Below, piece by piece: positions 1-64,000 of a stretch of DNA of 64,000 bases. The notes under the pieces are model-generated. The model was not told where the DNA came from, did not search any database, and saw nothing but the letters and a program-made list of their open reading frames with translations. The translations under genes and the position numbers were made by a program. The first letter of the stretch is position 1, and every line of letters begins with the position of its first letter. The DNA lies in assembly GCA_965208105.1 (NCBI GenBank), contig OZ242318.1, positions 3,616,001 through 3,680,000 on the forward strand. The letters run 5' to 3'. The stretch is from Candidatus Latescibacterota bacterium. Lineage in GTDB: Bacteria > Latescibacterota > UBA2968 > UBA8231.

Positions 1-140
1 TCAGGCATGCAGGCCTTCTGCCGTAGTCCGGGGAAGCGGTGCCGCGAGTGCCTCCAGGCCGGGCGCAGCTTGGCGGAAATTTCAGCGGGAAAGATATGCC
101 GGGCGGGCCCATCTGTCCAGGCGCCGCCGCCCGTTGAAAC

Positions 141-169
141 TTGAGCGCCGCGGGCGGGTTTCATATTAT
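141..169 (+). promoter_or_regulatory. sigma70-type promoter of the liv-like operon
   Basis: TTGAGC (141-146), 17-bp spacer, TATTAT (164-169), upstream of ATG 344. Confidence 0.55.
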
Positions 170-343
170 CTTGCGCTGTGCTCCGGAAACTCCACGGGGC
201 CCGGCGCGGAAGCAGTGGCGCTACGGGCGGGGTTGGAAACCGGCTGTATCGCAGAGGATAGGGCCGGTTTCGTCCGTTATGCCCCGCAGCTGTTCCCGCC
301 CCGGTCAGGTCTCCGCGAATTGCAGGAGCAGGGGAAAGCGGAT

Positions 344-1513
344 ATGGAGAGAGTGACGGTAATTGTCCTCGCCGCCATTGCGTTGGGGGCGGGCGGCATC
401 GCAGGTGGAGCGGAGGAGCCGGTCAAGCTGGGGGCCCTGTATCCTCTCACCGGCACCGGAGCCGTCTACGGCTCGCCGGCCCTGCTTGGTCACGAGATGG
501 CGGTGGACGAGATCAACGCCGCCGGCGGCATCAACGGGCGCAGGGTGGTGGCGGTGGCGCGGGACACCAGGCTGAAGCCCGCGGCGGCGGCGGCCGCGGC
601 CAGGGAACTGATCACCAGGGAAGGGGTGGACGTTCTCCTCGGCGGCCTCAGCTCGGCGGTGGGCCTGGCCGTCTCCGAAGTGGCGCGCCAGGAAAAGGTG
701 ATATACATCGCCACCATACCGAAGACGACCCAGCTGACCACCACCAGGCTGCACAAGTACGTCTTCAGGACCGCGGCCAACACGGACGGCGAGGGCCGGG
801 GCATAGCCCGGGTTCTGGGCCAGATAGGGGCCAGGAAGGTCTGCCAGATTCAGTTCGACTACGCCTATGGCCACGACCTGGCCGCCGGTATCGCCAGGGC
901 GCTGCCCCAGGAGGCGCCGGAGGCCGAGATCGTCCTGGACCTCAAGGTCAAGCTGGGCGCCGCCGACTTCAATCCCTACATCGCGCGGATCATGGCCGCC
1001 GAATGCGAGACCGTGGCCAGCGGCCTGTGGGGAGCGGCCTTCATCAGCCTGGCGCGCCAGGGGAAGCCGTTCGGCCTGTTCGACCGGGTCAGGTACGTAT
1101 CGGGCGGGGAGATCGCCTCGCACGAGATCGCCGGACAGTTGAAGGGGGATTTCCCCGACAATGTTTGGAGCAACGCCTACGAGCTGTGGTACCATGCCCA
1201 CTCGCCGCTGCACGGACCCTTCCAGAAGGAGCTGGCGAGGCGCCAGGGCGCCAGGGAGACCTCCAGCTGGCCGCTGCTGGCCTACGTCGGCGTGAAGTTC
1301 GTCGAGGCCGCCGCGGCGAAGGCGGGGTCCATGGAAGCCGACGCGCTGGTCGCCGCCCTCGAAGGGCTCAGCATTGAGACACCCGTGGGCCTGCGCACCA
1401 TGGACGCGGAAACCCATGAGACCGACACGGGCCAGTTCTGGGGGCCGATGATCAAATCGGAAGAGTACGCCTTCAGGATCATGGATCCCGTCACCTACAT
1501 CGCCCCAGACTGA
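344..1513 (+). CDS. Branched-chain amino acid-type ABC transporter substrate-binding protein (LivJ/K family)
   Basis: Signal peptide MERVTVIVLAAIALGAGG; motifs KLGALYPLTG, EINAAGGING, DYAYG; start moved to ATG 344. Confidence 0.9.
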   Translation: MERVTVIVLAAIALGAGGIAGGAEEPVKLGALYPLTGTGAVYGSPALLGHEMAVDEINAAGGINGRRVVAVARDTRLKPAAAAAAARELITREGVDVLLGGLSSAVGLAVSEVARQEKVIYIATIPKTTQLTTTRLHKYVFRTAANTDGEGRGIARVLGQIGARKVCQIQFDYAYGHDLAAGIARALPQEAPEAEIVLDLKVKLGAADFNPYIARIMAAECETVASGLWGAAFISLARQGKPFGLFDRVRYVSGGEIASHEIAGQLKGDFPDNVWSNAYELWYHAHSPLHGPFQKELARRQGARETSSWPLLAYVGVKFVEAAAAKAGSMEADALVAALEGLSIETPVGLRTMDAETHETDTGQFWGPMIKSEEYAFRIMDPVTYIAPD

Positions 1514-1514
1514 T

Positions 1515-1672
1515 GTCCCGCCGCAGAGATATGTCGCCATTCTTCCGCCCGTCCATCCCGGCTCGCGGCGTTGCCTTCACTCGCCGTACACCACCGCTAC
1601 GACCCGCTCAGGCGACTGGTGGGCCGGGCGCCTCGGCGGCCCGATCTGGTCACCCTGTCTCTGCTACGGGAC
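1515..1672. mobile_element. MITE-like element filling the SBP-livH gap
   Basis: Terminal inverted repeat gtcccgccgcagaga (1515-1529) / tctctgctacgggac (1658-1672), 13/15 match; CTAG at 1674-1677. Confidence 0.5.
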
Positions 1673-1677
1673 GCTAG

Positions 1678-2568
1678 ATGCTCGGCCAGCCCACCTTCGT
1701 TCTCATCCAGGTGCTGAACTCCATCTCCCTGGGTATGAATCTCTTCATCATCGCCGCCGGCCTGACCCTGATCTTCGGGGTGCTGCGGGTGATCAACTTC
1801 GCCCACGGCGCATTCTACATGATCGGCGCATACGCGTGCTATGCGGCGCTGGCGGCTACGGGCAGCTTCTGGGCGGGTGTCCTGGGGGCGGCCCTTGCCC
1901 TGGGGGCGCTGGCCTTCCTGGTGGAGCGCTTCCTGCTCAGGCATCTCTACGGCCGCGAGCACCTGATGCAGCTTCTCTTCACCTTCGCCCTTGTGCTGAT
2001 TCTCGGCGACGCTGCCAAGCTGGTCTGGGGCACGGGCCAGTACAGCGTCCCCTACCCGGCCGGCCTCGACGGCGCCGCCGAGCTAGGTCCGGCTCACTTC
2101 CCCCAGTACCTCCTCTTCCTCTGCTTCCTGGGTCCGCTGGTGGCCGCCTCCATGTGGCTGGTCCTGGAAAAGACGCGCTGGGGGCGATTGGTGCGGGCGG
2201 CGACCCAGGACCGGGAGATGCTGGCTGCTCTGGGAGTGAACGTGCCCCTGGTCTACACCTGCGTATTCGTCGCCGGCTCTGTTCTGGCCGGTGTTGGGGG
2301 CGCCCTTGCCGCGCCGCGCACGGCCCTGACCCCGGGGATGGATGCCACCATCATCGTCGAGTGTTTCATCGTGGTCATCATCGGCGGCCTGGGAAGTCTG
2401 TGGGGCAGTTTTCTCGGGGCCCTGACCCTGGGATTCGTCACCGTATTCGGCGCGGTGCTGGCGCCGGAGGTTGAGATCGTCCTGCCCTACCTGCTCATGC
2501 TGGCGCTGCTGCTGTGGCGCCCCCGGGGCCTGCTCGGCCGCACCGCAGCGGAGGAGCGCGGCAGATGA
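1678..2568 (+). CDS. livH: Branched-chain amino acid ABC permease (LivH-like)
   Basis: GLTLIFGVLRVINFAHG and IIGGLGS motifs; hydrophobic. Confidence 0.9.
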   Translation: MLGQPTFVLIQVLNSISLGMNLFIIAAGLTLIFGVLRVINFAHGAFYMIGAYACYAALAATGSFWAGVLGAALALGALAFLVERFLLRHLYGREHLMQLLFTFALVLILGDAAKLVWGTGQYSVPYPAGLDGAAELGPAHFPQYLLFLCFLGPLVAASMWLVLEKTRWGRLVRAATQDREMLAALGVNVPLVYTCVFVAGSVLAGVGGALAAPRTALTPGMDATIIVECFIVVIIGGLGSLWGSFLGALTLGFVTVFGAVLAPEVEIVLPYLLMLALLLWRPRGLLGRTAAEERGR

Positions 2569-3512
2569 AGATCCTCCGTGGACCCTGTCTGCTCGCCTTG
2601 CTCCCCGCCCTGGCGGCGCTGGTTCCGCTTTCGGGTTCGCGCTACCTGATCGACCTGTCCACCGAGGTCCTGATCTACGCCCTGTTCGCCCTCAGCCTCA
2701 ACCTGCTGATCGGCTACGCCGGCAACGTTTCCTTCGGCCACGCCGCCTATTTCGCCATCGGTGGCTACTCGTGCGCCATTCTCGTGACGACCTGCGAATG
2801 GCCCCTGGCCTGCGGCTTCCTGGCGGCGGTGGCGCTCAGCGGGGCCGCCGCTCTCGGCATCGGCTTCTTCTGCGTGCGCCTGAGCGACATCTACTTCGCC
2901 ATGCTGACTCTTGCCTTCGCCATGCTCGTGTGGTCGGTGGCCTTCAAGTGGCGGGCGCTCACCGGCGGCGACGACGGCTTCGTCGGAGTCCGGCTGCCCG
3001 CCATGCTGGAAAGCCGGGTGGTTTTTTTCTACTTCGCCCTCGCCGTGGTCTCCGTCTCGACGGCGCTCTTGTGGGTCGTCTGCCATTCGGCCTTCGGCCG
3101 CACCCTGGTGGCGGTGCGCGAGAACCCCGTCCGCGCCGCCTTCGTCGGGGTGGACACCCGGCGGATGCGCCTGGCGGCCTTCGTCATCGCGGGGACCTTC
3201 GCCGGCGCCGCCGGCGCTCTCTTCGCCCTCTACAACAGGGGTATCTACACCGAATCGGCCTTCTGGACCGAGTCCGCCCAGGTCCTGATCATGGTCCTCC
3301 TGGGCGGCATCCACTCCTTCTTCGGACCCGCCCTCGGGGCGCTCGTCCTCTACCTGCTGGAGGTCACCATCAACCAGTATACCCAGTACTGGCCGGCGGT
3401 CCTGGGGGGCATCCTGCTGGCCATCGTGATGTTCTTCCCCGAGGGCCTGGCGGGCCTGGCGCGGCGGTCGTGGCGGCGGCGGGCGCCGATGGTGCCGGGA
3501 GGGAGGGCGTGA
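2565..3512 (+). CDS. livM: Branched-chain amino acid ABC permease (LivM-like)
   Basis: LNLLIGYAGNVSFGHAAYF, YFAMLTLAF, TGGDDG motifs; ATGA overlap with livH. Confidence 0.9.
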   Translation: MKILRGPCLLALLPALAALVPLSGSRYLIDLSTEVLIYALFALSLNLLIGYAGNVSFGHAAYFAIGGYSCAILVTTCEWPLACGFLAAVALSGAAALGIGFFCVRLSDIYFAMLTLAFAMLVWSVAFKWRALTGGDDGFVGVRLPAMLESRVVFFYFALAVVSVSTALLWVVCHSAFGRTLVAVRENPVRAAFVGVDTRRMRLAAFVIAGTFAGAAGALFALYNRGIYTESAFWTESAQVLIMVLLGGIHSFFGPALGALVLYLLEVTINQYTQYWPAVLGGILLAIVMFFPEGLAGLARRSWRRRAPMVPGGRA

Positions 3513-3659
3513 TCACGGGAGTGGACCGGGGCGCTCCCCGGGTGCCGCGGCCACGGGGTCAACTTTCCAGGCCGGATCGGGGCAATGGCCGCGGCCGGTC
3601 GCGGCCAGGGCGGACCGGGGAACACATGGCGGGAACCTGGTGAGGCGGAGCGCCGGGAC

Positions 3660-4403
3660 ATGCTTCAGGTCGAGCGCATTTCCAAGAGCTTCGACGGTCT
3701 GAGGGCCGTCCGCGAGGTGGACTTCACCCTGGAGGAAGGGGAGATCCACGCCATTATCGGGCCGAACGGGGCCGGGAAGACCACTTTCTTCGACCTCATC
3801 ACCGGCCATTTGACTCCCGACGGCGGCACCGTGGTTTTCGCCGGGGAGCCGATCAGCCATCTTGCTCCGCACCGGATCGCCAGGAGGGGAATCGCGCGCT
3901 CCTTTCAGCGGGTCAATGTGTTTCCGCGCATGACCGTGCGCGAAAACGTCCAGGTGGCCCTGATAGCGCGCGCCGGCCGGCATTTCAACATGGTGGCCGC
4001 GGGCCATCGCCTGCACCTGGAGGAAGCGGCCGAACTGCTCGGGCTGGTGGGACTGGAAGAAGAGGGATCGAAAGCGGCGGGCATGCTGGCATACGGAGGC
4101 CAGAAGCAACTCGAGCTCGCCATCGCCCTGGCATCCGGCCCCAGGCTTCTCATGCTCGACGAGCCCACCGCGGGGATGTCGCCGCGGGAGACCTCCGAGA
4201 CCATCGCCCTGGTGGAGCGCATCGTCTCCGACCGCGCCCTCGCCCTCCTGTTCACCGAACACGACATGGACGTGGTCTTCGGCATCGCCAGGCGGATTTC
4301 GGTCTTCCACCAGGGCGAGGTCGTCTCCAGCGGCACGGCTGCCGAGGTGCGCCGGGACCCCCTGGTCAAACGGATCTACCTGGGGGGGAACGACGGTGCT
4401 TGA
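3660..4403 (+). CDS. livG: ABC ATP-binding protein (LivG-like)
   Basis: Walker A GPNGAGKT, LAYGGQKQLE, LDEPTAG, EHDM. Confidence 0.9.
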   Translation: MLQVERISKSFDGLRAVREVDFTLEEGEIHAIIGPNGAGKTTFFDLITGHLTPDGGTVVFAGEPISHLAPHRIARRGIARSFQRVNVFPRMTVRENVQVALIARAGRHFNMVAAGHRLHLEEAAELLGLVGLEEEGSKAAGMLAYGGQKQLELAIALASGPRLLMLDEPTAGMSPRETSETIALVERIVSDRALALLFTEHDMDVVFGIARRISVFHQGEVVSSGTAAEVRRDPLVKRIYLGGNDGA

Positions 4404-5094
4404 GGTCCTGGACATTCACACCAGCTACGGGTTGAGCCAGGTCCTGTTCGGGGTTTCTCTCCAGGCCGGCCCCGGCGAGGTGGTGGCCCTGGTGGGGCGC
4501 AACGGGGTGGGCAAGACAACGACCCTGCGCAGTATCGCCGGGCTGCAGCCGCCGCGCCGCGGCCAGGTGAACTGGAGGGGACGGGACCTCGCGGGCCTGC
4601 CTGCCCATCGCATTGCCCGGCTGGGGATCGCCTACGTCCCCGAGGAGCGCCGCATCTTCGCGGACCTGACGGTCTGGGAGAACCTGGACATTGCCCGCCG
4701 GCCCGCTGCCGCAGGGGCCGCCTGGAGCGAGAGGCAGGTCTACGAGCTGTTCCCCGAGCTGGAGGAGATGGCGGACAGGCCGGGGGGCGTGCTCAGCGGC
4801 GGACAGCAGCAGATGCTGGCCATCGCGCGGGGCCTGATGGGCAATCCCGGGCTGCTGCTGCTCGACGAGCCTTCCGAGGGCCTGGCTCCGCGCGTGGTGG
4901 CGGCGCTGGCAGAACAGGTGGCCCGGTTGAAGGAGATGGGTCTGGCCATCCTCGTGGCCGAGCAGAATCTCCCCTTCGTCCTTGGTCTGAGCGACAGGGT
5001 GCACGTTCTCGAAAAGGGCGAGATAAGATTCTCCGGCACGCCGGAACAGTTGCGCAGGAATGATGACGTGCTGCTGAGGTACCTGGCGGTCTGA
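4396..5094 (+). CDS. livF: ABC ATP-binding protein (LivF-like)
   Basis: GRNGVGKT, LSGGQQQMLA, LDEPSEGLAP, EQN. Confidence 0.9.
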   Translation: MLEVLDIHTSYGLSQVLFGVSLQAGPGEVVALVGRNGVGKTTTLRSIAGLQPPRRGQVNWRGRDLAGLPAHRIARLGIAYVPEERRIFADLTVWENLDIARRPAAAGAAWSERQVYELFPELEEMADRPGGVLSGGQQQMLAIARGLMGNPGLLLLDEPSEGLAPRVVAALAEQVARLKEMGLAILVAEQNLPFVLGLSDRVHVLEKGEIRFSGTPEQLRRNDDVLLRYLAV

Positions 5095-5280
5095 GGGCCC
5101 TGTGTTGCTGAAGCATGCGCGCCCCGCCGGCTGCGAGCTGGTTCGGTCGAGGCCGGGAGATAGCCTGCGGGCCGCCCCGGCGGGCAGGTGGTGTCCCGGC
5201 CCACGTCGGCAGGGAGTCTGCGGTCCGCCCCGGCGATGCTGAGGTGCCCCGCTCAAGCCGGCAGGGTTTCCGCGGGCAGT

Positions 5281-5865
5281 CTATCGCGGCATCTCGCGGC
5301 CGGCCAAGCGCAGGAGCTGTGCGGCGAAGCGGTAGGTGATCCCCCACAGCACGGGTCTTCCGGGCCCCAGGAGATCGACGGCGGGATGCAGCCGGGAAGT
5401 GCCTCCCTGGTGAAACCGGTAGTGCACGTGGCGCTCCGGGTCGGTCAGATGGTCGATGGGGACCCAGAAGGCCTCTTCGATTTCGCGGTTGAGCTCGAAG
5501 GGACCGGGATTCTCCATGGAGTATACGAACCCCGAGACCAGGACCGGGAGAATGGTGCCCGCCAGGTCGTCGAGGCGTCCGAGGTACTCCTCCAAACCCA
5601 GGTCGATTCCGATTTCTTCGCGGGTTTCACGCTCCGCCGCCGAGCGGGCGCAGCGGTCGGAGGGGTCGATATTTCCCCCCGGGAAGGCGATGTGCCCGGA
5701 CCAGGGATCTCCCTCGCGCTCGGCGCGCTCTACGAAGAGCAGGCCGAGTCCCGCGGGGCCTTGGTTGAGGATGAGAGCGACCGCGGCGCGGCGGCGCTGC
5801 TCTGCGGCCAGAAGCCTCGGGGTGCGGCCGGCCAGCAAGCGGCGGATGCCGGCGATGGAGGTCAT
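5281..5865 (-). CDS. NUDIX hydrolase, CoA pyrophosphatase-like
   Basis: WSGHIAFPGG...AERETREEIG Nudix box; C-terminal LWGIT; start MTSIAG. Confidence 0.85.
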   Translation of the reverse strand: MTSIAGIRRLLAGRTPRLLAAEQRRRAAVALILNQGPAGLGLLFVERAEREGDPWSGHIAFPGGNIDPSDRCARSAAERETREEIGIDLGLEEYLGRLDDLAGTILPVLVSGFVYSMENPGPFELNREIEEAFWVPIDHLTDPERHVHYRFHQGGTSRLHPAVDLLGPGRPVLWGITYRFAAQLLRLAGREMPR

Positions 5866-5975
5866 CCGGAGCGCGCGGTGCTGCGGGCGGGAGAGAGGAA
5901 CCGGGCGCGGGTGCCGCCCGCATGGACGGGAGGGCGGCCGCCGGGTTCCTGCACGGGAGGCTCCGGGCCCACGGG

Positions 5976-6746
5976 CTATCCCCCCCTGAAGAGCCTCAGG
6001 CCGCCGTCCACTCTGAGGACCGCCCCGGTGACGTAGTCCGCCGCGTCCGAGCAGAGAAAGGCGGCGGCGCGCCCGATGTCCTCGATGCTGCCCAGGCGGC
6101 CCCAGGGCAGCCCGCTGCTCTGCTCCTGGATCTGCTCTTCGCTGGCGTACTTGCGTTCGCCGGGAGTGTCTATCCAGCCAGGCTCGATGACGTTGGACCG
6201 GATGCGGTGTTCGGCCAACTCCACCGCGATGGTGGCGGACATGTGGTTCATCCCGGCCTTGGCGGCGTTGTAGGCCAGGGAGGTGGCCACGGGCATGGTG
6301 GCGTGGATGGAGCTGATGAAGAGGATGCTGCCGCCCCGGCCGCGCTCGACCATGCGGCGGGCGCTTGCCTGGGCAGCGTGAAACGCCCCCCACAGGGTGA
6401 CGTCGAGAGTGCGCTGCATGCCCTCCACCGACATCTCCAGAAAAGGTTCCCGCTGGCTGAAGGCGGCGTTGCAGACGACGGTGTCGATGCCTCCGAAGTG
6501 CTGCACCGCGGCCCCCACCATGTCCTCGACCGAGGCCCTGTCGGACACGTCGGCTTTGAGCACCAGGGCCCGCCGCCCCAGGGCGCGGATCTCCCCGGCG
6601 ACCTCCTCCGCCTCCTGCGGGTGGCTACGGTAGTTTACCGCGATGTCCGCACCGGCGCGCGCCATTTCCATCGCGCAGCCGCGGCCGATGCCGAGCGAGG
6701 ATCCGGTCACGAGTGCCGTCTTTCCGGCGAGATCAGCAGAGGCCAA
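5976..6746 (-). CDS. Short-chain dehydrogenase/reductase
   Basis: TGSSLGIG, YNAAK, EPGWIDT, VDGG. Confidence 0.9.
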   Translation of the reverse strand: MASADLAGKTALVTGSSLGIGRGCAMEMARAGADIAVNYRSHPQEAEEVAGEIRALGRRALVLKADVSDRASVEDMVGAAVQHFGGIDTVVCNAAFSQREPFLEMSVEGMQRTLDVTLWGAFHAAQASARRMVERGRGGSILFISSIHATMPVATSLAYNAAKAGMNHMSATIAVELAEHRIRSNVIEPGWIDTPGERKYASEEQIQEQSSGLPWGRLGSIEDIGRAAAFLCSDAADYVTGAVLRVDGGLRLFRGG

Positions 6747-6841
6747 GATGGGACCGCCTTTCTTTCTCCATTCGGTTTTTCCTCCCGGGCCTCCGGCGCA
6801 TGGCCCAGCGGGCAGCTGACTTCACGGTTGCCGGGCTTGAG

Positions 6842-7912
6842 TCATTCAGCCGAAAACGAGAAGACCACGGTGTGCTCGTAGGTAGCGCCCGGCCGCAGGA
6901 TGATCGAGGGCCAGCCCGGCAGACCCTCCTTGTTGATGGCGTCGGGGAAGTCCTGGGTCTCCAGGCAGAATCCCGCGTGCCTGCCGTAGGCCGCGCCGCC
7001 CTTGCCGACGACCGAGCCGTCCAGGTAGTTGCCGGTGTAGAACTGGACCCCAGGGCTGGTCGTGCTGACCTCCAGGACGCGGCCCGATTCGGGGTCCCTC
7101 GCCCACGCCGCCGGTCTCAGCTCGCCCGCCTCGCCGTCAAGCACCAGGTTGATATCGTAGCCTCCGGCGCCCTCCGATCCTCCGCCCAGGCGTCCGATAT
7201 CGGCGCCTATGGCCTTGGTCCGGGTGAAGTCGAACGGAGTGCCGGCCACGGCGGCGATTTCGCCCGTGGGCAGGGAGTCCGCGTCGGTAGGGGTGTAGTT
7301 CCGGGCGTTGAGGTTCAGCTCGTGATCGAGAATGTCCCCGGCGTCGTGTCCGGCCAGGTTCCAGTAGGCGTGATGGGCGAGATTGACGATGGTGGGCGCG
7401 TCGGTGACGGCCTCCATTTCCACTTTGAGGGCATTGCCGGCGGCCAGGGTGTAGGTCACCGAGGCGGTCAGGTTTCCGGGATAGCCTTCTTCCCCATCGG
7501 CGCTGGCATAGGTCATGGTCAGGGAAGCAGCGTCGCCGCCGCGGGTCTCGTCGACCACGTCCCAGAGCTTCTTGTTGAATCCCTCCACTCCACCGTGCAC
7601 GTGGTTGGGAGCCATATTGGTGGCCAGGGCGTATTCCCTGCCGTCGAGGACGAAACGGGCCCTGCCGATCCTGTTGGCGACGCGGCCGACGATGCAGCCG
7701 ATGTAGGGAGGGTTGCTCGTGTAGCCCTCGAGGCGGTCGAAGCCAAGGGTGACGTCGGCGGACCGTCCAAGGCGGTCAGGCACCTGCACCTGGGTGAGGA
7801 TTGCGCCGAAGTTGGTAATTCCGATTTCCATGCCGTCCGGGGTGCTCATCCTGTAGTGGACAGCGGTTCTTCCCGATGCATGCCCCCACTCGGTCTTTTC
7901 CATGGTGATCAT
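6842..7912 (-). CDS. galM: Aldose 1-epimerase (galactose mutarotase)
   Basis: GRVANRI, HVHGG, EEGYPG, HAYWNL, FCLETQ. Confidence 0.92.
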   Translation of the reverse strand: MITMEKTEWGHASGRTAVHYRMSTPDGMEIGITNFGAILTQVQVPDRLGRSADVTLGFDRLEGYTSNPPYIGCIVGRVANRIGRARFVLDGREYALATNMAPNHVHGGVEGFNKKLWDVVDETRGGDAASLTMTYASADGEEGYPGNLTASVTYTLAAGNALKVEMEAVTDAPTIVNLAHHAYWNLAGHDAGDILDHELNLNARNYTPTDADSLPTGEIAAVAGTPFDFTRTKAIGADIGRLGGGSEGAGGYDINLVLDGEAGELRPAAWARDPESGRVLEVSTTSPGVQFYTGNYLDGSVVGKGGAAYGRHAGFCLETQDFPDAINKEGLPGWPSIILRPGATYEHTVVFSFSAE

Positions 7913-8607
7913 CGTCTGTCTCCCCTCTTCTCCGCAAGTGCCTGGGCAGGTGATTCGATCCGCCCGATCAATTCCTTCAGGGGCAGTTCTTCCAGGGAGG
8001 TCAATTTCATATCGGCCGCCTCGATATCCAGCTGCCCCGTCAACTCGTTGGGCACGGCCACGCAGAAAATGCCCGCCCGCCTGGCCGCCAGGGCTCCGTT
8101 GGGTGAGTCTTCCAGGGCGACGGCTTCACCGGGAGCCACCCCCAGGTCCTCGAGGGCCCGCCGGTACAGGGCAGGGTGCGGCTTCGTCATCTCGACATCG
8201 TCCCGGGTCCTGATGACCTCGAAATAGTGCCGCAACCCCAGGCGCGAAAGCTGGGGTTCGACCCAGTCGAGGCGGGAGCTGGAGGCCAACCCGATTCCCA
8301 GGCCGAGCCCTTGCGCTGCATCGAGGTAGTCCCTTACGCCCGGAAGGGCTTCCCGCCGCTCGACCAACTGCATTTTGCGCTCGTGATGCCTCTCCAGAAT
8401 GCGCCCTCGACTGACGGACCTGCCCAGTTGGTCCTCGAGATATTCATGGGGGTCGAAGCCACTGAATGAAGTGCCGATGCACACCGACCAGACGGGCACG
8501 GGCAGGTCGCATCCGTAGCCCTGAAATATCTCCTGCCACGACTGGTACTCGGGTAATTCCGTGTCGATGATGAGCCCGTCGAAATCGAAGATTACCGCCT
8601 TTATCAT
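7909..8607 (-). CDS. HAD-family hydrolase/phosphatase
   Basis: MIKAVIFDFDGLIIDTE, KPHP, EDSPNG. Confidence 0.9.
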   Translation of the reverse strand: MIKAVIFDFDGLIIDTELPEYQSWQEIFQGYGCDLPVPVWSVCIGTSFSGFDPHEYLEDQLGRSVSRGRILERHHERKMQLVERREALPGVRDYLDAAQGLGLGIGLASSSRLDWVEPQLSRLGLRHYFEVIRTRDDVEMTKPHPALYRRALEDLGVAPGEAVALEDSPNGALAARRAGIFCVAVPNELTGQLDIEAADMKLTSLEELPLKELIGRIESPAQALAEKRGDRR

Positions 8608-8878
8608 TGCAGTTCGGAAGGGTCCGCCGGAAGATGCCGTGGCTGAAAAGTGGTCGAGGTGCGCGAGGTTCAAGGATACCCAGGGGACCGGACCCGGTCA
8701 AGGAAAGAGAGATGCCGCTGACTGCTCGGAAAAGGCTTCGCCCGTAGACGGCTCCGAATGCATGAACACTCGCAATGGAAACCGAATGTTCATGGTAAAA
8801 GGGTCCCGTGGTCTCTCCTCCAGTCCCGGGGCCTCGGAAAGGGTGCGCAAAAGTGTAATTCTACCTATCTTTGGCAGC

Positions 8879-9187
8879 ATGGATTCCGGTCCGGGAAGCG
8901 AAAATCCCCCCTCTGCCGCGCCGCGCCAGCGCCTGCTCTATCTCCACGGACGCACGCCGAACGTGTTCTCCGACGTGATCGCCATGACCCTCATCGAGCC
9001 GGTGCGGGGATACGCGTCCGAGATCAGCGCCGGGGAGCAGGACTGGCCATACTCCACCGTTCACGACGCGGTGGTCGACGGCTGGCAGATCGTGCAGTTC
9101 CCGCATCAGCAGGCACCAATCAACGACCGCGACCTCGACGTGGTCGGCTATGAATTCATTCTGCAGAAAATGGAGGTAATACCATGA
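8879..9187 (+). CDS. Hypothetical ~102-aa protein coupled to the PhyH-family dioxygenase
   Basis: Typical codon usage from ATG 8879; ATGA overlap with the next gene. Confidence 0.7.
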   Translation: MDSGPGSENPPSAAPRQRLLYLHGRTPNVFSDVIAMTLIEPVRGYASEISAGEQDWPYSTVHDAVVDGWQIVQFPHQQAPINDRDLDVVGYEFILQKMEVIP

Positions 9188-9969
9188 CCGCCGCCAACCA
9201 CCTGCTCTCCGACGCCGACGTCGCCCGCTTCATCGTCAACGGCTACCACCTTGTGAAGCTGGATTTCGCGGATGGCCTCAACGAGCGCATCGGCGCAAGG
9301 CTGGACGAGCTCACCGAGAACCCCGGGGACGCCGTCACCGAGACCGTTCCCGAGTTGTGGCAGGTGTTGGAGCATCCCGCCCTCGAGGGCGCCCTGGTCA
9401 GCCTGCTCGGATCCGGCTACACCCTGAACTCGCACCGCCACTGGCACTGCAAGAAGCCCGGCACCGCCTACATGCACTGGCACCAGGACGGCGCCAACCG
9501 CCGCGATGTCCGCATAGACAGCTTTCTGGGCCTCTACTATCCCCGCAGGGTCACCTCCGACATGGGCCCCACCGTCATCGTTCCGGGCACCCAGTTCCGC
9601 AACGCGCCCACCGATCGCATGGCCACCTACTTCAACATCCGCGGGCAGCTCGCCATGGTGGTGGAGGCCGGCACCATGGCCCTCGTCCACTCGGCTATCT
9701 GGCACGGCACCGCGCCCAACACCTCCAGGGCCAAGCGCCACATGGTCAAGTTCGGCTTCCGGCGCAGCCGCGAAAATACCGAGCCGACCTGGAACCACGA
9801 TCCCACTGCGCTGGACCATGCCCTCGACTGGGACCACCGCGGCGAGGCGGAGGACGTCGAGAACATTCTCACCTTTTCCAACCCGCTCAACGTCGCCCAG
9901 AGCGACCACTACAAGGAGCGCGCCATCCGCCAGCGGTGCTGGGACCGGCTGATGGGAGCGGCGGCATAG
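9184..9969 (+). CDS. Phytanoyl-CoA dioxygenase (PhyH) family Fe(II)/2-oxoglutarate oxygenase
   Basis: HWHQD (HxD), GPTVIVPGT, IWHG facial-triad pattern. Confidence 0.85.
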   Translation: MTAANHLLSDADVARFIVNGYHLVKLDFADGLNERIGARLDELTENPGDAVTETVPELWQVLEHPALEGALVSLLGSGYTLNSHRHWHCKKPGTAYMHWHQDGANRRDVRIDSFLGLYYPRRVTSDMGPTVIVPGTQFRNAPTDRMATYFNIRGQLAMVVEAGTMALVHSAIWHGTAPNTSRAKRHMVKFGFRRSRENTEPTWNHDPTALDHALDWDHRGEAEDVENILTFSNPLNVAQSDHYKERAIRQRCWDRLMGAAA

Positions 9970-10003
9970 CGCCTGCCCCCAATCCCGGGTGGATTCACCG
10001 GCA

Positions 10004-10089
10004 GCCGCATCCCACCTAGCGGTGTGGGCCTCGGACCCCCACCCGCCCCCGTACAACCCGCCGCATCCCTTCTCGCGGTGTGGGCCTCG
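10004..10089. repeat. Two 30-bp REP-like direct repeats
   Basis: gccgcatcccacctagcggtgtgggcctcg (10004-10033) and gccgcatcccttctcgcggtgtgggcctcg (10060-10089), 27/30 identical. Confidence 0.75.
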
Positions 10090-10134
10090 CTACTCCTTAC
10101 TCCTGGTGCGGTTCGTCCGGGAGCCGCCGGGGGT

Positions 10135-11508
10135 TCACTTGAAAAACAGCGGGTAGGGACCGCCCTCCGCTTCCCTCTTCAGCAGCAGCACCAGCTCCAT
10201 GGCGTGGTAGTCGCCCCACATGGAGGACTCGCCGCACGGGATACGGCGTTTTGGAGGAATGTAGTCCCATCCGCGCGGCAGGTGGTAGATGGAGTGCAGA
10301 ATGAGGCCCTGGTGCGCGGGGTCGGCGGACAGGTAGGGCTCTTTCAAAAGAGCGCGGGCAATGGTGCAGGCGGCGGCCCTGTAGCGCTGCCCTTTCTTTT
10401 TACGACCAGTGGACAACAGATAATTGCCCAGGCGCAGGTAGCCCTGGGCGGAGATGGCAGCCGCCGAGCTGTCCAGGGCGGTGACGTCGTTGCAGGGGTC
10501 GGATTTCTTGTTGGTGATTTTTCCGAAGGAGCCGACGCCCGGCGCTCCGGTGTCCCAGAAGGGGACCCCGTCGGCAAAGCTGTTCTCGATGTGGAACTCG
10601 GCGGTGGTCAGGGCCGCCCTCTCCATGGTCTTCACGATCTGGGCCTTGCGCCCGAAGGGTTCCACGTCGCTGTTCTTCAGAACGGCGAAGTACTCCAGTT
10701 GCTCGGCGTATCCACAGAGTATCCAGGCAAGCCCGCGGGTCCAGGTGGAGAAGGGGGAGTATCCTTGCTGGGTGCTGGGGCAGCGATAGTTGCCGTCGGT
10801 GGTGTTGAAGATCGATTCGTGCGCCACCCGGCCCGGGAGGTCATAGGCGTCGCGTCCTTCGCCGTAGTAGACGTTGAAGCGGGCGGTGGTTTCGGCGTGT
10901 TCCACCAGGCGGCCCAGGAGACTGATGGGCCGGTCTCCTTCGCCCATGAGCACGTGCCCCAGCTCGTGGCCCAGCCCCAGGATGCGCAGGGAGCGCATGG
11001 TGTCGGAGAACAGCGAGTGGGGACCGTTGAACGAATGGATGAAGCCGCTGCCCGTGGCCGTGGGGGTCCAGCGCGCCGCCTGGACCGCGCCCGAGAGCTT
11101 CAGCGCCAACTCGTAGAATTGCAGCTCTCCGGCGTCGAAGGGAATCCTGTCTTCCAGCATCAGGCGGCGCAGGTTGCCGTAGGTCGACAGGTTGTTGAAG
11201 CCGTGGTCGTGCACGCCGGTGTGCGACACGTGCGGTGCCATCTTCTCGACGGTCCGGCGCCGGCCGATCTCCAGAAAGCGCGGCTCCGCGGTCATGTCGT
11301 ACTGCAGAATGGCGCAGCCGTACTGGAAGCCCTGGGTCCACTCGGTCCAGCCCCGGGTGGTGTAGCGGCCGCGCCGGGTGAACACCGGAGTGCCGCGGGC
11401 GGGGTTCCATTTCCTGTCGAGGTCGAGGATTTTCCCGCCGCTGAGATCGAGGAACCGGTTCAGCGCGGGGAGCAATTTTTGCGGTGTCAGGCCGTGGTTG
11501 ATCTTCAC
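10135..11508 (-). CDS. Unsaturated glucuronyl hydrolase-like glycoside hydrolase (GH88-like)
   Basis: WTEWTQGF, HDHGF, WTRGLAW, DSSAAAI, WGDYH motifs; GTG start VKINHG. Confidence 0.75.
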   Translation of the reverse strand: MKINHGLTPQKLLPALNRFLDLSGGKILDLDRKWNPARGTPVFTRRGRYTTRGWTEWTQGFQYGCAILQYDMTAEPRFLEIGRRRTVEKMAPHVSHTGVHDHGFNNLSTYGNLRRLMLEDRIPFDAGELQFYELALKLSGAVQAARWTPTATGSGFIHSFNGPHSLFSDTMRSLRILGLGHELGHVLMGEGDRPISLLGRLVEHAETTARFNVYYGEGRDAYDLPGRVAHESIFNTTDGNYRCPSTQQGYSPFSTWTRGLAWILCGYAEQLEYFAVLKNSDVEPFGRKAQIVKTMERAALTTAEFHIENSFADGVPFWDTGAPGVGSFGKITNKKSDPCNDVTALDSSAAAISAQGYLRLGNYLLSTGRKKKGQRYRAAACTIARALLKEPYLSADPAHQGLILHSIYHLPRGWDYIPPKRRIPCGESSMWGDYHAMELVLLLKREAEGGPYPLFFK

Positions 11509-11783
11509 CCGAATTCCCTTCTGGAAGAATTGGTGACCGGTGCGGTCGGATTTTCCCGAATATAGCCAACGGGGCAGGGAGCGTCGACCGATGCGGACGG
11601 CTGCAGGGCCGGGCTGGTCGCGCTTGCCCGCAGCCTCGAGCGGCCTGGCCCTCACCAGCTTTTGGGCATGATGCCGGCTGGTGGGAATCCTCGCCACTAG
11701 GTCCGGCATGGGTTATTATTGGGGAGCCGCGGCGCGGGTGCAGCGGCTGCGGCCAAGGCGGACTTCATCGAGGAGAAGGCGGT

Positions 11784-12431
11784 ATGGCGGACCGGAGCTA
11801 TGCGGACCTTGAGGCCTACAGGATGAGCCTCTTCGTCCGGGAGGACGAGGTGCTCAGGGGAGTGATGCCGGCGGCGGTGAAGGAGGGCGTGCCGCCGATT
11901 TCGGTAAACGCCGACTCGGGAATGACTCTCCATCTTCTGGCCAGGAGCATCGGGGCGCAGAAGATCCTGGAGTTCGGCAGTCTGGCCGGATACTCGGGTA
12001 TATGGCTGGCGCGCGCCCTTCCCCCTCAAGGCCGGCTGATTTCCCTGGAGGTGGACCCTCTCCACGTCGAGATCGCCCGCGCCAACTACGCCAGGGCCGG
12101 GGTGTCTGACCGGGCGGAGGTGCGGCTGGGCGCCGCCCTGGACCTTTTGCCCGAGGTGGCTCCCGAGGGTCCCTTCGACCTTGCCTTCATCGACGCCGAC
12201 AAGGAGAACTACCCGCGTTACCTGGACTTTTCCCTGGAGCACGTGCGGGCGGGTGGGCTGATCATCGCCGACAACGCCGACGGCCACGGCCACGCCCACG
12301 AGGTCCTGGAAGAGGGAGACGGCCGCCGCGGAATCCAGATCTACAACCGGCGGGTCGCCCGGGATCGGCGCCTTGTTTCCCACATCCTGCCCGTGGGCGG
12401 GTGGTTGGCCGTGTCCGTCAAGGTGGGTTAG
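11784..12431 (+). CDS. SAM-dependent O-methyltransferase (caffeoyl-CoA OMT-like)
   Basis: LEFGSLAGYS, FIDADK, IIADN. Confidence 0.88.
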   Translation: MADRSYADLEAYRMSLFVREDEVLRGVMPAAVKEGVPPISVNADSGMTLHLLARSIGAQKILEFGSLAGYSGIWLARALPPQGRLISLEVDPLHVEIARANYARAGVSDRAEVRLGAALDLLPEVAPEGPFDLAFIDADKENYPRYLDFSLEHVRAGGLIIADNADGHGHAHEVLEEGDGRRGIQIYNRRVARDRRLVSHILPVGGWLAVSVKVG

Positions 12432-12491
12432 GCGGCGTTGGGGCGGGCAGCCGGGCGCACGGACCGTTAAACTTCACCCGGAGGTTGGATC

Positions 12492-12926
12492 ATGCTGGTT
12501 GGCATATCCCCCTTGATGAGCCCGCGGTTGCTGGCGGTGCTCTACCGCATGGGCCACGGCGACGAGATAGTGCTGGCCGACACCCACTTTCCCGGCGAGT
12601 CGTGCAACGACCGGGTGGTCCGTGCCGATGGCCTGCGGGTCGCCGACCTGCTGGAGGCCATCCTGCCCCTGTTCGCCCTGGACACCTACGTGAAGAGCCC
12701 GGTGTTCACCATGGCGCCGGTTCCCGGCGACAACCTGGATCCGGCCGTCGAGGCCTCCTACCGCGAGGTCATCGACAGGTACTGGCCTGATACTCCCCCG
12801 TTCGAGCGCGTCGAACGCTTCGCCTTCTACGAGCAGGCACGGCGCGCCTTCGCCGTGGTAATGAGCGGGGAGACGGCCAAGTACGGCAACATAATCCTCA
12901 AGAAAGGGGTGACCCCGGCGGGTTGA
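12492..12926 (+). CDS. fucU: RbsD/FucU-family sugar mutarotase
   Basis: [28 protein letters not shown]. Confidence 0.85.
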
Positions 12927-12945
12927 GCATGGGAAGGAACCGGCA

Positions 12946-14136
12946 GTGAAGATCGTCGAGGTGGAGACCTTCGTGGTCGACGCGGGCTGGCGCCCCTGGA
13001 TCTTCGTCAAGGTGGAGACCGACGCCGGGATTACCGGGTACGGGGAGTGCAGCGACGGCAGGAACCCCTGGGGAGTGGCGGGCGCGGTGGAGGATATGAA
13101 GCCCCTCCTCCTGGGACAGGATCCCCGGCCTTACGAGATGCGGTTCTGGGACATGGTGCGGGGGTCGCGCCAGAGTCCCGGGGGGATCGCCGCCAAGGCC
13201 ATAGCCGGCATCGAGCTGGCCCTGGTCGACCTCAAGGCCAAGGCCCTGAGGGTCTCGGTGGTCGAGCTGTTCGGAGGGCCGACCCGCGACCAGGTGCGGG
13301 TCTACTGGTCCCACTGCGGCACCAGCCGCGCCGCCCACGCGGAATTCCTGGACGGCACCGCTCCCATCCGCGGCATGGAGGATATTGCCGCACTGGGCCG
13401 CGAGGTGGTGGAGCGCGGCTTCACGGCGCTGAAGACCAACATCGTAATTCCCGGCGATCCCGCCGAGGTCTACTCCCCCGGCTTCGGCCGGGGACCCGGC
13501 ACCACGGACCAGACCGTCACGCCGCAGCTGCTGCGCCACATCGAGACTCTGGTGGGCACCTTCAAAGATGCGGTGGGCGCGGACGTCGACATCAGCCTCG
13601 ACCTCAACTTCAACTTCAAGCCCGAGGCCTGCATGCGCATTGCGAGGGTCCTTGAGCCCTTCGACCTGATGTGGCTGGAGATCGACCTCTACGAGCCGGA
13701 TGCCCTGGCCCAGATCAAGGACTCCACCTCCACCAGGATCTGCAGCGGAGAAAATTTGTTCTACATGCGCGAGTTCATTCCCTACTTCCAGCGCCGCGCC
13801 GCCGACGTGTTCATGGTGGACGTGCCCTGGAACGGGTTTGCCCAGTCAAAGAAGATCGGAGATCTGGCCGAGGCCTATCAGCTCAACGTCGCGCCCCACA
13901 ACTACTACAGCCATCTCTCCACCTTCATCAGCGCCAGCCTGTGCGCGGTCCTGCCCAACGTGCGCATAATGGAGACCGACGTCGACGACGTGCCCTGGAA
14001 GGACGAGCTCGTCACCAGGCTTCCCCTGATCGCTGCCGGCCACATGCAGATTCCCCAGGGTCCGGGCTGGGGCACCGATCTGGTCGAGGAGGAGTTGAAG
14101 AGGCATCCGTGGGGCGGCAAGAAATCGAGCTGGTAG
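12946..14136 (+). CDS. Mandelate racemase/muconate lactonizing enzyme family (acid-sugar dehydratase-like)
   Basis: VKVETDAGITGYGE, KT/D/E/GE metal-site pattern, APHN, PQGPGWG. Confidence 0.88.
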   Translation: MKIVEVETFVVDAGWRPWIFVKVETDAGITGYGECSDGRNPWGVAGAVEDMKPLLLGQDPRPYEMRFWDMVRGSRQSPGGIAAKAIAGIELALVDLKAKALRVSVVELFGGPTRDQVRVYWSHCGTSRAAHAEFLDGTAPIRGMEDIAALGREVVERGFTALKTNIVIPGDPAEVYSPGFGRGPGTTDQTVTPQLLRHIETLVGTFKDAVGADVDISLDLNFNFKPEACMRIARVLEPFDLMWLEIDLYEPDALAQIKDSTSTRICSGENLFYMREFIPYFQRRAADVFMVDVPWNGFAQSKKIGDLAEAYQLNVAPHNYYSHLSTFISASLCAVLPNVRIMETDVDDVPWKDELVTRLPLIAAGHMQIPQGPGWGTDLVEEELKRHPWGGKKSSW

Positions 14137-14236
14137 GCGCCGCCGGATGTTGACACCGCCAAGATGTTCTATATTTCCTTCCAGGCGATTTTCAAGCTTC
14201 CCGATACCGCAAACCTTCCAATCCCGAGGTGTGAAC

Positions 14237-16795
14237 ATGTCCACAGTAACGCCCGCTGGTGCTGGCCTTGGCTCTTTCTCGACGAAGAAGAACTTCGAAC
14301 CGCTGCAGGTGGACCTGCCGGAGTTCGAGCGCGAATTCATGGAAGACGTGGGGTTCATGAACGCCATGACCCTGATCACCCTGGGCAACTACGCCCAGAC
14401 CGGTCATTTCGGCGGCCCCCTGGCCTACACCCCCTACAACGTCGCCATTCACCTCGGCGGTCCGGAGCTTGGCGGGCTGCGCTACGACATCCGCGAACCC
14501 AAGCATCCATACGCCGATAAGTTCATGCTGGCCGGCGGCCACTGCATACCCACCTGCTACGCCCTGTGGATGATCCTCTACCAAGCCCTGCTGAACCACC
14601 ACGAGGACACCGGCGACGACAAGTTCGGGTTCGATCCCCGGGTCGCGGTGCTGCCCATCGACGGGCTCGGCTTCCGGCGTTCGGCGGGGGTATGCGCGAC
14701 AATGCTGCAGGACAACGGCCTCGCCGATCATCCTCTCTTCGCCCAGGCCGGGCTGCGCGGCATCCGCGCCCTGGCCGGGCACTCCGAGACCACCGACGCC
14801 ACCAACGACGTGAACGGCGGGCCCTCCGGGGTCGGCATCTCCACGTCAGCCGGCAAGGCCATGTTCTGGGATGCGGTGGGCGCAGACCACAAGCTCAAGA
14901 TCCTCGCCTTCGAGGGAGAGTTCGCCTTCACCGAAGGCCACGCCCAGGAGCTCAAGACCGCGGCATTGGCGCAGCAGGTGGGCAAGCGCCTGAGGATTCT
15001 CTTTTCCATGAACAACTCCGGCATCGACGACCTTCTCCTCGGAGGCGTTGTGCGCGACACCTACGACTACGATCTGCCCAGCCAGTGGTCGTCGTACGGC
15101 TGGAACGTGTTCACGCTCGAGAACGGCAACGACTACACCCAGATTTTCGCGGCCCTGAAGAACATGGAGGACTGGGATGGCGCCGACCGCCGTCCCATGG
15201 TGGTCATCGGCCGCACCGTCAAGGGCTGGTGGCCGGCGGCGCAGAACGGGGAGATCCCCGGCTACGGCGAGCAGATCGTGGACTACGCCAGCCATCCCTA
15301 CAGCTTCAAGATGAACTGCGAGTACTTCCAGGCCCTGGCCTCTACCTTCGAAAAGCGCTACGGCGTCGAGTTCCAGGGGCTGGAGGCCGGTCCCACCGCC
15401 AGCGAGCCCGAGCGCCTGATCCAGTTCAAGACCAACATGGACGTCATCATGTCCGTCCTGGAGAAGAAGAAAGGGCTGCGCCAATGGATCGCCGAGCAAC
15501 TGCTGGACAGCGCCGCGAAACTCGACCGCGGCATGGCGGTATCCATCCCCACCGATGTCAATCCCTTCGGCGACCGGCGCCTGAAAGTGGAGAACCTGCC
15601 CGTCGATCCCATTGATGCCACGTGCAGGAATTTCCACACCGGGGAGGAAATGTCCCGCGAGGTGAATCTCTTCCTGAAACCCGGCGAGAAGAAAGGCACG
15701 CGGGCGGCGCTTTCCGAAATCGGAGCCTATCTCAACCACGTCACCGGCAACCGGCTCTACACCGTGGCCGCGGACCTCTCCAACTCGATCAACGTCGAAA
15801 AAGCCAACTTCTGGGGCCACTACGATCCGGTGCACAATCCCGGGGGCACCCGCGCCAAGTCGGGTATCAACGAGGCGGTGAACGCGGCCACCATCTGCGG
15901 CCTCGCCGGCCAGAGCGTGTCCACCGACCCGGACCTCCACGCCGGGGTCTGGGGCTGGAGCGGCACCTACGGCGCCTTCACCCCCCTGATGTACCTGCCG
16001 GTGCGCATCCACAGCCAGCAGAACCAGGACAGCCCGTTCGAGCTGGGTGTGGTCACCGTCATAGCCGGTCACTCCGGGCCCGAGACCGCCGCCGACGCGC
16101 GCAGCCACTTCGGCGTGTTCGCGCCCCAGGTCTGGACCCTCTTTCCCAGGGGGCAGGTGTGCAACCTCTATTTCTGGGACTACAACGACGTGGCGCCGGG
16201 TTACTTCGCCGCGGTGGACGCCGCGGTGAGCAGAAAGGAGCTCGGGGTCATCGTCATCCACGTGGCCCGGCCCGACTTCTACGTGGCCGACCGCAGCGGC
16301 TGGGCCGACCCCGACCTCAAGTCCTCGGCCAGGGGCTGCTATCTCATCCGCGACTGGAATGCGGCCCAACCTCCCTGCGGAACGGTCCTGGTGCAGGGCT
16401 CCAGCGCCTCGAACAACCTGGTGTCCATCATGGACCGCCTCGACGACGAAGGCCTCAACGTGAGGATCGTGGCGGTCATCAGCGAGGATCTCTTCAACCT
16501 GCAGACGGAGGAATACCGCCGGTCCATCCTCCCCGACGCGCAGCGCTACGACTGCATGGTGGTGACCACCATGACCCGTAGGGTGATGCCCATCGCCAAC
16601 CTGGGACCTCTCACCGACGAGTACACCCTGGCGTCGGACCACGACGACCGCTGGCGCACCGGGGGCATGGAAGAGGACGTCATCGCCGAGGCCAAGCTCG
16701 ATCCCGAGTCCATATACCGGGGGATCAAGCGCTTCGTCGACGAGCGCGAAAATCGGCTCGGGCGGCAGAAGGAGGCCTTCGCCTCACTGGGATAG
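14237..16795 (+). CDS. Large transketolase-like ThDP-dependent enzyme (~852 aa)
   Basis: GHFGG, AGGH, GEFAFTEG...NN (variant GDG motif), ADLSNS, GINE, HSGPETAADARSH. Confidence 0.75.
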   Translation: MSTVTPAGAGLGSFSTKKNFEPLQVDLPEFEREFMEDVGFMNAMTLITLGNYAQTGHFGGPLAYTPYNVAIHLGGPELGGLRYDIREPKHPYADKFMLAGGHCIPTCYALWMILYQALLNHHEDTGDDKFGFDPRVAVLPIDGLGFRRSAGVCATMLQDNGLADHPLFAQAGLRGIRALAGHSETTDATNDVNGGPSGVGISTSAGKAMFWDAVGADHKLKILAFEGEFAFTEGHAQELKTAALAQQVGKRLRILFSMNNSGIDDLLLGGVVRDTYDYDLPSQWSSYGWNVFTLENGNDYTQIFAALKNMEDWDGADRRPMVVIGRTVKGWWPAAQNGEIPGYGEQIVDYASHPYSFKMNCEYFQALASTFEKRYGVEFQGLEAGPTASEPERLIQFKTNMDVIMSVLEKKKGLRQWIAEQLLDSAAKLDRGMAVSIPTDVNPFGDRRLKVENLPVDPIDATCRNFHTGEEMSREVNLFLKPGEKKGTRAALSEIGAYLNHVTGNRLYTVAADLSNSINVEKANFWGHYDPVHNPGGTRAKSGINEAVNAATICGLAGQSVSTDPDLHAGVWGWSGTYGAFTPLMYLPVRIHSQQNQDSPFELGVVTVIAGHSGPETAADARSHFGVFAPQVWTLFPRGQVCNLYFWDYNDVAPGYFAAVDAAVSRKELGVIVIHVARPDFYVADRSGWADPDLKSSARGCYLIRDWNAAQPPCGTVLVQGSSASNNLVSIMDRLDDEGLNVRIVAVISEDLFNLQTEEYRRSILPDAQRYDCMVVTTMTRRVMPIANLGPLTDEYTLASDHDDRWRTGGMEEDVIAEAKLDPESIYRGIKRFVDERENRLGRQKEAFASLG

Positions 16796-16962
16796 GTGCT
16801 GGAGGGGTCTGTCCGGTGGAATTTTCGGCGGACGGACCTGGCGCCCGCCGCCGGCAGCGGCGCCGGGACGACCTCCCTGGCCCAGGTGCCGACTGGCCCA
16901 CCTGCTTCCGGGACCGCCGGCGCAGGTAGCCGGTGAGGGAAATCCCGGCGAGGGCCTGCTAC

Positions 16963-17859
16963 CTAGTAGAGGGCGCGGTGAAGCCGCTGGGGGTAGTCGC
17001 CGACGCTTTCGTGGCGGCGTCCAAGGTGGAAGAAGAGAGAGATCATGGCCTCCCTGGCTGCGCCGTCGCGGAAGTCCTTCTTGCGCTCGACGATGGTCAG
17101 CCATTCCTTCAGCGCCGCGGCGAAGTCCCCTTCCGCTGCGGCGCAGCAGCCGAGCTCGTAGCGGGCGTTCAGATCGTCGGGATCGGCCTGCAGCCTGCGG
17201 GAGCATGCCTCGGAGCCGCCGGCTTCCCCGCAGGTGCGGGCCATGTCGATGAGATGCAGCAGGGCCTGCGCCGGCTTGTACTCCGAGCTGCCATCCTTCA
17301 CCCTTCCCACCACGGCCTCCACCGCCTCGTGTTCGCCCTGCCGCTGCCGCACACGGGCCAGGCCGAGAAGGGCCCCGCCGTCCTCGGGGTGGTCGCTCAG
17401 AAACTCGTCGTAAAGGCGGGCGGCTCCGTCCAGGTCTCCCGTCTCGGCCAGGCTTGCCGCATGTTCCAGGGGATCGTCCCCGAGTTCCGCATCGGCGGCG
17501 GATTCAGGCACCAGGGGCCGCAGTATTTCCTCGATCTGCTCCCTGGGCAGGGCTCCGGTGAACTCCTTCACGAGCTGGCCGTTCTTGACGATCTTGACCG
17601 CGGGGATGCCCTGGACTCCGAAGGCCATGGCCAGTTGCTGGTTGTCGTCCACGTTGACCTTGGCCAGGACCGCCCCGTCCCCCAGGGAGGCGACGACCTC
17701 GGTGAGGATGGGCCCCAGGGTGCGGCAGGGCCCGCACCAGGGAGCCCAGAAGTCCACGACCACCAGGTGGTCCTGTGAGCCCTGGATTACCACTTCCTCG
17801 AAGTTGGAGGCGTCGACGTCGACGGCCTGCGGACCTGTCTGCATTTCCATTGAGCCCAT
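16963..17859 (-). CDS. cnoX: Thioredoxin-TPR chaperedoxin (CnoX/YbbN family)
   Basis: DFWAPWCGPC thioredoxin domain plus C-terminal TPR-like helices ending RALY. Confidence 0.85.
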   Translation of the reverse strand: MGSMEMQTGPQAVDVDASNFEEVVIQGSQDHLVVVDFWAPWCGPCRTLGPILTEVVASLGDGAVLAKVNVDDNQQLAMAFGVQGIPAVKIVKNGQLVKEFTGALPREQIEEILRPLVPESAADAELGDDPLEHAASLAETGDLDGAARLYDEFLSDHPEDGGALLGLARVRQRQGEHEAVEAVVGRVKDGSSEYKPAQALLHLIDMARTCGEAGGSEACSRRLQADPDDLNARYELGCCAAAEGDFAAALKEWLTIVERKKDFRDGAAREAMISLFFHLGRRHESVGDYPQRLHRALY

Positions 17860-17928
17860 TCCCGGGTTGGTGGGACCAGCCCTGATTGTATGGTTCCGGG
17901 GAGGTGTGACGCAACCCCTGGTCTATGC

Positions 17929-18084
17929 GCCCGTTGAAAAAGTCCATCCGGGCTGCGGCCGGCCCTGGCGGTCGAATACGGCGTTGCGCTCCCTCCCCGA
18001 ATCCCCTCGATTCGCCTCGGTCGCACGCCTTGCCTTCGACCGCCATGCCTCGGCCTCGCCTGCAGAGCAACTTTATCAACGGGC
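17929..18084. mobile_element. MITE-like element (~156 bp)
   Basis: TIR gcccgttgaaaaagt (17929-17943) / actttatcaacgggc (18070-18084), 14/15 match; internal 11-bp IR at 17966-17976/18035-18045; CTAG at 18087-18090. Confidence 0.65.
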
Positions 18085-18086
18085 TG

Positions 18087-19136
18087 CTAGCGCCCGCGGC
18101 CGCGCCCGGCGATCTCCCAGGTGTCCACCACCTCGCCCTTGCGCACCGCGTGGAGGCGGTCGTGCAGATTGGTGGTCATGCCGCCGTGCAGGGGTATGAA
18201 GGAGAGGACTTCCCCAACCGCGAAGCTGTGGTTGGAGCGGCTGACGTTGACCTCCGAGTGCTCCACGAACATGACATCGATCCAGATCTCGGGGTGCTCC
18301 AGGCAGTAGCCGTAGGGCAGGGGCGGAAAGTTGTTGAAGGCCTTCTGGCCGGCGTCCACGATGACGGCGCCGGGCCGGTTCGCGCTGACCACGGTAACCG
18401 CCAGGCGCAGGGAGCAGCGGTCCGGGTGCAGGTCATCGCGTTCGCGTATGCGGGTCATGCCCTCGTAGGCGTAGGATCCGATGCGGGCTTCGGTGCATCC
18501 CAGGGACTTGGAGACCTCCTCGTCGCCGGTGCCTCCGCCGCTGACCACGGCTAGGGGCAGCCCGGCGCGGGAGGTCAAATCGCGGACCTCGTCCAGGAAG
18601 GGACGGGCCTCCTCCTTGCTGGGATAGAGCATGACGCCGCCGAACTCGAGGCCGGGCAGACCGTCGATGAGCCGGGCGAGCTCCAGGGTTTCCCGGGGCG
18701 ACTGGGTGCCGCAGCGCCCCAGCCCGGTGTCCATCTCGACGATGGTGCGGATGGTGCAGCCGTCCCTGGCGGCCTGGCGCGACAGGCCCTCCGCCACCGC
18801 GGCTGAATCGGCCGCCACGGCGATGGCCGCCTGGTCCCTTCTGATCAGGCGGGTGAGGCGCTCCAGCTTGGAGGGGCCGATGATGTTGTAGAGGATGAAC
18901 ACGTCCTCGAGGCCGCCATCGACCATGACCTCGGCCTCGCCCAGCTTCTGGCAGCAGATGCCTTTGGCGCCGGCGCCGATCTGCATGCGGGCGATCTCGG
19001 GAGTCTTGTGGGTCTTGGTGTGGACCCGGAGGTCTATGCCGAGGCGGTCGCAGCGCTGCTGCAGGGTGGAGATGTTGTTCTCCAGGATGTCGAGGTCGAC
19101 CCACAGGGCCGGAGTGTCAATGTCGCCGAGGTGCAT
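18087..19136 (-). CDS. DSD1/D-threonine aldolase-like PLP enzyme (alanine racemase fold)
   Basis: IDTPALWVD, RVHTKTHK, QKLGEAE, SGGGT, DAGQKA, ARGR end. Confidence 0.85.
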   Translation of the reverse strand: MHLGDIDTPALWVDLDILENNISTLQQRCDRLGIDLRVHTKTHKTPEIARMQIGAGAKGICCQKLGEAEVMVDGGLEDVFILYNIIGPSKLERLTRLIRRDQAAIAVAADSAAVAEGLSRQAARDGCTIRTIVEMDTGLGRCGTQSPRETLELARLIDGLPGLEFGGVMLYPSKEEARPFLDEVRDLTSRAGLPLAVVSGGGTGDEEVSKSLGCTEARIGSYAYEGMTRIRERDDLHPDRCSLRLAVTVVSANRPGAVIVDAGQKAFNNFPPLPYGYCLEHPEIWIDVMFVEHSEVNVSRSNHSFAVGEVLSFIPLHGGMTTNLHDRLHAVRKGEVVDTWEIAGRGRGR

Positions 19137-19140
19137 GGAA

Positions 19141-20235
19141 TCACTTTCTTCCTTCGAGAAGGTCCAGGTACTGTGCCGCGGTTTTTTCCCAGGAGTACTC
19201 GCGCCGGACGTAGCCGCGGGCTTCGGCGCGCTTGGCTTCCCTTTCGCGCTCGGGCAGGGCGTAGTAGCGGTGGATCTCGCCGACAAAGCTCGGATAATCG
19301 TTGGGTTCTATCAAGTAGCCGCCTTCGCGCACGCTCTCGACCAGGGCGTCCACCGCGAAAGCCACCACGGGGGTGCCGGTGTACATGCTCTCCAACTGGG
19401 TCATGCCGAAGCCTTCCGCGTCGTTGGGAGTCGGAACGTTGGGAAAGATGAAGAGGTCGGCGCTCTGGCGCAGCATGGCGATGGTTTCGTCGGAGGGGGA
19501 CTCGAGGAGAACGACGCGGTCCTGCAGCTCCGGCTTCCCGCTCAGGGCGCGGATGCGTCCCAGGTCGGGGCCGGCGCCGCCGATGACGAGGCGGATGTCG
19601 GGATCGAGCAGGGGCATGCCCTTCTCCAGGAATGCGGCCACTCCCTTGCGCGGGACCAGGCGGCCGAAGTTGAGCAGGATGCGGTCCCGGCCGAAGCGCA
19701 GCCCGTGGGTCCGCTCGAATCGCTCCCGTATGAGGCCGCACTGCTCGTCGGCAAGGACCAGCGCCTCCACCCCCAGGTAGACGATGGTGATTTTCTCCGC
19801 GGAGATGCCTGCCCGCACCGAGATCTCGCGGGAGTGGCGGCTGATGAGGACGACGTGGTCGCAGGCCTGGGCGCCGCGGCGCATGAGGCCGCGGGCGAGC
19901 CGGTTGCCGTAGGCCATTTCCAGGCCGTAGATCGTGACCACGAAGCGGGCGCGGGCAATGGGCCGCAGGAGAGGTGCCAGCGCCCCGACCACCCCGTCGC
20001 CGAAGTAGACCGCGTCCACCCGCCTCAGCAGCAGGTCGAAGAAAGCCCGGACGAAGGCCCAGGGCAGAAACCAGAGCAGGTGAATCTTCCACTGGCGGCC
20101 CAGCGCCACCAGCCGCACCGGGCGCCGGGCGCTCAGCCGGGTGTAGAGGTTGTGGCAGTGGACCTGGATGCCCCCGACGGAAGGGGGGTAGCGGCGGGTG
20201 ATGAACAGGATACGGGTGCCGGGGCTGGATGACAT
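19141..20235 (-). CDS. Glycosyltransferase family 4
   Basis: YPPSVGG, GRLVPRKG, EGFGMTQLES. Confidence 0.88.
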   Translation of the reverse strand: MSSSPGTRILFITRRYPPSVGGIQVHCHNLYTRLSARRPVRLVALGRQWKIHLLWFLPWAFVRAFFDLLLRRVDAVYFGDGVVGALAPLLRPIARARFVVTIYGLEMAYGNRLARGLMRRGAQACDHVVLISRHSREISVRAGISAEKITIVYLGVEALVLADEQCGLIRERFERTHGLRFGRDRILLNFGRLVPRKGVAAFLEKGMPLLDPDIRLVIGGAGPDLGRIRALSGKPELQDRVVLLESPSDETIAMLRQSADLFIFPNVPTPNDAEGFGMTQLESMYTGTPVVAFAVDALVESVREGGYLIEPNDYPSFVGEIHRYYALPEREREAKRAEARGYVRREYSWEKTAAQYLDLLEGRK

Positions 20236-20316
20236 GAAAGGGAATTTCTGAAATTGGCCCCTCGGACTCAAGGGCAACACCCGAAAGGAATTGCCGCGGA
20301 AGCCGTGCCGCCGGGG

Positions 20317-21186
20317 CTAGTGCCCCCCGTGGGACTCCATCCCGTGCTCGTGATGGACGGCGCTGGATTCCACGTAGTAGAGCACGTAGGCCAGGGCGAT
20401 TCCCAAAAGGAGGGATATGATGAGCTTGCCGCGGTCGTGGCCGTGGAATTGGATCTCGGGCAGCAGGTCGCTCAGGGCGATGCAGAGGAAGGCTCCGGCG
20501 GCAAAGGACAGCACGTAGCCGACTATCGCTCCATGTTCCGGACCCAGCAGCTCCACCCCCGTGAAACTAGCCAGGGCTACCAGGGGACAGAGCATGGCGA
20601 AGCCGACGTTGGCCGCGGTGCGGGACCGGGGGCTGTGTCCGGCGGACTTCATCATGCCGATGATGGAGTAGGCGTCGAGGGGCTTGTGCAGCAGTATGGC
20701 GAGGAATACCCCCAGCCCGACCAGCACCACTTCGTCGGAATGGGGCGGGCCAATCTGCATGCTGGTACCCAGGGCGATCCCTTCGGTCACGGTATGCACC
20801 CCGAGGCCGAGGACGACGCCTACCAGGCTGCGCGAATGGACGACGGAACCGCCGTGGTCGCGCCGGTCGTAGAGATCCTTGGCCTCGGCGCTGAAGTCGT
20901 GCTGGTGGTACTGAAAGATGCGCAGCAGAAAAATCATGAGGACCATGCCGAACACCATCCATCCAACCACTTTCTCTATGATTGCAGGTCCGGTAAGGCG
21001 ATCGATGCTGTGGGGCAGAAGGTGAAACATGGCGATGCCGAGGATGAAACCGGCCACGAGGCTCATGACCACCTGGGTGCGGGTGTGGGTCATGTTGCCC
21101 ATGGCCGCCAGTTTGCCGCCGCCGATGGAGACGGCGAAGATGGCGGCGCAATAGGCGAGCAAGACCAGAAAAGTATGTATGTCCAT
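20317..21186 (-). CDS. ZIP-family divalent metal transporter
   Basis: HLLPH, HQHD loop, HTVTEGIALG (TM4), HKPLD (TM5), SDLLPE; His-rich C-terminus. Confidence 0.9.
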   Translation of the reverse strand: MDIHTFLVLLAYCAAIFAVSIGGGKLAAMGNMTHTRTQVVMSLVAGFILGIAMFHLLPHSIDRLTGPAIIEKVVGWMVFGMVLMIFLLRIFQYHQHDFSAEAKDLYDRRDHGGSVVHSRSLVGVVLGLGVHTVTEGIALGTSMQIGPPHSDEVVLVGLGVFLAILLHKPLDAYSIIGMMKSAGHSPRSRTAANVGFAMLCPLVALASFTGVELLGPEHGAIVGYVLSFAAGAFLCIALSDLLPEIQFHGHDRGKLIISLLLGIALAYVLYYVESSAVHHEHGMESHGGH

Positions 21187-21292
21187 GATGGCCGTGATCA
21201 AAAACTACGTGGGATAGCGGTCGTCCCCCGGATGGGAGGGAAGGAAGAGCGCGCCAGGAGCGAAGAAGCTGGTCTCGGCAAGGGATTTCCGC

Positions 21293-21781
21293 TCAGAAGA
21301 ACAGCATCAACAGCACGATGCTGCTCAGCCCGCCGAGCATGAACCCCGCGGTGCTGACGACGCCCGAGGCCATGGAGAAGTCGGCGATGCGGAAGGTCTG
21401 GGGCCCGATGGTGAACATCACCTGGGAGCGGTCGATCTCCCCCTCGACGAATCCCTTCAGGCCCTCCTCGGCGCTGTGAGCCTCCTTGACAGAGACCAGG
21501 GCTACGAGAATCATGGTCATGGCCGAGGCCAGGGTCCCGATCGCGAACATGAGCAGCGTAGCCAGGGCGAACCAGTGGTAGGCGGCGTCCTCGTTCCCCG
21601 ACGAGGAGCTCATGAACCCGATGATCAACGCCGCACCGCCCGCATTGCCGAGCAGCAGCAACCGGGCGGACTCGGTGATCAGCCTGAACATGGTGCCGCG
21701 GCGCATGGCGACGACTTTGTAGAGCTCTCGCAGCCACTCTTCACCGGTTTCTTCGCCGGAAAATTCATCCACCTTTTTCAA
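21293..21781 (-). CDS. Hypothetical membrane protein (3 predicted TM helices)
   Basis: Three hydrophobic stretches; 3 bp downstream of the SBP gene stop. Confidence 0.7.
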   Translation of the reverse strand: MKKVDEFSGEETGEEWLRELYKVVAMRRGTMFRLITESARLLLLGNAGGAALIIGFMSSSSGNEDAAYHWFALATLLMFAIGTLASAMTMILVALVSVKEAHSAEEGLKGFVEGEIDRSQVMFTIGPQTFRIADFSMASGVVSTAGFMLGGLSSIVLLMLFF

Positions 21782-21784
21782 TGG

Positions 21785-22900
21785 CTAATTTCCTCCGAGA
21801 TCGGTCAGCCTGATGTAGCTCGAACCCGTATTGGTGCCGGGCTCGAATTCGAGAGTCCAATCGTCGATCGCCACCGGCCCGGACGCCAGGGCCTGATCCA
21901 TGAAATTCTGGCGCGTCAGCTGGTCGCCCATGCGCTCCAGCACGGCTATGACGAAGCGGCCCAGAATGTAACCTTCGAGGGACACCTCGTTGATGGTGTA
22001 ATCCGCCGTCTCCGTCCCCGCCGCCGCGGACTCGAGAGCTCGTTGGAAACTCCGCACAACCGGCCTGCTGGTGTCGTCGGCGTCGGGCATCACCTCGGTG
22101 ACCAGGATCCGGTCGTTGGGCTCTGTGACCTCCTTCTTGAGCTCGTAGGACAGGACGAAGGACAGGTTGGCGATTATGTACTGGTGGCCAAGGGAATGCG
22201 CCAGGTTGATGATCTCCGCGTTGGCGGCGTAGGCTCCGACGATGAGGATGGCGTCCAGGTCGGCCTTGGCCAGGGCGAAGAGGCTCGCCTGGACGGCGTG
22301 GGTGTTGCGCGAGAAGGCGGTCTTCGCCAGAATGGGGACGCCGTGTCCGTCGAGAACCGTCTTGTAGTTTCTCAGGACGGAACGGCCGAAGGCGTCGTCC
22401 TGGTAGATGATCCCGAAGCGGTTCTTGCCGCGCTCCTGCAGGATGTGCTCCACCAGCAACCGGGTCTCGTCGAAATAGCCCGCCCTCAGGTTGATGACGT
22501 TGGGGAAGCGCTTGGTGTTGCGCAGGAAATCGGCGCCGGTGAAGGGTCCGACGAAAGGAATCCCCGCCGTCCTCAGCACGGGGGCGATGCGCTTGGCGGT
22601 CGGCGTCCCCACCCCGCCGATGACGGCCAGCACCTCGTTCTCGGCGGCGAAGCGTTCGGCGTTGGCCGCGGCCTGCTCGGGCTCGTAGGCGTCGTCGAGG
22701 GATACCAGCTCCAGCGGCCTGCCGTTCACCCCGCCGCGCGCGTTGCACTCGCGGAAGGCCGCCTCGATCCCCGCCCGGTAGTTGAACCCCAGGCGCTCGT
22801 TCGGCCCGGAGAAACAGGCACTCTGGCCGAACACCACGGCCTCCGCGGCGGCCGTGGAGACCGCGGCCGAGAGCACGAGGAGGAAGGAGGCCAGCAGCAT
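21785..22900 (-). CDS. Periplasmic substrate-binding protein, LivJ/type-1 PBP family (orphan)
   Basis: Signal peptide MLLASFLLVLSAAVSTAAA; FGQSA, GGVNGR, LDDAYEP, GVGTPT, YQDDAFG; ATG 1 nt after the hflK-like stop. Confidence 0.85.
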   Translation of the reverse strand: MLLASFLLVLSAAVSTAAAEAVVFGQSACFSGPNERLGFNYRAGIEAAFRECNARGGVNGRPLELVSLDDAYEPEQAAANAERFAAENEVLAVIGGVGTPTAKRIAPVLRTAGIPFVGPFTGADFLRNTKRFPNVINLRAGYFDETRLLVEHILQERGKNRFGIIYQDDAFGRSVLRNYKTVLDGHGVPILAKTAFSRNTHAVQASLFALAKADLDAILIVGAYAANAEIINLAHSLGHQYIIANLSFVLSYELKKEVTEPNDRILVTEVMPDADDTSRPVVRSFQRALESAAAGTETADYTINEVSLEGYILGRFVIAVLERMGDQLTRQNFMDQALASGPVAIDDWTLEFEPGTNTGSSYIRLTDLGGN

Positions 22901-22901
22901 G

Positions 22902-24245
22902 CTAATTACCCTTGCCACCGGCTTTCGCTTTCTTTTCGGCGCCAACTGTTTTCTCCTTCTTCGCGCCGCCGCCTTCCTTCTTTTTCTTCTCCCCGGTTGC
23001 CAGGTTCTCGATCATCGGCTTTTCGTCGGCCTCCTGGCCCACGGGCTTGCCGCTCACGTGGCGGTGGGAGAAGATGGACGGGGTGTCGAAGATGAGCGAC
23101 CGCGGGTTGGCGATGCTCATGTGGTCCCGTTCGGCGCGGGTCTGATGGAACTGGCCGTCGAGCAGGAGCTTGTCGGCATGGATGCTTTCGATGGCGTGCA
23201 CGTTCTGCATGGTGGCCGTCGAGAGCAGGGGCCTGTCTTCGATTTTTTCACTGGTGGGAGGTGCTTCCAGCGCCATGTGCGCCGGGGTGAACCCGCCCGC
23301 TCCGTCGATCATGTTGATGTCGATGGCCGACTGGTTGCCCGGATTGACCGCCGCCAGGCTGGCCTCCGCAAAGATCTTGCGCATCCGGTCCCAGTAGCGC
23401 GTGATTCCCACGTGGGCGGGCTGTTTGCGGTATTCGGCCAAAAGCGCCGAGAAGGCTCCGGCGGTGCTCTTCGCCTGTACCACGCGCTCCCTGGCCTTGG
23501 CCTTGGCGTTGATCACCATGGCCTTGGCCTGTCCACGGCTGTGGGCGATGAGCTGCTCCCTTTTGCGGTTGGCGTCGCTCACCGCCTTGACGCGGTCGGC
23601 GAAGGCGTCGCTCACGTCCCGGAAGGCGGCGATGGTTTCCTCGATGGGGCGCACGTCGAGGATGTCGAGGGAGACCAGCTCAATCCCGATGTCGCGGGAG
23701 GCGAGGCGCTCGGTGATCCGCTCGAACAGTTTGCTTTGAATGATGTTTCGATTCGAGGTGAGGATCAGGTCGATGAAGTTCTGCCCCAGGATATTGACCA
23801 GCTCCTCCCTGGAGATCATGGTCACCATGGCGAGGGGGTCGGAGGTGACGAACAGGTAGTTCCTCAGGTTGTCGACCTTGTACTGGAGGGCCACGTCCAC
23901 TTCGAGCAGGTTCACGTCTCCCGAAAGGATGGTGAAGTTGACGGAATCGCCCTCCTTGCTGGAAACCTGGTGGCGGATGATGCGCTTGACCTTGTGGACG
24001 TAGGTCTTCTCGATGACGGGAATGCAGTAGTGGATGCCGGGCCCGATGTTGGCGTCCACCACCCGGCCGAAGCGGGTGCGAACGCCCTGCTCCTCTTTCT
24101 TGACGACGTAGAACCCGCTGGCCAAAAACCCGGCGACGACGGCTGCGGTGACCGATTGCAGGATGCGCCGGTGGTGCTTGCCGAGGAAGTCGAATGCGGC
24201 GTAGATGACCCGCGTGCTGGGCGGCAATGACTGTCGTTCGCTCAT
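22902..24245 (-). CDS. HflK-like SPFH protein with long C-terminal extension
   Basis: TM helix then SGFYVV..GVRTRFG..PGIHY, LSGDVNLLEVDVALQYKV, AAFRDV, coiled coil, F-ALLAEY. Confidence 0.85.
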   Translation of the reverse strand: MSERQSLPPSTRVIYAAFDFLGKHHRRILQSVTAAVVAGFLASGFYVVKKEEQGVRTRFGRVVDANIGPGIHYCIPVIEKTYVHKVKRIIRHQVSSKEGDSVNFTILSGDVNLLEVDVALQYKVDNLRNYLFVTSDPLAMVTMISREELVNILGQNFIDLILTSNRNIIQSKLFERITERLASRDIGIELVSLDILDVRPIEETIAAFRDVSDAFADRVKAVSDANRKREQLIAHSRGQAKAMVINAKAKARERVVQAKSTAGAFSALLAEYRKQPAHVGITRYWDRMRKIFAEASLAAVNPGNQSAIDINMIDGAGGFTPAHMALEAPPTSEKIEDRPLLSTATMQNVHAIESIHADKLLLDGQFHQTRAERDHMSIANPRSLIFDTPSIFSHRHVSGKPVGQEADEKPMIENLATGEKKKKEGGGAKKEKTVGAEKKAKAGGKGN

Positions 24246-24266
24246 TTCAGGCGGACTCCCCAATTG

Positions 24267-25154
24267 TCAGGGCCTTGCCTTGGTGTCGAGATACTTGAAA
24301 AGCTCGTTGTCGGCCGGCAGCATGAGGGTGGTGTTGCGATCGATTATGAGGTCGTAGCTGTCGAGGGCGCGGACGAACTTGTAGAACTCCGGATCCTTGC
24401 GGTAGGCCTTGCCCAGCAGGGCCATGGCCTCGGCCTCGGCCTCGCCCAGAATGGCGGTGGCCTCGGCGTGGGCGTCGGCGATCAGCTTCTCGTGCTCGTT
24501 GATGGCCAGGGCCTCGATGCGCAGGGCCATCTCCTCGCCCTCGCTGCGATAGCGGGCGGCGATGCGCGCGCGCTCGGCGATCATGCGGCGGATGACGCTG
24601 GGCCGGTTCTCCACCGGCAGGGTGTACTCGACGATCCCCGCCTCCATTACCTCGATCCCGTAGCTCTCCCTGGCGACGGGGGCGATTCTGGCGAGAATCG
24701 CCCGGGAGGCCTCGTTGAGGTCCTCGTGCTCCAGCCCCAGTCCGATGAAGGCGTCGAGGGACTTGTTGCTGATGATGATTCCGCTGCTGGAAAGGTAGAG
24801 GTCCTGCAGCCGCTCCACCGCGCTCTGGCCGGTGCGGATCGCCTCGACGAAGAGAATGGGGTCCACGGTGCGCCAGAGCAGGTAGCCGTCGACGAGGATG
24901 CTCTTCTGGTCTTCGGTGATCAGCTCGTGGGGGATTCCGGTCAGGGTGTGAATGCGGCGGTCGACCTTGTAGATCTTCGAAATGGGGCGCGGCCACTTCA
25001 GGTGAAACCCGGGCTGCCGCACGGGGGGAGAAATCTTGCCGAAGTGAGTCAACACCCCCTGCTGGGTCTCGTTGACGATGTAAAAACTGTCGTAGGCGAT
25101 GGCGGCGGCGATGGCGATGATGGCCGCGGTGATCGTCTTTCTCTTCAGCTTCAT
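24267..25154 (-). CDS. HflC-like SPFH protein
   Basis: SFYIVNETQQGVLTHFG, PGFHLKWP, ITEDQK, RMIAER, RSEG, DPEFYKFVRALDSY. Confidence 0.9.
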   Translation of the reverse strand: MKLKRKTITAAIIAIAAAIAYDSFYIVNETQQGVLTHFGKISPPVRQPGFHLKWPRPISKIYKVDRRIHTLTGIPHELITEDQKSILVDGYLLWRTVDPILFVEAIRTGQSAVERLQDLYLSSSGIIISNKSLDAFIGLGLEHEDLNEASRAILARIAPVARESYGIEVMEAGIVEYTLPVENRPSVIRRMIAERARIAARYRSEGEEMALRIEALAINEHEKLIADAHAEATAILGEAEAEAMALLGKAYRKDPEFYKFVRALDSYDLIIDRNTTLMLPADNELFKYLDTKARP

Positions 25155-27445
25155 TGCCCTTTACTCCCGTGGTGTCGGTCCCCGCCGGCCGCCCGGGCAT
25201 TGCTCTTCTTCCACAGGGCGACCTTCTCGAGGCTCTTCTTGTTGGGCACGATGATCTTGGGGTTGCCGGCCAGGGCGGTCTCCAGCTTCTCCCGCCACAG
25301 CATGTTGCGCAGGACCCCGGGGGCGCTGCGCACGGCGTCGGACACGAGGGAGATGGCCTCGGCCTCGGCCGCCGAGGTCTTCACCTTCCGGTAGGCCTCG
25401 CCCTCCGCCTGCTCCACCTCCCACTCGGCGTTGCCGTGCGCCTGGGGGATCAGGGCTACCAGGAAGCGCTGGGCGTTGACGATGATCCGCTCGCGGTCCT
25501 CCTGGGCGCTCGATACGTCCCGGAAGGCGCTGACCGTCTCGGCCACCGGCTTGATTTCCAGCAGGTTCACCTTGACCAGGTCCACGGTCCTGAGCACCGG
25601 GTTCTCCAGGTGGATGTCGGAGGCGAAGGACTCGGTGATGTGCTCTTCCAGGGTTACGCGATGGACGTTGAGCAGTTGTTCCAGATCCCGGGCGGACACG
25701 AAGGAACGCAGGTGGGCCTTGACCACGTCCGTTATGATCTTCTCCGGGCTGGTGGTGCGGTAATGATACTCGTAGGGGTCCTCGACCCGGTACTGCACGT
25801 TGACGGTGAGGGTGAGGAGGTTGAGGTCTCCGGACACGTAGTCGTGGGGGGCGTCGCTCATTATGGACTTCACCTCCCGCACCGGCCACTTGTCCACCTG
25901 GACGAAGGGCCGGGGGGCGAGGTAGTGCAGGCCGGGCTGCAGGTCGCGCCAGTGGACCTTGCCGAAGAGCAGGCCATAGCCCACCGATCCGGGAGGCACG
26001 GTGGTGAAGCCGCTACCCAGAAACAGGACCAGGGCCAGGGCCCAGAGGATCAGCCCCAAGGGCGCGGCGGGAGAGACGACGCCCCAGGCCGAACGGCTGC
26101 GGGTCAGACGGCGCCAGGTCCGGCGCCAGGGCCGGGACAGAGGCCGGAGATTGAGCAACAGGTCCTCCCAGCCGCTGCGCATGGCCCCGGCGCGGAAGCG
26201 CCAGACGATAAGGGCGATGAGGACAAAGGCGCCTCCCCATTGCATGAACTGCAGGGTGGGCGAGTCCGAGGCGACGAGATTCACCGAGATGCTCAGGCCG
26301 GCGGCGAGGAGCAGAATGTCGATCAGGATGCCGAGGGCGGCGGTGACCGCGATGACCGCGGTGACGTAGATGGAAGCGAAGCGGGCGCCGAACTGGCTGA
26401 CGATGATGGCGATGGTTCCCGTGTTGGTGGCCGGACCGGTCATGAGAAAGATCAGCGCCGCGCCCGGGCTGACCCCCTTGGCCACCAGGGCGGCGGCGAT
26501 GGGGGTGCTGGCGGATGCGCAGATGTAGAGCGGAATGCCGATGAGCACCATGACGGGATAGGCCAGCCAGCGGGCGTACTCGTGGGCCATCAGGTCGCCG
26601 GGGATGACCAGGAAGAGCACTCCTCCCAGGGCCACTCCCACCAGCAGGGCGAAGAGGATGTCGTCGGCAATCTCGACGAAACCGTAGCGGAAGATGTGCT
26701 TGACGACCCGCCTGAAGTCCAGCTCCGGGTGGTCGGCCGGGGCGGCGGAGGAATCGTCCGCTGCGCCCTGCGCGGCAAGGGACTCGCGGTAGAAGTCCGG
26801 CTTCACCCAGGATGTGGTCTTCCAGCGGCCGGCCGCCAATGCGACTGCCTTCAACCAGTGAACGGTGAGCCTCTTCAGCATCGAGGGGCTGACGTAGCAG
26901 TCGTCACTGTCGGCGATGAGAGCCTCATGGCCGTGGTCGTGATTGTGGTCGTGATCATGGTCGTGTTCGTCATGCTCATGGCCGTGATCGTCATGGCCGG
27001 CCTCTGATTCGTCCCCTTTTCTGATGAGGCCGATGCAGAAGATGCCGGCGACGACCGCGGTGATGAAGCTGATCACGGGCCGCACGATGGCGACGACCCA
27101 TCCGAAGAAGGCGTTGGTGACCAGGATGGAGTCGGCCCCTGTTTCAGGGGCGGTTATGAGAAAGGACATGCAGGAGGAACGGGAGGCGCCCTTGCGGCGC
27201 ATCTCGGCAACCACCGGAACCACGGAGCAGCTGCACAGGGGCACCGGTACGCCGATGGCCGAGCTCATGCTGACCGACTTCAGGCTGTCTTCGCGGAGCC
27301 AGCGCAGAATGGCCTGGCGGGATATGAATACATGGATCAGGCCGGAGAGGAACAGCCCCAGAAGCAGCATGGGGGCCAGCAGCAGGAAGGACGACCAGAG
27401 GAAATCGAAGAACCTGGTGAATATGTCAAGGAAGCTCAGGGCCAA
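25151..27445 (-). CDS. ArsP/DUF318 (SO_0444-type) metal permease fused to a C-terminal HflK-like SPFH domain
   Basis: PLCSCSVVP, FLITAPETG, YICASASTP, FLMTGPATN permease motifs with His-rich loop; C-terminal ~300 aa SGFTTVPPG..PGLHY..SGDLNLL..VQYRV..SAFRDV; TTG start with GGAGG RBS. Confidence 0.88.
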   Translation of the reverse strand: MALSFLDIFTRFFDFLWSSFLLLAPMLLLGLFLSGLIHVFISRQAILRWLREDSLKSVSMSSAIGVPVPLCSCSVVPVVAEMRRKGASRSSCMSFLITAPETGADSILVTNAFFGWVVAIVRPVISFITAVVAGIFCIGLIRKGDESEAGHDDHGHEHDEHDHDHDHNHDHGHEALIADSDDCYVSPSMLKRLTVHWLKAVALAAGRWKTTSWVKPDFYRESLAAQGAADDSSAAPADHPELDFRRVVKHIFRYGFVEIADDILFALLVGVALGGVLFLVIPGDLMAHEYARWLAYPVMVLIGIPLYICASASTPIAAALVAKGVSPGAALIFLMTGPATNTGTIAIIVSQFGARFASIYVTAVIAVTAALGILIDILLLAAGLSISVNLVASDSPTLQFMQWGGAFVLIALIVWRFRAGAMRSGWEDLLLNLRPLSRPWRRTWRRLTRSRSAWGVVSPAAPLGLILWALALVLFLGSGFTTVPPGSVGYGLLFGKVHWRDLQPGLHYLAPRPFVQVDKWPVREVKSIMSDAPHDYVSGDLNLLTLTVNVQYRVEDPYEYHYRTTSPEKIITDVVKAHLRSFVSARDLEQLLNVHRVTLEEHITESFASDIHLENPVLRTVDLVKVNLLEIKPVAETVSAFRDVSSAQEDRERIIVNAQRFLVALIPQAHGNAEWEVEQAEGEAYRKVKTSAAEAEAISLVSDAVRSAPGVLRNMLWREKLETALAGNPKIIVPNKKSLEKVALWKKSNARAAGGDRHHGSKGQ

Positions 27446-27611
27446 TCAGCGACCTCCAGTTAAAAAAGCCAATCGAAGCTGCAACTGACTGTTGGGCAAC
27501 CAAATGAATTCCAATGTTACAGAAGTATTAGAGACCAGTTAATATAGTTAACTATTGTTGTTTATACCGTCTTTTTTTCGTGAAGAAATTACAAGTCGAT
27601 GGCGCCGGAGC
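27446..27611 (-). promoter_or_regulatory. AT-rich promoter/operator region of the permease-SPFH operon
   Basis: Conspicuously AT-rich; perfect palindrome ATAGTTAACTAT at 27544-27555. Confidence 0.55.
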
Positions 27612-30600
27612 CTATGGCGCCGCGTCCCGGTCCACCTCCACCGCAAACCACTTGTAGAGCGCCGGCAGCACCAGCAAGGTCAGCACGGTGGAGCTGACCA
27701 GGCCGCCGACCACCACCGTCGCCAGAGGCCGTTGCACCTCGCTGCCGGTGCCGGTGGAGAACAGCAGGGGGATCAGCCCCAGGGCGGTAGTCAGGGCGGT
27801 CATGAGCACCGGCCTCACCCGCAGGCACGCCCCCCGGACCGAGACTTCGTCCAAGTCCACCCCCTCGCGGACGAGCTGGTTGAAGTAGGTCACCATCACC
27901 ATGCTGTTCCCCAGGGCGATGCCGAACAGGGCGATGAAACCCACTGAGGACGGCACCGAGAGGTTCTGCCCGGTCAGCCACAGGGCAACCACACCGCCCA
28001 CCAGCGCCAGGGGAATGTTGAGCAGGATCAGCACCGCGTTCTTGAGCGAATTGAAGCTGGAGAACAGCAGCAGGAAGAGGGCGAACAGGGTGATGGGAAC
28101 GACGATGGCGAGGCGCCTGTTGGCCTCCTGCTGCAGGCGGAACTGGCCGCCCCAGGTCACCAGGTAGCCCGGCGGCAGCGCCACCTGTCCGGCGATGGCC
28201 TCCCGGGCCTCGCGGACGAAGGATCCCATGTCGCGGCCGCTGACGTTGCACTGGACGGTGATGAAGCGCTGGCTCTTCTCGCGGGTGATCTGGCGGGGGC
28301 CCACCACCTCCTCGATGCGGGCTAGTTGAGCCAGGGGGATCTGGAGGCCCATGGGGGACTGGACCAGGATCTGGGCGATGGCCTCGGGGCTGCTGCGGAA
28401 CCGGGGGGCGAAGCGCACCAGGATATCGAAGCGCCGGGTCCCTTCGAACACCTGACCCACCAGCTCGCCGCCGACCGCCGCCTGCACCACCTCCTGGACG
28501 TCGGCCACGTTGATGCCGTAGCGGGCGATGGCCTGGCGGTCGACCCCGATGAGCAGCTGGGGGGTGCCGCTGATCTGGTCCACCTGGACGTCGGCCGCTC
28601 CGGCTACCCCGCCGACCACCTGGGCGATTTCGTCGGCCTTGAGCTTGAGCACGTCGAGGTCGTCCCCGAAGAGCTTGACGGCCAGCTCGGCCCGCACTCC
28701 TTCCAAAAGCTCGTCCACGGTCATGGCGATGGGCTGGGTGAAGTTGGTCAGCACCCCGGGTATGTCCCCGAGCTCGGCGCGGACGAACTCGCGCAGCTCT
28801 TCCTGGCTGCCGGCGTTGCGCCACCGGTCCCTGGGCTCGAGCAGGAGAAACATCTCGGCGCTGTTGATGGGGTCGGTGTGGGCGCCCACTTCGCCGCGGC
28901 CGATGCGCGATACCGCGCCGGAAATTTCGGGGATCCGCAGCAGTCGCCGTTCCACCAGCATGGTGATCCGGGTGCTCTCCTCCAGGGATATGGAAGGGGC
29001 CATGGTCAGGCGCAGGACCATGGTGCCCTCCTGCAGGGCGGGCGTGAACTCCGACCCCAGGCGCGGGAAGATCACCATCCCGATAAGAAGGAGGATCCCC
29101 GCCGATCCCAGGGCCCAGAAGCGGTGGGCCACGAAGCGGGCGACCAGGGGCCGGTATGCGGCCACCAGCCGCCGCGTCATCCAGCTTTCCCCGGGGGGTG
29201 TGCCGTCATTGCCTGGCTTTGGCGGGCGCAGCACCAGGTTCGACAGTACCGGGGCCAGAAAGAGGGCGAAAACCAGGGAGCCCAGCATGGCCATGGCCAC
29301 GGTGTAGGCCAGGGGGCGGAAGGTCTTGCCCTCGACTCCCTGGAGAGTGAACAGGGGCAGGAACACGAGAATGATGATGAGGATGGCGAATACGATTGGA
29401 CGTCCCACCTCCACGCAGGCGCGGGCAACGGCCCTGCCGCGCTCCTCCTCCGCCTGCGGCTGGCGCAGCGCGCGGTCCACGTTCTCCACCACGACGATGG
29501 TGCCGTCCACCATCATGCCGATGGCGATGGCCAGGCCGCCGAGGGACATGAGGTTGGCCGAGAGGCCGAAGTAGTTCATCCCCAGGGTGGCGAACAACAC
29601 GGAAAAGGGAATGGACAGGGCGACCACAAGGCTGGGGCGGACGCTGCCCATGAAGAGGATGAGCACCAGGGTGACCAGGACGATGCCCTGCACCAGGGCA
29701 TCGGTGACGGTCTTGACGCAGGCGGCCACCAGGGTCTTCTGCTCGTAGTATGGCACCAGCCGCACCCCCTCGGGCAGGATGCTGTTGATCTCCTCCATCC
29801 TGGCCTCGACCCGCTCGATGACGGTGGAGGAGTTGGTGCCGAAGAGCTTTATCACCATGCCCGCCACCACCTCCTCCACTCCGTTGCGGGTCTGCACCCC
29901 GCGGCGGATGGCTCCGCCGATGCCCACCCGGGCAACCTGGTCGAGGAAGACGGGGGTCCCGTCGACGGCCTTGATCACGATGTTCTCGATGTCCTCCACG
30001 GTGGAGGCCAGGCCCACGGAGCGCACCACGTATTCCTCGGCGTCCTTCTCGATGAACTGGGCGCCGACGTTGAGATTGTTGGCCTCGATCTGGGCGATGA
30101 CGTCGCGCAGGGTCACCCCGTAGCGCAGCAGGGCATGGGGGTCCACCACCACCTGGAACTGCTTCTCGTGGCCGCCGATGCCGAGGATTTCAGTGACTCC
30201 GGGAACGGTCTGCAGATGGAACTTGACCAGCCAGTCCTGGATGGTGCGCAGCTCTTCGAGGGAGTAGTTGCCGGAGCTGTCCTCCAGGTAGTAGAAGAGG
30301 ACCAGGCCCATGCCCGTGGAAATAGGTCCCAGCGCCGGCTCGCCGAAGCCTTCGGGTATCTGTTCCCAGGCCTCGTGGAGGCGTTCGCTCACCAGTTGGC
30401 GGGCGAAGTAGATGTCCACCTCGTCGGCGAAGTAGATGTTGACCACCGAGAGGCCGAAGTTGGAGACGGAGCGGATGTTCTCGATGCCCGGCAGGCCGTT
30501 CATCACCGTCTCGATGGGGTAGGTGACGTAGGTTTCGATCTCTTCGGGAGCCAGACCTTCGGTGACGGTGAATACCTGGACCAGGTTGGGCGAGACGTCG

Positions 30601-30719
30601 GGGAAGGCGTCCACCGGAAGCTGGCGGTAGCTGAAATAGCCGCTGGCCACCACCACCGCTCCCAGGACCAGCATGAGCATGCGGTTGCGCAGGGCCAGGT
30701 GAACGACGCGCTCGATCAT
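27612..30719 (-). CDS. czcA: Heavy-metal efflux RND transporter (CzcA/CusA family)
   Basis: 1035 aa; LPVDAFPD, AIGMMVDGTIVVVEN, GVEGKTFRPLA, RVRPVLMTA, GSEVQRPLA. Confidence 0.93.
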   Translation of the reverse strand: MIERVVHLALRNRMLMLVLGAVVVASGYFSYRQLPVDAFPDVSPNLVQVFTVTEGLAPEEIETYVTYPIETVMNGLPGIENIRSVSNFGLSVVNIYFADEVDIYFARQLVSERLHEAWEQIPEGFGEPALGPISTGMGLVLFYYLEDSSGNYSLEELRTIQDWLVKFHLQTVPGVTEILGIGGHEKQFQVVVDPHALLRYGVTLRDVIAQIEANNLNVGAQFIEKDAEEYVVRSVGLASTVEDIENIVIKAVDGTPVFLDQVARVGIGGAIRRGVQTRNGVEEVVAGMVIKLFGTNSSTVIERVEARMEEINSILPEGVRLVPYYEQKTLVAACVKTVTDALVQGIVLVTLVLILFMGSVRPSLVVALSIPFSVLFATLGMNYFGLSANLMSLGGLAIAIGMMVDGTIVVVENVDRALRQPQAEEERGRAVARACVEVGRPIVFAILIIILVFLPLFTLQGVEGKTFRPLAYTVAMAMLGSLVFALFLAPVLSNLVLRPPKPGNDGTPPGESWMTRRLVAAYRPLVARFVAHRFWALGSAGILLLIGMVIFPRLGSEFTPALQEGTMVLRLTMAPSISLEESTRITMLVERRLLRIPEISGAVSRIGRGEVGAHTDPINSAEMFLLLEPRDRWRNAGSQEELREFVRAELGDIPGVLTNFTQPIAMTVDELLEGVRAELAVKLFGDDLDVLKLKADEIAQVVGGVAGAADVQVDQISGTPQLLIGVDRQAIARYGINVADVQEVVQAAVGGELVGQVFEGTRRFDILVRFAPRFRSSPEAIAQILVQSPMGLQIPLAQLARIEEVVGPRQITREKSQRFITVQCNVSGRDMGSFVREAREAIAGQVALPPGYLVTWGGQFRLQQEANRRLAIVVPITLFALFLLLFSSFNSLKNAVLILLNIPLALVGGVVALWLTGQNLSVPSSVGFIALFGIALGNSMVMVTYFNQLVREGVDLDEVSVRGACLRVRPVLMTALTTALGLIPLLFSTGTGSEVQRPLATVVVGGLVSSTVLTLLVLPALYKWFAVEVDRDAAP

Positions 30720-30740
30720 GGGTCTGTTCCCCTCCGCACC

Positions 30741-31970
30741 TCAGTGCGAGTGGCCGTCTCCGAAAGCCCCTTTGGCCAACTGGGATTTGAGGATGAAGGC
30801 GCCGCGGGCGACGTAGGACTGCCCCGGCTCCAGACCGGCGACAATCTCGGAGTGGGTGGAGTTGCTGCGGCCGACGCGGACGGGGTGGGGAACGAATCCT
30901 TCGCCGGTTTCGACGAAGACCACGGCATGATCATCGATGGTCTGAACGGCCGATCCCGGCACCAGGACGGGCACCTGGACCGCATCCCCCGAGATGGTCG
31001 CGGTGACGAAGGAACCTGGACGCCAGCGGCCCTCCGGGTTGCGCAGCTCGATGCGCACCGGGGCGGTGCGGGTGGCCTCGTCCACGATGGGGCTGATGTA
31101 GTCCACCGAAGCCGTGGTCGACGGGCCACCCTGCCCGGCCTCGATGTGCACGGTCTGGCCGACGCGCAGGAAGGGCAGGTCCTTCTGGTAGGCGGTCAAC
31201 ATCACCCACACCGAGCGCAGGTCGGCCACCACGAAGGCCTCTGAGTCTTCCTGCAGGACCTCGCCCCGGACGATGTGCTTGCTGATGACGGTGCCTGAAA
31301 GGGGAGCCGTCATCGGGTAGCGGGTGAAGCGCTCGCCGTCTTCGAAGGACAGCCCGGCCAGGTAGTCGCCGGAAAATCCCAGGGACTGCAGCTTCTGCTC
31401 GGCCGCCTGCAGCTCGATGAGAGCCTCGGCCAGTCCGTTCCTGGCCTCCTGGAACTGCCGCTCCGAGGAGATGGACTGGTCCCAAAGCGATTTCTCCCGC
31501 TCGAAGGTGGCTCGCGCAAGCTCCAGCCGCTCCCGGGAAACAAGGTAGGCCGATTTCAGCTCCGACAGCTCGGGGCTGTCGAGCACCGCCAGGACCTGGC
31601 CTCGCTGCACCGGGTCGCCGATATTGGCGTGGATATCCCGGGCAACCCCCCCAATCCGGGGAACGATGTGGGCCACCAGATCGGGATTGACCTGCACCTC
31701 GCCGGGGGTATGAATCTGAACCGCCAGGCGGCCGGCGGCGGCCTCTGCGACCTCGATGCCGAACTCGGTCCGTTCCGCGGCGCTCAGGCGAATTCCCTCC
31801 TCGGGGTCCTTCCCTCCTTCTCCGGCGTGACCTTCCTCCTCGTGGTGGCCCCCCTCCTCCGCCCAGGCCGGACCTTCCAGGAAAGAAACGGCAGCACGCT
31901 CTCCCGGGGCCGAAAGAGCCGTCTGCAATGCGATGAATCCCAGGACCGCGATGTGGACTCGCATTCTCAT
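30741..31970 (-). CDS. czcB: RND periplasmic adaptor (CzcB-like)
   Basis: GDPVQRGQVLAVLDSPEL, VADLRSVWV, TRTAPVR, WRPGSF; His-containing N-terminal segment and HSH end. Confidence 0.9.
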   Translation of the reverse strand: MRMRVHIAVLGFIALQTALSAPGERAAVSFLEGPAWAEEGGHHEEEGHAGEGGKDPEEGIRLSAAERTEFGIEVAEAAAGRLAVQIHTPGEVQVNPDLVAHIVPRIGGVARDIHANIGDPVQRGQVLAVLDSPELSELKSAYLVSRERLELARATFEREKSLWDQSISSERQFQEARNGLAEALIELQAAEQKLQSLGFSGDYLAGLSFEDGERFTRYPMTAPLSGTVISKHIVRGEVLQEDSEAFVVADLRSVWVMLTAYQKDLPFLRVGQTVHIEAGQGGPSTTASVDYISPIVDEATRTAPVRIELRNPEGRWRPGSFVTATISGDAVQVPVLVPGSAVQTIDDHAVVFVETGEGFVPHPVRVGRSNSTHSEIVAGLEPGQSYVARGAFILKSQLAKGAFGDGHSH

Positions 31971-33250
31971 TCTCCTTGGGGATGGGTGGGCGGGGGAGCG
32001 CCGACGGCGCGCTCCAGGGCGGCGTCGGCGGCGCCGTAGTCGAACAGGGCGTGGGCGTATTCCACTCGGGTCACTAACCGGAGGCGGCGGGCTTCGAGCA
32101 GCTCCAGGTAGGTGGACTTGCCCTCGTCGTAGCTGCGGCTGGCTACCTCGAACGCCCGTTCCGCCCCGGGCAGAATCCGGTCCTCGAACAGGGCCACCTG
32201 CTCGGCGGCGGTTTCGAGGTCGAGGAAAGCTCCTTTCGTCTCCAGAAGGATCCGATTGCGCAACTCGTCGCGCTCGGCCCTTGCCCGGACGGCTTCCGCT
32301 TGGGCAAGGGCCCGTTCGCCGCGCTGGTGCAGGAATGCCCACAGAGGCACCTCCAGGCCAATGCGAAAAAGCCAGGAGTCCTCCCCGTGGCCTCCATGCC
32401 GTTGTTGGAGAGCCAGACCCGCGTTCAGGTCCGGCCAATAGGCCGCGGTGGCCGCCGCCTGCCGGCTCCGCAGGGCTTTCAACTGCAGCTCGGCCCCGGC
32501 CAGGTCGGGCCGCTGTCTCAGGGCTGCCTCGTTCAGTTGGTCGAGATCGGCCTCGACCGGCTGAAAGGCCAGGCTGTCGGCCAGTGAGAAGGGGGTCTGC
32601 AGGGGCCGTGCCAGGAGGGCATTGAGTTCGGCCCTGGCCACCGAAAGCTCGTTTTGCGCCGCTCTCTTGCGGTTACTTGCCCGTCCAACCTCGACGCTTG
32701 CCCGCAGCACGTCAAGCTCCGGCACGTCGCCCGCTTCGAAACGGATGTGGGCCTGGCGCAGAATATTCTGGGCCAGGTGGAGGTCTTGACGGGCATGCTG
32801 GAGCAGGTCCTCGTTCAGCGCGATGCGGTCATAGGCCGTCCTGGCCCGGAGGACGAGGTCGAGCCGGGCCATCTCGAAGACCGCCAGGCGGGCCGCTTCG
32901 GCGTGCTGGCGGCCGGCCTGGAGACGGTACCACCACTTCAGGGGAAATTCGAACCGCTGGCTGACGCCGATTGTGTGCTCGCCATGGTGTCCCGAGCTGC
33001 CGAATCTGGGCAGCTCTTCGAACTCGAACTCCGGGTCGGGCGGGACGGCGGCCTGACGCCCCAGGGCGCGGGCGCCTTCCCAGGCGTTGCGGGCGGCCTC
33101 CACCTCTGGATTGCGCTCCAATGCCAGGCGAACGGCGTCGTTCCTCGACAGGGGCTCGGCGTGCGCTTCTTCACCAGAAGGCTGGCCGTGGGCGAGGGCG
33201 GGCGCGAGCAGGAAGAGGAGGAGGATGGAAGGTGGTTTGGCTGACAACAT
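31967..33250 (-). CDS. czcC: TolC-family outer membrane efflux protein (CzcC-like)
   Basis: Signal peptide; ALERNP, RFEAGD, LRQRPDL, YDEGKSTYLELL. Confidence 0.88.
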   Translation of the reverse strand: MLSAKPPSILLLFLLAPALAHGQPSGEEAHAEPLSRNDAVRLALERNPEVEAARNAWEGARALGRQAAVPPDPEFEFEELPRFGSSGHHGEHTIGVSQRFEFPLKWWYRLQAGRQHAEAARLAVFEMARLDLVLRARTAYDRIALNEDLLQHARQDLHLAQNILRQAHIRFEAGDVPELDVLRASVEVGRASNRKRAAQNELSVARAELNALLARPLQTPFSLADSLAFQPVEADLDQLNEAALRQRPDLAGAELQLKALRSRQAAATAAYWPDLNAGLALQQRHGGHGEDSWLFRIGLEVPLWAFLHQRGERALAQAEAVRARAERDELRNRILLETKGAFLDLETAAEQVALFEDRILPGAERAFEVASRSYDEGKSTYLELLEARRLRLVTRVEYAHALFDYGAADAALERAVGAPPPTHPQGE

Positions 33251-33356
33251 GGCTAATGCCTGGGGAGTGCAGGATACCGCGGGCCATGGGGAGGCTGAAA
33301 AAAGCGTTTCTCGAGGCGTGGCTGAGCATTTCTGCCAGCAATTGAAAAAAAGTAAC

Positions 33357-33370
33357 CATTGCGCGCAATG
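33357..33370. promoter_or_regulatory. Perfect 14-bp palindrome upstream of czcC (candidate operator)
   Basis: CATTGCGCGCAATG next to an A-tract, ~107 bp upstream of the czcC ATG. Confidence 0.4.
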
Positions 33371-33446
33371 CGCAAGCCCCGGACGAAGGGTGTCCGGTGG
33401 TCTCCGGGGCGGGCAAAACTCTGCGGCGGAGCCAAAAGGCGGGTGA

Positions 33447-35963
33447 TCAGCGCTCCAGCTCTTCCGGTTGGGGGTCGGGTCCGGCAGCGTTCGCCCGGGT
33501 GTTCCTGTGCTCCCTGACAACCAGAGCCAGGGCCATGACAAGCGAGACCGCGGACAGGGCCAGAAGGCCACGGCGCAGCGGAGAAAGCCTCGCCTCGATG
33601 GCGATTTCATGCACTCCCGCCTCCAGCGGCAGGGCCATGAAGCGGCCGGCGGTCTGCAGCGGCCGCACCGGCTTTCCGTCGACGCTGACCCGCAGGTAGG
33701 GGAAGTAGGCGTAGGCCAGCCGCGCGTAGCAGTCCGCCGAGACCTCCACCTTCATCTCTACTTCCTGGCGCCGGACCACGTGGGAGACGACCCGCGCCTC
33801 GGGGGTGGTCCCCAGGTCGCGCTGTCCCTCCAAGTCCCGCACCAGGATGCGCTCGCAGGCGAGAGACCCCAGCGGCCGCTGCACGCCGGTGCGGGCGATG
33901 ATCTCCAGGGCCCGGGCCATGGCTTCGTCCATCTCGGGATCGGCACCGATGCGGGCGGATATCGCTCCCGGGCCGGTGTCACTATCGTCGTAGCCTTCCA
34001 GGCGCCCGGAGACCACGATTGGGCTATGGCCCAGTGAAAGTACAGATGCGAACCTGTTTTGCCCGGAGCTCACGATCAGGTAGCGCGTGTTGAGGAGGTA
34101 CAGACCTTCGCGCAAAAATTCGTATTGTGGGTGGGAGGTCAGTTGCTCGGGCGATTCCATTCTCTCCAACAGCCCGTGGGCCCAGTCGGTGAAGGGTTGG
34201 GTGAAGCTTTGGAGGGTGCGCAGCTCCCCCGGGTGTAATGCTTCGGCAATCGGCGTCGCGCCATCGTAGAGCATACACGACTGCCTCCTGAATATGTTAA
34301 GGCCGGTGGCGATCCATTGGGCCTGGTAGCTGGGCAGCTCGCCGCGCTGAGAAAAGGGCGCTGAGGCCGCTGCCACCGGATCGAAAATGTCCCTGGGTGA
34401 ACCGCAGGGCGAGTAGTCCGCTTTACAGTAGGGCTGCACGAAGGTGGTGGGGAAGAGGTCGATCATCAGAACCAGGAGGAGTATGGTGTACCAACGGCTG
34501 CGCGCCAGGGTCCGGGGACCATGGGACAGGAGATGGTAGGCGCCCGCGCCCGCTGCCAGGGCGAGGAAGAAGGAGAGGAAGAGCAGGTAGCGCGAGGCGT
34601 TGAAGGCATGGACCAGGGGCAATGCGGCGAGAGGAGGCCAGCGGTAGGCGATGATGACCAGCGCCACCAGGACGAGACAGACCCAGCACGACGCGGGCCT
34701 CCCATCTCGCCGTCGCAACGCCACCGCGCCTCCGCCCAGGGTAAGCAGCACCAGCGAGATCCCCAGGTAGCCGCCGTACCAGTGATAAGGCTGGGGAGGA
34801 AGCAGCCAGAAGCGGAGGTTGGACCAGCCCAGCAGGTGCCGCCAGGTGGGGTCGGGGACCCCCGACTGGTCGACGTTGAACTCGTGCAGCTTGGTAAGAG
34901 CGCGCTCGAAAAACATCCCGGCGTTCAGGTAGGACGAAAAAACGGCGCCGAGGAGGAAGAAAAGAAAACCGGCGCCCACAATGGCCCTGGTGTCCGGGCG
35001 CTGCCGGCAGGACCACAGGCGCACCAGGCTGTAGCATGCCAGCAGCGCCATGGCGTAGGTGCCGTAGCCGGGGTGGGTGAAGTTGAGCAGGGCCACGCAG
35101 ACTGCGCCAAGGAGGGCGGCCTGCATCCTGCGGGGCGAGGCGGCGACGCGCTCCACGTAGTGGAAGGCCCAGGGCAGCACGGCATAGAAAAGGGACAGGG
35201 ACAGGCGGCCCATGATGAGAACCTGCTGGGTGTGCCAGAAGCACAGGGCGTAGCCCAGCCCGGCGACGAATCCGGCGCGGCGCGAACCGCAGATGCCGGT
35301 AACCAGAAAGTACATTCCGAGCCCGGAGATCAGGTGGCCGGCGGCCATGGTCAGCTTCAGCGACAGGGAGAGATCGCGGAATACCAAATCGGCCAGCCCC
35401 ACCAGGTAGAAGAAGGCGAAGCCGTAGTTCTGCAGGTAGGGAGAGCCCGTACCCATGAAGAAGGTCCAGACCGGCGCCTCTCCGGCGGCGATGGCCTCGG
35501 CGGCGAGCCAGGAGGTGACGATGTGGTGGGAGGCGTCGGCTGCCCAGCTCAGTTCGCCTCCGGAAAAGTAGAAGCGTATGCAGACCAGCAAAGAGAAGAC
35601 CAGCAGCAACACGGTCCTGGTCGGGCTGGCGAAACAGTGCTGGAGAAAGTCGCTGAGGACCCGCCGGCGCCACTCGTTGTAGAGCAGGAGCGTGGTGGAG
35701 ATGAGGAAGAGGGCGAAGAGGACGGCGTCGAGGGCGTCGAAGGAAATTTTCTGGGCGGCGTGGCCTATGAAATTTACCAGTGTACCGTAGGTTTTCGCGG
35801 GAGGGAAGATCGCGAACTTTTCCACCGTCACGTACTGCATGCAGACGCAGGTCCCGGCCCAGAAAAGCAGCATCCACAAGGTGGGAAAGGGACGCCTAGA
35901 GCTTGCAGGCGGCACTTCCCGGCCGCTCTCTCCGCGGGTTGGGGGTTGGGAGGCTGGATTCAA
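33447..35963 (-). CDS. Multipass membrane protein, YfhO/PTPS-related GT-C-like
   Basis: Many TM helices; PVWTFFMGTGSP, RYLLF; YfhO-like C-terminus YFPYLRVSVDG..LEAGVHEI. Confidence 0.7.
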   Translation of the reverse strand: MNPASQPPTRGESGREVPPASSRRPFPTLWMLLFWAGTCVCMQYVTVEKFAIFPPAKTYGTLVNFIGHAAQKISFDALDAVLFALFLISTTLLLYNEWRRRVLSDFLQHCFASPTRTVLLLVFSLLVCIRFYFSGGELSWAADASHHIVTSWLAAEAIAAGEAPVWTFFMGTGSPYLQNYGFAFFYLVGLADLVFRDLSLSLKLTMAAGHLISGLGMYFLVTGICGSRRAGFVAGLGYALCFWHTQQVLIMGRLSLSLFYAVLPWAFHYVERVAASPRRMQAALLGAVCVALLNFTHPGYGTYAMALLACYSLVRLWSCRQRPDTRAIVGAGFLFFLLGAVFSSYLNAGMFFERALTKLHEFNVDQSGVPDPTWRHLLGWSNLRFWLLPPQPYHWYGGYLGISLVLLTLGGGAVALRRRDGRPASCWVCLVLVALVIIAYRWPPLAALPLVHAFNASRYLLFLSFFLALAAGAGAYHLLSHGPRTLARSRWYTILLLVLMIDLFPTTFVQPYCKADYSPCGSPRDIFDPVAAASAPFSQRGELPSYQAQWIATGLNIFRRQSCMLYDGATPIAEALHPGELRTLQSFTQPFTDWAHGLLERMESPEQLTSHPQYEFLREGLYLLNTRYLIVSSGQNRFASVLSLGHSPIVVSGRLEGYDDSDTGPGAISARIGADPEMDEAMARALEIIARTGVQRPLGSLACERILVRDLEGQRDLGTTPEARVVSHVVRRQEVEMKVEVSADCYARLAYAYFPYLRVSVDGKPVRPLQTAGRFMALPLEAGVHEIAIEARLSPLRRGLLALSAVSLVMALALVVREHRNTRANAAGPDPQPEELER

Positions 35964-36061
35964 TCTCGCATCACCGGATGGAGGTCGATACTATGGCCAT
36001 TGAGGTTTATTTCTTCTCGCCAGAGGTCAGTTCGGGGAGTTTGCCGCTCCCCTCCCCGATT

Positions 36062-36090
36062 TTGCCTGCCTCCACCCGAACCCCTATACT
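36062..36090 (+). promoter_or_regulatory. sigma70-type promoter
   Basis: TTGCCT, 17 bp, TATACT, upstream of ATG 36119. Confidence 0.55.
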
Positions 36091-36118
36091 AAGGCAGGCC
36101 TGCTCGTGGCATCCATCC

Positions 36119-37669
36119 ATGAATAGAAAGCGCCGAAGACAGAAGGGCCAGGAGGCGGGGCCACCGCCTGCTTCCTCCCCATTCCTCGACTTGACCCGGC
36201 ACGAAAACAGGTCCTGGTTCCTTCCAGTGCTGGGCATGGCCGGGCTGCTAATGGGTCTGCTCCTCTTCGACGCCAACCTCTCCCTCACTGGGGACAACGC
36301 CCAGTTCATCAACCTGGGACGGTCCCTCGCCGAAGGCCATGGGCTGGCCTCGACCATAGGGGACGAGCCCAAGCCCCATATCAAGTACCCCTTCGGGTTC
36401 CCCCTTCTTCTCGCCGTCGTCCATCTCATCTTTCCAGGCCATCTCGCTGCCCTCAAGGGCCTGGTCATTCTACTCTACGCCGCATCCATCCCCCTCGTCT
36501 ACCTGTTCGCCCGCCGCTGGGCTAGTGCCCCCATCGCCCTCGGGGTGACCGCGCTGTGCCTCCTTTCCCCTCCCCTCCTGGACTACTCGCACCAGGTCAT
36601 GTCAGAGATTCCATACCTGGCGTTTTCCCTTCCGGCCCTCCTGCTCCTGCAGCGGGCGCAGGAGTCGAAGGCGTTTTCCGCGCTGGCCCTTGCGACCGTC
36701 GCCGTCATGGCCGCCTACTACGTGCGCAGCGCGGGGATCGTCCTCATTGGCGCGGCCATCTTCTTTCTTCTCCTGCACAGAAGGTGGAGACAAGCAGGAC
36801 TGGTGGCCGTCGGCAGCTTCCTCCTCGCCCTGCCCTGGCACCTGCGCAACGCGGCACACGGAGGCAACCCCTATATCGATCAGCTCCTGAGCATAAACCC
36901 CTACCGCCCGCACCTTGGAGCGCTCACCTTCGCGGCCCTGGCCGAACGAATCGCCGCCAACCTGGAACTCTACGGCCTCTACATCATCCCCGATATTCTG
37001 TTTCCTGGTCTTGCCGGCGGCAACCCGTTCGTCGGCCTCGCCATCTCCGGCCTTGTGCTCTACGCCCTGGTTTCAGGGCTGGCGAGACGGCAGTTGCCGG
37101 CGGTGTATCTGGCCTGCTACCTGGGCCTCTGCATCCTCTGGCCGGTGGTCTGGACCGACACGCGCTTTCTCGTTCCGGCCGTTCCCCTCCTGTTCTTCGC
37201 CATGCTCACCAGCTCCGCCGAGCTGCTGCAGAGGGTCGTCCGCTGGATCGGGGTGAAGTCCCCTCAGCCCGGAATGGCGCTCCTGTTCCTCGTCCCCTTC
37301 GCCGCCAACATCCTTGCCACCAGGGACCTCGCCGGCCGCATGGGGGAGCTTCCTGCCAGCTACGGCAACTATTTTGCCGCCGCCGAGTGGATCAGAGACA
37401 ACACCGATCCGCAGGCCAAAGTAGCCTGCCGCAAGCCCTTTCTAATGAACGCGATTTCCCACCGCAAAGCAGCGGGCTACATATGGAAGGGGCCTGAGGA
37501 GGTGCTCGCCGACTTCCAACAAAAGGGAATAAAAATCGTTGTCGTCGATCAGCTCGGATTCCGCTCCACCCCCGAGTTTCTCGTTCCCGCCGTCAATGCC
37601 CGTATGGACCGATTCGAGATCGTTCACATCGTTCCCGACCCCGATACCTATATTCTGAAGTTCAAGTAG
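36119..37669 (+). CDS. ArnT/PMT-like (GT-C) membrane glycosyltransferase
   Basis: GDNAQF, YPFGFPLLLA, MSEIPY, RFLVP motifs; many TM helices. Confidence 0.75.
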   Translation: MNRKRRRQKGQEAGPPPASSPFLDLTRHENRSWFLPVLGMAGLLMGLLLFDANLSLTGDNAQFINLGRSLAEGHGLASTIGDEPKPHIKYPFGFPLLLAVVHLIFPGHLAALKGLVILLYAASIPLVYLFARRWASAPIALGVTALCLLSPPLLDYSHQVMSEIPYLAFSLPALLLLQRAQESKAFSALALATVAVMAAYYVRSAGIVLIGAAIFFLLLHRRWRQAGLVAVGSFLLALPWHLRNAAHGGNPYIDQLLSINPYRPHLGALTFAALAERIAANLELYGLYIIPDILFPGLAGGNPFVGLAISGLVLYALVSGLARRQLPAVYLACYLGLCILWPVVWTDTRFLVPAVPLLFFAMLTSSAELLQRVVRWIGVKSPQPGMALLFLVPFAANILATRDLAGRMGELPASYGNYFAAAEWIRDNTDPQAKVACRKPFLMNAISHRKAAGYIWKGPEEVLADFQQKGIKIVVVDQLGFRSTPEFLVPAVNARMDRFEIVHIVPDPDTYILKFK

Positions 37670-37720
37670 TTCAAGTGACCACGAAGGGGCAGAATTCCCC
37701 TCTTTTCCGCCCCTAGTCCC

Positions 37721-38794
37721 TCAGGCCCTCACCAGGATCCTGCCCGGGTCTTCCGCCGCCGCCGCGCCGACGATGGCGGCGTCGGGGACGCCATAGCGGT
37801 GCAGCGACTCGAGCAGGAGATCGGCCTTTCGGGGAGCCACGGCGACGAGCAGCCCGCCCGAGGTCTGGGCGTCGAACATCGCGTTGGCGCGCGCCGGGGG
37901 GACCGGGGCGGCGACGGTGACGAGCTCCTGCAGGTAGTCCTGGTTGTCCCTGGAGCCCCCCGTCAGCGGACCTTTCGCGCCCAGCTCCAGTGCCAGCTCC
38001 ATGGCGGGCACCTGGAGCGCGTCGAAGACCAGGGAGACCTTGCTGGCCGCAGCCATCTCGCTGGCGTGGCCGAGGAGGCCGAACCCGGTGATGTCGGTGC
38101 AGGCGTTCACCCCGATGGCCTGGGCCTGCTCCGCCGCCGCAGCGTTGAGGGCGCTCATGGAGGCCACCGCTTCCTCCATGTCGTCTTCGCCGATGGCGCC
38201 GGCCTTGAAGGCGTTGGCGATGAGGCCGGTGCCCAGCTTCTTGGTGAGGACGAGGCGGTCGCCGGGGCGGGCGCCGGCGTTGGTGAGGACGGCGTCGGGG
38301 TGGACCAGGCCGGTGGCGGCAAGGCCGTACTTGAGCTCCGGGTCCTGGACCGTGTGGCCGCCGAGGAGGACCGCTCCGGCTTCCTCCACCTTGGAGTGGC
38401 CGCCGCGCAAGATCTGGTTGAGGACCTCGGGCTCCAGTTCATCGTTGGGAAAGCCGGCGATGTTGAGCGCGGTCAGGGGCCGCCCGCCCATGGCGTAGAT
38501 GTCGCTGAGGGAGTTCGCCGCGGCGATGGCGCCGAAGACGAAGGGATCGTCGACGATGGGGGTGAAGAAGTCCACCGTCTGGACCAGGGCCTGGTTGGGG
38601 CCGATGCGGTAGACCCCGCCGTCGTCGGCGAGGCCGTAGCCGACCAGCAGGTCGGGATCTGTATTCTCCGGCAACCCGGCCAGGACCCGCCCCAGTTCCC
38701 CGGGGCTGAGCTTGGATGCTCAGCCGCCGCAGGCGACCATCTGGGTGAGGCGCTTGCTGTGCTTGTGGGTGAAGGACTTTCTGATCTGGTCCAT
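37721..38794 (-). CDS. selD: Selenide, water dikinase SelD, selenoprotein form (in-frame UGA at 38720-38722)
   Basis: MDQIRKSFTHKHSKRLTQMVACGG-U-ASKLSPG reads in frame into DDGGVY, QTVDFFTPIVDDP, GGHT, TDITGFGLLGH, DAQTSGGLL. Confidence 0.93.
38689..38706 (-). promoter_or_regulatory. Candidate bacterial SECIS element of selD
   Basis: mRNA hairpin GCCCCGG-GGAA-CUGGGGC starting 13 nt after the UGA. Confidence 0.7.
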
Positions 38795-38802
38795 GAACCC
38801 CA

Positions 38803-38830
38803 AAGATAATTGCGCGCGGGCGTGCGTCAA
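38803..38830 (-). promoter_or_regulatory. sigma70-type promoter of selD
   Basis: TTGACG, 16 bp, TATCTT; ends 8 nt before the ATG. Confidence 0.5.
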
Positions 38831-38849
38831 CGCGGCCGGGCCCGGCAGG

Positions 38850-38878
38850 TTGACATGGGAAATGGGGCCGGGTACAAT
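38850..38878 (+). promoter_or_regulatory. Near-consensus sigma70 promoter
   Basis: TTGACA (38850-38855), 17 bp, TACAAT (38873-38878). Confidence 0.8.
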
Positions 38879-38936
38879 TACCGAACGCAAATGACCGGGC
38901 ATCGAACGCGACACCTGCAACAGGAAGGAGCTTTTC

Positions 38937-39962
38937 ATGGCATTGCGAATCGGCATCGTGGGGGCCGGCGCCAATACTCGCAGCCGCCACATTCCCGGGT
39001 TTCAGAAGATCGACGGGGTCGAGGTGGTGGCGGTGTGCAACCGCTCGCGGCAATCGGCGCAGAAGGTGGCCGACGAGTTCGGCATCGGGCGGGTCTTCGA
39101 TGATTGGAAGGAGCTGGTCAACAGCGACGGGGTCGACGCGGTGTGCGTGGGGACCTGGCCCTACATGCACTGTCCCATCACCCTGGAGACCCTGAAGGCG
39201 GGCAAGCACATTCTCACCGAGGCGCGCATGGCCATGAACCTGGAGGAAGCGCGCCGGATGTACGCGGCCTCGGAGCAGAGCGACCGGGTGGCCATGATCG
39301 TGCCCGCTCCCATGTGGCTGGAGTACGAGGCCACTATCCTGGAGATGGTGGCCGGGGAGGTTTTCGGCGATTTCCTGGAGATAAACGTCAACGCCCTCAC
39401 CGGAGGCTACGATCCGCAGGCGCCGCTGCACTGGCGCCAGCGCCGCGACCTCTCCGGGTTGAACATCATGAGCATGGGGATCTTCAACGAGACGGTGCGG
39501 CGCTATGCCGGCCACGAGAAGGCGGTGACCGCCCGCGGCAGGACTATCACCACGGAACGGGTGGACCCCGAGACCGGCGCCCGCGCCCGCGCCGACGTGC
39601 CCGAGAGTCTGGCGATCATCGCCGAGCTGGAGAGCGGCGCCACCGCCGTCTACCACATCAGCAGCGTGGCCCGCCTGGGGATCGGCGACTCCATCGAGAT
39701 GCACGGCACCAGGGGGGGATTCAAGCTCGAAGGGGAATCCGCCTGGGTGGCGGAGGCCGGCGACGACTCCTGGCGCGCGCTGGAGGTCCCCGAGGAGAAG
39801 CGGGGGGGATGGCGCGTGGAGGAGGAGTTCGCCGAGGCCGTCCTCGAGGGCAAGCCCGTGACCCACACCAGTTTCGCCGACGGGATAAAGTACATGGAGT
39901 TCACCGAGGCGGTGAACCTGAGCATGGCCACCGGCGGCCGGGTGGAGCTTCCGCTGGACTAG
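38937..39962 (+). CDS. Gfo/Idh/MocA-family oxidoreductase
   Basis: RIGIVGAG, AVCVGTWPYMH, GKHILTEARMA. Confidence 0.88.
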   Translation: MALRIGIVGAGANTRSRHIPGFQKIDGVEVVAVCNRSRQSAQKVADEFGIGRVFDDWKELVNSDGVDAVCVGTWPYMHCPITLETLKAGKHILTEARMAMNLEEARRMYAASEQSDRVAMIVPAPMWLEYEATILEMVAGEVFGDFLEINVNALTGGYDPQAPLHWRQRRDLSGLNIMSMGIFNETVRRYAGHEKAVTARGRTITTERVDPETGARARADVPESLAIIAELESGATAVYHISSVARLGIGDSIEMHGTRGGFKLEGESAWVAEAGDDSWRALEVPEEKRGGWRVEEEFAEAVLEGKPVTHTSFADGIKYMEFTEAVNLSMATGGRVELPLD

Positions 39963-40065
39963 GGTATGGCTGCGGCGGCAGCCGGGTTCACGCGGAATCG
40001 TGCAAGCAGGCACCAGGCCGCCGCCTGGCCGACGGAATGGCGTTCAAGTTGAATTTGGAAGGTCT

Positions 40066-40905
40066 TCAACGGGAGATGCCGGCCCGAGCGAAGGCCCGAT
40101 CCAGGGTCTGGAAGGTCAGCGCCGCGGCGGCCAGCGGGTCGTACCCGGGGCGTTGCTGCACCATCATGCTCACCTCCGCGGTGATGTACCCTTCGTACCC
40201 CGCCTTTCCCATCTCCTCGAGAAAGCTGACAAAGTCGAAGGGGCCCTCCCCCGGGATGAGAAACTCGTGGCCGGGAGCGCGTCCGCGCTGGTCCTTGACG
40301 TGGGTGTGAGCCGAGTGCGGGGCCAGGGCGGCGACGGTCTCCGCCACGGGCAGGCCGAGGACGTCGAAGTGGCTGATGTCGAAGTTGAGCTTGAGGTAGG
40401 GTGAGTCGATGCGGCGCAGCAGCCACAGGGCCTTGGAGGGCAGGTCGAGGGCCGAGCCCACGTGGGGTTCGACGGCGATGGTGACCCCGCGCCCGGCGCC
40501 GTAGTCCACCAGTTCCCCGAGGCGCTCCAGAACGAAGTCTTCGCTTCCGTCCCAGTCTGGCGGCCTTCCTCCCAGGGTGGTGTCCAGGACGGGGACTCCC
40601 CCGCCGCGGCCCCAGTCCGCACACAACTCCACGGTCCCGCGCAGGCGCCGCCAGTTCTCGGCGTGCAGCCCGGGGTCCCTCTCGAGCAGGGAGCGATGGC
40701 CGGCCACCGCCGGCATGTCGAGGCTGTGGTGGTCGAAGAGCCGGCGAATGCGGTGCCGCTCGCCCGGGTCGAGAGTGTCCAGCTCGGTGGTGTAGCCCGG
40801 GATGACGGTGGGCTCGACCCCGGTGAAGCCGAGCCGGGCAAGGTGCTCCAGGGCCGCGTCGATTGGAAGGTCGGGCATGCCCCAGGTGGTGTAGCCGATC
40901 TTCAT
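40066..40905 (-). CDS. Sugar phosphate isomerase/epimerase (xylose isomerase-like TIM barrel)
   Basis: GFTGVE, AVEPH, NFDISH, HTHVKD, PGEG, ITAEV. Confidence 0.87.
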   Translation of the reverse strand: MKIGYTTWGMPDLPIDAALEHLARLGFTGVEPTVIPGYTTELDTLDPGERHRIRRLFDHHSLDMPAVAGHRSLLERDPGLHAENWRRLRGTVELCADWGRGGGVPVLDTTLGGRPPDWDGSEDFVLERLGELVDYGAGRGVTIAVEPHVGSALDLPSKALWLLRRIDSPYLKLNFDISHFDVLGLPVAETVAALAPHSAHTHVKDQRGRAPGHEFLIPGEGPFDFVSFLEEMGKAGYEGYITAEVSMMVQQRPGYDPLAAAALTFQTLDRAFARAGISR

Positions 40906-42386
40906 CAAAGGATGCGCTGGTCGATGTTGACCGGCACCATGTCGTGGACCTGGCTGTCCTGCAGGGCGGTGGGTGACTGCATCTCCAGCACCGCCTGGCG
41001 GTGCAGCTCGTCGATGCTGCGGCAGCCGGTGGTGGCCAGGGTGGCGCTGAGGATCTGCAGCACCACCGGCAGCTTCTCGTAGATGGAGCCCATGTGGGGC
41101 ACGTAGCCGGTGATGCCTTCCTCGAAGAAGAGGTTCTTAAGCTGGGCGTAGCGGCGGAAGTTGCGCGCCCTGGCGCTGCCTTCCATCCAGTACTCCTTGA
41201 CGATCTCCCCGGCGGCGTTGCGCACCAGGTTGCCCTCGCTCTCGGTGTAGCGCGCGAAGAAGTTGCCCAGCATCAGGGCATCGGCGCCGAGGGCCAGGGC
41301 GACGGACATCTCGGCCGGACTGCTGATGCCGCCGTCGGCGATCAGGGGGACGTAGCGGTCCTCGCTGCCGGCCAGCTCGTCCCGCGCCCTGCCGATCTCC
41401 AGCAGGGCGGTGGCCTGGCCGCGGCCGGTGGACTTGATCTCCTGGGTGGTGCAGCCTGACCCGATGCCCATGCCCACCTTGACCGCGTCGGCCCCGGCCT
41501 CGACCAGGAATCGGAAGCCGGCCGCCGTGACCACGTTGCCTCCCACCACCGGCACCGGGAAGTTCCCCTTGATCCACTCCAGCATCTGGCCCTGGAACTC
41601 GGTATGCCCGTCGGAGGCGTCGATGACCAGGGCGTCCACCTCGCACTCCACCAGGGCGCGGACGCGGTCGCGGTCCTCCGGGTGGGTGGATACGGCCGCC
41701 CCCACCAGCAGGCGCTTCTGGGCGTCGATGGACTCGTTGGGGTGCATGAGATGCTTGTCCAGGTCCTTCTTGAAGACCACCGACTGCAGGACGCCGTCGG
41801 CGGAGACGATGGGCAGGACGCCGCGGCCGAATTTGATCATCAGCTCGTTGGCTTCCTTGAGATCGCCCAGGTCCACCCCGGTCTGAACGTCGGTCTTCAT
41901 GCGCTCGCGCACCTTGCGCTCCTGGTCGCGGCGCACGTCGAAGTCCTTGTCGGTGATGATCCCCAGCAGCTTGCCCTGGAAGCGGCCGCTGTCGGTCACC
42001 GGGAAGGTGGTGTATCCGGTCTCGTCGATGATTCGGGTGACGGCGCCGATGGTCTGTTCCGGGGCAACGGTCTTGATGTTGGTCTGAAAGCCGGCCTTGA
42101 AGCGCTTGACTCGGTGGATCTTGGCGCACTGTTCCTCGATGGTCTGGCTCACCGGCAGAATGCCGATGCCGCCAAGCTGCGCCGCGGCAACGGCCATTTC
42201 GGTGCCGGTGACGGCCTGCATGGCGGCGCTGACGAAAGGGGTGTGGAGGCGGATGAAGCCTGCGCCCGAGCGGCACAGCCGGGTCTCGAGGGAGACGTTG
42301 GGAGCGCTGCCGTCGGCGGCGGTGTGGCCCGGCAGGATGCGGAATTCCTTGAGGCTGTGGGAAGGCTGGTCCAGTACCTTGGGCAT
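40905..42386 (-). CDS. guaB: IMP dehydrogenase with CBS domains
   Basis: [40 protein letters not shown]. Confidence 0.9.
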
Positions 42387-42602
42387 GGGGGCGTCACCTT
42401 GAGGGTTGGGTGCTGCGAGGAAGGATTGGAACAGGTCCGGAATGGTCAGAAAATAGACAGCAGGGAGAATAAATTCAAATTAAAGGGGATATTTTCGTAT
42501 ATTCGGTAGTCGACCTGAATAGGTCCGGTGCGGCGCCCCGGAAAACTCCGGGAAGGCGCCGCCCTACGGGAAAGATTCGCTGGAAGGAAAAGGAGGTTGG
42601 GC

Positions 42603-42917
42603 ATGTTGTCCAAGAAGCAGATAAGGGATACCCTCAGGGAAGGCCTGACCGACGTGGCGGAACGCGGACGGATCCTGGGTCAGGCGCTCAAGGTGCGCGC
42701 CGACATAGCGTTGACGCGGCGGCGTCTGCGCACGGCCTACGCCGCCCTGGGTGAAGAGGTCTACACCAGGATGGAGGCGGGCAAAAGCCTGGGCGGCGAC
42801 AAGCTGGCTGAGTTCCAGAAGCGCATCGAAGGGCTCAAGGCCGAGCTCAAGACCCAGGAGGCCGAGCTGCAGGCCGTCATGCATCCGCGCGAGGCGGTGG
42901 TGGAGGAAGAGAAATGA
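42603..42917 (+). CDS. Hypothetical coiled-coil protein (~104 aa)
   Basis: AGGAGG RBS before ATG 42603; helical charged sequence with YAALGEEVY. Confidence 0.7.
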   Translation: MLSKKQIRDTLREGLTDVAERGRILGQALKVRADIALTRRRLRTAYAALGEEVYTRMEAGKSLGGDKLAEFQKRIEGLKAELKTQEAELQAVMHPREAVVEEEK

Positions 42918-43006
42918 CCCGTTTGACGCTGGGCATTTTCATCGGGTTCATGGCCGGCATCTGGCTGTGCAGCCTCCTTCTGGACGAAGGGGGCGAGAAG
43001 CCTTGA
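42914..43006 (+). CDS. Small single-TM peptide (30 aa), not in the ORF track
   Basis: MTRLTLGIFIGFMAGIWLCSLLLDEGGEKP; ATGA overlap upstream, TTGA overlap downstream, GGAGG upstream. Confidence 0.6.
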   Translation: MTRLTLGIFIGFMAGIWLCSLLLDEGGEKP

Positions 43007-43995
43007 CCATTCGCACAATTCACCTGGGCGTGGGAGGCCGGGGCCGCTGGCCCCTGAACTCCACTCGAGACCGCCTAGACTTCGAGGCCGCGGCCCTGGT
43101 GGACGTGAGCGCCGAAAACCTTGCCGAGGCGCGGCAGACTTCTGGCCTCGGCGAGGAGGCCTGCTTCTCCTCCCTGTCCGAGGCGTTGAAGAAGGTGGAG
43201 GCGGACGCGGTGGTGGTCATCACGCCCCCCGACCTCCACGCCGGCCAGTGCCTGGAGGCGGTCCGCGCCGGCAAGCACGTGCTGGTGGAGAAGCCCTTCA
43301 CCAAAAACCTGGGCGAGGCGCGCCTCATAGTCTCGGAAGCGGAGGCGCGCGGCCTCAAGGTGGCCGTCGCCCAGAATGCGCGCTACTACCCGCCGCTCCT
43401 CACCCTGCGCCGCTTGCTGCGCAGCGGCGATCTCGGCAAGCCCTGCTTCGGCCAGATGGCCAAGTACGGCTGGCGGCCCCGGGTGCACCACTCGGGGACG
43501 GACCGCCACGCCTATTTGTGGGAGCGCGGCATCCACGACTTCGACCAGCTCCGCCACCTCCTCGACGCCGAGCCCAGGCGCCTCTTCTGCCACAGCTTCA
43601 ACCCGCCGTGGAGCCCCTACAAGGGCGGCGGCGCCATCCATGGGTGGATTGAGTTCGACGACGGCACCACCTTCTCATTCCAGTGCACCTTCGCCACCCA
43701 CAAGGGCGGGTCGATCCTGCGTCTGGACTGCGAGAGGGGTTCGGTGGAGGTGGCCTCGGGAGGGTTGGTGGTCCGCCGCCCCGGGGCCGACGCCGACGAG
43801 ACCGTGCCGCTGGACGAAGGCCCCGAACCCGAGGAGACCCTGCTCGACGGCTTCCGCGACTACGTGGTGGTGGGTGTCGAGCCTCCCTTCTCGGGCCCCC
43901 GCAACCTGGCCACGGTCGGGCTGATCAACGCCCTCGGCGACTCGTCGGAGCAGGGCGCGGTGCTCGACTTCGACGACTACATGTCCACCCACTGA
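43003..43995 (+). CDS. Gfo/Idh/MocA-family oxidoreductase
   Basis: TTG start; HLGVGGRG, VITPPDLH, GKHVLVEKP, VAQNARY, IHDFD. Confidence 0.87.
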   Translation: MTIRTIHLGVGGRGRWPLNSTRDRLDFEAAALVDVSAENLAEARQTSGLGEEACFSSLSEALKKVEADAVVVITPPDLHAGQCLEAVRAGKHVLVEKPFTKNLGEARLIVSEAEARGLKVAVAQNARYYPPLLTLRRLLRSGDLGKPCFGQMAKYGWRPRVHHSGTDRHAYLWERGIHDFDQLRHLLDAEPRRLFCHSFNPPWSPYKGGGAIHGWIEFDDGTTFSFQCTFATHKGGSILRLDCERGSVEVASGGLVVRRPGADADETVPLDEGPEPEETLLDGFRDYVVVGVEPPFSGPRNLATVGLINALGDSSEQGAVLDFDDYMSTH

Positions 43996-44064
43996 GGGGC
44001 CCGCCCCGCCTCCGTGTCCATCCACCAATTTCCGGGGCCCACCGGCAGTCATTTAGGCATTTCC

Positions 44065-46941
44065 ATGGTGCCTCTCCAATCCGTCTGCCGCTTCCTGCGG
44101 CCGGGCCCCCGCTCCTTCGGACTCGACCTGGGGCTGGCGCTGGTCCTCCTCTGCCTCTGGCTGGCCCTCTCCGGCTTCGAGCCCCTCGTTGCGGCGGCGA
44201 CCGACCAGCTTCGCCTGGCGGTGAGGGCAGGGTCCTACCGCCCGCAGCTACCCCTGTTCCCGGCGGCCGTCGCCGCCGCGGGGCTGGTTCTGGCCTGGCT
44301 GCGCCACCGCTGCGGCGGGAGTCCCCAACTCCAGGAGCGCCTGCAACGGGCGACGCTGCTGACCGCCGCCTTGCTGGCCCTGCGCCTTCTCGCCCTCTGG
44401 GACGCGCCGGTCTATCTCTTCCCCTTCCTGACTCTGCTGTGGTCGCCCCACGCATTGTGGGCGGTGGCCCTGATCTTTCTGGGCTATGTCCACCTGCCGC
44501 CTGCCGGCTGTCGGGGGGCCTTTCCCATCCGGTGCGCGGCGGCAGGCCTTCTGATACTGTTCCTGCCGCTCTACCTCCTGTACGCCCTCTATTTCTGCCA
44601 GATCACCATGCTCCACGGCGACGAAAGCCACTACCTGAGGGTCACCCAGAGCCTGCTCCACGACGGCGACATGGACCTGGCCAACAACCTGGAGGAAGGA
44701 TATACCGACGAGTTCCACGTCACCGAGTTCGCGGTCCACAAAGCACCGGCCTCCCCCGAGGGCAAGGTCCACTCGGTGCATCCCATCGGTCTCTCCGTAG
44801 CTCTGGTGCCGGCCTACTGGTGGGGGCTGGAGCGCTGGGAGAACCCGCGCCTGGCCGCGGCCCTGCTCATGGCGCTGTGGGCCAGTCTCTGCGTCCCTCT
44901 GTTCTTTCTCTATCTGACGCGACTGGGCGCCGAGCCCTGGGCCGCCCTTCTGGCCACCGCCGTCATGGCCCTCACCGGGCCCTTTTTCAACTACACCAAC
45001 CAGCTCTATCCCGAGGTTCCGGCCCTGCTCATCGTCCTGGTCGCTCTGGTGCCCCTCGCCCACTGGCAGCTGCCGGGAGGCTCCTACCGCTCATGGGGAC
45101 GCTGGGAGGTGAAGCGCCTCGGCAGCCTGACCTTGTTGCTGGGCTGTCTGCCCTTCCTCCATCCGCGCTACGTTCCCCTGGCCCTGCTCTGCGGCGCGGT
45201 CGTGCTGCTGCAGGCCTGGCACGGACCGCGCCGCCGCCTCGCCCTTGCCGTCGTCGGCCTCGCCGCCGCCGCCGCCCTCTGGGCCCACCTCGCCTTCAAC
45301 TTCGCCTTCAGCGGGGACTGGATGGGGCCGTTCCGCCCGGGCAACGCCTGGGACGAAGGCGCGCTCGACCTGTCCACCTGGGGCATCTCCCTCCCGGGCC
45401 ACTGGCTGCAGGCGAGCAAGGGCATCCTCAACAATTCCCCCATCTACTTCATCGCCTTCTTGGGCCTTTTGGCCCTGGCGCGCCGGGGCGACCGTCGCGC
45501 CCTGGTCGCCGCTGGAATCTACGCAGCCACCGCCGCGGTCAACGGCCTGCACCCCATCTGGGAGTTCGGTTTCGGCCTTCCGGCCCGCTTTTTGGTGACC
45601 GCGCTGCCGGTGCTGGGGCTGGGGCTGGCCTGGGGTCTGCCGCTGCTGCTGCGCTCGGCCGCCACCGCCTTCCTTGCGGCACTGGCCCTGGCGGTCAGCA
45701 TGGAGGGCGTGTTCGACACCGTTAGACTGACCGAGAATAGTTTCAAGGATCACAGCCTGCTCGCCCGTTCCATCAACCACTTCTATCCGCTGCACCAGCA
45801 CTTCTTCGCGCCGGGCAGGGACGATATTCCGCTGCTCGACATGGCCTTCTGGGGGCTGCTGACGGCCTCCCTGTTTTTGCGTCCCCGCCATCCCGGTCGG
45901 CGCTGGGCCATCATCGCCGCGGCGGCCCTGGCGCCCTTCCTGTGGAGCCGGAGTGAAGAACTCGGCGCCCGGCTGTCGAAGAGCCTGTCGCCCTACATGG
46001 CCCGCTTGTCATCCATAGAAACCGGCACCGGGATCGCGCCTGTGCCGTTCAACGTCTCCCTCCGCATGACGGAGGCGGCTCGAGTCGACGGCCGCCTCCG
46101 GGCCCGGCCTGGAGCGGCCTCGAGCGGGCTGGTCAACTTTTCGGTTATGAGCATCCCGGTTCTGGGTGCTCCCCACCCTGGAGTCTACCGGCTGTCCTTC
46201 CCGGGCCTGCGGGTCGAGCCGCCCGCCGGCCAGGTTTCGGGCCATCTGATTATTTTATCCCGCTACACGGTACAGGTGGTGAGCCCGTGGAACTCACGCT
46301 CCAGCTATCCTCTGATCGGCGGAAAGGTCAGGGGCGATTACTCGATAACCTTCGCGGTGCAAGAGCCGGCCATTTACTATGTCTACACCGACTTTTCGGG
46401 ACACGGCGAGCTGGATCTCGATGGGATCCAGGGTAGCTTTCTTCCCTTGCGGATCGAACCGCAACTGACCGAGATGCGCCATTTTGAGCACCATTGGCAG
46501 GGGCGTCCCCTGAAAGCCGCGGTCGTTTTTACCGGATTGGATCCAGGCCTGTACCGGGTCCGCTTCGACCTGGAGGGATCCACCTTCGCCCGCTTTTTCG
46601 AGCGCCTCCCTGCCCCGATCAGGACCGCGGCCTACTCCACCGGCCCCGACTCAGGAGATGGTTTCAAGGAAACGGCCAACCTCTGGTTCGGCCTCAAACC
46701 CCGTGGATGGTCGACGGTAAACAGCCCCGACTACCGCCGGCCCCTGCAGGAAGGCATCCACCCGCCCTGGTGGCTTTCCATTCCAGGCGCCGGCCACCGG
46801 GCCAGCCAGTTGCGCTTCGTCCTTCCCGAGCCCGGGGACGTGGGCGTCCTGCTGCACTACGACGGTCCCGTCGACCTGCAACTGAATCGGGTCGTCCTGT
46901 ACCGGGAAACCTATGACCGCCGGGACGGCCCCCGTCGCTGA
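44065..46941 (+). CDS. Large multipass membrane protein, GT-C-like, with soluble C-terminal domains
   Basis: GDESHYL..SLLHDGDMDLAN, HPIG, YPEVP, PARFL motifs; many TM helices. Confidence 0.65.
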   Translation: MVPLQSVCRFLRPGPRSFGLDLGLALVLLCLWLALSGFEPLVAAATDQLRLAVRAGSYRPQLPLFPAAVAAAGLVLAWLRHRCGGSPQLQERLQRATLLTAALLALRLLALWDAPVYLFPFLTLLWSPHALWAVALIFLGYVHLPPAGCRGAFPIRCAAAGLLILFLPLYLLYALYFCQITMLHGDESHYLRVTQSLLHDGDMDLANNLEEGYTDEFHVTEFAVHKAPASPEGKVHSVHPIGLSVALVPAYWWGLERWENPRLAAALLMALWASLCVPLFFLYLTRLGAEPWAALLATAVMALTGPFFNYTNQLYPEVPALLIVLVALVPLAHWQLPGGSYRSWGRWEVKRLGSLTLLLGCLPFLHPRYVPLALLCGAVVLLQAWHGPRRRLALAVVGLAAAAALWAHLAFNFAFSGDWMGPFRPGNAWDEGALDLSTWGISLPGHWLQASKGILNNSPIYFIAFLGLLALARRGDRRALVAAGIYAATAAVNGLHPIWEFGFGLPARFLVTALPVLGLGLAWGLPLLLRSAATAFLAALALAVSMEGVFDTVRLTENSFKDHSLLARSINHFYPLHQHFFAPGRDDIPLLDMAFWGLLTASLFLRPRHPGRRWAIIAAAALAPFLWSRSEELGARLSKSLSPYMARLSSIETGTGIAPVPFNVSLRMTEAARVDGRLRARPGAASSGLVNFSVMSIPVLGAPHPGVYRLSFPGLRVEPPAGQVSGHLIILSRYTVQVVSPWNSRSSYPLIGGKVRGDYSITFAVQEPAIYYVYTDFSGHGELDLDGIQGSFLPLRIEPQLTEMRHFEHHWQGRPLKAAVVFTGLDPGLYRVRFDLEGSTFARFFERLPAPIRTAAYSTGPDSGDGFKETANLWFGLKPRGWSTVNSPDYRRPLQEGIHPPWWLSIPGAGHRASQLRFVLPEPGDVGVLLHYDGPVDLQLNRVVLYRETYDRRDGPRR

Positions 46942-47051
46942 CCGCGCGATGGGGAGGGGGGATTTCCTGGATCGAAGCGCATCTTTGGGCGGTCGTTGCG
47001 GTTGGATGGAGGGGTACAGGCGCGGGACGGCCAAGGCTTTCCGACCGGGTG

Positions 47052-48851
47052 CTAGGAAGGCGCCGGGCCGTTGCCCCTGCCGTAGTGCAGGCGGTGGAGA
47101 CGGGCGTAGATGCCGTCCCGCCGAACGAGCTCCTCGTGCTGGCCCTGCTCGCGGATCTCGCCGTGGTGCAGCACCAGGATGTGGTCGGCGCTGCGGATGG
47201 TGGAGAGGCGGTGGGCGATGACGATGGATGTTCTGTTGCGCATGAGGCGGGTGGTGGCCTCCTGGATGAGCTGCTCGGTCTCCGTGTCGATGCTGGAGGT
47301 GGCCTCGTCGAGGACGAGGATCTCCGGGTCGAAGGCCAGGGCGCGGGCGAAGGACAAAAGCTGGCGCTCCCCGGCGGAGAGGGTGGAGCCTCCTTCGGCC
47401 ACCGGGTGTGCCAGCCTCCGGGGCAGGCGGTTCACCAGGCGGTCGGCGTTGACGTAGCTCACCGCCGCCTCCACCTGGTCCGCGCCGATGTCCTCGTTGC
47501 CCAGGCGGATGTTGCTGCCGATGTCCCCCGAGAACAGGAAGACGTCCTGCTGCACGATGCTGATGCGGCGGCGCAGGTCCTCCACGTTCCACTGGCGCAC
47601 GTCGCGGCCGTCCACCAGGATGGACCCCTCCTGGATGTCGTAGAAGCGGCAGATCAGGTTGACGATGGTGGTCTTTCCCGATCCCGTCGCGCCCACCAGG
47701 GCCAGGCTCTGTCCCGCCCTGACCTTGAACGAGACGTCCTTGAGCACGTAGTCCTCGGCATGGGGGTCGTACTTGAAGGATACGCGGCGGAACTCGACGC
47801 TGCCCTGCTGCGACGGAACGGAAGCGCGCCTGGGGCCGCCCTGGGGCTCGGGGGCGGTGTCGAGCAGCTCGAAGATGCGCTCGGAGGCGGCCATGGCGCT
47901 CTGCAGCAGGGCGTAGCGGTCGTTGATGTCCATGATGGGCCTGAAGAAGCGCCGGATGTACTGCAGGAAGGCCACCAGCACCCCCAGCTCGATGCGGGCG
48001 TCGAGGATGGAGATGGCGCCGAACCAGATGATCAGGGCCATGCCCAGGGATCCGACGAACTCGGTGAAGGGGAAGAACAGGGCGTAGTAGAACACCTCCT
48101 TGCCCTCGGCGTTGCGGTAGGGCAGGTGCTCGCGGTCGAAGTCCCTGAGGTTGCGCTCCTGGCGGTTGAAGAGCTGGACCACCTCCATGCCGCTGATGTT
48201 CTCCTGGAGATAGGCGTTGAGCCGCGCCAGGCGCAGGCGCAGCTCGCGGAAGGCGCGCATGGCCAGGCCCTGGAGGTAGAATGTGGCGACGAAGAGGACG
48301 GGAATGACGGTGCAGGAGACCAGGGTGAGCTCCAGGTCCATGTGGGCCATGAAGGCGATGATGGCGATCAGGGTGAAGAAGTCCATGAAGACCGAGACAA
48401 CTCCCTCGGTGAAGAACTCGTTGAGCGCCTCCACATCGTTGGTGGTGCGGGTCATGACCCGGCCCAAAGGGGTGCGGTCAAAGTAGCGCATGGGCAGGCG
48501 CTGCAGATGGGCGAAGATCTGCCGGCGCAAATCGCGCATCACCAGTTGCCCGGTCATCTCGGTGACCAGGGTCTGGCCGTACTGGAACAGGTACTGGGCC
48601 CCGATGCTGGCGAAGAACAGCAGGAGTATCCACTTGAGCCCATCCAGGTCACCCGCCATGATGTGGTCGTCCACCGCCACCTGGGTCAGGCGCGGGCCGA
48701 GCTGGCTGACGCCGGCGGCGAGGATGATGAGCCCGAGGGCGAGGATGACACGCGCGGAGTAAGGCTTGAGGTATAGCAGCAGCCGCCACAGCAGCCTGGG
48801 CTCGAAGGAGCGGTGCTGGATCTCCTCTTCCTGGTGCAGCTCGGCGCTCAA
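47052..48851 (-). CDS. Heterodimeric ABC exporter subunit (TMD+NBD)
   Basis: GATGSGKT, degenerate signature LSAGE, LVLDEATS, AHRLST. Confidence 0.9.
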   Translation of the reverse strand: MSAELHQEEEIQHRSFEPRLLWRLLLYLKPYSARVILALGLIILAAGVSQLGPRLTQVAVDDHIMAGDLDGLKWILLLFFASIGAQYLFQYGQTLVTEMTGQLVMRDLRRQIFAHLQRLPMRYFDRTPLGRVMTRTTNDVEALNEFFTEGVVSVFMDFFTLIAIIAFMAHMDLELTLVSCTVIPVLFVATFYLQGLAMRAFRELRLRLARLNAYLQENISGMEVVQLFNRQERNLRDFDREHLPYRNAEGKEVFYYALFFPFTEFVGSLGMALIIWFGAISILDARIELGVLVAFLQYIRRFFRPIMDINDRYALLQSAMAASERIFELLDTAPEPQGGPRRASVPSQQGSVEFRRVSFKYDPHAEDYVLKDVSFKVRAGQSLALVGATGSGKTTIVNLICRFYDIQEGSILVDGRDVRQWNVEDLRRRISIVQQDVFLFSGDIGSNIRLGNEDIGADQVEAAVSYVNADRLVNRLPRRLAHPVAEGGSTLSAGERQLLSFARALAFDPEILVLDEATSSIDTETEQLIQEATTRLMRNRTSIVIAHRLSTIRSADHILVLHHGEIREQGQHEELVRRDGIYARLHRLHYGRGNGPAPS

Positions 48852-50596
48852 AGGGCCTCCAGCTCGGCCGCCAGTTGCTGGCGCTGGAAAAGGTCGGCGT
48901 AGAAGCCTCCCCGGGCCACAAGCTCGCGGTGGTTCCCCTGCTCGACGATGCGCCCGGCGTCGAGCACGACGATGCGGTCGGCGTGGCGCAGGGTGGAGAT
49001 GCGATGGGCGATGATGATGGCGGTGCAGCCTTTCACCGCATTGCCGAGGTGGCCCAGGATGGCCTCCTCGGTCTGGGTGTCCACCGCGGCCAGGGCGTCG
49101 TCGAGGATCAGGATGCTCGGCCTCCTGAGCAGGGCCCGGGCCAGGGTGGACCGCTGTTTCTGCCCGCCCGAGAGGGTGACCCCGCGCTCGCCGATCAGGG
49201 TGTCGAAGCCGTCATCGAAGGTATCCACGTCCTTGGTGAGCTGGGCCTGCTCGGCGGCGGCGGCGATCTCCCCGGGCCGGGGATCCTCCGCCCCGTAGGC
49301 CAGGTTGGCCCTGATGGTGTTGGAGAACAGGAAGGGCGTCTGGGAGACGTAGCCGATGGACCGGCGCAACTGCTCCAGGGGCCAGTCCTCCACCGGAGTG
49401 CCGTCGATCAGGAGCTGGCCCGGGCCGGCCTCGATCAGGCGCGGGACCAGGCGCGCCAGGGTGGTCTTTCCCGAGCCCACGCGGCCGACGACGCCCAGGG
49501 TGGAGCCCGCCGGGATGTCCAGGTCGATGCCCTGGAGCACGGGGTTGTCGCCGTAGCTGAAGCTGAGGTTGCGGAACTGGACGTGGCCGCCGATGTCGCC
49601 CCGGGGCGGCCCAACCCTGCGGTCCCTGATTTCGGGGCGCACCGCCATGACCTCGTTGATGCGGCGGATGGCCACCAGGGCACGCTGCGAGCGGTCGATC
49701 GCCCAGCCCATGTAGGCGATGGGACGGATGAGCAGGGTCAGGTAGCCGTTGAAGGCGACGAACTCGCCGATGGAGAGCTGCCCGCCGATGACCGCCTCGC
49801 CACCGAACCACAGGTTCAGGCCCAGGGCGACCGAGGCCACCAGGTAGGTGAGAGGGTAGTAGATGGCGTGGGTGTGGGCGAGGCGGTAGTTCCTCTCCAG
49901 GTAGGTCTGGTTGAGGCCCTCGAAAGCGGCGGTCTGGGCACCGCCCTGGGCGTAGGCCTTGACGATGCGGATGCCGGCCAGGTTCTCCTGAATGAAGTTG
50001 CTCAGGCGCCCGAAGAAATCCTGGATGGCGCGGAAGCGGTTGTGCACCAGGGAGGCCATGCGCAGGATGACGACGCCGAAGAGGGGAAGGGGCAGCAGCA
50101 CCAGCAGCGCCAGCTTCCAGTCGATGAAGCACATGAGCACGATGCTGAAGACGAAAATCAGGGACATCTCGGCGAGGCCGCGCAGGCCGTACATGAAGAA
50201 GACGCAGACGGCGTTGAGATCGTTGGTCGCCCGCGCCATCAGGTCGCCGGTGCGGTGGCGCTGGTAGAAGGACAGGGGCAGGGTCAGCAGGTGGGCGAAG
50301 TAGGCGGCGCGGATGTCGTACTCGATGCGGATGGCGGCCCCGCCCAGGAGGCGGCGCATGCCGTGGTTGGCCGCGGCCACCACCAGGGCGAGGCCGAGGA
50401 TCCAGGCGACGTAGAGGTGGATGCCGCCGAGGACCTCCTCCCTGGAGCCGGCGTCCAGGTCTATGGAGTTCACCGCCTCGCCCACGAGCAAAGGGATCCA
50501 GGAGGTGGCCGCCTGGCCCGCGGCAATCGCCGCCAATCCTGCGATGATGCGTTTTTTGTGGGGGAGGACGTACTGCGTAAACGGTCCGAAGATCAT
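48848..50596 (-). CDS. Heterodimeric ABC exporter subunit (TMD+NBD)
   Basis: GRVGSGKT, LSGGQ, degenerate Walker B ILILDD; TM287/288 (YheI/H)-type pair. Confidence 0.9.
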   Translation of the reverse strand: MIFGPFTQYVLPHKKRIIAGLAAIAAGQAATSWIPLLVGEAVNSIDLDAGSREEVLGGIHLYVAWILGLALVVAAANHGMRRLLGGAAIRIEYDIRAAYFAHLLTLPLSFYQRHRTGDLMARATNDLNAVCVFFMYGLRGLAEMSLIFVFSIVLMCFIDWKLALLVLLPLPLFGVVILRMASLVHNRFRAIQDFFGRLSNFIQENLAGIRIVKAYAQGGAQTAAFEGLNQTYLERNYRLAHTHAIYYPLTYLVASVALGLNLWFGGEAVIGGQLSIGEFVAFNGYLTLLIRPIAYMGWAIDRSQRALVAIRRINEVMAVRPEIRDRRVGPPRGDIGGHVQFRNLSFSYGDNPVLQGIDLDIPAGSTLGVVGRVGSGKTTLARLVPRLIEAGPGQLLIDGTPVEDWPLEQLRRSIGYVSQTPFLFSNTIRANLAYGAEDPRPGEIAAAAEQAQLTKDVDTFDDGFDTLIGERGVTLSGGQKQRSTLARALLRRPSILILDDALAAVDTQTEEAILGHLGNAVKGCTAIIIAHRISTLRHADRIVVLDAGRIVEQGNHRELVARGGFYADLFQRQQLAAELEAL

Positions 50597-50697
50597 TCAG
50601 GAAAATATAAAGGTTGGGACCGGGCTCCTCCAATCCGGCCCGGGCAACCACGGACGCCGGAAGCGAGGGATGCCGCTCACCGCTTCATTGAGTTCGT

Positions 50698-52974
50698 CTA
50701 TTGACCGGGCCAGTAGGTCTCGAGAATATTCCGGGCGGCCTCAACCTGAATCCCCCGTGAGATGAGACCATGGAGAGCCTCTGCCGCATAGGCCCTTTCT
50801 TCACCTGCCTGGCCGAACTTCCCCATGGCCGCCGCATAGGCCCTCTCCGCCTCCTTCACCTCTCCCTTGGCCAGGTAGGCCAACCCCAGATTGAACCGGG
50901 CACGGCTGTTGTCCCCTTCCTCTTCCAGCGCCCGCAGGCAAGCCCCGATAGACTCGTCCAACGCGCCCTCCCGCCCGAAGTCCAGCCCTATTTTTGTATA
51001 GGAGGCACTGCTTACCCCCTGGAAGTCACCATTCATTATTTCCCTATAGAGAGTGAAAACCGCCTGGACCTGCTTCAGGGTCGGCTCTTGGCTCATGGCC
51101 TTGTGGCACATGGCGATGGCCTCGTCCAATTTACCTGAAGCCAGCAGGACATTGGATGCGGCAATTTGAAGACCACTGGAAGCCTGGGAGTTGCGCTTGA
51201 CCGCATCTAAGGCGGTCAAGGCCGCTTCTTCCTTTAATCCCGCCTCGACCAACACCGCCGCGAGGGCCTCGTAAGTTTTCATCCTGGGGCTGAACTCCAG
51301 CGCGCGCCGGTAGGCCAGGATGGCCCCTTCAGGCTTCCCACGATTGCCCAATTGCCTGCCCGTGTTATGGTAGGCGTGTGCTATCACCTGCCTTGCCTGT
51401 TCCACTGCCTTTTGATTTTTGAACCAGAGCCAATTCCCTGTTTCTACTTCTATTCTTACATGGGAGCCTGATTTCATTAAAGAATCCAGCTTCCGCTGCG
51501 CCTGACTTTGGATGGTGGAGTCCGGCTGCATCGAGTCGAGCACCAGCTTGATGACGTGCAGATTAGGACCCTCGGGGAACGTCGAAAGCGCATCCTGGAG
51601 AATGGGCTCGACCTCGTCGGTGCCCAGCGTCTGCATGCACAGGCGCACATAAGCATCGTAGAGATTGATGCTTTCTGGTCCCTGGGCGATGGCGCGCTTC
51701 AACTGGTCGACTCCGGTCTCGATGTCTCCCCGGGCGATATAGTTCCTGGCCTGGCTGTACAGGGATGGAGCTTCGGCCTCCTTCAAGGAGAAATAACTCG
51801 AGATGAAAATCGCGCCTGCCATCCCCGGGTAGAGATAGCGGCCCCAGGGGCGCAGCCGCAGATTCACCGCTTCGAGGCCCCAAGAAAGCAGCAGCGACGA
51901 GCCGACCGTAGCCGGGTACAGATAGCGCGAGGGGCCTTCCGGTCGCCCGAGGATGATCGAATCGGTCAAGGGGAGAAAGGGGAGCACGGACATCAGAATC
52001 CACACCGAGCACGGTGCTTCCGGAACCCCCTTCCTGTAGATGAGCAGGGCGAGGGCTGCCAGTACCGCGACTCCGACCCAGAGTTCCCATGGTTGTTGCT
52101 CGTAGAGGCGAACGGGGAGCCAGTGGGCCGTGGTGATCATCCGGCTCAACATCCACAGAAGAAGGCTTCCCATTCCTGAAACGTAGATGAAAAGATCGTT
52201 CTCCAGGTAATGGCTGAATGCCCGCCACGTACTGTTTTCTCTTGGGGTGATGGCGACGATAAAGGCCAGTTCCAGGGCTATCAGGAAGAGAAGTGGCAGA
52301 AGATGGCGAGCTGCCGTTTTGAGCCTGCAGCTCCGCAACCAGGCAAGGTAGAGGCAGAAGGGCCATAGGAAGGCCATCGCTGAAAGAGCCAGGATGCTGA
52401 TGAGCACCCCGCCGTAGAATCCAAGCAGGTAGGGTATCTTCCGGGTGGACAGGTAGCTCAGATAGCAGAGGAGGGCCCCGAGGCCCCCTATCAGGGCAAG
52501 AGGGTACTCGATGGCCTGTATCCAATGGACCGCCTGGAAGTGGGCGACGTTTACCAGAAAGAGCAGTCCGCCCAAAAGACTCGATCTCAGGCTCAAGCCC
52601 AGGCCCCAGGCCAGGCGAGCCACAAAGATGGCCACCAGGGCATGGCAGGCAACAACCAGAAGGTGGAAGAATCCGGGGTCGTTGCCCCAGACGAGGTAGG
52701 CACCGAACTTGACCAGCTCGGCCACAGGCCGGCCGGAGGGCTGCTGCTTTTGAGCGGAGAAGAAGTAGGAGAAGTCTTCTCCGATGGCGATGTTGTCCCC
52801 AAAGGCCTCATGGTCGTCCATGCTGAGCAGGTGGTCTTTCAAACTGCCGAAATACAGGGCGGACAACAAAGCTACCAGGCATGCATACCCGGTCCAGATA
52901 ATCCGCCCGCTTGTACGGGGTGTTATTATAGAGCCTGGAAACATACGGGAACAGAAATTCAAACTAAGTCCCAA
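50698..52974 (-). CDS. Membrane protein with GT-C-like N-terminus and C-terminal TPRs (TMTC-like architecture)
   Basis: DD motif after the first TM helix, GRP, AVHWI, SRYLY; TPR motifs AYHNTG and ARFNLGLAY; start uncertain. Confidence 0.7.
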   Translation of the reverse strand: MGLSLNFCSRMFPGSIITPRTSGRIIWTGYACLVALLSALYFGSLKDHLLSMDDHEAFGDNIAIGEDFSYFFSAQKQQPSGRPVAELVKFGAYLVWGNDPGFFHLLVVACHALVAIFVARLAWGLGLSLRSSLLGGLLFLVNVAHFQAVHWIQAIEYPLALIGGLGALLCYLSYLSTRKIPYLLGFYGGVLISILALSAMAFLWPFCLYLAWLRSCRLKTAARHLLPLLFLIALELAFIVAITPRENSTWRAFSHYLENDLFIYVSGMGSLLLWMLSRMITTAHWLPVRLYEQQPWELWVGVAVLAALALLIYRKGVPEAPCSVWILMSVLPFLPLTDSIILGRPEGPSRYLYPATVGSSLLLSWGLEAVNLRLRPWGRYLYPGMAGAIFISSYFSLKEAEAPSLYSQARNYIARGDIETGVDQLKRAIAQGPESINLYDAYVRLCMQTLGTDEVEPILQDALSTFPEGPNLHVIKLVLDSMQPDSTIQSQAQRKLDSLMKSGSHVRIEVETGNWLWFKNQKAVEQARQVIAHAYHNTGRQLGNRGKPEGAILAYRRALEFSPRMKTYEALAAVLVEAGLKEEAALTALDAVKRNSQASSGLQIAASNVLLASGKLDEAIAMCHKAMSQEPTLKQVQAVFTLYREIMNGDFQGVSSASYTKIGLDFGREGALDESIGACLRALEEEGDNSRARFNLGLAYLAKGEVKEAERAYAAAMGKFGQAGEERAYAAEALHGLISRGIQVEAARNILETYWPGQ

Positions 52975-52986
52975 CCCGGCGCTCTC

Positions 52987-53583
52987 TCAGGCGCTCAACT
53001 CGGGGAAGGTCCTCAGAAGAAGCGGAGCCATGATCCGCAGGGCGCGGGCCCGGTGGCTGATCCGGTTCTTGATTTGGGCGGGGACCTGGGCCATGGTCCT
53101 GCGCAAGCGGGGAAGGTAGAAGACGGGGTCGTAGCCGAACCCTCCATCGCCCGCCGGCGCCGTGGCGATGGAGCCGGTGCAGACCCCCTCGGCGCGGCAG
53201 GTCCTGCCGTCGGGGGCTGCGGCCACCAGGCAGCAGCGGAAGCGGGCGCTGCGGCTGCCCCCGGCCTCGGCAAGTTGCTCCAGCAGAAGCCGGCAGCGGC
53301 CCATGTCGTCCAGGCCGGGGCCCCCGTAGCGCGCCGAGTGGATGCCCGGGGCGCCGCCGAGGGCGTCCACCTCCAGTCCCGAATCGTCGGCCAGGGCGAC
53401 GAGCCCGGAGGCGGTGGCGAAGGCGCGGGCCTTGAGGGTGGCGTTGGCTGCGAAGCTTCCCCCGTTTTCCTCCACCTCGAGATCGAGGTCCAGGTCGCCG
53501 GGAGCGGCCAGGTCCACGGGTTGCAGCAGGGCGCGGAACTCCTTCAGCTTGCCGCGGTTGTTGGTGGCCACCAGCAACGGCAT
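52987..53583 (-). CDS. rdgB: Non-canonical purine NTP pyrophosphatase (RdgB/HAM1)
   Basis: ATNNRGK, ADDSGLEVDAL, PGIHSARY, GFGYDPVF, KNRISHR. Confidence 0.93.
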   Translation of the reverse strand: MPLLVATNNRGKLKEFRALLQPVDLAAPGDLDLDLEVEENGGSFAANATLKARAFATASGLVALADDSGLEVDALGGAPGIHSARYGGPGLDDMGRCRLLLEQLAEAGGSRSARFRCCLVAAAPDGRTCRAEGVCTGSIATAPAGDGGFGYDPVFYLPRLRRTMAQVPAQIKNRISHRARALRIMAPLLLRTFPELSA

Positions 53584-53596
53584 GCGCTGGTCCGGG

Positions 53597-54700
53597 CTAC
53601 TCCTCGGTGCCCGTGAGTTCCTCGATCTGGCGGTGGCAGTAGTCCCTGAAGCGGCTGTCCTTCATGGCGCTGGTGTACCAGCGCACGGCCTGGTCGACCT
53701 GTCCCGCCTTGGCGTGGGCGTCGCCCAGCAGCAACTGGACCGGGTGGAAGTCGCGGCGCAGCTCGAGGGCGGCGTTGGCGGCGGCGATGGCCCTGGCGTG
53801 ATCGCCCCCGGCCAGGTAGGCCTCGCCCAGGCGGTAATGGGCTTCGGGGTTCTGGGGGGTGAAGGAGATGGCCTTGCGCAGGTACTGCACCGCTTCACCT
53901 GAGCGGCCCAGGCGGATGAGCACGTTTCCGAGAAGGAGGTAGGAGTCGGCGAACTGGGGATCGACCTTAACCGCCTTCTGCAGCATCGGGAGGGCCTTGT
54001 CGAGGTCGCCGGTCGCGATGTGCACCTGGGCGAGCCCGACGTAGGCGGCGGCGTAGTCCGGGTCCACCGCGATGGCCTGCCGGTAGGCGGCAGCGGCGCC
54101 GGGGTGGTTGCGCCCGGCGCGGTGCAGATCGCCCAGGGACTTGTGCGGGTTGGCGTAGCCGGGGTCGGCCTCGATGGCGCGCTCGTAGGCCCTGCGCGCC
54201 GAGGCCGCGTCGTTGAGGCGGCTGTGGCACAGGCCCAGGTTGTAGAGGGCCCTGCCGTTTTGGGGGTTCAGCTCCAGGGATTTCTCGAAGGCGGCAATGG
54301 CCTCCCTGTACTTGCGCTGGCCATAGAGGGTCAGGGCAGAGTTCTGGTGCAGGACGGCCAGCTTGGCGTTGACGCGGTCGGGGAACATGCCCAGTTGCCG
54401 CGTTCGCTCCAGGGCTTCTATGGCGCCGTCGTACTCCTCCAGCTTGGCATAGGTCTGGCCGAGCAGGTAGAAGGCCTCGGCGTAGCTGCTGTCGATGGCC
54501 GTGGCGTGCTCGAACTCGATGGCGGCGTTGCGGTAGTTCCTGGTCTTGAGCAGCTCGTAGCCGATGCGATAGTGCTTGAGGGCCTGCTGTCTGATGTCCT
54601 CGGAGCTGTCCGATTCGATATGATCGATACCCTGGGAATGGACCTGGCCGACATGGACAGCGGCGATCAGGGCAAATGCGAAGAAGTGGTGGGTTTTCAA
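53597..54700 (-). CDS. Exported TPR-repeat protein
   Basis: Signal peptide; multiple TPR motifs (AFYLLG, ALYNLG, AHYRLG); TTG start after AGGAGG. Confidence 0.85.
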   Translation of the reverse strand: MKTHHFFAFALIAAVHVGQVHSQGIDHIESDSSEDIRQQALKHYRIGYELLKTRNYRNAAIEFEHATAIDSSYAEAFYLLGQTYAKLEEYDGAIEALERTRQLGMFPDRVNAKLAVLHQNSALTLYGQRKYREAIAAFEKSLELNPQNGRALYNLGLCHSRLNDAASARRAYERAIEADPGYANPHKSLGDLHRAGRNHPGAAAAYRQAIAVDPDYAAAYVGLAQVHIATGDLDKALPMLQKAVKVDPQFADSYLLLGNVLIRLGRSGEAVQYLRKAISFTPQNPEAHYRLGEAYLAGGDHARAIAAANAALELRRDFHPVQLLLGDAHAKAGQVDQAVRWYTSAMKDSRFRDYCHRQIEELTGTEE

Positions 54701-54715
54701 ACTCGGGGCTCCTCC

Positions 54716-54946
54716 TTAATCGAGTTTTGCGGCGATCTCTTCCTCGGAAGGGAAGCGGCCTTCCTGCAGCTTGGAAAAGACGAGGTTGCCATCGACGGTC
54801 ACCTCGAAACGGCCCCCGTCCGAGGGGACCAGGGCGAACTGGCCGACGTCCTGCTTGCGCCTGTCGAGTATGTATTCCGCCAAACTGACGGCCTGCTTGA
54901 GGTAGCCTCAGGCGGTGCAGTATGCGAGCTCGATTCTGCTGGCCAT
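54716..54946 (-). CDS. SelT/SelW/SelH (Rdx) family selenoprotein with CxxU motif (UGA at 54908-54910); not in the ORF track
   Basis: MASRIELAYCTA-U-GYLKQAVSLAEYILDRRKQDVGQFALVPSDGGRFEVTVDGNLVFSKLQEGRFPSEEEIAAKLD (76 aa); GGAGG RBS; family motifs YCxxU, GxFEV, FSK, GRFP. Confidence 0.92.
54879..54892 (-). promoter_or_regulatory. Candidate SECIS element of the Rdx selenoprotein
   Basis: mRNA hairpin GCCG-UCAGUU-UGGC starting 15 nt after the UGA. Confidence 0.55.
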
Positions 54947-55036
54947 TTCCGCTTGCCTCCATGGGGTGGGGTGGGAATTTCACAAGCCCGCGGCGCCTTC
55001 CGCAGGACGACCTGCCGGCGCCTGGGGCAGGTTGTA

Positions 55037-55065
55037 AAATTAAAGCGGGGCCTTCCCGTTGTCAA
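55037..55065 (-). promoter_or_regulatory. sigma70-type promoter of the selenoprotein-TPR-rdgB unit
   Basis: TTGACA, 17 bp, TAATTT on the minus strand. Confidence 0.65.
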
Positions 55066-55220
55066 AGGAGGAATGGGCTAAACCAGGCAAATGGATTATA
55101 TTTCCGGGACGGTGAATCGGGCCGGATTTCAGCCCTGCCCCGGTGCCGCCCGAGGGCGGCTCAGCGCCCACCGGGGCCGGGAATTTCATCCATTTATCAG
55201 GGATTATCAGGGAGTCTCAG

Positions 55221-56120
55221 GTGAAGATTGCAGCGGCGACAGGCGCTCTTCTGGCCGGGTTCGCGTGCGGGCTGTGCGGCTGTGGAGAGCCTTCGCCGGA
55301 ACCCTACATAGAGCTGCTCAAAAGCACCCACTCCGACGAGCGCGAGGAGGGGGCCTACGAGCTTCTGCGCCTGGGGCCCGCCGCGGTGCCGCGCCTGTTG
55401 GAGGAGCTGGATGCGCCCTCCTCCCAGGTGCGCTACATCGTCGTCCAGCTTCTCGGCCGTCTGCGCGACCAGCGCGCCGTGCCCTTCCTGGTCGCCGCCC
55501 TCGGCGACCGCTCCGCCGCGGTGGCGGGGAAGGCGGCCTGGTCCCTGTCCGAGATGCGGGTCCCCGAGGCCCTGCCGGCGCTGCTGAAGATGGCCGACCA
55601 CGGCACCACCGAGCGCCGCCGCCACGCCCTCCGCGCCCTGGGATTCTGCCACTCCTACGACTGGGAGCCGGTGCTGAGCTCAGCGGCCTTCGAGAAGGTC
55701 TTCGCCGCCCTGGGGGACACAGTGCCCCAGGTGCGCATCGGCGCCCTGGAAGGCATCCGCCAGTTCGGCTATCGCCGCGCCGCCGCCGAGGTCGTGCGCA
55801 TGTCCCGCGATCCCTCCCCGGAGGTGCGCTACGTGGCGGTGCAGGCCCTGGGCCAGATCGCCGCCGGAGTGGCGCCCAACGCCGAGGACCTGGCCCCGAA
55901 GAGGCGCAGGGAGGTCATCGCCGCCCTGGTGGCCGCCCTCGAAGAGGACCGCTACCAGAGCATTCGCACCGAGTCCATCCGCGCCCTGGCCCAGAGCGGC
56001 GACCTCGCCGTGGTGCCGCGCCTGGAGCGGCTGCGGCGGGAGGGAACCGAGGAGGACGGCGAGGAGGTGAAGTGGGCCCTGCGCCTGCTGCTGCAGGAGG
56101 GAGAGGGGAGCGGACCATGA
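55221..56120 (+). CDS. HEAT/PBS-lyase repeat protein, probable lipoprotein
   Basis: GTG start; LLAGFACGLCGC lipobox-like signal; repeats VRYIVVQLLG, VRYVAVQALG; ATGA overlap with hisG. Confidence 0.8.
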   Translation: MKIAAATGALLAGFACGLCGCGEPSPEPYIELLKSTHSDEREEGAYELLRLGPAAVPRLLEELDAPSSQVRYIVVQLLGRLRDQRAVPFLVAALGDRSAAVAGKAAWSLSEMRVPEALPALLKMADHGTTERRRHALRALGFCHSYDWEPVLSSAAFEKVFAALGDTVPQVRIGALEGIRQFGYRRAAAEVVRMSRDPSPEVRYVAVQALGQIAAGVAPNAEDLAPKRRREVIAALVAALEEDRYQSIRTESIRALAQSGDLAVVPRLERLRREGTEEDGEEVKWALRLLLQEGEGSGP

Positions 56121-56998
56121 CCGAGATATTGAAGGTGGGTTTCCCATCGGGGAGCCTGCAGGAGTCCACCCTCGATCTGTTCAGGCGCGCCGGCTACCAG
56201 GTGGCGGTGGCGCCGCGCTCATACGTGCCCCGCATCGACGACCCCGAGCTCAGGGGCCTCATGTTCCGCGCCCAGGAGATCGCCAAGTACGTGGAGCGCG
56301 GGGCGGTGGACGTGGGGCTCACCGGCAACGACTGGGTCCTGGAGAGCGGCGCCGACGTGGTGATGGTCGAGGAGCTGGTCTACAGCAAGTCCACCTCGCG
56401 CCCGGTGCGCTGGGTCCTGGCGGTGCCCGAGGACTCTCCCGTCAGAAAGGTGGAGGACCTCCAGGGCAGGCGCGTCGCCACCGAGCTGGTCTCCGCCACC
56501 CGACGCTACCTCGAGGAGCGCGGGGTCGAGGCCGAGGTGGAGTTCTCCTGGGGGGCGACGGAGGCCAAGCCCGGCATCTCGGGGCTGGTGGACGCCATCG
56601 TCGACATCACCGAGACCGGCTCCTCGTTGCGCGCCAACCGCCTGCGCGTGGTCGAGACCTTGTTCGAGTCCGCCACCTGCTTCATCGCCAACCGGGCGGC
56701 CTGGGAAAACGGGTGGAAGCGGGAGAAGGCCTCCAACCTGCTGCTGCTGCTCAAGGGCGCCCTGGAGGCCGAGCCCAAGGTGGGCCTCAAGATGAACGTG
56801 CCCAGGGGCAAGCTCGAGGAGGTCATCGCCAGGCTGCCGGCGCTGCACACCCCGACCATCTCGAACCAGTTGGACGAGAGCTGGGTCGCCCTGGAGATCA
56901 TCGCCGACGAGAAAGTAGTGCGCGAGTTGATTCCCCGGCTCAAGAAGGTGGGCGCCACCGGCATCATCGAGTACCCCCTGAGCAAGGTGGTCTACTGA
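56117..56998 (+). CDS. hisG: ATP phosphoribosyltransferase (long form)
   Basis: PSGSLQE, RAQEI, GLTGND, FSWGATE, DAIVDITETGSSLRAN; C-terminal regulatory domain. Confidence 0.95.
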   Translation: MTEILKVGFPSGSLQESTLDLFRRAGYQVAVAPRSYVPRIDDPELRGLMFRAQEIAKYVERGAVDVGLTGNDWVLESGADVVMVEELVYSKSTSRPVRWVLAVPEDSPVRKVEDLQGRRVATELVSATRRYLEERGVEAEVEFSWGATEAKPGISGLVDAIVDITETGSSLRANRLRVVETLFESATCFIANRAAWENGWKREKASNLLLLLKGALEAEPKVGLKMNVPRGKLEEVIARLPALHTPTISNQLDESWVALEIIADEKVVRELIPRLKKVGATGIIEYPLSKVVY

Positions 56999-58311
56999 TG
57001 CTCGAGGTCGTCTCCTACCCGGCCGAGCCCCCGGCGCCCAGGCTGCAGGCCATCCTCTCGCGCGACGGCAGCTTCCCTCCCCAGGTGGAGGAGACGGTTA
57101 CCCGCGTGCTCGAGGAGGTTAGGCAACGCGGCGACGAAGCGGTGGCCGCGTTCACCCGCGAGTTCGACCGGGTGGAGCTTGCCCCCGGCCGGTTCCGCGT
57201 TCCCGAGGCCGCCCTCGAGGATGCCGCCGCGGCAATGGAGGCGGACCTGCGCCGCGCCCTGGAGGAGGCTGCCGCCAACATCCGTTCCTTCCACCGGCGC
57301 CAGCGCCGCAACTCCTGGTTCGTGGAGGACGGGGACGGGGTCATCCTGGGACAGAAGGTGACCCCCATCGAGCGCGTGGGCATCTGCGTGCCGGGTGGAA
57401 AGGCGCCGCTGCTCTCCACCTTGCTGATGACCGCGGTCCCGGCCCGGGTGGCCGGGGTGGAGGAGATCTGCGTGGCCTCGCCCCCCGGCCCCGGCGGCCG
57501 CCCCCATGCGGACATCCTGGCCGCGGCCCACCTGCTCGGCCTGCGCGAGGTCTACGCCGTGGGCGGCGCCCAGGGGGTGGCGGCCATGGCCTTCGGCACC
57601 GAAACCATAAGGCGGGTGGACAAGATCGTCGGGCCCGGCGGCCCCTACACCGTGGCCGCCAAGCGCCAGGTCTACGGCGCCGTGGGCATCGAGATGGTTC
57701 CCGGGCCCTCCGAGGTGGTGGTGGTGGCCGACGGGGCGGCCGACCCGCGCTACGTCGCCGCCGACCTGCTGGCACAGGCCGAGCACGGCAGCGGCCTCGA
57801 GGCGGCCCTCTGCATCACCCCCTGCGCCGTGCTGGCGGACCAGGTCCGAACTGAGGCCGAGGCGCAGCTCGCCGCCTTGCCGCGCCCGGATGCGGCGCGC
57901 GCGGCCCTGGAGGCCTACGGGGCGGTGGTGGTGGTCCCCGGCCTGGAGCAGGCCATCGAGCTGGTGAACCGCATCGCGCCGGAGCACGTTGAGCTTCTGG
58001 TGCAGGAGCCCTGGGCCTGTCTCGACCGGGTGAAGAACGCCGGCGCCGTCTTCCTGGGCCCGGCCTCGGCCGCGCCGGTGGGGGACTACTTTGCCGGCAC
58101 CAACCACGTGCTGCCCACCAACGGGGCGGCGCGCTTCGCCTCCGGCCTGGGGCTGGGGGATTTCGTCAAGAGCACCAGCATCGTGGCCTACACCCGGTCC
58201 CGCCTGGAGCGGGTGGGCGAGCGCATCGTCAGCCTGGCGCGGGCGGAGGGGCTGGAGGCCCACGCCGGGGCGGTGCGGATGCGGCTCGAGGACGGGGAAA
58301 CGGAATCATGA
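56998..58311 (+). CDS. hisD: Histidinol dehydrogenase
   Basis: VPGG, GGAQG, DKIVGPG, GPSEV, QAEH, APEH, GDYFAGTNHVLPT. Confidence 0.95.
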   Translation: MLEVVSYPAEPPAPRLQAILSRDGSFPPQVEETVTRVLEEVRQRGDEAVAAFTREFDRVELAPGRFRVPEAALEDAAAAMEADLRRALEEAAANIRSFHRRQRRNSWFVEDGDGVILGQKVTPIERVGICVPGGKAPLLSTLLMTAVPARVAGVEEICVASPPGPGGRPHADILAAAHLLGLREVYAVGGAQGVAAMAFGTETIRRVDKIVGPGGPYTVAAKRQVYGAVGIEMVPGPSEVVVVADGAADPRYVAADLLAQAEHGSGLEAALCITPCAVLADQVRTEAEAQLAALPRPDAARAALEAYGAVVVVPGLEQAIELVNRIAPEHVELLVQEPWACLDRVKNAGAVFLGPASAAPVGDYFAGTNHVLPTNGAARFASGLGLGDFVKSTSIVAYTRSRLERVGERIVSLARAEGLEAHAGAVRMRLEDGETES

Positions 58312-58901
58312 GCGACAGACGCGAGGCGCGGATTCAGCGCAAGACCGCGGAGACCGAAATCGACCTGGCCCTGTGCATCGACGGCGCCGGGGAGTCCAGG
58401 GTCTCGACCGGGGTGGGGTTCTTCGACCACATGCTCAGGGCCTTCGCCCGCCACGGACTCTTCGACCTGGAGGTCGCCTGCCAGGGGGACCTGGAGGTGG
58501 ACCCGCACCACACGGTGGAGGACGTGGGCATCTGCCTGGGCCAGGCGCTGCACCGCTCTTTGGGGGACAAGGCCGGGCTGCGCCGCTTCGGACACAGCTA
58601 CGTGCCCATGGACGAGGCCCTGGCGCGGGCGGCGGTGGACCTCTCGGGGCGTTCCTGCATGGTGCTGGAGGCCTCCTTCCAGGAGGAGCGGGTGGGGGAT
58701 TTCCCAACGGTCCTGACCCGCGAGTTCATGCGCGCGGTGGCCGACCATGGCCGCCTCAACCTGCACCTCGATTTGATCCGGGGCAGCGACGCCCACCACG
58801 GCATCGAGGCCCTTTTCAAGGCCTTCGGGCGCGCCCTGGACCAGGCCTCGCAGCGCGACGGCCGGGTCGCAGGCATCCCCTCCACCAAGGGCAGCCTCTG
58901 A
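58308..58901 (+). CDS. hisB: Imidazoleglycerol-phosphate dehydratase
   Basis: FFDHML, DPHHTVED, PMDE, HHGIEALFKA, PSTKGSL. Confidence 0.95.
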   Translation: MSDRREARIQRKTAETEIDLALCIDGAGESRVSTGVGFFDHMLRAFARHGLFDLEVACQGDLEVDPHHTVEDVGICLGQALHRSLGDKAGLRRFGHSYVPMDEALARAAVDLSGRSCMVLEASFQEERVGDFPTVLTREFMRAVADHGRLNLHLDLIRGSDAHHGIEALFKAFGRALDQASQRDGRVAGIPSTKGSL

Positions 58902-58934
58902 GCCCCGGGCGGCCTCCCTGACCTGCGGCCGATC

Positions 58935-60059
58935 ATGAAGATTTGCCACCTGATCTACGACGACATGGGCAATCCCTGGCTGGGAGGAGGCGGCGCCTTG
59001 CGCGCGCGTCAGATCTACCGGCGCCTGGCGGCGCGGCACCAGATCACCCTGATCACCGGCAGGTACCCCGGCGCCCGGGCCGAGGAGGAGGAGGACGGAA
59101 TCCGCTTTCTGCGCGTGGGCTGCAGCAGGGGCTACGCCCGCAGCCGCCTGGGCTACTGCGCCGCCGCGGTTGCCTGCCTGAAGCGTCAGGAGTGGGACGT
59201 CTGGGTCCACGAGTTTTCGGCCTTCGCTCCCCTCTGGGCACCGCGCCGTCTGCGCCGGCGGGGGATCCTCTTTTTCTACCACTTCGTAGGCCGTCACGCC
59301 CTGGTCAAGCATCCGCTCGCAGGACCTGTCTCCTGGGCCGCCGAGCAGCTTACGGTGAGAGCCTACGGCCGCGTCGTCACCGTGTCGCCCAGCGTCCAGA
59401 GCCGGGTGAGTGAAGTGGCCGGAAGCAGGGCGCGGAGGGTCGACTGCATCTACAACGGGGTGGACGAGGGCCTCTTCGAGCTGCCGGCGGCCGAGGACGA
59501 CTACCTGCTCTACTTCGGCCGCACCGACGTGCACACCAAGGGCCTGGACTTGTTGCTGGGGGCCTTCGACCGCATTGCGCCGGACTACCCCCGGCTGGAG
59601 CTGAAGCTGGCCGGACGCGGAGGGGCGCGCCAGGAAGATCATCTGCGCCGTCTGGTGCGGGCCAGCGCCGCCGCTTCCCGGATCGAGGTGCTGGGCGAGG
59701 TGGACGAGGAGCGCAAGGGGGAGCTTCTGCGCCGGGCCCTCTTCCTCTGCACCCCGTCGCGCTACGAGGGCTGGTGCATCGCCGCGGTGGAAGCTTCCGC
59801 CGCCGGCAAGGCGGTCCTGGGCACCCGCATCGACGGACTGCGCGACGCGGTGAACGACGGCGAAACCGGCATCCTGGTGCAGCCCGAAAGCGTGGAGCGC
59901 CTCGAGCGGGGGATGCGCCGGCTGCTGGACGACGAGCCCCTGCGCCGGCGCCTGGGCGAGCAGGGGAGGATCAGGGCGCGGCGCTTCGACTGGGACCGGG
60001 TGGCCCAGGACCAGGAGGCGGTCTACCTGCGCGCGGCGGCGGAGAACGAGGGGTTGTAG
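58935..60059 (+). CDS. Glycosyltransferase family 4
   Basis: NPWLGGGG, YNGVD, KGLD, PSRYEGW..AVEASAAG. Confidence 0.88.
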   Translation: MKICHLIYDDMGNPWLGGGGALRARQIYRRLAARHQITLITGRYPGARAEEEEDGIRFLRVGCSRGYARSRLGYCAAAVACLKRQEWDVWVHEFSAFAPLWAPRRLRRRGILFFYHFVGRHALVKHPLAGPVSWAAEQLTVRAYGRVVTVSPSVQSRVSEVAGSRARRVDCIYNGVDEGLFELPAAEDDYLLYFGRTDVHTKGLDLLLGAFDRIAPDYPRLELKLAGRGGARQEDHLRRLVRASAAASRIEVLGEVDEERKGELLRRALFLCTPSRYEGWCIAAVEASAAGKAVLGTRIDGLRDAVNDGETGILVQPESVERLERGMRRLLDDEPLRRRLGEQGRIRARRFDWDRVAQDQEAVYLRAAAENEGL

Positions 60060-60077
60060 GACCTGAGGAAGCAGCCC

Positions 60078-62591
60078 ATGGCAAAGAAGCGAAAGACGAA
60101 CGCGGCGGCCGCCGCTGCGGCCGCCGCAGAGAAGACCGCCGATTCCAGCTCATTGCTCCGGTTCCGGGCCTGGATGCCGGCGGCCTTGTTCCTCCTGCTC
60201 AGCCTGGCCTACTTCTCCGAGGTGGCTCTCTCCGGCCGCATCGTCTTCGGGCACGACGTGGGCACCGATTTCCACCGGGGCACAGAGCCCCTGGCCGAAA
60301 AGATCGCGACCTTCCCGCAGCCGGCCTGGAGCGACCGCATGGGCGGCTTTCCCCAGTCCGAGGAGATCCGCCCCCAGTACTTTCCCACCCGGCTGATCTA
60401 CCTGTTCACCACCTACCAGCGCCATCTGGCCTGGCGCTACGTCCTGACCATGTTCGTCGCCGGACTGGCCATGTACGCCTACCTGCGCGCCCTGGGGGTG
60501 GGCCGCGGAGCGGCCGTTTGGGCCGGGGTGGCCTACATGTCGGCCCCCACCTTTTTGAGCTTTCCCTACGCCGGCCACTACGCCAAGATGGGGGTCATCG
60601 CCCTGTTTCCCCTGATGTGCCTGCTGCTGGAGAAGGGCATGCGGGAGGGCCGCCCCATCCACTTCGCCGGGCTGGGCATCCTCATCGCCCTGGGGATCTA
60701 CTCCCCCCACCTGCAGATGCTCTACTTCGCCCTCTGGGGCCTGGGCTTCTACTTCCTCTACAAGCTCGCCGGGCTCTACCGCGAGGCGCCGGATTGGCGC
60801 CGGCCGGCCGGCCGCACCGGGCTCTTCGCCCTGGCCGTGGCCCTGGGGCTGGGGCTGGGGGCCGAGGGGTTGCTGCCCTCCTACATCTATACCCAGACCG
60901 AGTCCAAGCGCGCCGCCGGAACCTCGGCGGGCTCGGGCAAAAGCGCCGAAGAGCAACTGCAGTTTGCGCGCTCCTGGTCGCTGCACCCCGAGGAGGTGGC
61001 CTCCCTGGTGGTGCCCGAGTTCGGGGGCTACGACTCGCCCCGCGAGGGCAGGCGCTACTGGGGCCGCAACGCCATGAAGATCAACTCCGAGTACTTCGGC
61101 ATCGGGGTCCTCCTTTTGGCCCTGCTGCTGGTGCCGGAGGCGAGGCGGCGGCCCCCGGCCCTGTTCATGGGGTTCCTCTTCGTCTTCGCCCTGGCCTACG
61201 CCCTGGGCCCCTACACCCCGGTCCACTGGGTATTCTACCACCTTTTGCCCGGGGTCAAGGTGCTGCGCGCCCCCGCCATGATCGCCTTCCTCTTCGCCTT
61301 TGCCGTCTGCGTGCTGGCGGCCATGGGGCTGGACAGGGTGCTGCGCGGGGATGGGGAGAGCGCGGTTTCGGTCCACCGCGTGCTCGTGGCCGGTGGCGTA
61401 CTGACCGCGGCGGCGCTGCTTGTGGCCCTGGCGCCCCGGGCCCTCACCGACGCCTGGACCGCCCTCTTCTACGGGGACATCGCCGCTGGCGACAAAGAGA
61501 TCCTCGTCCAGGGCTACTCCTGGCTGGCGCGGGGCGCTCTCTGCGTGGCCCTGGTGGCCGCGGCTTGCACCCTCCTGCTCTGCCTCAAGCTGAGGGGGAA
61601 GCTCGGCGCCGGTCTGGTGGTCGCCGGACTGGCCGCCCTCACCCTCTTCGACACCTGGCGCATCGACCGCCTCTTCCTCAAGTACGAGAACCCGGCGCAG
61701 CACCGGGACATCCGCGCCGAGAACCGCCGCACCAGGGAGTTTCTTGCAAGCGAGGGCGGCCAATTCCGGGTGCTGCCCCTGCCCGACTACAACATCCTCA
61801 AACGGCCCGGCTTCCACCTCCACGGGGTGGAGCTGGCCACCGGGTTCCACGACTTCACCCCAAGGCGCTACGACCGCCTGCTGCGCGAGCTGGCCCCGGT
61901 CGAGCACCTGTTGAGAGCGAGGTACTACGAGGGGCGCTCCATCCCCGCCTCGGACGCCGAGCTTCTGGAGCGGGTCCATCCCCTGCTCAACCTCCTCAAC
62001 GTCCGCTACATCGCCGCCCCCGGAGGGATCGCCCTGGAGTCGGAGCGCTTTCCCCAAATCTTCGCCGCCGAGAACTTCCGCCTCTACAAAAACCCCGGCG
62101 TCCTGCCCTGGTTCTACCTGGCCCCAAAGTACCGGGTGGAGGAGGACGAAGAGCGGATAGTCGCCCTCCTTCTGGATCGCGGCTTCGATCCTACCCGTAC
62201 CGCCGTCCTCGAGCGGCCGCCGCCGTCTCCCTGCCCCGGCGCCGCCGGAGGAGACCCGGCAGGCGACCGGATCGAGCGCCTGGACTACGACCCGGCGGGG
62301 GGGTACATCCGCCTTGAGACCGCGAGCGCGGGGCCCCGCATCCTGGTGGTGTCACAGAATTTCCACTCAAACTGGAGTCTCCTGGTGGACGGCCAGCCTG
62401 CCGAGCTCTTCCGCGCCAACTACGCCTGGACCGGCGCCTGCCTGCCGGCGGGAGAGCACAGCGTGGAGCTGCGCTATGCCTCTTGGACGGTGCGCCTCTC
62501 GCGCTGGATCATGGCGGCCGGCCTGGCGGTTCTTTTGGCGGTGGGGTGGTGGGAGTTGCGCAGGCGGAGGCGTCCGACAGGAGCGAATTAG
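60078..62591 (+). CDS. YfhO-family multipass membrane protein (GT-C-like)
   Basis: WSDRMGGFP, many TM helices, LNLLNVRY, C-terminal WSLLVDG..RANY..LPAGEHSVELRY. Confidence 0.82.
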   Translation: MAKKRKTNAAAAAAAAAEKTADSSSLLRFRAWMPAALFLLLSLAYFSEVALSGRIVFGHDVGTDFHRGTEPLAEKIATFPQPAWSDRMGGFPQSEEIRPQYFPTRLIYLFTTYQRHLAWRYVLTMFVAGLAMYAYLRALGVGRGAAVWAGVAYMSAPTFLSFPYAGHYAKMGVIALFPLMCLLLEKGMREGRPIHFAGLGILIALGIYSPHLQMLYFALWGLGFYFLYKLAGLYREAPDWRRPAGRTGLFALAVALGLGLGAEGLLPSYIYTQTESKRAAGTSAGSGKSAEEQLQFARSWSLHPEEVASLVVPEFGGYDSPREGRRYWGRNAMKINSEYFGIGVLLLALLLVPEARRRPPALFMGFLFVFALAYALGPYTPVHWVFYHLLPGVKVLRAPAMIAFLFAFAVCVLAAMGLDRVLRGDGESAVSVHRVLVAGGVLTAAALLVALAPRALTDAWTALFYGDIAAGDKEILVQGYSWLARGALCVALVAAACTLLLCLKLRGKLGAGLVVAGLAALTLFDTWRIDRLFLKYENPAQHRDIRAENRRTREFLASEGGQFRVLPLPDYNILKRPGFHLHGVELATGFHDFTPRRYDRLLRELAPVEHLLRARYYEGRSIPASDAELLERVHPLLNLLNVRYIAAPGGIALESERFPQIFAAENFRLYKNPGVLPWFYLAPKYRVEEDEERIVALLLDRGFDPTRTAVLERPPPSPCPGAAGGDPAGDRIERLDYDPAGGYIRLETASAGPRILVVSQNFHSNWSLLVDGQPAELFRANYAWTGACLPAGEHSVELRYASWTVRLSRWIMAAGLAVLLAVGWWELRRRRRPTGAN

Positions 62592-62648
62592 GCCGGACCG
62601 GGAGCCCTCATTCCCCTGTTTTGATAGGAATCAGAAGATTGAGGGGAA

Positions 62649-63476
62649 TCACATCCTGGCCATCAGCCTGAAGGCCAGCCGGGTGAGGCAGAACCTCGGC
62701 CCCCGGTAGTGCTTGCGGGCGAAGTAGAGCAGGCTCTCGCGCTGCATCTCCTTGCGGCTGCGCGGCACCGGAGCCTTGTTGCGGTAGTGGACTATGGGGG
62801 CGCGGGGGAAAAACCAGCACTCGGCTCCCGCCAGCAGCGCCCGGTAGGCCAAATCCACGTCCTCGCAGTAGAGGTAGATGTTCTCGTCGAACCCCCCCAG
62901 CTCCTCGAACAGCTCGCGGCGGATCCACAGGTAGGCCCCCGTGACCCAGTCCACCCGGCGGCCCTCGTCGTACCCGGTCCAGTGGCGCTCGGAGAAGCCC
63001 CCGAGAAGGCCGCGGGCGGGCGGCAGACGGCCGAGCAGGCGGTCCAGCACCATGCTGCTCAAGGTGGGGAAGGAGCCGGTGGAGCGCTCCAGCTCGCCGT
63101 CCCCGTCGTAGACCAGGCCCCCGGCCACACCGCAATGGGGATGCTCTTCCAATAGCTCGATGAACTCTCTGAGGGACCCCTCGCGGACAACCGTATCCTG
63201 GTTGAGCAGCAGAAGCAGGGGGGCGGTGGCGAGGCGCGCTCCGGCGTTGTTGGCCTGGCCGAAGCCGACGGTCTCCTCCAGCCTGACCAGGTCGCAGAAG
63301 GGGAAGTCGCTGCGCACCATGTCTTCGGAGCCGTCGCTGGAGGCATTGTCCACCACCACCACCTGGATGCGGTCGAAGACGTCCTGCTTCTCCAGGGATT
63401 CGAGACAGGCTTGCAGCCAGTCCCTGGTGTTGGTGTTGACTATGACGACCGAGAGGATGGGAACGGATTCGGGCAC
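62649..63476 (-). CDS. Glycosyltransferase family 2 (WbbL/rhamnosyltransferase-like)
   Basis: LSVVIVN, VVDNASSDGS, GFGQANN, LLNQD, GGFDE..Y.EDVD; GTG start placed downstream of the promoter. Confidence 0.88.
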   Translation of the reverse strand: MPESVPILSVVIVNTNTRDWLQACLESLEKQDVFDRIQVVVVDNASSDGSEDMVRSDFPFCDLVRLEETVGFGQANNAGARLATAPLLLLLNQDTVVREGSLREFIELLEEHPHCGVAGGLVYDGDGELERSTGSFPTLSSMVLDRLLGRLPPARGLLGGFSERHWTGYDEGRRVDWVTGAYLWIRRELFEELGGFDENIYLYCEDVDLAYRALLAGAECWFFPRAPIVHYRNKAPVPRSRKEMQRESLLYFARKHYRGPRFCLTRLAFRLMARM

Positions 63477-63534
63477 AGTGATGATGGCGCTCGGAAAGTA
63501 GCGGAGCGATGGGGAAAGGTCGAGTTCGCCGGTG

Positions 63535-63563
63535 ATGATATCCCCCGGGCGATTCGATGTCAA
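63535..63563 (-). promoter_or_regulatory. sigma70-type promoter of the GT2 gene
   Basis: TTGACA, 17 bp, TATCAT on the minus strand. Confidence 0.7.
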
Positions 63564-63658
63564 GCCAGGGGGCCGATACTTGGAGGCCGTCTTTTCCTAT
63601 ATTGAATGAACGGAAACAATTCCAGGGGACGGAAACAGACCAACTTGAAGGAAGCCTG

Positions 63659-64000
63659 ATGGCGGAAGTACTGGTTACCGGCGGCGCCGGGTTCATCGGG
63701 TCCCACGTGGTGGACCACCTCGTCGGAGCGGGACGGCAGGTGGTGGTCCTCGACGATTTAAGCGGCGGGTTCGCCGAGAACGTCCATCCCTCGGCCGAGT
63801 GCGTCGAGGGCAGTATCGTGGACCAGGAGATGGTGGACGGTTTGTTCGCCCGGCATCGCTTCGAGTACGTCTTCCACCTGGCCGCCTACGCCGCCGAAGG
63901 CCTCAGCCATTTCATCAAGCGCTTCAACTACAACAACAACCTCATCGGCAGCGTGAACCTGATCAACGCCTCGGTGAACGCCGGCAGCGTGCGCTGCTTC
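63659..64000 (+). CDS. NAD-dependent epimerase/dehydratase (5' part, runs off the window)
   Basis: MAEVLVTGGAGFIGSH, DDLSGG, FHLAAYAAEG. Confidence 0.88.
   Translation, partial: MAEVLVTGGAGFIGSHVVDHLVGAGRQVVVLDDLSGGFAENVHPSAECVEGSIVDQEMVDGLFARHRFEYVFHLAAYAAEGLSHFIKRFNYNNNLIGSVNLINASVNAGSVRCF

What the first reader, a model, noticed from the sequence alone, without database searches (positions are those of the whole stretch)
20317..27445. Candidate new system: an HflK/HflC-type SPFH cage dedicated to a metal permease
Seen in sequence: a tightly packed minus-strand run of permease::SPFH fusion, hflC-like (ATGA overlap), hflK-like (21-bp gap), SBP (1-bp gap), small TM protein (3-bp gap) and a ZIP transporter, directly downstream of czcCBA. 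There are three SPFH domains in a row and no ftsH or hflX in the window. Established: HflK and HflC co-assemble into a large membrane cage around the FtsH protease, and ArsP/DUF318, ZIP and CzcCBA proteins move metals or metalloids. Inference: this paralogous cage recruits a metal permease as a covalent subunit, forming a membrane microdomain or periplasmic chamber for Zn/Co/Ni/Cu handling or for controlled turnover of metal transporters. I know of no characterised system with this architecture.
Basis: partly seen in the sequence, partly recalled or inferred. Interest (0 to 1): 0.9.

Follow-up and report, generated by a model that had tools for sequence, protein, structure and literature searches.

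The report
Metal permease tethered to SPFH cage
A conserved five-gene set joins a zinc/copper-type membrane permease to its own private copy of the HflK/HflC membrane-cage proteins, and similar fusions exist for two other metal-pump families, which points to an undescribed way bacteria organise metal transport.

Summary
On the minus strand lie a permease::SPFH fusion (25151-27445), an HflC-type gene, a second HflK-type gene, an orphan LivJ-type binding protein, a small 3-TM protein and a ZIP gene, downstream of czcCBA. The genome keeps a separate, better-scoring hflK/hflC pair elsewhere. The first five genes are one unit: all 31 of 31 related loci with enough contig keep them in order. ZIP (9 loci) and czcA (7 loci) are optional, and 16 of 36 loci carry znuABC/zur genes. 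Across phyla the module is far more alike (65-87% identity) than the housekeeping pair (37-39%), which indicates horizontal transfer. A same-genus genome lacks exactly window 21509-26113, a deletion that leaves a stand-alone permease. The theme is general. Of the 150 nearest SPFH representatives, 40 are fused to ArsP-type permeases, 18 to CDF transporters and 6 to P-type ATPases. The closest described relative is the zinc-starvation-induced HmtA/PA2437-2439 cluster of Pseudomonas aeruginosa, whose function is unknown. Co-assembly, transport direction and any FtsH involvement remain untested; both structure models were poor and the complex job gave no verdict.

The parts
26201..27445 (-). Permease domain of the fusion protein (residues 1-415). 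It is an ArsP_1 / SO_0444-type domain with the invariant motifs PLCSCS and PLYICASASTP and a His-rich loop (about residues 147-175). The start is TTG, preceded by GGAGG.
   Evidence: ArsP_1 E 9e-45. NF033936 324.5 bits against a cut-off of 300; invariant columns in 26 homologues; start region.
26024..26200 (-). Arg-rich linker (residues 416-455, 11 K/R) and one membrane anchor helix (456-474) joining the permease to the SPFH domain.
   Evidence: hydropathy and charge counts. By the positive-inside rule the linker is cytoplasmic and the SPFH domain periplasmic, as in HflK.
25151..26023 (-). K-prime: the HflK-type SPFH domain and coiled-coil region of the fusion (residues 475-764), plus the stop codon.
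   Evidence: Band_7 E 2.6e-15. TIGR01933 139.0 bits, below the 159.4 cut-off, model positions 8-252 of 261; lies on the HflK side of the tree; the best PDB match is HflK 7vhp, E 4.2e-21.
24267..25154 (-). C-prime: HflC-type SPFH protein, 295 aa, with an N-terminal anchor at residues 8-26. ATGA overlap with the fusion gene.
   Evidence: TIGR01932 154 bits, above the 134.4 cut-off; lies on the HflC side, split support 100; anchor.
22902..24263 (-). K-double-prime: second HflK-type SPFH protein, 453 aa, anchor at residues 36-54. It has a conserved C-terminal extension (about 310-430; motifs G-x-F-H...E-R-D-H and R-S-L-I-F-D-x-P-S-I-F-x-H) and a variable Lys-rich tail.
   Evidence: TIGR01933 144.5 bits, below 159.4; sister to K-prime (94/89); alignment of 15 orthologues.
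21785..22945 (-). Orphan periplasmic binding protein (type I, LivJ-like) with a signal peptide. No ABC transporter genes lie beside it.
   Evidence: Peripla_BP_6 E 4.4e-49; nearest solved chain 4kv7, E 1.2e-44; the invariant residues include no Cys/His cluster; signal peptide.
21293..21781 (-). Small membrane protein, 162 aa, about 3 TM helices, with an acidic N-terminal helix (invariant E10, E11, E14, E15). No known family.
   Evidence: no family; only unnamed clusters; 13 orthologues with 74% mean column identity. TM helices.
20317..21201 (-). ZIP-family metal transporter, an optional neighbour of the module.
   Evidence: Zip E 1.6e-18; follows the module in 9 of 31 complete loci.
27446..27611 (-). 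AT-rich intergenic region between czcA and the fusion gene, with a 12-bp palindrome ATAGTTAACTAT at 27544-27555. It is a possible promoter or operator; its function is not shown.
   Evidence: sequence; the consensus promoter/terminator scan found no more sites than its shuffles.
27612..33610 (-). czcA (27612-30719), czcB (30741-32438) and czcC/OEP (31967-33610; true start probably later): an RND metal efflux system, an optional neighbour.
   Evidence: ACR_tran 974.5 bits, HlyD_D23, OEP; a czcA relative lies near 7 of 36 fusion loci.
21509..26113 (.). A 4,605-bp segment absent from the otherwise collinear same-genus genome (L044). Its ends fall inside the fusion gene (about codon 445) and inside the small-TM gene (about codon 91).
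   Evidence: blastn shows collinearity at 80-88% identity from window 37378 to 14714, with this single gap and a 4-nt overlap at the junction; the L044 permease ORF is 452 aa.

Best explanation
This is a horizontally mobile five-gene module for handling zinc-family metals (zinc, possibly copper). An SO_0444/ArsP-type inner-membrane permease is covalently tethered, through an Arg-rich cytoplasmic linker and one anchor helix, to an HflK-type SPFH domain (K-prime). I infer that K-prime assembles with a dedicated HflC-type protein (C-prime) and a second HflK-type protein (K-double-prime) into an HflK/HflC-like oligomer on the periplasmic face. That oligomer would hold several permease copies in one bounded membrane patch. 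A secreted LivJ-type binding protein and a 3-TM protein are further fixed parts. The permease most likely moves metal from cytoplasm to periplasm, because its family and the two other transporter families fused to HflK-type domains are all exporters. The SPFH assembly would then confine or gate what happens to the metal or the transporter on the periplasmic side. Shown: domain make-up, topology prediction, conserved gene order, paralogy to housekeeping hflKC, zinc-gene neighbourhoods, cross-phylum transfer, and recurrent fusion of HflK-type domains to three metal-transporter families. Inferred: co-assembly, cage shape, transport direction, and the roles of the binding protein and the small protein.
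For: - Domains: (NF033936 324.5 bits against a cut-off of 300; hflC 154 against 134.4; the two HflK-type parts 139 and 144.5 bits).
- Topology: one search places all three SPFH parts and the binding protein in the periplasm.
- Separate housekeeping pair. Three other host genomes of the module also carry one.
- Gene order: kept in 31 of 31 loci with enough contig.
- Trees: the C-type protein lies on the HflC side and both K-type proteins on the HflK side, each as its own clade with support 100/99 or better.
- Zinc context: among 36 fusion loci, znuB occurs in 15, znuC in 12, znuA in 11, a Fur-family gene in 7, ZIP in 9 and czcA in 7. In all, 25 of 36 loci have at least one of these. Perfect Zur-box consensus sites lie 87 and 67 nt upstream of the fusion gene in L042.
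- Generality: of the 150 best SPFH representatives, 40 carry an ArsP-type, 18 a CDF and 6 a P-type-ATPase N-terminal domain. This was confirmed on samples.
- Other trios: ATPase::K, C, K in L168, and ArsP::K, C, K followed by znuA in L170.
- Control: 0 of 80 loci around ordinary P1B ATPases hold an SPFH gene.
- Export direction: SO_0444 and Shew_3410 are needed under zinc or copper stress (PMC3219624, passages; bioRxiv 10.1101/072470, one figure legend).
- Known analogue: PA2437-2439, next to HmtA, rise 9- to 14-fold under zinc depletion (PMC4542158 Table 2; PMC11761036, passages).
- Possible expression: contigs from RNA libraries at 94-99% identity lie on all six genes and span the fusion/C-prime and K-double-prime/binding-protein junctions. 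DNA carry-over is not excluded.
Against: - No result here shows that the three SPFH proteins bind each other or form a closed cage. The AlphaFold models of the fusion and of K-double-prime were low-confidence (mean pLDDT 56.2 and 49.5).
- Transport direction is unsettled. A fixed periplasmic binding protein, znuABC/zur neighbours, Zur boxes, ZIP, and TonB-receptor genes beside unfused paralogues (6 of 18 permease-only loci) all fit uptake under zinc scarcity.
- Unlike SO_0444, no MerR/ZntR-type gene is nearby.
- The natural deletion in L044 leaves an intact 452-aa permease, so the permease may not need the SPFH part.
- Both HflK-type parts score below the curated HflK cut-off.
- In P. aeruginosa, deleting the triple SPFH operon gave only subtle phenotypes (about 20% less biofilm, attenuated virulence in Galleria). 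In the passages I read, zinc limitation was not among the conditions (PMC13086221).
- The zinc assignment rests on neighbours and family names, not on a binding site.
Confidence: 0.55

Rival explanations
1. FtsH adaptor. The paralogous K/C assembly still recruits one of the genome's two FtsH proteases, as HflK/HflC does. Its job would be controlled degradation or protection of the tethered permease, so that transporter level follows metal status.
For: The three proteins descend from hflK/hflC, and the best solved match is HflK of the FtsH complex. The genome has two full ftsH genes. HflK/HflC is described as a modulator of FtsH (PMC13086221, passages).
Against: No ftsH gene is in the window or in any related locus I annotated. 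The housekeeping pair is retained alongside the module. The module's clades sit on long branches away from the FtsH-associated pair. FtsH contact residues were not examined.
Confidence: 0.2
2. Binding-protein-dependent importer. The binding protein, the small membrane protein and the permease work like a tripartite secondary uptake system (as in TRAP/TTT transporters) for zinc or a zinc chelate under scarcity. The SPFH proteins only stabilise or cluster it.
For: The binding protein and the small TM protein are fixed parts (31 of 31). znuA lies directly upstream on the same strand in several loci, with Zur-box-like sites before it. A ZIP gene follows in 9 loci. Unfused paralogues sit behind TonB-dependent receptors. 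The P. aeruginosa analogue is induced by zinc depletion, and HmtA is described there as an importer (PMC4542158, passages).
Against: The permease passes the curated model named for an efflux protein. CDF and P1B-ATPase relatives fused to HflK-type domains belong to exporter families. The binding protein and small protein are unrelated to the TRAP/TTT subunit families. They track the SPFH genes rather than the permease: they are absent from all 18 permease-only loci. The trios in L168 and L170 lack them.
Confidence: 0.2
3. Loose association. The SPFH domain is only a membrane-microdomain or oligomerisation tag on the permease. The neighbouring SPFH, binding-protein and small-TM genes have separate roles, and there is no joint cage.
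For: No binding evidence was obtained here. The permease persists alone after a natural deletion. SPFH mutants often have weak phenotypes (PMC13086221, passages).
Against: Overlapping or 1- to 21-nt-spaced genes. Strict co-occurrence and order in 31 of 31 loci across several phyla. The K, C, K order is repeated with a different transporter in L168. The whole segment was lost together in L044.
Confidence: 0.15

Closest known systems
HflK/HflC complex with FtsH (E. coli; PDB 7vhp, 7wi3, 9cz1, 9cz2)
   Same: Adjacent K-type and C-type SPFH genes, each protein with one N-terminal anchor and a predicted periplasmic body. The curated hflK/hflC models are covered almost end to end. HflK is the best solved match.
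   Different: There is a third member (K, C, K). One K is fused to a permease. The module's proteins form long-branched separate clades, and both K-type parts fall below the HflK cut-off. The genome keeps the ordinary pair. No ftsH or hflX gene is nearby. That HflK/C forms a 24-subunit cage around FtsH is recalled, not tested here.
Pseudomonas aeruginosa PA2434-PA2439: HmtA P-type ATPase plus three SPFH genes (PaFlo5-7)
   Same: Three HflK/C-type genes in one operon beside a heavy-metal transporter. The cluster is linked to zinc status: 9- to 14-fold induction under zinc depletion and a weak Zur site (PMC4542158, passages and Table 2; PMC11761036, passages). Its distribution is patchy and ascribed to horizontal transfer (PMC13086221, passages).
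   Different: The transporter is a separate gene and a P-type ATPase. No binding protein or small TM partner is reported in the passages I read. Orthology with the window's trio was not tested, because I had no P. aeruginosa sequence. Five genomes of the order that holds the Pseudomonadales-titled locus L013 showed no three adjacent SPFH genes.
SO_0444 family Cu/Zn efflux permease (Shewanella) and ArsP organoarsenical permease
   Same: The N-terminal 415 residues pass NF033936 (324.5 bits against 300) and Pfam ArsP_1. The cysteine motif is conserved in a membrane helix.
   Different: SO_0444 stands alone next to a ZntR-type regulator (PMC3219624, passage). Here there is no MerR-family gene in the window, the protein carries an SPFH domain, and the neighbours include uptake genes. 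That the cysteine pair is the ArsP functional motif is recalled.
SPFH proteins with small membrane partners (stomatin/NfeD; QmcA-YbbJ, PDB 8z5g)
   Same: An SPFH protein encoded next to a small membrane protein. QmcA is the only non-HflK solved match of the fusion's SPFH part (E 6.5e-9).
   Different: The 162-aa protein here matches no NfeD or other family. Its binding partner is unknown.
TRAP/TTT tripartite transporters (binding protein, small 4-TM subunit, large permease)
   Same: The same three kinds of parts are encoded together.
   Different: None of the three proteins belongs to the TRAP or TTT families. This is a resemblance of parts only, recalled from general knowledge.

Membership tests
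HflK/HflC, FtsH protease modulators | SPFH/Band 7 domain behind a single N-terminal anchor, with the body outside the cytoplasm | tested here: met
   Band_7 in all three proteins. Anchors at residues 456-474, 8-26 and 36-54, with basic residues before them. This is a prediction only.
HflK/HflC, FtsH protease modulators | Score above the curated cut-off of the equivalog models TIGR01933 (hflK) and TIGR01932 (hflC) | tested here: inconclusive
   C-prime scores 154 against 134.4 (met). K-double-prime scores 144.5 and K-prime 139.0 against 159.4 (not met).
HflK/HflC, FtsH protease modulators | Orthology with the FtsH-associated pair, being the genome's hflKC | tested here: not met
   A separate pair at G000 C1:434001-435727 scores 278.6 and 202.5 bits. 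The module's proteins form their own clades.
HflK/HflC, FtsH protease modulators | Physical association with FtsH | not testable with these tools
   The two ftsH genes are at C1:350547 and C1:1388502, far from the window. No binding test was run.
SO_0444 family Cu/Zn efflux transporter (NF033936) | Score above the curated cut-off over the whole model | tested here: met
   324.5 bits against 300, model positions 2-349 of 351.
SO_0444 family Cu/Zn efflux transporter (NF033936) | Adjacent ZntR/MerR-type regulator, and a metal-stress phenotype | tested here: not met
   None of the genome's four MerR_1 hits lies in the window. A phenotype is not testable here.
Triple SPFH operon beside a metal transporter (P. 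aeruginosa PA2435-2439 type) | Three adjacent HflK/C-type genes next to a heavy-metal transporter | tested here: met
   The same holds in L168 (P1B ATPase) and L170.
Triple SPFH operon beside a metal transporter (P. aeruginosa PA2435-2439 type) | Zur/zinc-limitation control | tested here: inconclusive
   Zur-box consensus lies directly upstream of the fusion gene in only 2 of 53 related loci scanned (L042, L037); the window, scanned in the same run, has none. znuABC/zur neighbours occur in 16 of 36 loci.
Triple SPFH operon beside a metal transporter (P. aeruginosa PA2435-2439 type) | Sequence orthology with PA2437-PA2439 | not tested
   No P. aeruginosa sequence was available to me.
TRAP/TTT tripartite transporters | DctP/TctC-type binding protein with DctQ/TctB and DctM/TctA membrane subunits | tested here: not met
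   The binding protein is Peripla_BP_6, the permease is ArsP_1, and the small protein has no family.

The most novel reading that the evidence does not exclude
HflK/HflC-type cages are not only FtsH regulators but a general housing for metal exporters. Tethered ArsP-type, CDF or P1B-ATPase pumps would release zinc (or copper) into a closed periplasmic chamber. There a resident binding protein or client proteins are loaded or the metal is held, giving a protein-walled metal-handling compartment in the bacterial envelope. Sponge-associated bacteria of many phyla would have exchanged it as a cassette.
Probability: 0.2. Interest if true: 0.95.

Novelty: new variant of a known kind. Interest (0 to 1): 0.78.

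Why it matters
SPFH cages are under intense structural study, but apart from FtsH their clients in bacteria are largely unknown. These natural fusions name a client directly: metal transporters of three unrelated families. They also supply a fixed three-protein K, C, K recipe that can be expressed and imaged. This would give a testable function to the unexplained zinc-starvation-induced SPFH operon of P. aeruginosa. It would flag hundreds of database entries now named only "HflK" or "Cu/Zn efflux transporter" as two-domain proteins. It also points to a cassette shared across phyla of bacteria found in sponge metagenomes.

Tried and rejected
- Structure of the fusion (mean pLDDT 56.2) and of K-double-prime (49.5). 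Both were too poor to use, so no fold search was run. The alignments were shallow (26 and 15 rows of close relatives).
- Complex prediction of permease plus linker (residues 1-480) with the small TM protein. Verdict: no answer, score 0.00. This is no evidence either way.
- Metagenome scan with the ATPase::SPFH protein P0207. The patterns came from conserved ATPase motifs, so the 80 loci kept were ordinary P1B ATPases. None held an SPFH, binding-protein or small-TM relative. The fusion's own contig was not returned.
- CDF::SPFH (P0165) was not found at E 1e-60 in 251 genomes of the phylum of G471. Its gene neighbourhood therefore remains unseen.
- Search for a P. aeruginosa-like triple SPFH cluster in five large genomes of the order of G168. 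No three adjacent hits; G173 had two adjacent hits near a contig end.
- C-prime of the ATPase trio as a query. The best 120 were all close relatives (64-96% identity) and brought no Pseudomonas link.
- Zur-box scan. Only 3 sites in 2 loci lie within 350 nt upstream of the fusion gene; most hits lie before znuA. There is none in the window.
- Rfam: nothing in the window at gathering scores, and nothing in the leader of L028.
- Promoter/terminator scan: no more sites than in shuffles.
- Plasmids: 0 of 72,556 records cover 80% or more of the fusion.
- ESM Atlas for the small protein: only unnamed clusters.
- The Zip hit inside P0017 and P0141 is below Pfam's cut-off and lies on the His-rich loop. 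I rejected it as a third domain.
- RNA-library contigs leave window 27517-28017 almost uncovered. This is not interpretable.
Supplementary Fig. S4 of PMC4542158 and Fig. S2 of PMC13086221 may bear on the P. aeruginosa cluster.
- Claims that something is not in print rest, which found no paper on a permease::SPFH fusion. The library holds open-access papers and bioRxiv only.

Full report
What is there. The minus strand of window 20317-27445 carries six tightly packed genes.
- A 764-aa protein at 25151-27445. Residues 10-376 match Pfam ArsP_1 (E 9e-45) and residues 482-659 match Band_7/SPFH (E 2.6e-15).
- A 295-aa SPFH protein at 24267-25154, whose ATG overlaps the previous stop codon.
- A 453-aa SPFH protein at 22902-24263.
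- A 386-aa Peripla_BP_6 protein with a signal peptide at 21785-22945.
- A 162-aa membrane protein without any family at 21293-21781.
- A ZIP transporter at 20317-21201.

czcA, czcB and an OEP gene lie upstream.

On NCBI's curated models:
- The permease part passes the SO_0444 Cu/Zn efflux family (324.5 bits, cut-off 300).
- The middle gene passes hflC (154 bits, cut-off 134.4).
- The fused SPFH part and the third gene resemble hflK but fall below its cut-off (139.0 and 144.5 bits, cut-off 159.4).

Topology. Hydropathy and charge counts give an Arg/Lys-rich 40-residue linker (11 K/R), then one anchor helix (residues 456-474), then the SPFH domain. The two free SPFH proteins have short basic N-termini and one anchor each. 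By the positive-inside rule all three SPFH bodies face the periplasm, as in HflK/HflC, together with the secreted binding protein. This is a prediction, not a measurement.

Not the housekeeping pair. The genome (one 4.85-Mb contig) has another hflK/hflC pair at C1:434001-435727. It scores 278.6 and 202.5 bits, above both cut-offs. The genome also has two full ftsH genes, both far from the window. Three other genomes that carry the module also have a separate HflC at 30-34% identity.

Trees. In a careful tree the K/C split has support 100/100. The module's C-type protein lies on the HflC side. The fused domain and the third protein are sisters (94/89) on the HflK side. Each module clade is supported at 100/99 or better and sits on a long stem. 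I call the three proteins K-prime (fused), C-prime and K-double-prime.

A conserved unit.
- The fusion protein has 1,407 relatives at E 0.001 or better among the 8,000 candidates scored. The best 120 clusters are 62-92% identical, and 116 of the 120 carry both Pfam domains.
- A scan of one genome per species returned 57 loci. Thirty-six encode the full fusion. In all 31 whose contig reaches far enough, the order is fusion, C-prime, K-double-prime, binding protein, small TM protein. The other five are cut by contig ends.
- ZIP follows in 9 loci, and a czcA relative lies within the flanks of 7.
- The commonest other neighbours are zinc-uptake genes: znuB in 15 loci, znuC in 12, znuA in 11 and a Fur-family gene in 7. 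Sixteen of the 36 loci have at least one of these, in several different arrangements.
- A perfect Zur-box consensus lies 87 and 67 nt upstream of the fusion gene in L042. Similar sites precede znuA where znuA sits just upstream of the module. Only 2 of the 53 related loci scanned have such a site directly upstream of the fusion gene, and the window, scanned in the same run, has none.

Transfer and loss.
- Between the window's genome and the Pseudomonadales-titled genome G168 (host of L013), the housekeeping HflK and HflC are 37.5% and 39.4% identical. The module's C-prime, K-prime and K-double-prime are 86.5%, 70.4% and 64.5% identical. The record titles of the 36 loci name Gamma- and Alphaproteobacteria, Latescibacterota, Gemmatimonadota, Nitrospinota, Binatia, Acidobacteriota and others. 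Many loci lie on chromosome-sized contigs, so mis-binning is not the explanation. I read this as horizontal spread.
- The module is rare outside this set. A C-prime orthologue was found in 1 of 301 genomes sampled from the order of G168, and that one is G168 itself. No plasmid record covers 80% or more of the fusion.
- In the window's own phylum, 18 of 168 genomes (the window's own included) have one match spanning at least residues 11-752. Seven more have the match in two pieces. Many others have only the permease part.
- The same-genus genome (L044) is collinear with the window from 37378 to 14714 at 80-88% nucleotide identity. It lacks exactly window 21509-26113, with a 4-nt overlap at the junction. 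The breakpoints fall inside the fusion gene and inside the small-TM gene, whose last 77 codons remain as a relic. This is therefore a deletion in that lineage. It leaves an intact 452-aa permease.

Habitat and expression. Sequencing runs that hold 26-60% of the sampled words of the stretch are labelled sponge metagenome in four studies (P2, P4, P5, P7). One further study is labelled marine metagenome and one plain metagenome. Contigs from three RNA libraries (two studies) lie on parts of all six genes at 94-99% identity. Some span the fusion/C-prime junction (record 22) and the K-double-prime/binding-protein junction (records 11 and 19). Contigs cannot prove transcription, and DNA carry-over is possible.

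The theme is wider than this locus.
- I searched the fused SPFH part alone against 1.84 billion cluster representatives. There were 3,621 hits at E 0.001 or better and 31 at 1e-30 or better.
- Of the best 150, 40 carry an ArsP-type N-terminal domain, 18 a CDF domain and 6 a P-type-ATPase domain. The other 86 carry none, and 85 of those are shorter than 450 aa.
- Pfam confirmed 10 of the 10 I sampled. NCBIfam showed that three ATPase fusions pass the heavy-metal P1B model (535-611 bits, cut-off 346) and the hflK cut-off (187-201 bits). Two CDF fusions pass the CDF superfamily cut-off (83.4 and 102.3 bits against 82.35) and hflK (224.5 and 242.2 bits).
- CDF::HflK fusions are common. Of the best 120 clusters, 119 carry both domains at 41-69% identity. 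The source names read only "FtsH protease activity modulator HflK", from Planctomycetes, Lentisphaeria, Kiritimatiellaeota, Actinobacteria, Omnitrophota, Synergistaceae, Chloroflexi and others.
- Two further trios were found in genomes that also carry the module. G471 has P1B-ATPase::K, then C, then K (L168). G472 has a second ArsP::K, C, K followed on the same strand by znuA (L170). Neither trio has the binding protein or the small TM protein, and their K-double-prime proteins lack the conserved C-terminal extension seen in the window's type.
- In a quick tree all fused SPFH domains lie on the HflK side (support 100). Each fusion class forms its own clade (CDF 99, ATPase 98, ArsP 8 of 9 rows at 99). 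The order among the classes is unresolved, so one or several fusion events are both possible.
- As a control, 0 of 80 loci around ordinary P1B ATPases contain an SPFH gene.

What is known.
- SO_0444 was annotated as a copper/zinc efflux protein from mutant fitness and complementation, and it sits next to a ZntR-type regulator (PMC3219624, passages). Its Shewanella loihica relative Shew_3410 matters under zinc stress (bioRxiv 10.1101/072470, one figure legend).
- In P. aeruginosa, PA2437, PA2438 and PA2439 (HflC-, HflC- and HflK-family) next to the P-type ATPase HmtA rise 14.4-, 10.6- and 9.0-fold under zinc depletion. The cluster has a weak Zur site (PMC4542158, Table 2 and passages). The proteins also rise in proteomics (PMC11761036, passages).
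- A 2026 study names them PaFlo5-7. It notes one operon, a patchy distribution suggestive of horizontal transfer, and only subtle deletion phenotypes (PMC13086221, passages).
- My seven literature searches found no paper on a transporter::SPFH fusion.

Reading. The shown facts fit a dedicated SPFH assembly whose client is a metal transporter, with zinc as the most likely metal. I commit to the tethered-permease model with export into a bounded periplasmic space at about 55% for the general scheme. Within that figure, about 60% is for K/C/K co-assembly, and the transport direction is clearly less certain. The evidence for uptake (a fixed binding protein, znu/zur/ZIP/TonB-receptor neighbours, zinc-starvation induction of the analogue) is real and is kept as a rival. 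So are the FtsH-adaptor and loose-association readings. Both structure predictions were poor, and the single complex job gave no verdict. They add nothing either way.

Noticed in passing
P0165 and the 119 further clusters (no window coordinates): CDF-transporter::HflK fusions of about 510-520 aa are widespread in many phyla. Their sources name them only 'FtsH protease activity modulator HflK'. Their HflK part passes the curated HflK cut-off, so in those organisms the fusion may be the ordinary HflK.
   Followed up: partly
L168:5012-10053 (genome G471, which also hosts the module locus L043): A P1B heavy-metal ATPase fused to an HflK-type domain (1013 aa), followed by an HflC-type gene and a second HflK-type gene. 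The related fusion P0207 starts with a His-rich N-terminus.
   Followed up: partly
L170:4942-11770 (genome G472, about 10 kb from its module locus L035): A second, more compact ArsP::SPFH, C, K trio without the binding protein or small TM protein. znuA follows directly on the same strand. One search places a znuB match on the same strand a little further downstream in the overlapping locus L035.
   Followed up: partly
window 33447-35963 (-): An 838-aa polytopic membrane protein with no Pfam family at the head of the czc genes, conserved at 74% identity in L044. PMT_2-type glycosyltransferase genes lie nearby (35903-37669 and 44014-46941), so it may belong with them rather than with czc.
   Followed up: no
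L049-L054, around 4200-10000: In Latescibacterota-titled loci the unfused permease sits directly behind a TonB-dependent receptor gene. In four of these six loci (L050, L051, L052, L054) a second permease copy lies on the opposite strand about 4.5 kb upstream. A ZIP gene and two small genes without a family lie in the same stretch.
   Followed up: no
L024, L026-L030, L064, L066: about 320 nt between znuA and the fusion gene: A conserved promoter-like sequence (TTGACA, 17 nt, TAACTT) followed by a conserved leader of about 100 nt. No Rfam family matched the one tested (L028).
   Followed up: partly
window 27544-27555: A perfect 12-bp palindrome, ATAGTTAACTAT, in the AT-rich gap before the fusion gene. 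L029 has a similar AATAGTATACTATT upstream of its fusion gene. It may be an operator, or it may be chance.
   Followed up: no
window 22902-23330 (K-double-prime residues about 310-453): The C-terminal extension with conserved His-containing motifs occurs in the 15 orthologues aligned, all from modules that have the binding protein. It is missing from the two trios without that protein (L168, L170). It could be the docking site for the binding protein.
   Followed up: no

Follow-up and report, generated by a model that had tools for sequence, protein, structure and literature searches.

An SO_0444-type permease fused to an HflK-type SPFH domain in a bacterial locus with two further SPFH genes

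Background

Structures of the cages formed by SPFH proteins (HflK/C, prohibitin, stomatin, flotillin and erlin) have recently been solved, and the effect of these cages on the proteins they enclose is debated. For most bacterial SPFH proteins we know of no client. HflK is a modulator of FtsH, and in many proteobacteria it is linked to hflX or hfq. The system closest to the SPFH genes described here is the E. coli HflK/HflC-FtsH complex (7vhp, 7wi3, 9cz2), in which adjacent genes encode a K-type and a C-type protein, each with an SPFH domain, a coiled coil, a single anchor helix and periplasmic domains.

SPFH oligomers are also found associated with transporters. In eukaryotic stomatin cups, with which channels and carriers associate (9zd2, aquaporin-1 bound to stomatin), the oligomer delimits a circular patch of membrane and holds its client non-covalently from the cytosolic side (Nat Commun 2026, PMC13724742). 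In SPFH-NfeD operons, such as QmcA-YbbJ (8z5g), an SPFH gene is accompanied by the gene for a small membrane protein.

The permease family concerned is named for SO_0444 of Shewanella oneidensis. Growth of this organism under ZnSO4 or CuCl2 stress needs SO_0444, and a role in Cu/Zn efflux was proposed for the protein (PMC3219624). A CSC motif is given as the signature of the family in a preprint (10.1101/2022.07.06.499078). Members of the Shewanella type carry no fusion, have lengths of about 350-400 aa and fall within a clade of 51 rows, all of them unfused.

Results and discussion

Fusion gene

We identified a gene (F) that joins an SO_0444-type permease to an HflK-type SPFH domain in a single chain. 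It lies in a 64-kb window (the whole stretch of DNA analyzed, 64,000 nucleotides, from a Candidatus Latescibacterota genome) and is followed by genes for an HflC-type protein (C') and an unfused HflK-type protein (K'; Table 1). Compared with the E. coli pair, F adds an N-terminal permease of about 420 residues to the K-type subunit, and the cassette holds three SPFH genes rather than two. Compared with SO_0444, the permease bears an additional linker, anchor and SPFH module.

Table 1. Features of the fusion locus and its neighbors in the window
Feature	Position	Strand	Evidence or remarks
ZIP-family metal transporter (context)	20317..21201	(-)	Pfam Zip E 1.6e-18
Small membrane protein without family	21293..21781	(-)	No Pfam match; sequence
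Periplasmic binding protein, Peripla_BP_6, LivJ-like, signal peptide	21785..22945	(-)	Pfam E 4.4e-49; PDB 4kv7 E 1.2e-44
K', unfused HflK-type SPFH, long Lys-rich C-terminal extension	22902..24263	(-)	Likely ATG start 24245
C', HflC-type SPFH, 295 aa	24267..25154	(-)	TIGR01932 154 bits, cut-off 134.4
F, SO_0444-type permease and HflK-type SPFH, 764 aa, TTG start	25151..27445	(-)	Pfam/NCBIfam, homologs, AF2
F: SPFH domain (about 480-633), coiled-coil helices 635-707 and 709-725, disordered tail	25154..26014	(-)	Foldseek, family profile
F: HflK-type transmembrane anchor, residues 462-477	26015..26062	(-)	Hydropathy 2.4, helix 462-477
F: Arg-rich amphipathic linker, residues 419-461, 9 K+R, holds the junction	26063..26191	(-)	Predicted cytoplasmic
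F: permease domain, residues 1-418, about nine membrane helices or hairpins	26192..27445	(-)	Motifs, domain model
F: His-rich stretch GHDDHGHEHDEHDHDHDHNHDHGHE, residues 150-174, 11 His in 25	26924..26998	(-)	Within the central loop
CusA/CzcA-type heavy-metal RND pump (context, upstream)	27612..30719	(-)	TIGR00914 1110.7 bits
CusB/HlyD-type membrane fusion protein (context)	30741..32438	(-)	HlyD_D23 E 9.1e-47
Outer-membrane efflux factor (context)	31967..33610	(-)	OEP E 3.4e-43

An earlier note on this DNA had described F as one uninterrupted 764-codon frame, and the frame does run through without a stop. The domain scan suggested there recovers both halves, ArsP_1 at residues 10-376 (E 9e-45) and then Band_7 (PF01145) at residues 482-659 (E 2.6e-15; 57.4 bits against a gathering score of 23.6). 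The protein scores 324.5 bits against NCBIfam NF033936 (SO_0444 Cu/Zn efflux; cut-off 300) over residues 17-415, and 139 bits against the hflK model TIGR01933, below its cut-off of 159.4. The AF2 model of F has a pLDDT of 84.5. Both permease half-motifs named in the earlier note are present, PLCSCSV at residues 69-75 (27221-27241) and YICASAS at residues 307-313 (26507-26527).

A search for full-length homologs, also proposed in that note, returned many proteins with both domains in one chain. PF01145 and PF03773 occur together in 116 of 120 full-length matches, among the matches listed. Among the best 150 representatives of clusters at 50% identity, 115 share the arrangement of a permease half followed by an SPFH half, and so F is not an artefact; 104 of the 115 are 650-860 aa long. 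Fused loci (36 near and 15 distant) come from independent assemblies, complete chromosomes among them. Across the junction, a contig from run X1 spans 25865-26405 with zero differences, though X1 may be the source sample.

That the long frame is a mis-assembly or a frameshift merging two genes is practically inconceivable. No point in its support was found. The short-read contigs across the region are fragmentary. Against this reading stand the cluster representatives, the independent fused loci, a linker charge conserved over 105 sequences, and a junction with no reported indel that one contig bridges exactly. We rejected the artefact reading on the listed full-length homologs, the cluster representatives and the independent loci. 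F is a genuine fusion gene, widespread in bacteria. No description of a permease-SPFH fusion family was found in the literature searched.

Permease domain

F is the only SO_0444-family (NF033936) gene of its genome, and it combines a score above the curated cut-off with the Cys-Ser-Cys motif and the second-half cysteine of the family. The three residues, C71, C73 and C309, are invariant in all 105 aligned fused proteins, which suggests soft-metal binding. We infer that the N-terminal half of F is a metal export permease of the SO_0444 type with a thiolate site (CSC ... C), its metal specificity being likewise a reading of the sequence.

The fold is probably of the elevator type. The model of the permease domain (pLDDT 85.3, pTM 0.82) has as its nearest folds by VIA-align ArsB (10tp; Z 12.7), Pho90 (8r33; 11.6) and INDY/VcINDY (10.9), followed by TRAP (SiaQM) and CNT transporters. 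Every one of the 13 best structural matches, with Z from 12.7 to 8.0 over 228-290 aligned residues, is an elevator-type transporter, a group with two re-entrant hairpins that have the substrate site at their tips, and the next match has a Z of 5.3; however, identity with the F permease is 7-14%, and for helical bundles a Z below about 13 may mean no more than a similar arrangement. The permease half had no match among PDB sequences at E ≤0.01.

The loop at residues 141-243, between the two half-motifs, is predicted to be cytoplasmic and disordered (pLDDT <50 at 152-179). It contains the His-rich stretch exactly where the earlier note had placed it. The number of histidines in this loop varies, with at least 8 in 26 of the 105 aligned fused proteins and 2 or fewer in 50, and the His-rich loop is not a trait of the fused family as a whole. 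In-frame length variants of the stretch were seen in metagenome contigs.

SPFH domain and topology

The last 300 or so residues of F had been described as a transmembrane helix, an SPFH domain and a coiled coil, and the Band_7 match, the anchor helix and the helices of the model bear this out. Foldseek searches of the PDB with this half place 7vhq_E first (E 6e-14), followed by 9cz2 and 7wi3, all HflK/C. The search gave 55 matches at E ≤0.001; among the matches listed there are only SPFH and vault chains, and the domain also aligns to stomatin chains.

The SPFH domain is K-type and not C-type, in agreement with its earlier description as HflK-like. A profile of the fused family scores E. coli HflK at 209.6 bits (E 7.8e-61) and HflC at 77.9 bits, and E. 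coli HflK is the nearest protein to this half by fold as well. A tree of 99 SPFH rows splits into C-type and K-type proteins with a support of 100. The 27 rows of F fall together on the same side of one branch (SH-aLRT 85), and canonical HflK (95) and canonical HflC (98) form separate groups. Motifs parallel to those of an HflK-like neighbor, as noted earlier (SGDLNLL/SGDVNLL, VQYRV/LQYKV, SAFRDV/AAFRDV), are real; the gene that carries them is the second downstream, with the HflC-like gene intervening, and not the first. The AF2 model of F has long coiled-coil helices, which in HflK/C form the wall of the cage.

Like hflK, F lies beside a gene for an HflC-type partner, as C' exceeds the curated hflC cut-off. 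However, neither F nor K' (144.5 bits) reaches the TIGR01933 cut-off, and the linkage to FtsH or hflX seen for HflK is absent at the genomic level, both FtsH genes being distant.

The topology of F was predicted from the distribution of K+R in 105 fused proteins. Segments 41-54, 84-90, 244-257, 352-355 and the linker (mean 6.0 across the family) are rich in these residues, whereas the N-terminus, segments 281-291, 322-328 and 383-396 and the post-anchor segment (0.2) are poor. This pattern is compatible with an inverted repeat of helix, hairpin, helix, helix in the permease, and it would give a cytoplasmic linker, modeled as a helix at 421-449, and a periplasmic SPFH domain, as the earlier note had expected. 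In the type II topology of HflK a short cytoplasmic N-tail precedes one anchor helix and a periplasmic SPFH domain; F has an anchor with an Arg-rich segment before it, and a whole permease in place of the N-tail. C' begins with MKLKRK and a transmembrane helix, a signal anchor of the classic N-in kind. In contrast to the stomatin cup, the module of F is predicted to be periplasmic and its client is covalent.

Conservation and genomic context

The triad is conserved wherever the sequenced locus has room for it. C' is downstream of F in 32/32 near and 14/14 distant loci (46/46) and K' in 32/32 near and 13/13 distant fused loci (45/45), and the named genomes, from over ten phyla, all have the order F, C', K'. 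Record titles of fused loci include Pseudomonadota, Acidobacteriota, Myxococcota, Planctomycetota, Nitrospinota, Binatia, Zixiibacteriota, Tectimicrobiota and Eiseniibacteriota, and Bradyrhizobium erythrophlei GAS478 is among the genomes with a fused locus. The start of C' overlaps the stop codon of F by ATGA; to judge from this overlap the two genes are translationally coupled. The subtrees of F, K' and C' have groupings of loci in common (L062+L071, L064+L068, L067+L070+L133 and L073+L078), by which the three genes are co-inherited.

The genome contains five Band_7 genes, and canonical hflK (278.4 bits) and hflC (203 bits) are 3.2 Mb from the cassette, which is independent of that locus. Two full FtsH genes are at 0.35 and 1.39 Mb, with the cassette at 3.64 Mb, and the window has no FtsH or hflX gene at the cassette or in its vicinity. 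The operon of three SPFH genes, additional to the canonical pair, had been overlooked in the earlier note.

Metal-transport neighbors of F are not constant across loci. Of the 36 near fused loci, 9 have a ZIP gene and 7 have a CusA/CzcA-type RND gene in their flanks; none of the 15 distant fused loci has the RND gene. A ZIP gene also lies immediately upstream of F in a locus from Planctomycetota (L070). In Bradyrhizobium and Burkholderiales an FmdA/AmdA-family amidase gene lies upstream of F.

Two additional genes follow K' in the subclade of the window, giving a five-gene cassette with 55-92% identity across phyla that is also found in runs labeled sponge metagenome. The genes for the Peripla_BP_6 protein and the small membrane protein are each present in 31/31 near loci and 0/13 distant fused loci, and the binding protein is thus outside the core system. 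The small membrane protein, whose Atlas neighbors are all annotated 'hypothetical protein', recalls the SPFH-NfeD operons in its conservation beside SPFH genes of the near clade. However, it has no match in Pfam, NfeD included, and is missing from the distant fused loci.

The permease gene can be retained without the SPFH part. The earlier note read the fusion as a Rosetta-stone link between metal transport and SPFH scaffolds, under which unfused SO_0444 permeases might work with separate SPFH proteins elsewhere. In the near clade (FastTree), 24 unfused permeases are interleaved with 12 fused ones, and the unfused close relatives examined are deletion derivatives without SPFH genes, not split versions. 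A genome of the same genus has a single 4605-bp deletion running from about codon 444 of F through C', K' and the binding protein to half of the small gene, and it keeps an open permease of 452 aa.

Possible function

The constant association of F with two other scaffold genes looks like that of a scaffold ring with a built-in client transporter. We consider it somewhat probable that F, C' and K' form an HflK/C-like periplasmic ring in which tethered metal exporters are clustered and controlled. F would be a bifunctional protein of the inner membrane, in which the cytoplasmic Arg-rich helix and the one anchor tie the permease to the periplasmic HflK-type SPFH/coiled-coil module. F, C' and K' would be co-translated and form an alternating ring or cage at the inner membrane, on its periplasmic side, with C' at the HflC positions and the HflK positions, as the earlier note had proposed for the fused copy, taken by F together with K'. 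In this way a number of exporter copies would be covalently fixed around the edge of a single membrane microdomain, and K' may dilute the bulky cargo-bearing subunit F. The arrangement would probably serve to gather the metal exporter in one place and to govern where it works and under which lipid or protease regime, beside other metal transporters (CzcCBA, ZIP). We infer co-assembly, the stoichiometry of the ring, the placing of F at HflK positions and this physiological purpose from the likeness to HflK/C and the conservation of the triad.

A complex prediction for C' with residues 455-750 of F gave an ipSAE of 0.55 (best of three controls 0.00) and the verdict 'weak support'. Of 80 solved complexes 58 attained this mark, as did 2 of 110 mismatched pairs; scores of 0.60 or less belong to only 7 of the 80 and to both of these mismatched pairs. 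The runs agreed in at least 92% of contacts with a partner pLDDT of at least 75. Since HflK/C has been solved, this pass may reflect memory.

The three proteins could instead be a second HflK/C-type regulator of FtsH, with regulated turnover as its point, in which the fusion presents or shields the permease and exporter levels track the metal load. HflK and HflC are indeed their nearest relatives, and two full FtsH genes are available in the genome. However, the canonical hflKC pair is already present, neither FtsH nor hflX accompanies the cassette in the window, and F and K' remain under the curated hflK cut-off, so that we regard this role as unlikely.

It is distinctly unlikely, in our estimate, that the triad is a closed or gated periplasmic SPFH cage into which Cu/Zn is discharged, a confined chamber acting as a metal-containment nanocompartment. 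K' would in that case set the number of exporters per cage, and the binding and small membrane proteins of the sponge subclade would be parts of the chamber.

Uptake rather than export has very little chance of being the function. The permease and the binding protein would make up a TRAP-like secondary importer, with the SPFH ring keeping the binding protein or its substrate near the permease. The model does resemble elevator transporters that include TRAP SiaQM and IseQM (Z 9.4-10.3), the binding protein has a signal peptide and no adjacent ABC genes in the 31 near loci, and the amidase-family neighbor in two distant loci is suggestive in that Peripla_BP_6 includes amide binders such as AmiC. 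However, a TRAP or TTT system has a cognate binding protein of the DctP, TAXI or Bug family, and the neighbor here is LivJ-like and missing from all 13 distant fused loci. Additionally, F passes the SO_0444 efflux model, its cysteine triad suggests soft-metal binding, and mutants in the founding member are metal-sensitive.

The SPFH domain of F might also regulate or stabilize only its own permease, leaving C' and K' to form a separate complex. Persistence of the permease without the SPFH module in several lineages and the weak C'/F prediction would fit such an arrangement. We give it equally little credence, as F retains the full set of coiled-coil helices that builds the HflK/C cage, occurs with C' and K' in every locus with room and in common branching patterns, and appears to be translationally coupled to C'.

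Conclusions

The fusion of a client to its scaffold, in F together with C' and K', is apparently undescribed until now in the literature searched. The analysis also brings to light the five-gene cassette, found in genomes of many phyla and in sponge-metagenome runs, and flags the SO_0444 permeases, which are poorly studied and without a solved structure, as probable elevator-type metal transporters with a thiolate site. If F, C' and K' do form an HflK/C-like ring carrying exporters, evolution has here joined a client to its scaffold, and the arrangement has been kept across many phyla with two fixed partner subunits. The identity of the client, its stoichiometry and its position relative to the ring would be directly readable by cryo-EM in the F system, and the value of the tether would be measurable by comparing the natural fused and deleted forms.

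A genuine two-domain gene

The fusion of an SO_0444-type permease and an HflK-type SPFH domain in one chain is genuine and not an artefact; F, the gene that encodes it, is a real two-domain gene. The single open frame reported in the earlier note was confirmed, and the positions it gave for the permease motifs and the His-rich stretch match the translation exactly. A domain scan found both halves as Pfam families, ArsP_1 and Band_7. In NCBIfam, the permease half passes the SO_0444 Cu/Zn-efflux equivalog and the SPFH half matches the hflK model below its cut-off.

A word-indexed search with F gave 2178 matches (E ≤0.001) among 8000 scored candidates. Both Pfam families are present in 116 of the 120 matches listed (62–92% identity, 728–892 aa); the other four are annotated with PF03773 alone, yet 97–99% of the query is covered. 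An exhaustive phmmer search of 1.84 billion cluster representatives returned 8880 matches at E ≤0.001, and the best 150 comprise 115 with both halves in the same order, 32 with the permease alone and three with the SPFH part alone. Most of the two-half matches (104 of 115) are 650–860 aa long with 25–63% identity to F. One 796-aa homolog (P0018) has a ZIP family match (PF02535) besides ArsP_1 and Band_7.

The earlier note had suggested read mapping across the junction. The read check consisted of Logan contigs only, no listed piece of which covers the entire stretch. The junction is free of indels in contigs of four public sequencing runs, and one contig spans 25865–26405 with zero differences, although its run, X1, is possibly the source sample. 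In the run contigs, indels are confined to the His-rich loop, and their total length is divisible by three. In-frame length variants of this loop occur in metagenome contigs of run X8, and two contigs (runs X5 and X18) skip 117–124 bases of the region. The RNA run X18 is not evidence of transcription, and bins lacking RNA cover are meaningless.

Scans of window positions 20000–28000 gave one promoter-like site against 1.2 expected and six terminator-like sites against 4.7 expected, both at chance level; the same scan marked a terminator-like hairpin, with a run of T, in the gap from the CusA-type gene to the F start. Upstream of the efflux operon lies an open frame of 838 aa without a Pfam match; in DNA this GC-rich, it may be a shadow frame.

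Coordinates of features in the window, in F and in related loci
Feature	Position	Remark
F	window 25151-27445 (-)	single open frame, 764 codons
C'	window 24267-25154	directly downstream of F; HflC-type, 154 bits, cut-off 134.4
K'	window 22902-24263	second gene downstream of F; HflK-like, unfused
Junction of F	window ~26008-26188	
His-rich stretch of F	window 26924-26998	11 His in 25 residues
Loop variants	window 26933-26970	X8 contigs, net +15 bases; region skipped in X5, X18
Terminator-like hairpin	window 27467-27490 (-)	scan overall at chance level
838-aa frame	window 33447-35963 (-)	
ArsP_1	F residues 10-376	E 9e-45
SO_0444 equivalog	F residues 17-415	324.5 bits, cut-off 300
Band_7	F residues 482-659	E 2.6e-15
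hflK TIGR01933	F residues 487-738	139 bits, below cut-off 159.4
Ninth helix	F residues 396-418	
Amphipathic helix	F residues 421-449	29 residues
Anchor helix	F residues 462-477	
Charged segment	F residues 41-54	mean K+R 2.8
Charged segment	F residues 84-90	mean K+R 2.4
Charged segment	F residues 244-257	mean K+R 2.6
Charged segment	F residues 352-355	mean K+R 1.6
Linker	F residues 419-461	mean K+R 6.0
Part missing from L033	window 21509-26113	exactly 4605 bp; compared with L033 9338-9341
Extra genes before triad	L064 2643-4723; L068 4761-6888	HflC-like and amidase genes
Interrupted copy of F	G040:C4:535158-536732	77% identity over residues 6-532
Divergent unfused permeases	about 2100-3450 (-); 8001-9215 (+)	L039, L040, L041, L043
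Long frames, 610-690 aa		G002, G004, G005, G007, G011-G015, G018, G019, G023, G024

A conserved operon of three SPFH genes

F is followed by an HflC-type gene, C', whose ATG overlaps the TGA of F, and then by an unfused HflK-type gene, K'. The HflK-like protein with which the earlier note compared the fusion is encoded by the second gene downstream and not by the immediate neighbor. The TTG start of K' (24263) is likely too early; an ATG at 24245 is preceded by GGGGAG, and homologs align from approximately residue 7.

We surveyed genome contigs and found 36 loci with close fused relatives of F (near loci) and 15 with distant ones. Wherever there is room, C' lies downstream of F in both near (32/32) and distant (14/14) loci, and the same is true of K' (32/32 and 13/13). 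By record title, the distant loci belong to Thermoanaerobaculia, Holophagales, Burkholderiales, Myxococcota, Tectimicrobiota, Planctomycetota, Zixiibacteriota and Eiseniibacteriota, and one distant fused record without a MAG label is Bradyrhizobium erythrophlei strain GAS478, in which F, C' and K' occupy positions 6941-9202, 9317-10324 and 10321-11340 of locus L068. An extra HflC-like gene and an FmdA/AmdA-family amidase gene precede the triad in Burkholderiales (L064) and B. erythrophlei (L068), which thus have four SPFH genes in a row.

The window's genome is a single 4.85 Mb contig with five Band_7 genes. Three form the cassette, and the other two are a canonical pair, hflK at 278 bits and hflC at 203 bits, approximately 3.2 Mb away; F is the only SO_0444-type gene. 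The F-C'-K' operon is conserved, co-inherited and independent of canonical hflKC.

In HflK/C, as described in PMC12005517, one transmembrane helix lies at the N-terminus and the SPFH domains are periplasmic; 12 heterodimers form a cage enclosing four FtsH hexamers. A function of F, C' and K' in FtsH-linked turnover is unlikely; the two full FtsH genes of the window's genome, at 0.35 and 1.39 Mb, are far from the cassette. In the reading we prefer, the three proteins would assemble an HflK/C-like periplasmic ring.

Lineage of the SPFH domains

The SPFH tree contained 99 sequences: 27 each of F, C' and K', two upstream extras and eight canonical pairs. It took 13 of the 36 near loci and was a quick search (LG+G4) with long branches on several F rows. 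C-type and K-type sequences split with support of 100, all 27 F rows fall on one side of one branch (SH-aLRT 85), and canonical HflK (95) and HflC (98) are each separate. Identical groupings recur within F, K' and C'. Together, the position of the F rows and these recurring groupings are consistent with a fusion that arose once and with joint inheritance of the three genes. The SPFH half of F is K-type. With a profile built from the fused family, E. coli HflK reaches 209.6 bits and HflC 77.9 bits; the top Foldseek matches of the F model are chains of HflK/C cryo-EM structures.

A complex prediction for C' (36-row alignment) with F residues 455–750 returned the verdict 'weak support', with an ipSAE of 0.55 while the best of three controls reached 0.00. 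Of 80 solved complexes, 58 pass the ipSAE mark, as do 2 of 110 mismatched pairs, and scores at or below 0.60 include just 7 of the 80 solved complexes together with both passing mismatches. Contact agreement between runs was at least 92% and partner pLDDT at least 75. Because HflK/C is a solved structure, the pass may reflect mere likeness to it. That the SPFH part of F serves as a private regulatory domain is improbable. In the ring that we favor, F and K' would share the K positions.

Structure and topology

The full-length AF2 model of F (pLDDT 84.5, pTM 0.60) shows a permease whose halves resemble each other, both having broken helices at the Cys motifs, and a disordered His/acid-rich loop. 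A ninth helix, an amphipathic helix and an anchor helix lead to the SPFH domain, which is followed by helices of 73 and 17 residues. We averaged K+R over 105 aligned fused proteins; outside the charged segments and linker (see table), the remaining loops and the region after the anchor have values of 0 to 0.7. A single predicted topology obeys the positive-inside rule at every point, with the unit helix, re-entrant hairpin, helix, helix present as an inverted repeat. It would put the His loop and linker in the cytoplasm and both residues 383–396 and the SPFH domain in the periplasm, the latter as the earlier note had anticipated; this agrees with HflK/C (PMC12005517). Two simple topologies, in which each repeat has four full spans, were rejected because the Arg-rich linker or the conserved RRxG loop would face the periplasm.

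Foldseek with the full-length model listed SPFH and vault chains alone and none for the permease half, so this half was modelled separately (pLDDT 85.3, pTM 0.82). Compared with 48,161 PDB representatives, its best 13 matches (Z 12.7 to 8.0; the next 5.3) are all elevator-type hairpin transporters: ArsB, Pho90, INDY/VcINDY/LaINDY, DiT1, NaS1, TRAP transporters IseQM and SiaQM, YdaH and CNT. As identities are 7–14% and no PDB sequence matches at E ≤0.01, this is a resemblance and not membership.

Distribution of the near clade

Close relatives of F (55–92% identity) come, by record title, from Gamma- and Alphaproteobacteria, Nitrospinota, Binatia, Bryobacterales, Gemmatimonadetes, Latescibacteria, Opitutae, 'Deltaproteobacteria' and Candidatus Poriferihabitaceae. 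They group tightly as one clade in the trees, with a stem length of approximately one change per site. Parts of the stretch are present in 20 run rows from 11 studies, many labelled sponge metagenome; two of these, X5 and X8, from different studies, contain 11 and 30 pieces, respectively, at ≥99% likeness. We infer that the cassette was transferred between phyla sharing this habitat.

In the near clade alone, the cassette has two further members: a LivJ-like binding protein that is secreted, and a small membrane protein that belongs to no known family. Each occurs in 31/31 near loci with room vs 0/13 distant loci. In the ESM Atlas, the small protein matches 'hypothetical protein' clusters only. 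Of the 36 near loci, 9 have a ZIP transporter and 7 a CusA-type pump. Binding-protein-dependent uptake by the permease has little probability, and we regard it as a probable exporter.

Loss of the SPFH part

A same-genus genome, G001, corresponds by coordinates to locus L033, titled Candidatus Latescibacterota. Colinearity between L033 and the window extends over window positions 34000–26114, breaks off, and resumes over 21508–19000. The missing sequence runs from the SPFH part of F through C', K' and the binding protein into the small membrane gene, whose 5' half is absent. The L033 permease is an open frame of 452 aa that ends within the linker and is followed by a ZIP gene; the deletion point corresponds to about residue 444 of F. 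In L033 the start of the linker and the 3' half of the small gene are still present, so an insertion in the window's lineage was rejected in favor of a deletion in L033.

Among 40 relatives, full fusions occur in 4 of the 12 genomes of one genus (g19), while eight genomes have permease-only matches in open frames of 401–512 aa, three with one internal stop. A further copy, in G040, is interrupted by one TAG and may be a broken fused gene. Open frames of 610–690 aa in many same-family genomes match permease repeats in both halves (31–48% identity) without an SPFH match, and may represent another long ArsP_1-type architecture. Latescibacterota chromosomes (four loci) have two divergent unfused permease copies approximately 4.5 kb apart.

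A FastTree phylogeny was built from 114 permease domains. Fused and unfused rows (12 and 24) are intermixed in its near clade, which has support of 100. Fused rows make up most of the successive outgroups of this clade (L062 with L071, followed by five more fused rows); one unfused row, L063, branches between these outgroups and the near clade. A separate all-unfused clade of 51 rows contains the Shewanella-type SO_0444 genes. Thus, loss of the tether occurred repeatedly, and the permease gene can persist alone.

Proposed role

The fused proteins are named simply 'SO_0444 family Cu/Zn efflux transporter' in databases, and one JGI name reads 'YraQ .../regulator of protease activity HflC'. A full-text literature search, without supplements and subscription journals, yielded no description of a permease-SPFH fusion or of the triad. 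Word searches of two SPFH surveys returned neither permease nor transporter (PMC2636767) and neither permease nor fusion (PMC13086221). Mutant fitness and complementation led to the proposal that SO_0444 is a Cu/Zn efflux protein (PMC3219624), and the CSC motif is described in a preprint (10.1101/2022.07.06.499078). The substrate of the exporter is probably Cu/Zn-like, and the ring of F, C' and K' would tether several metal exporters to one microdomain.
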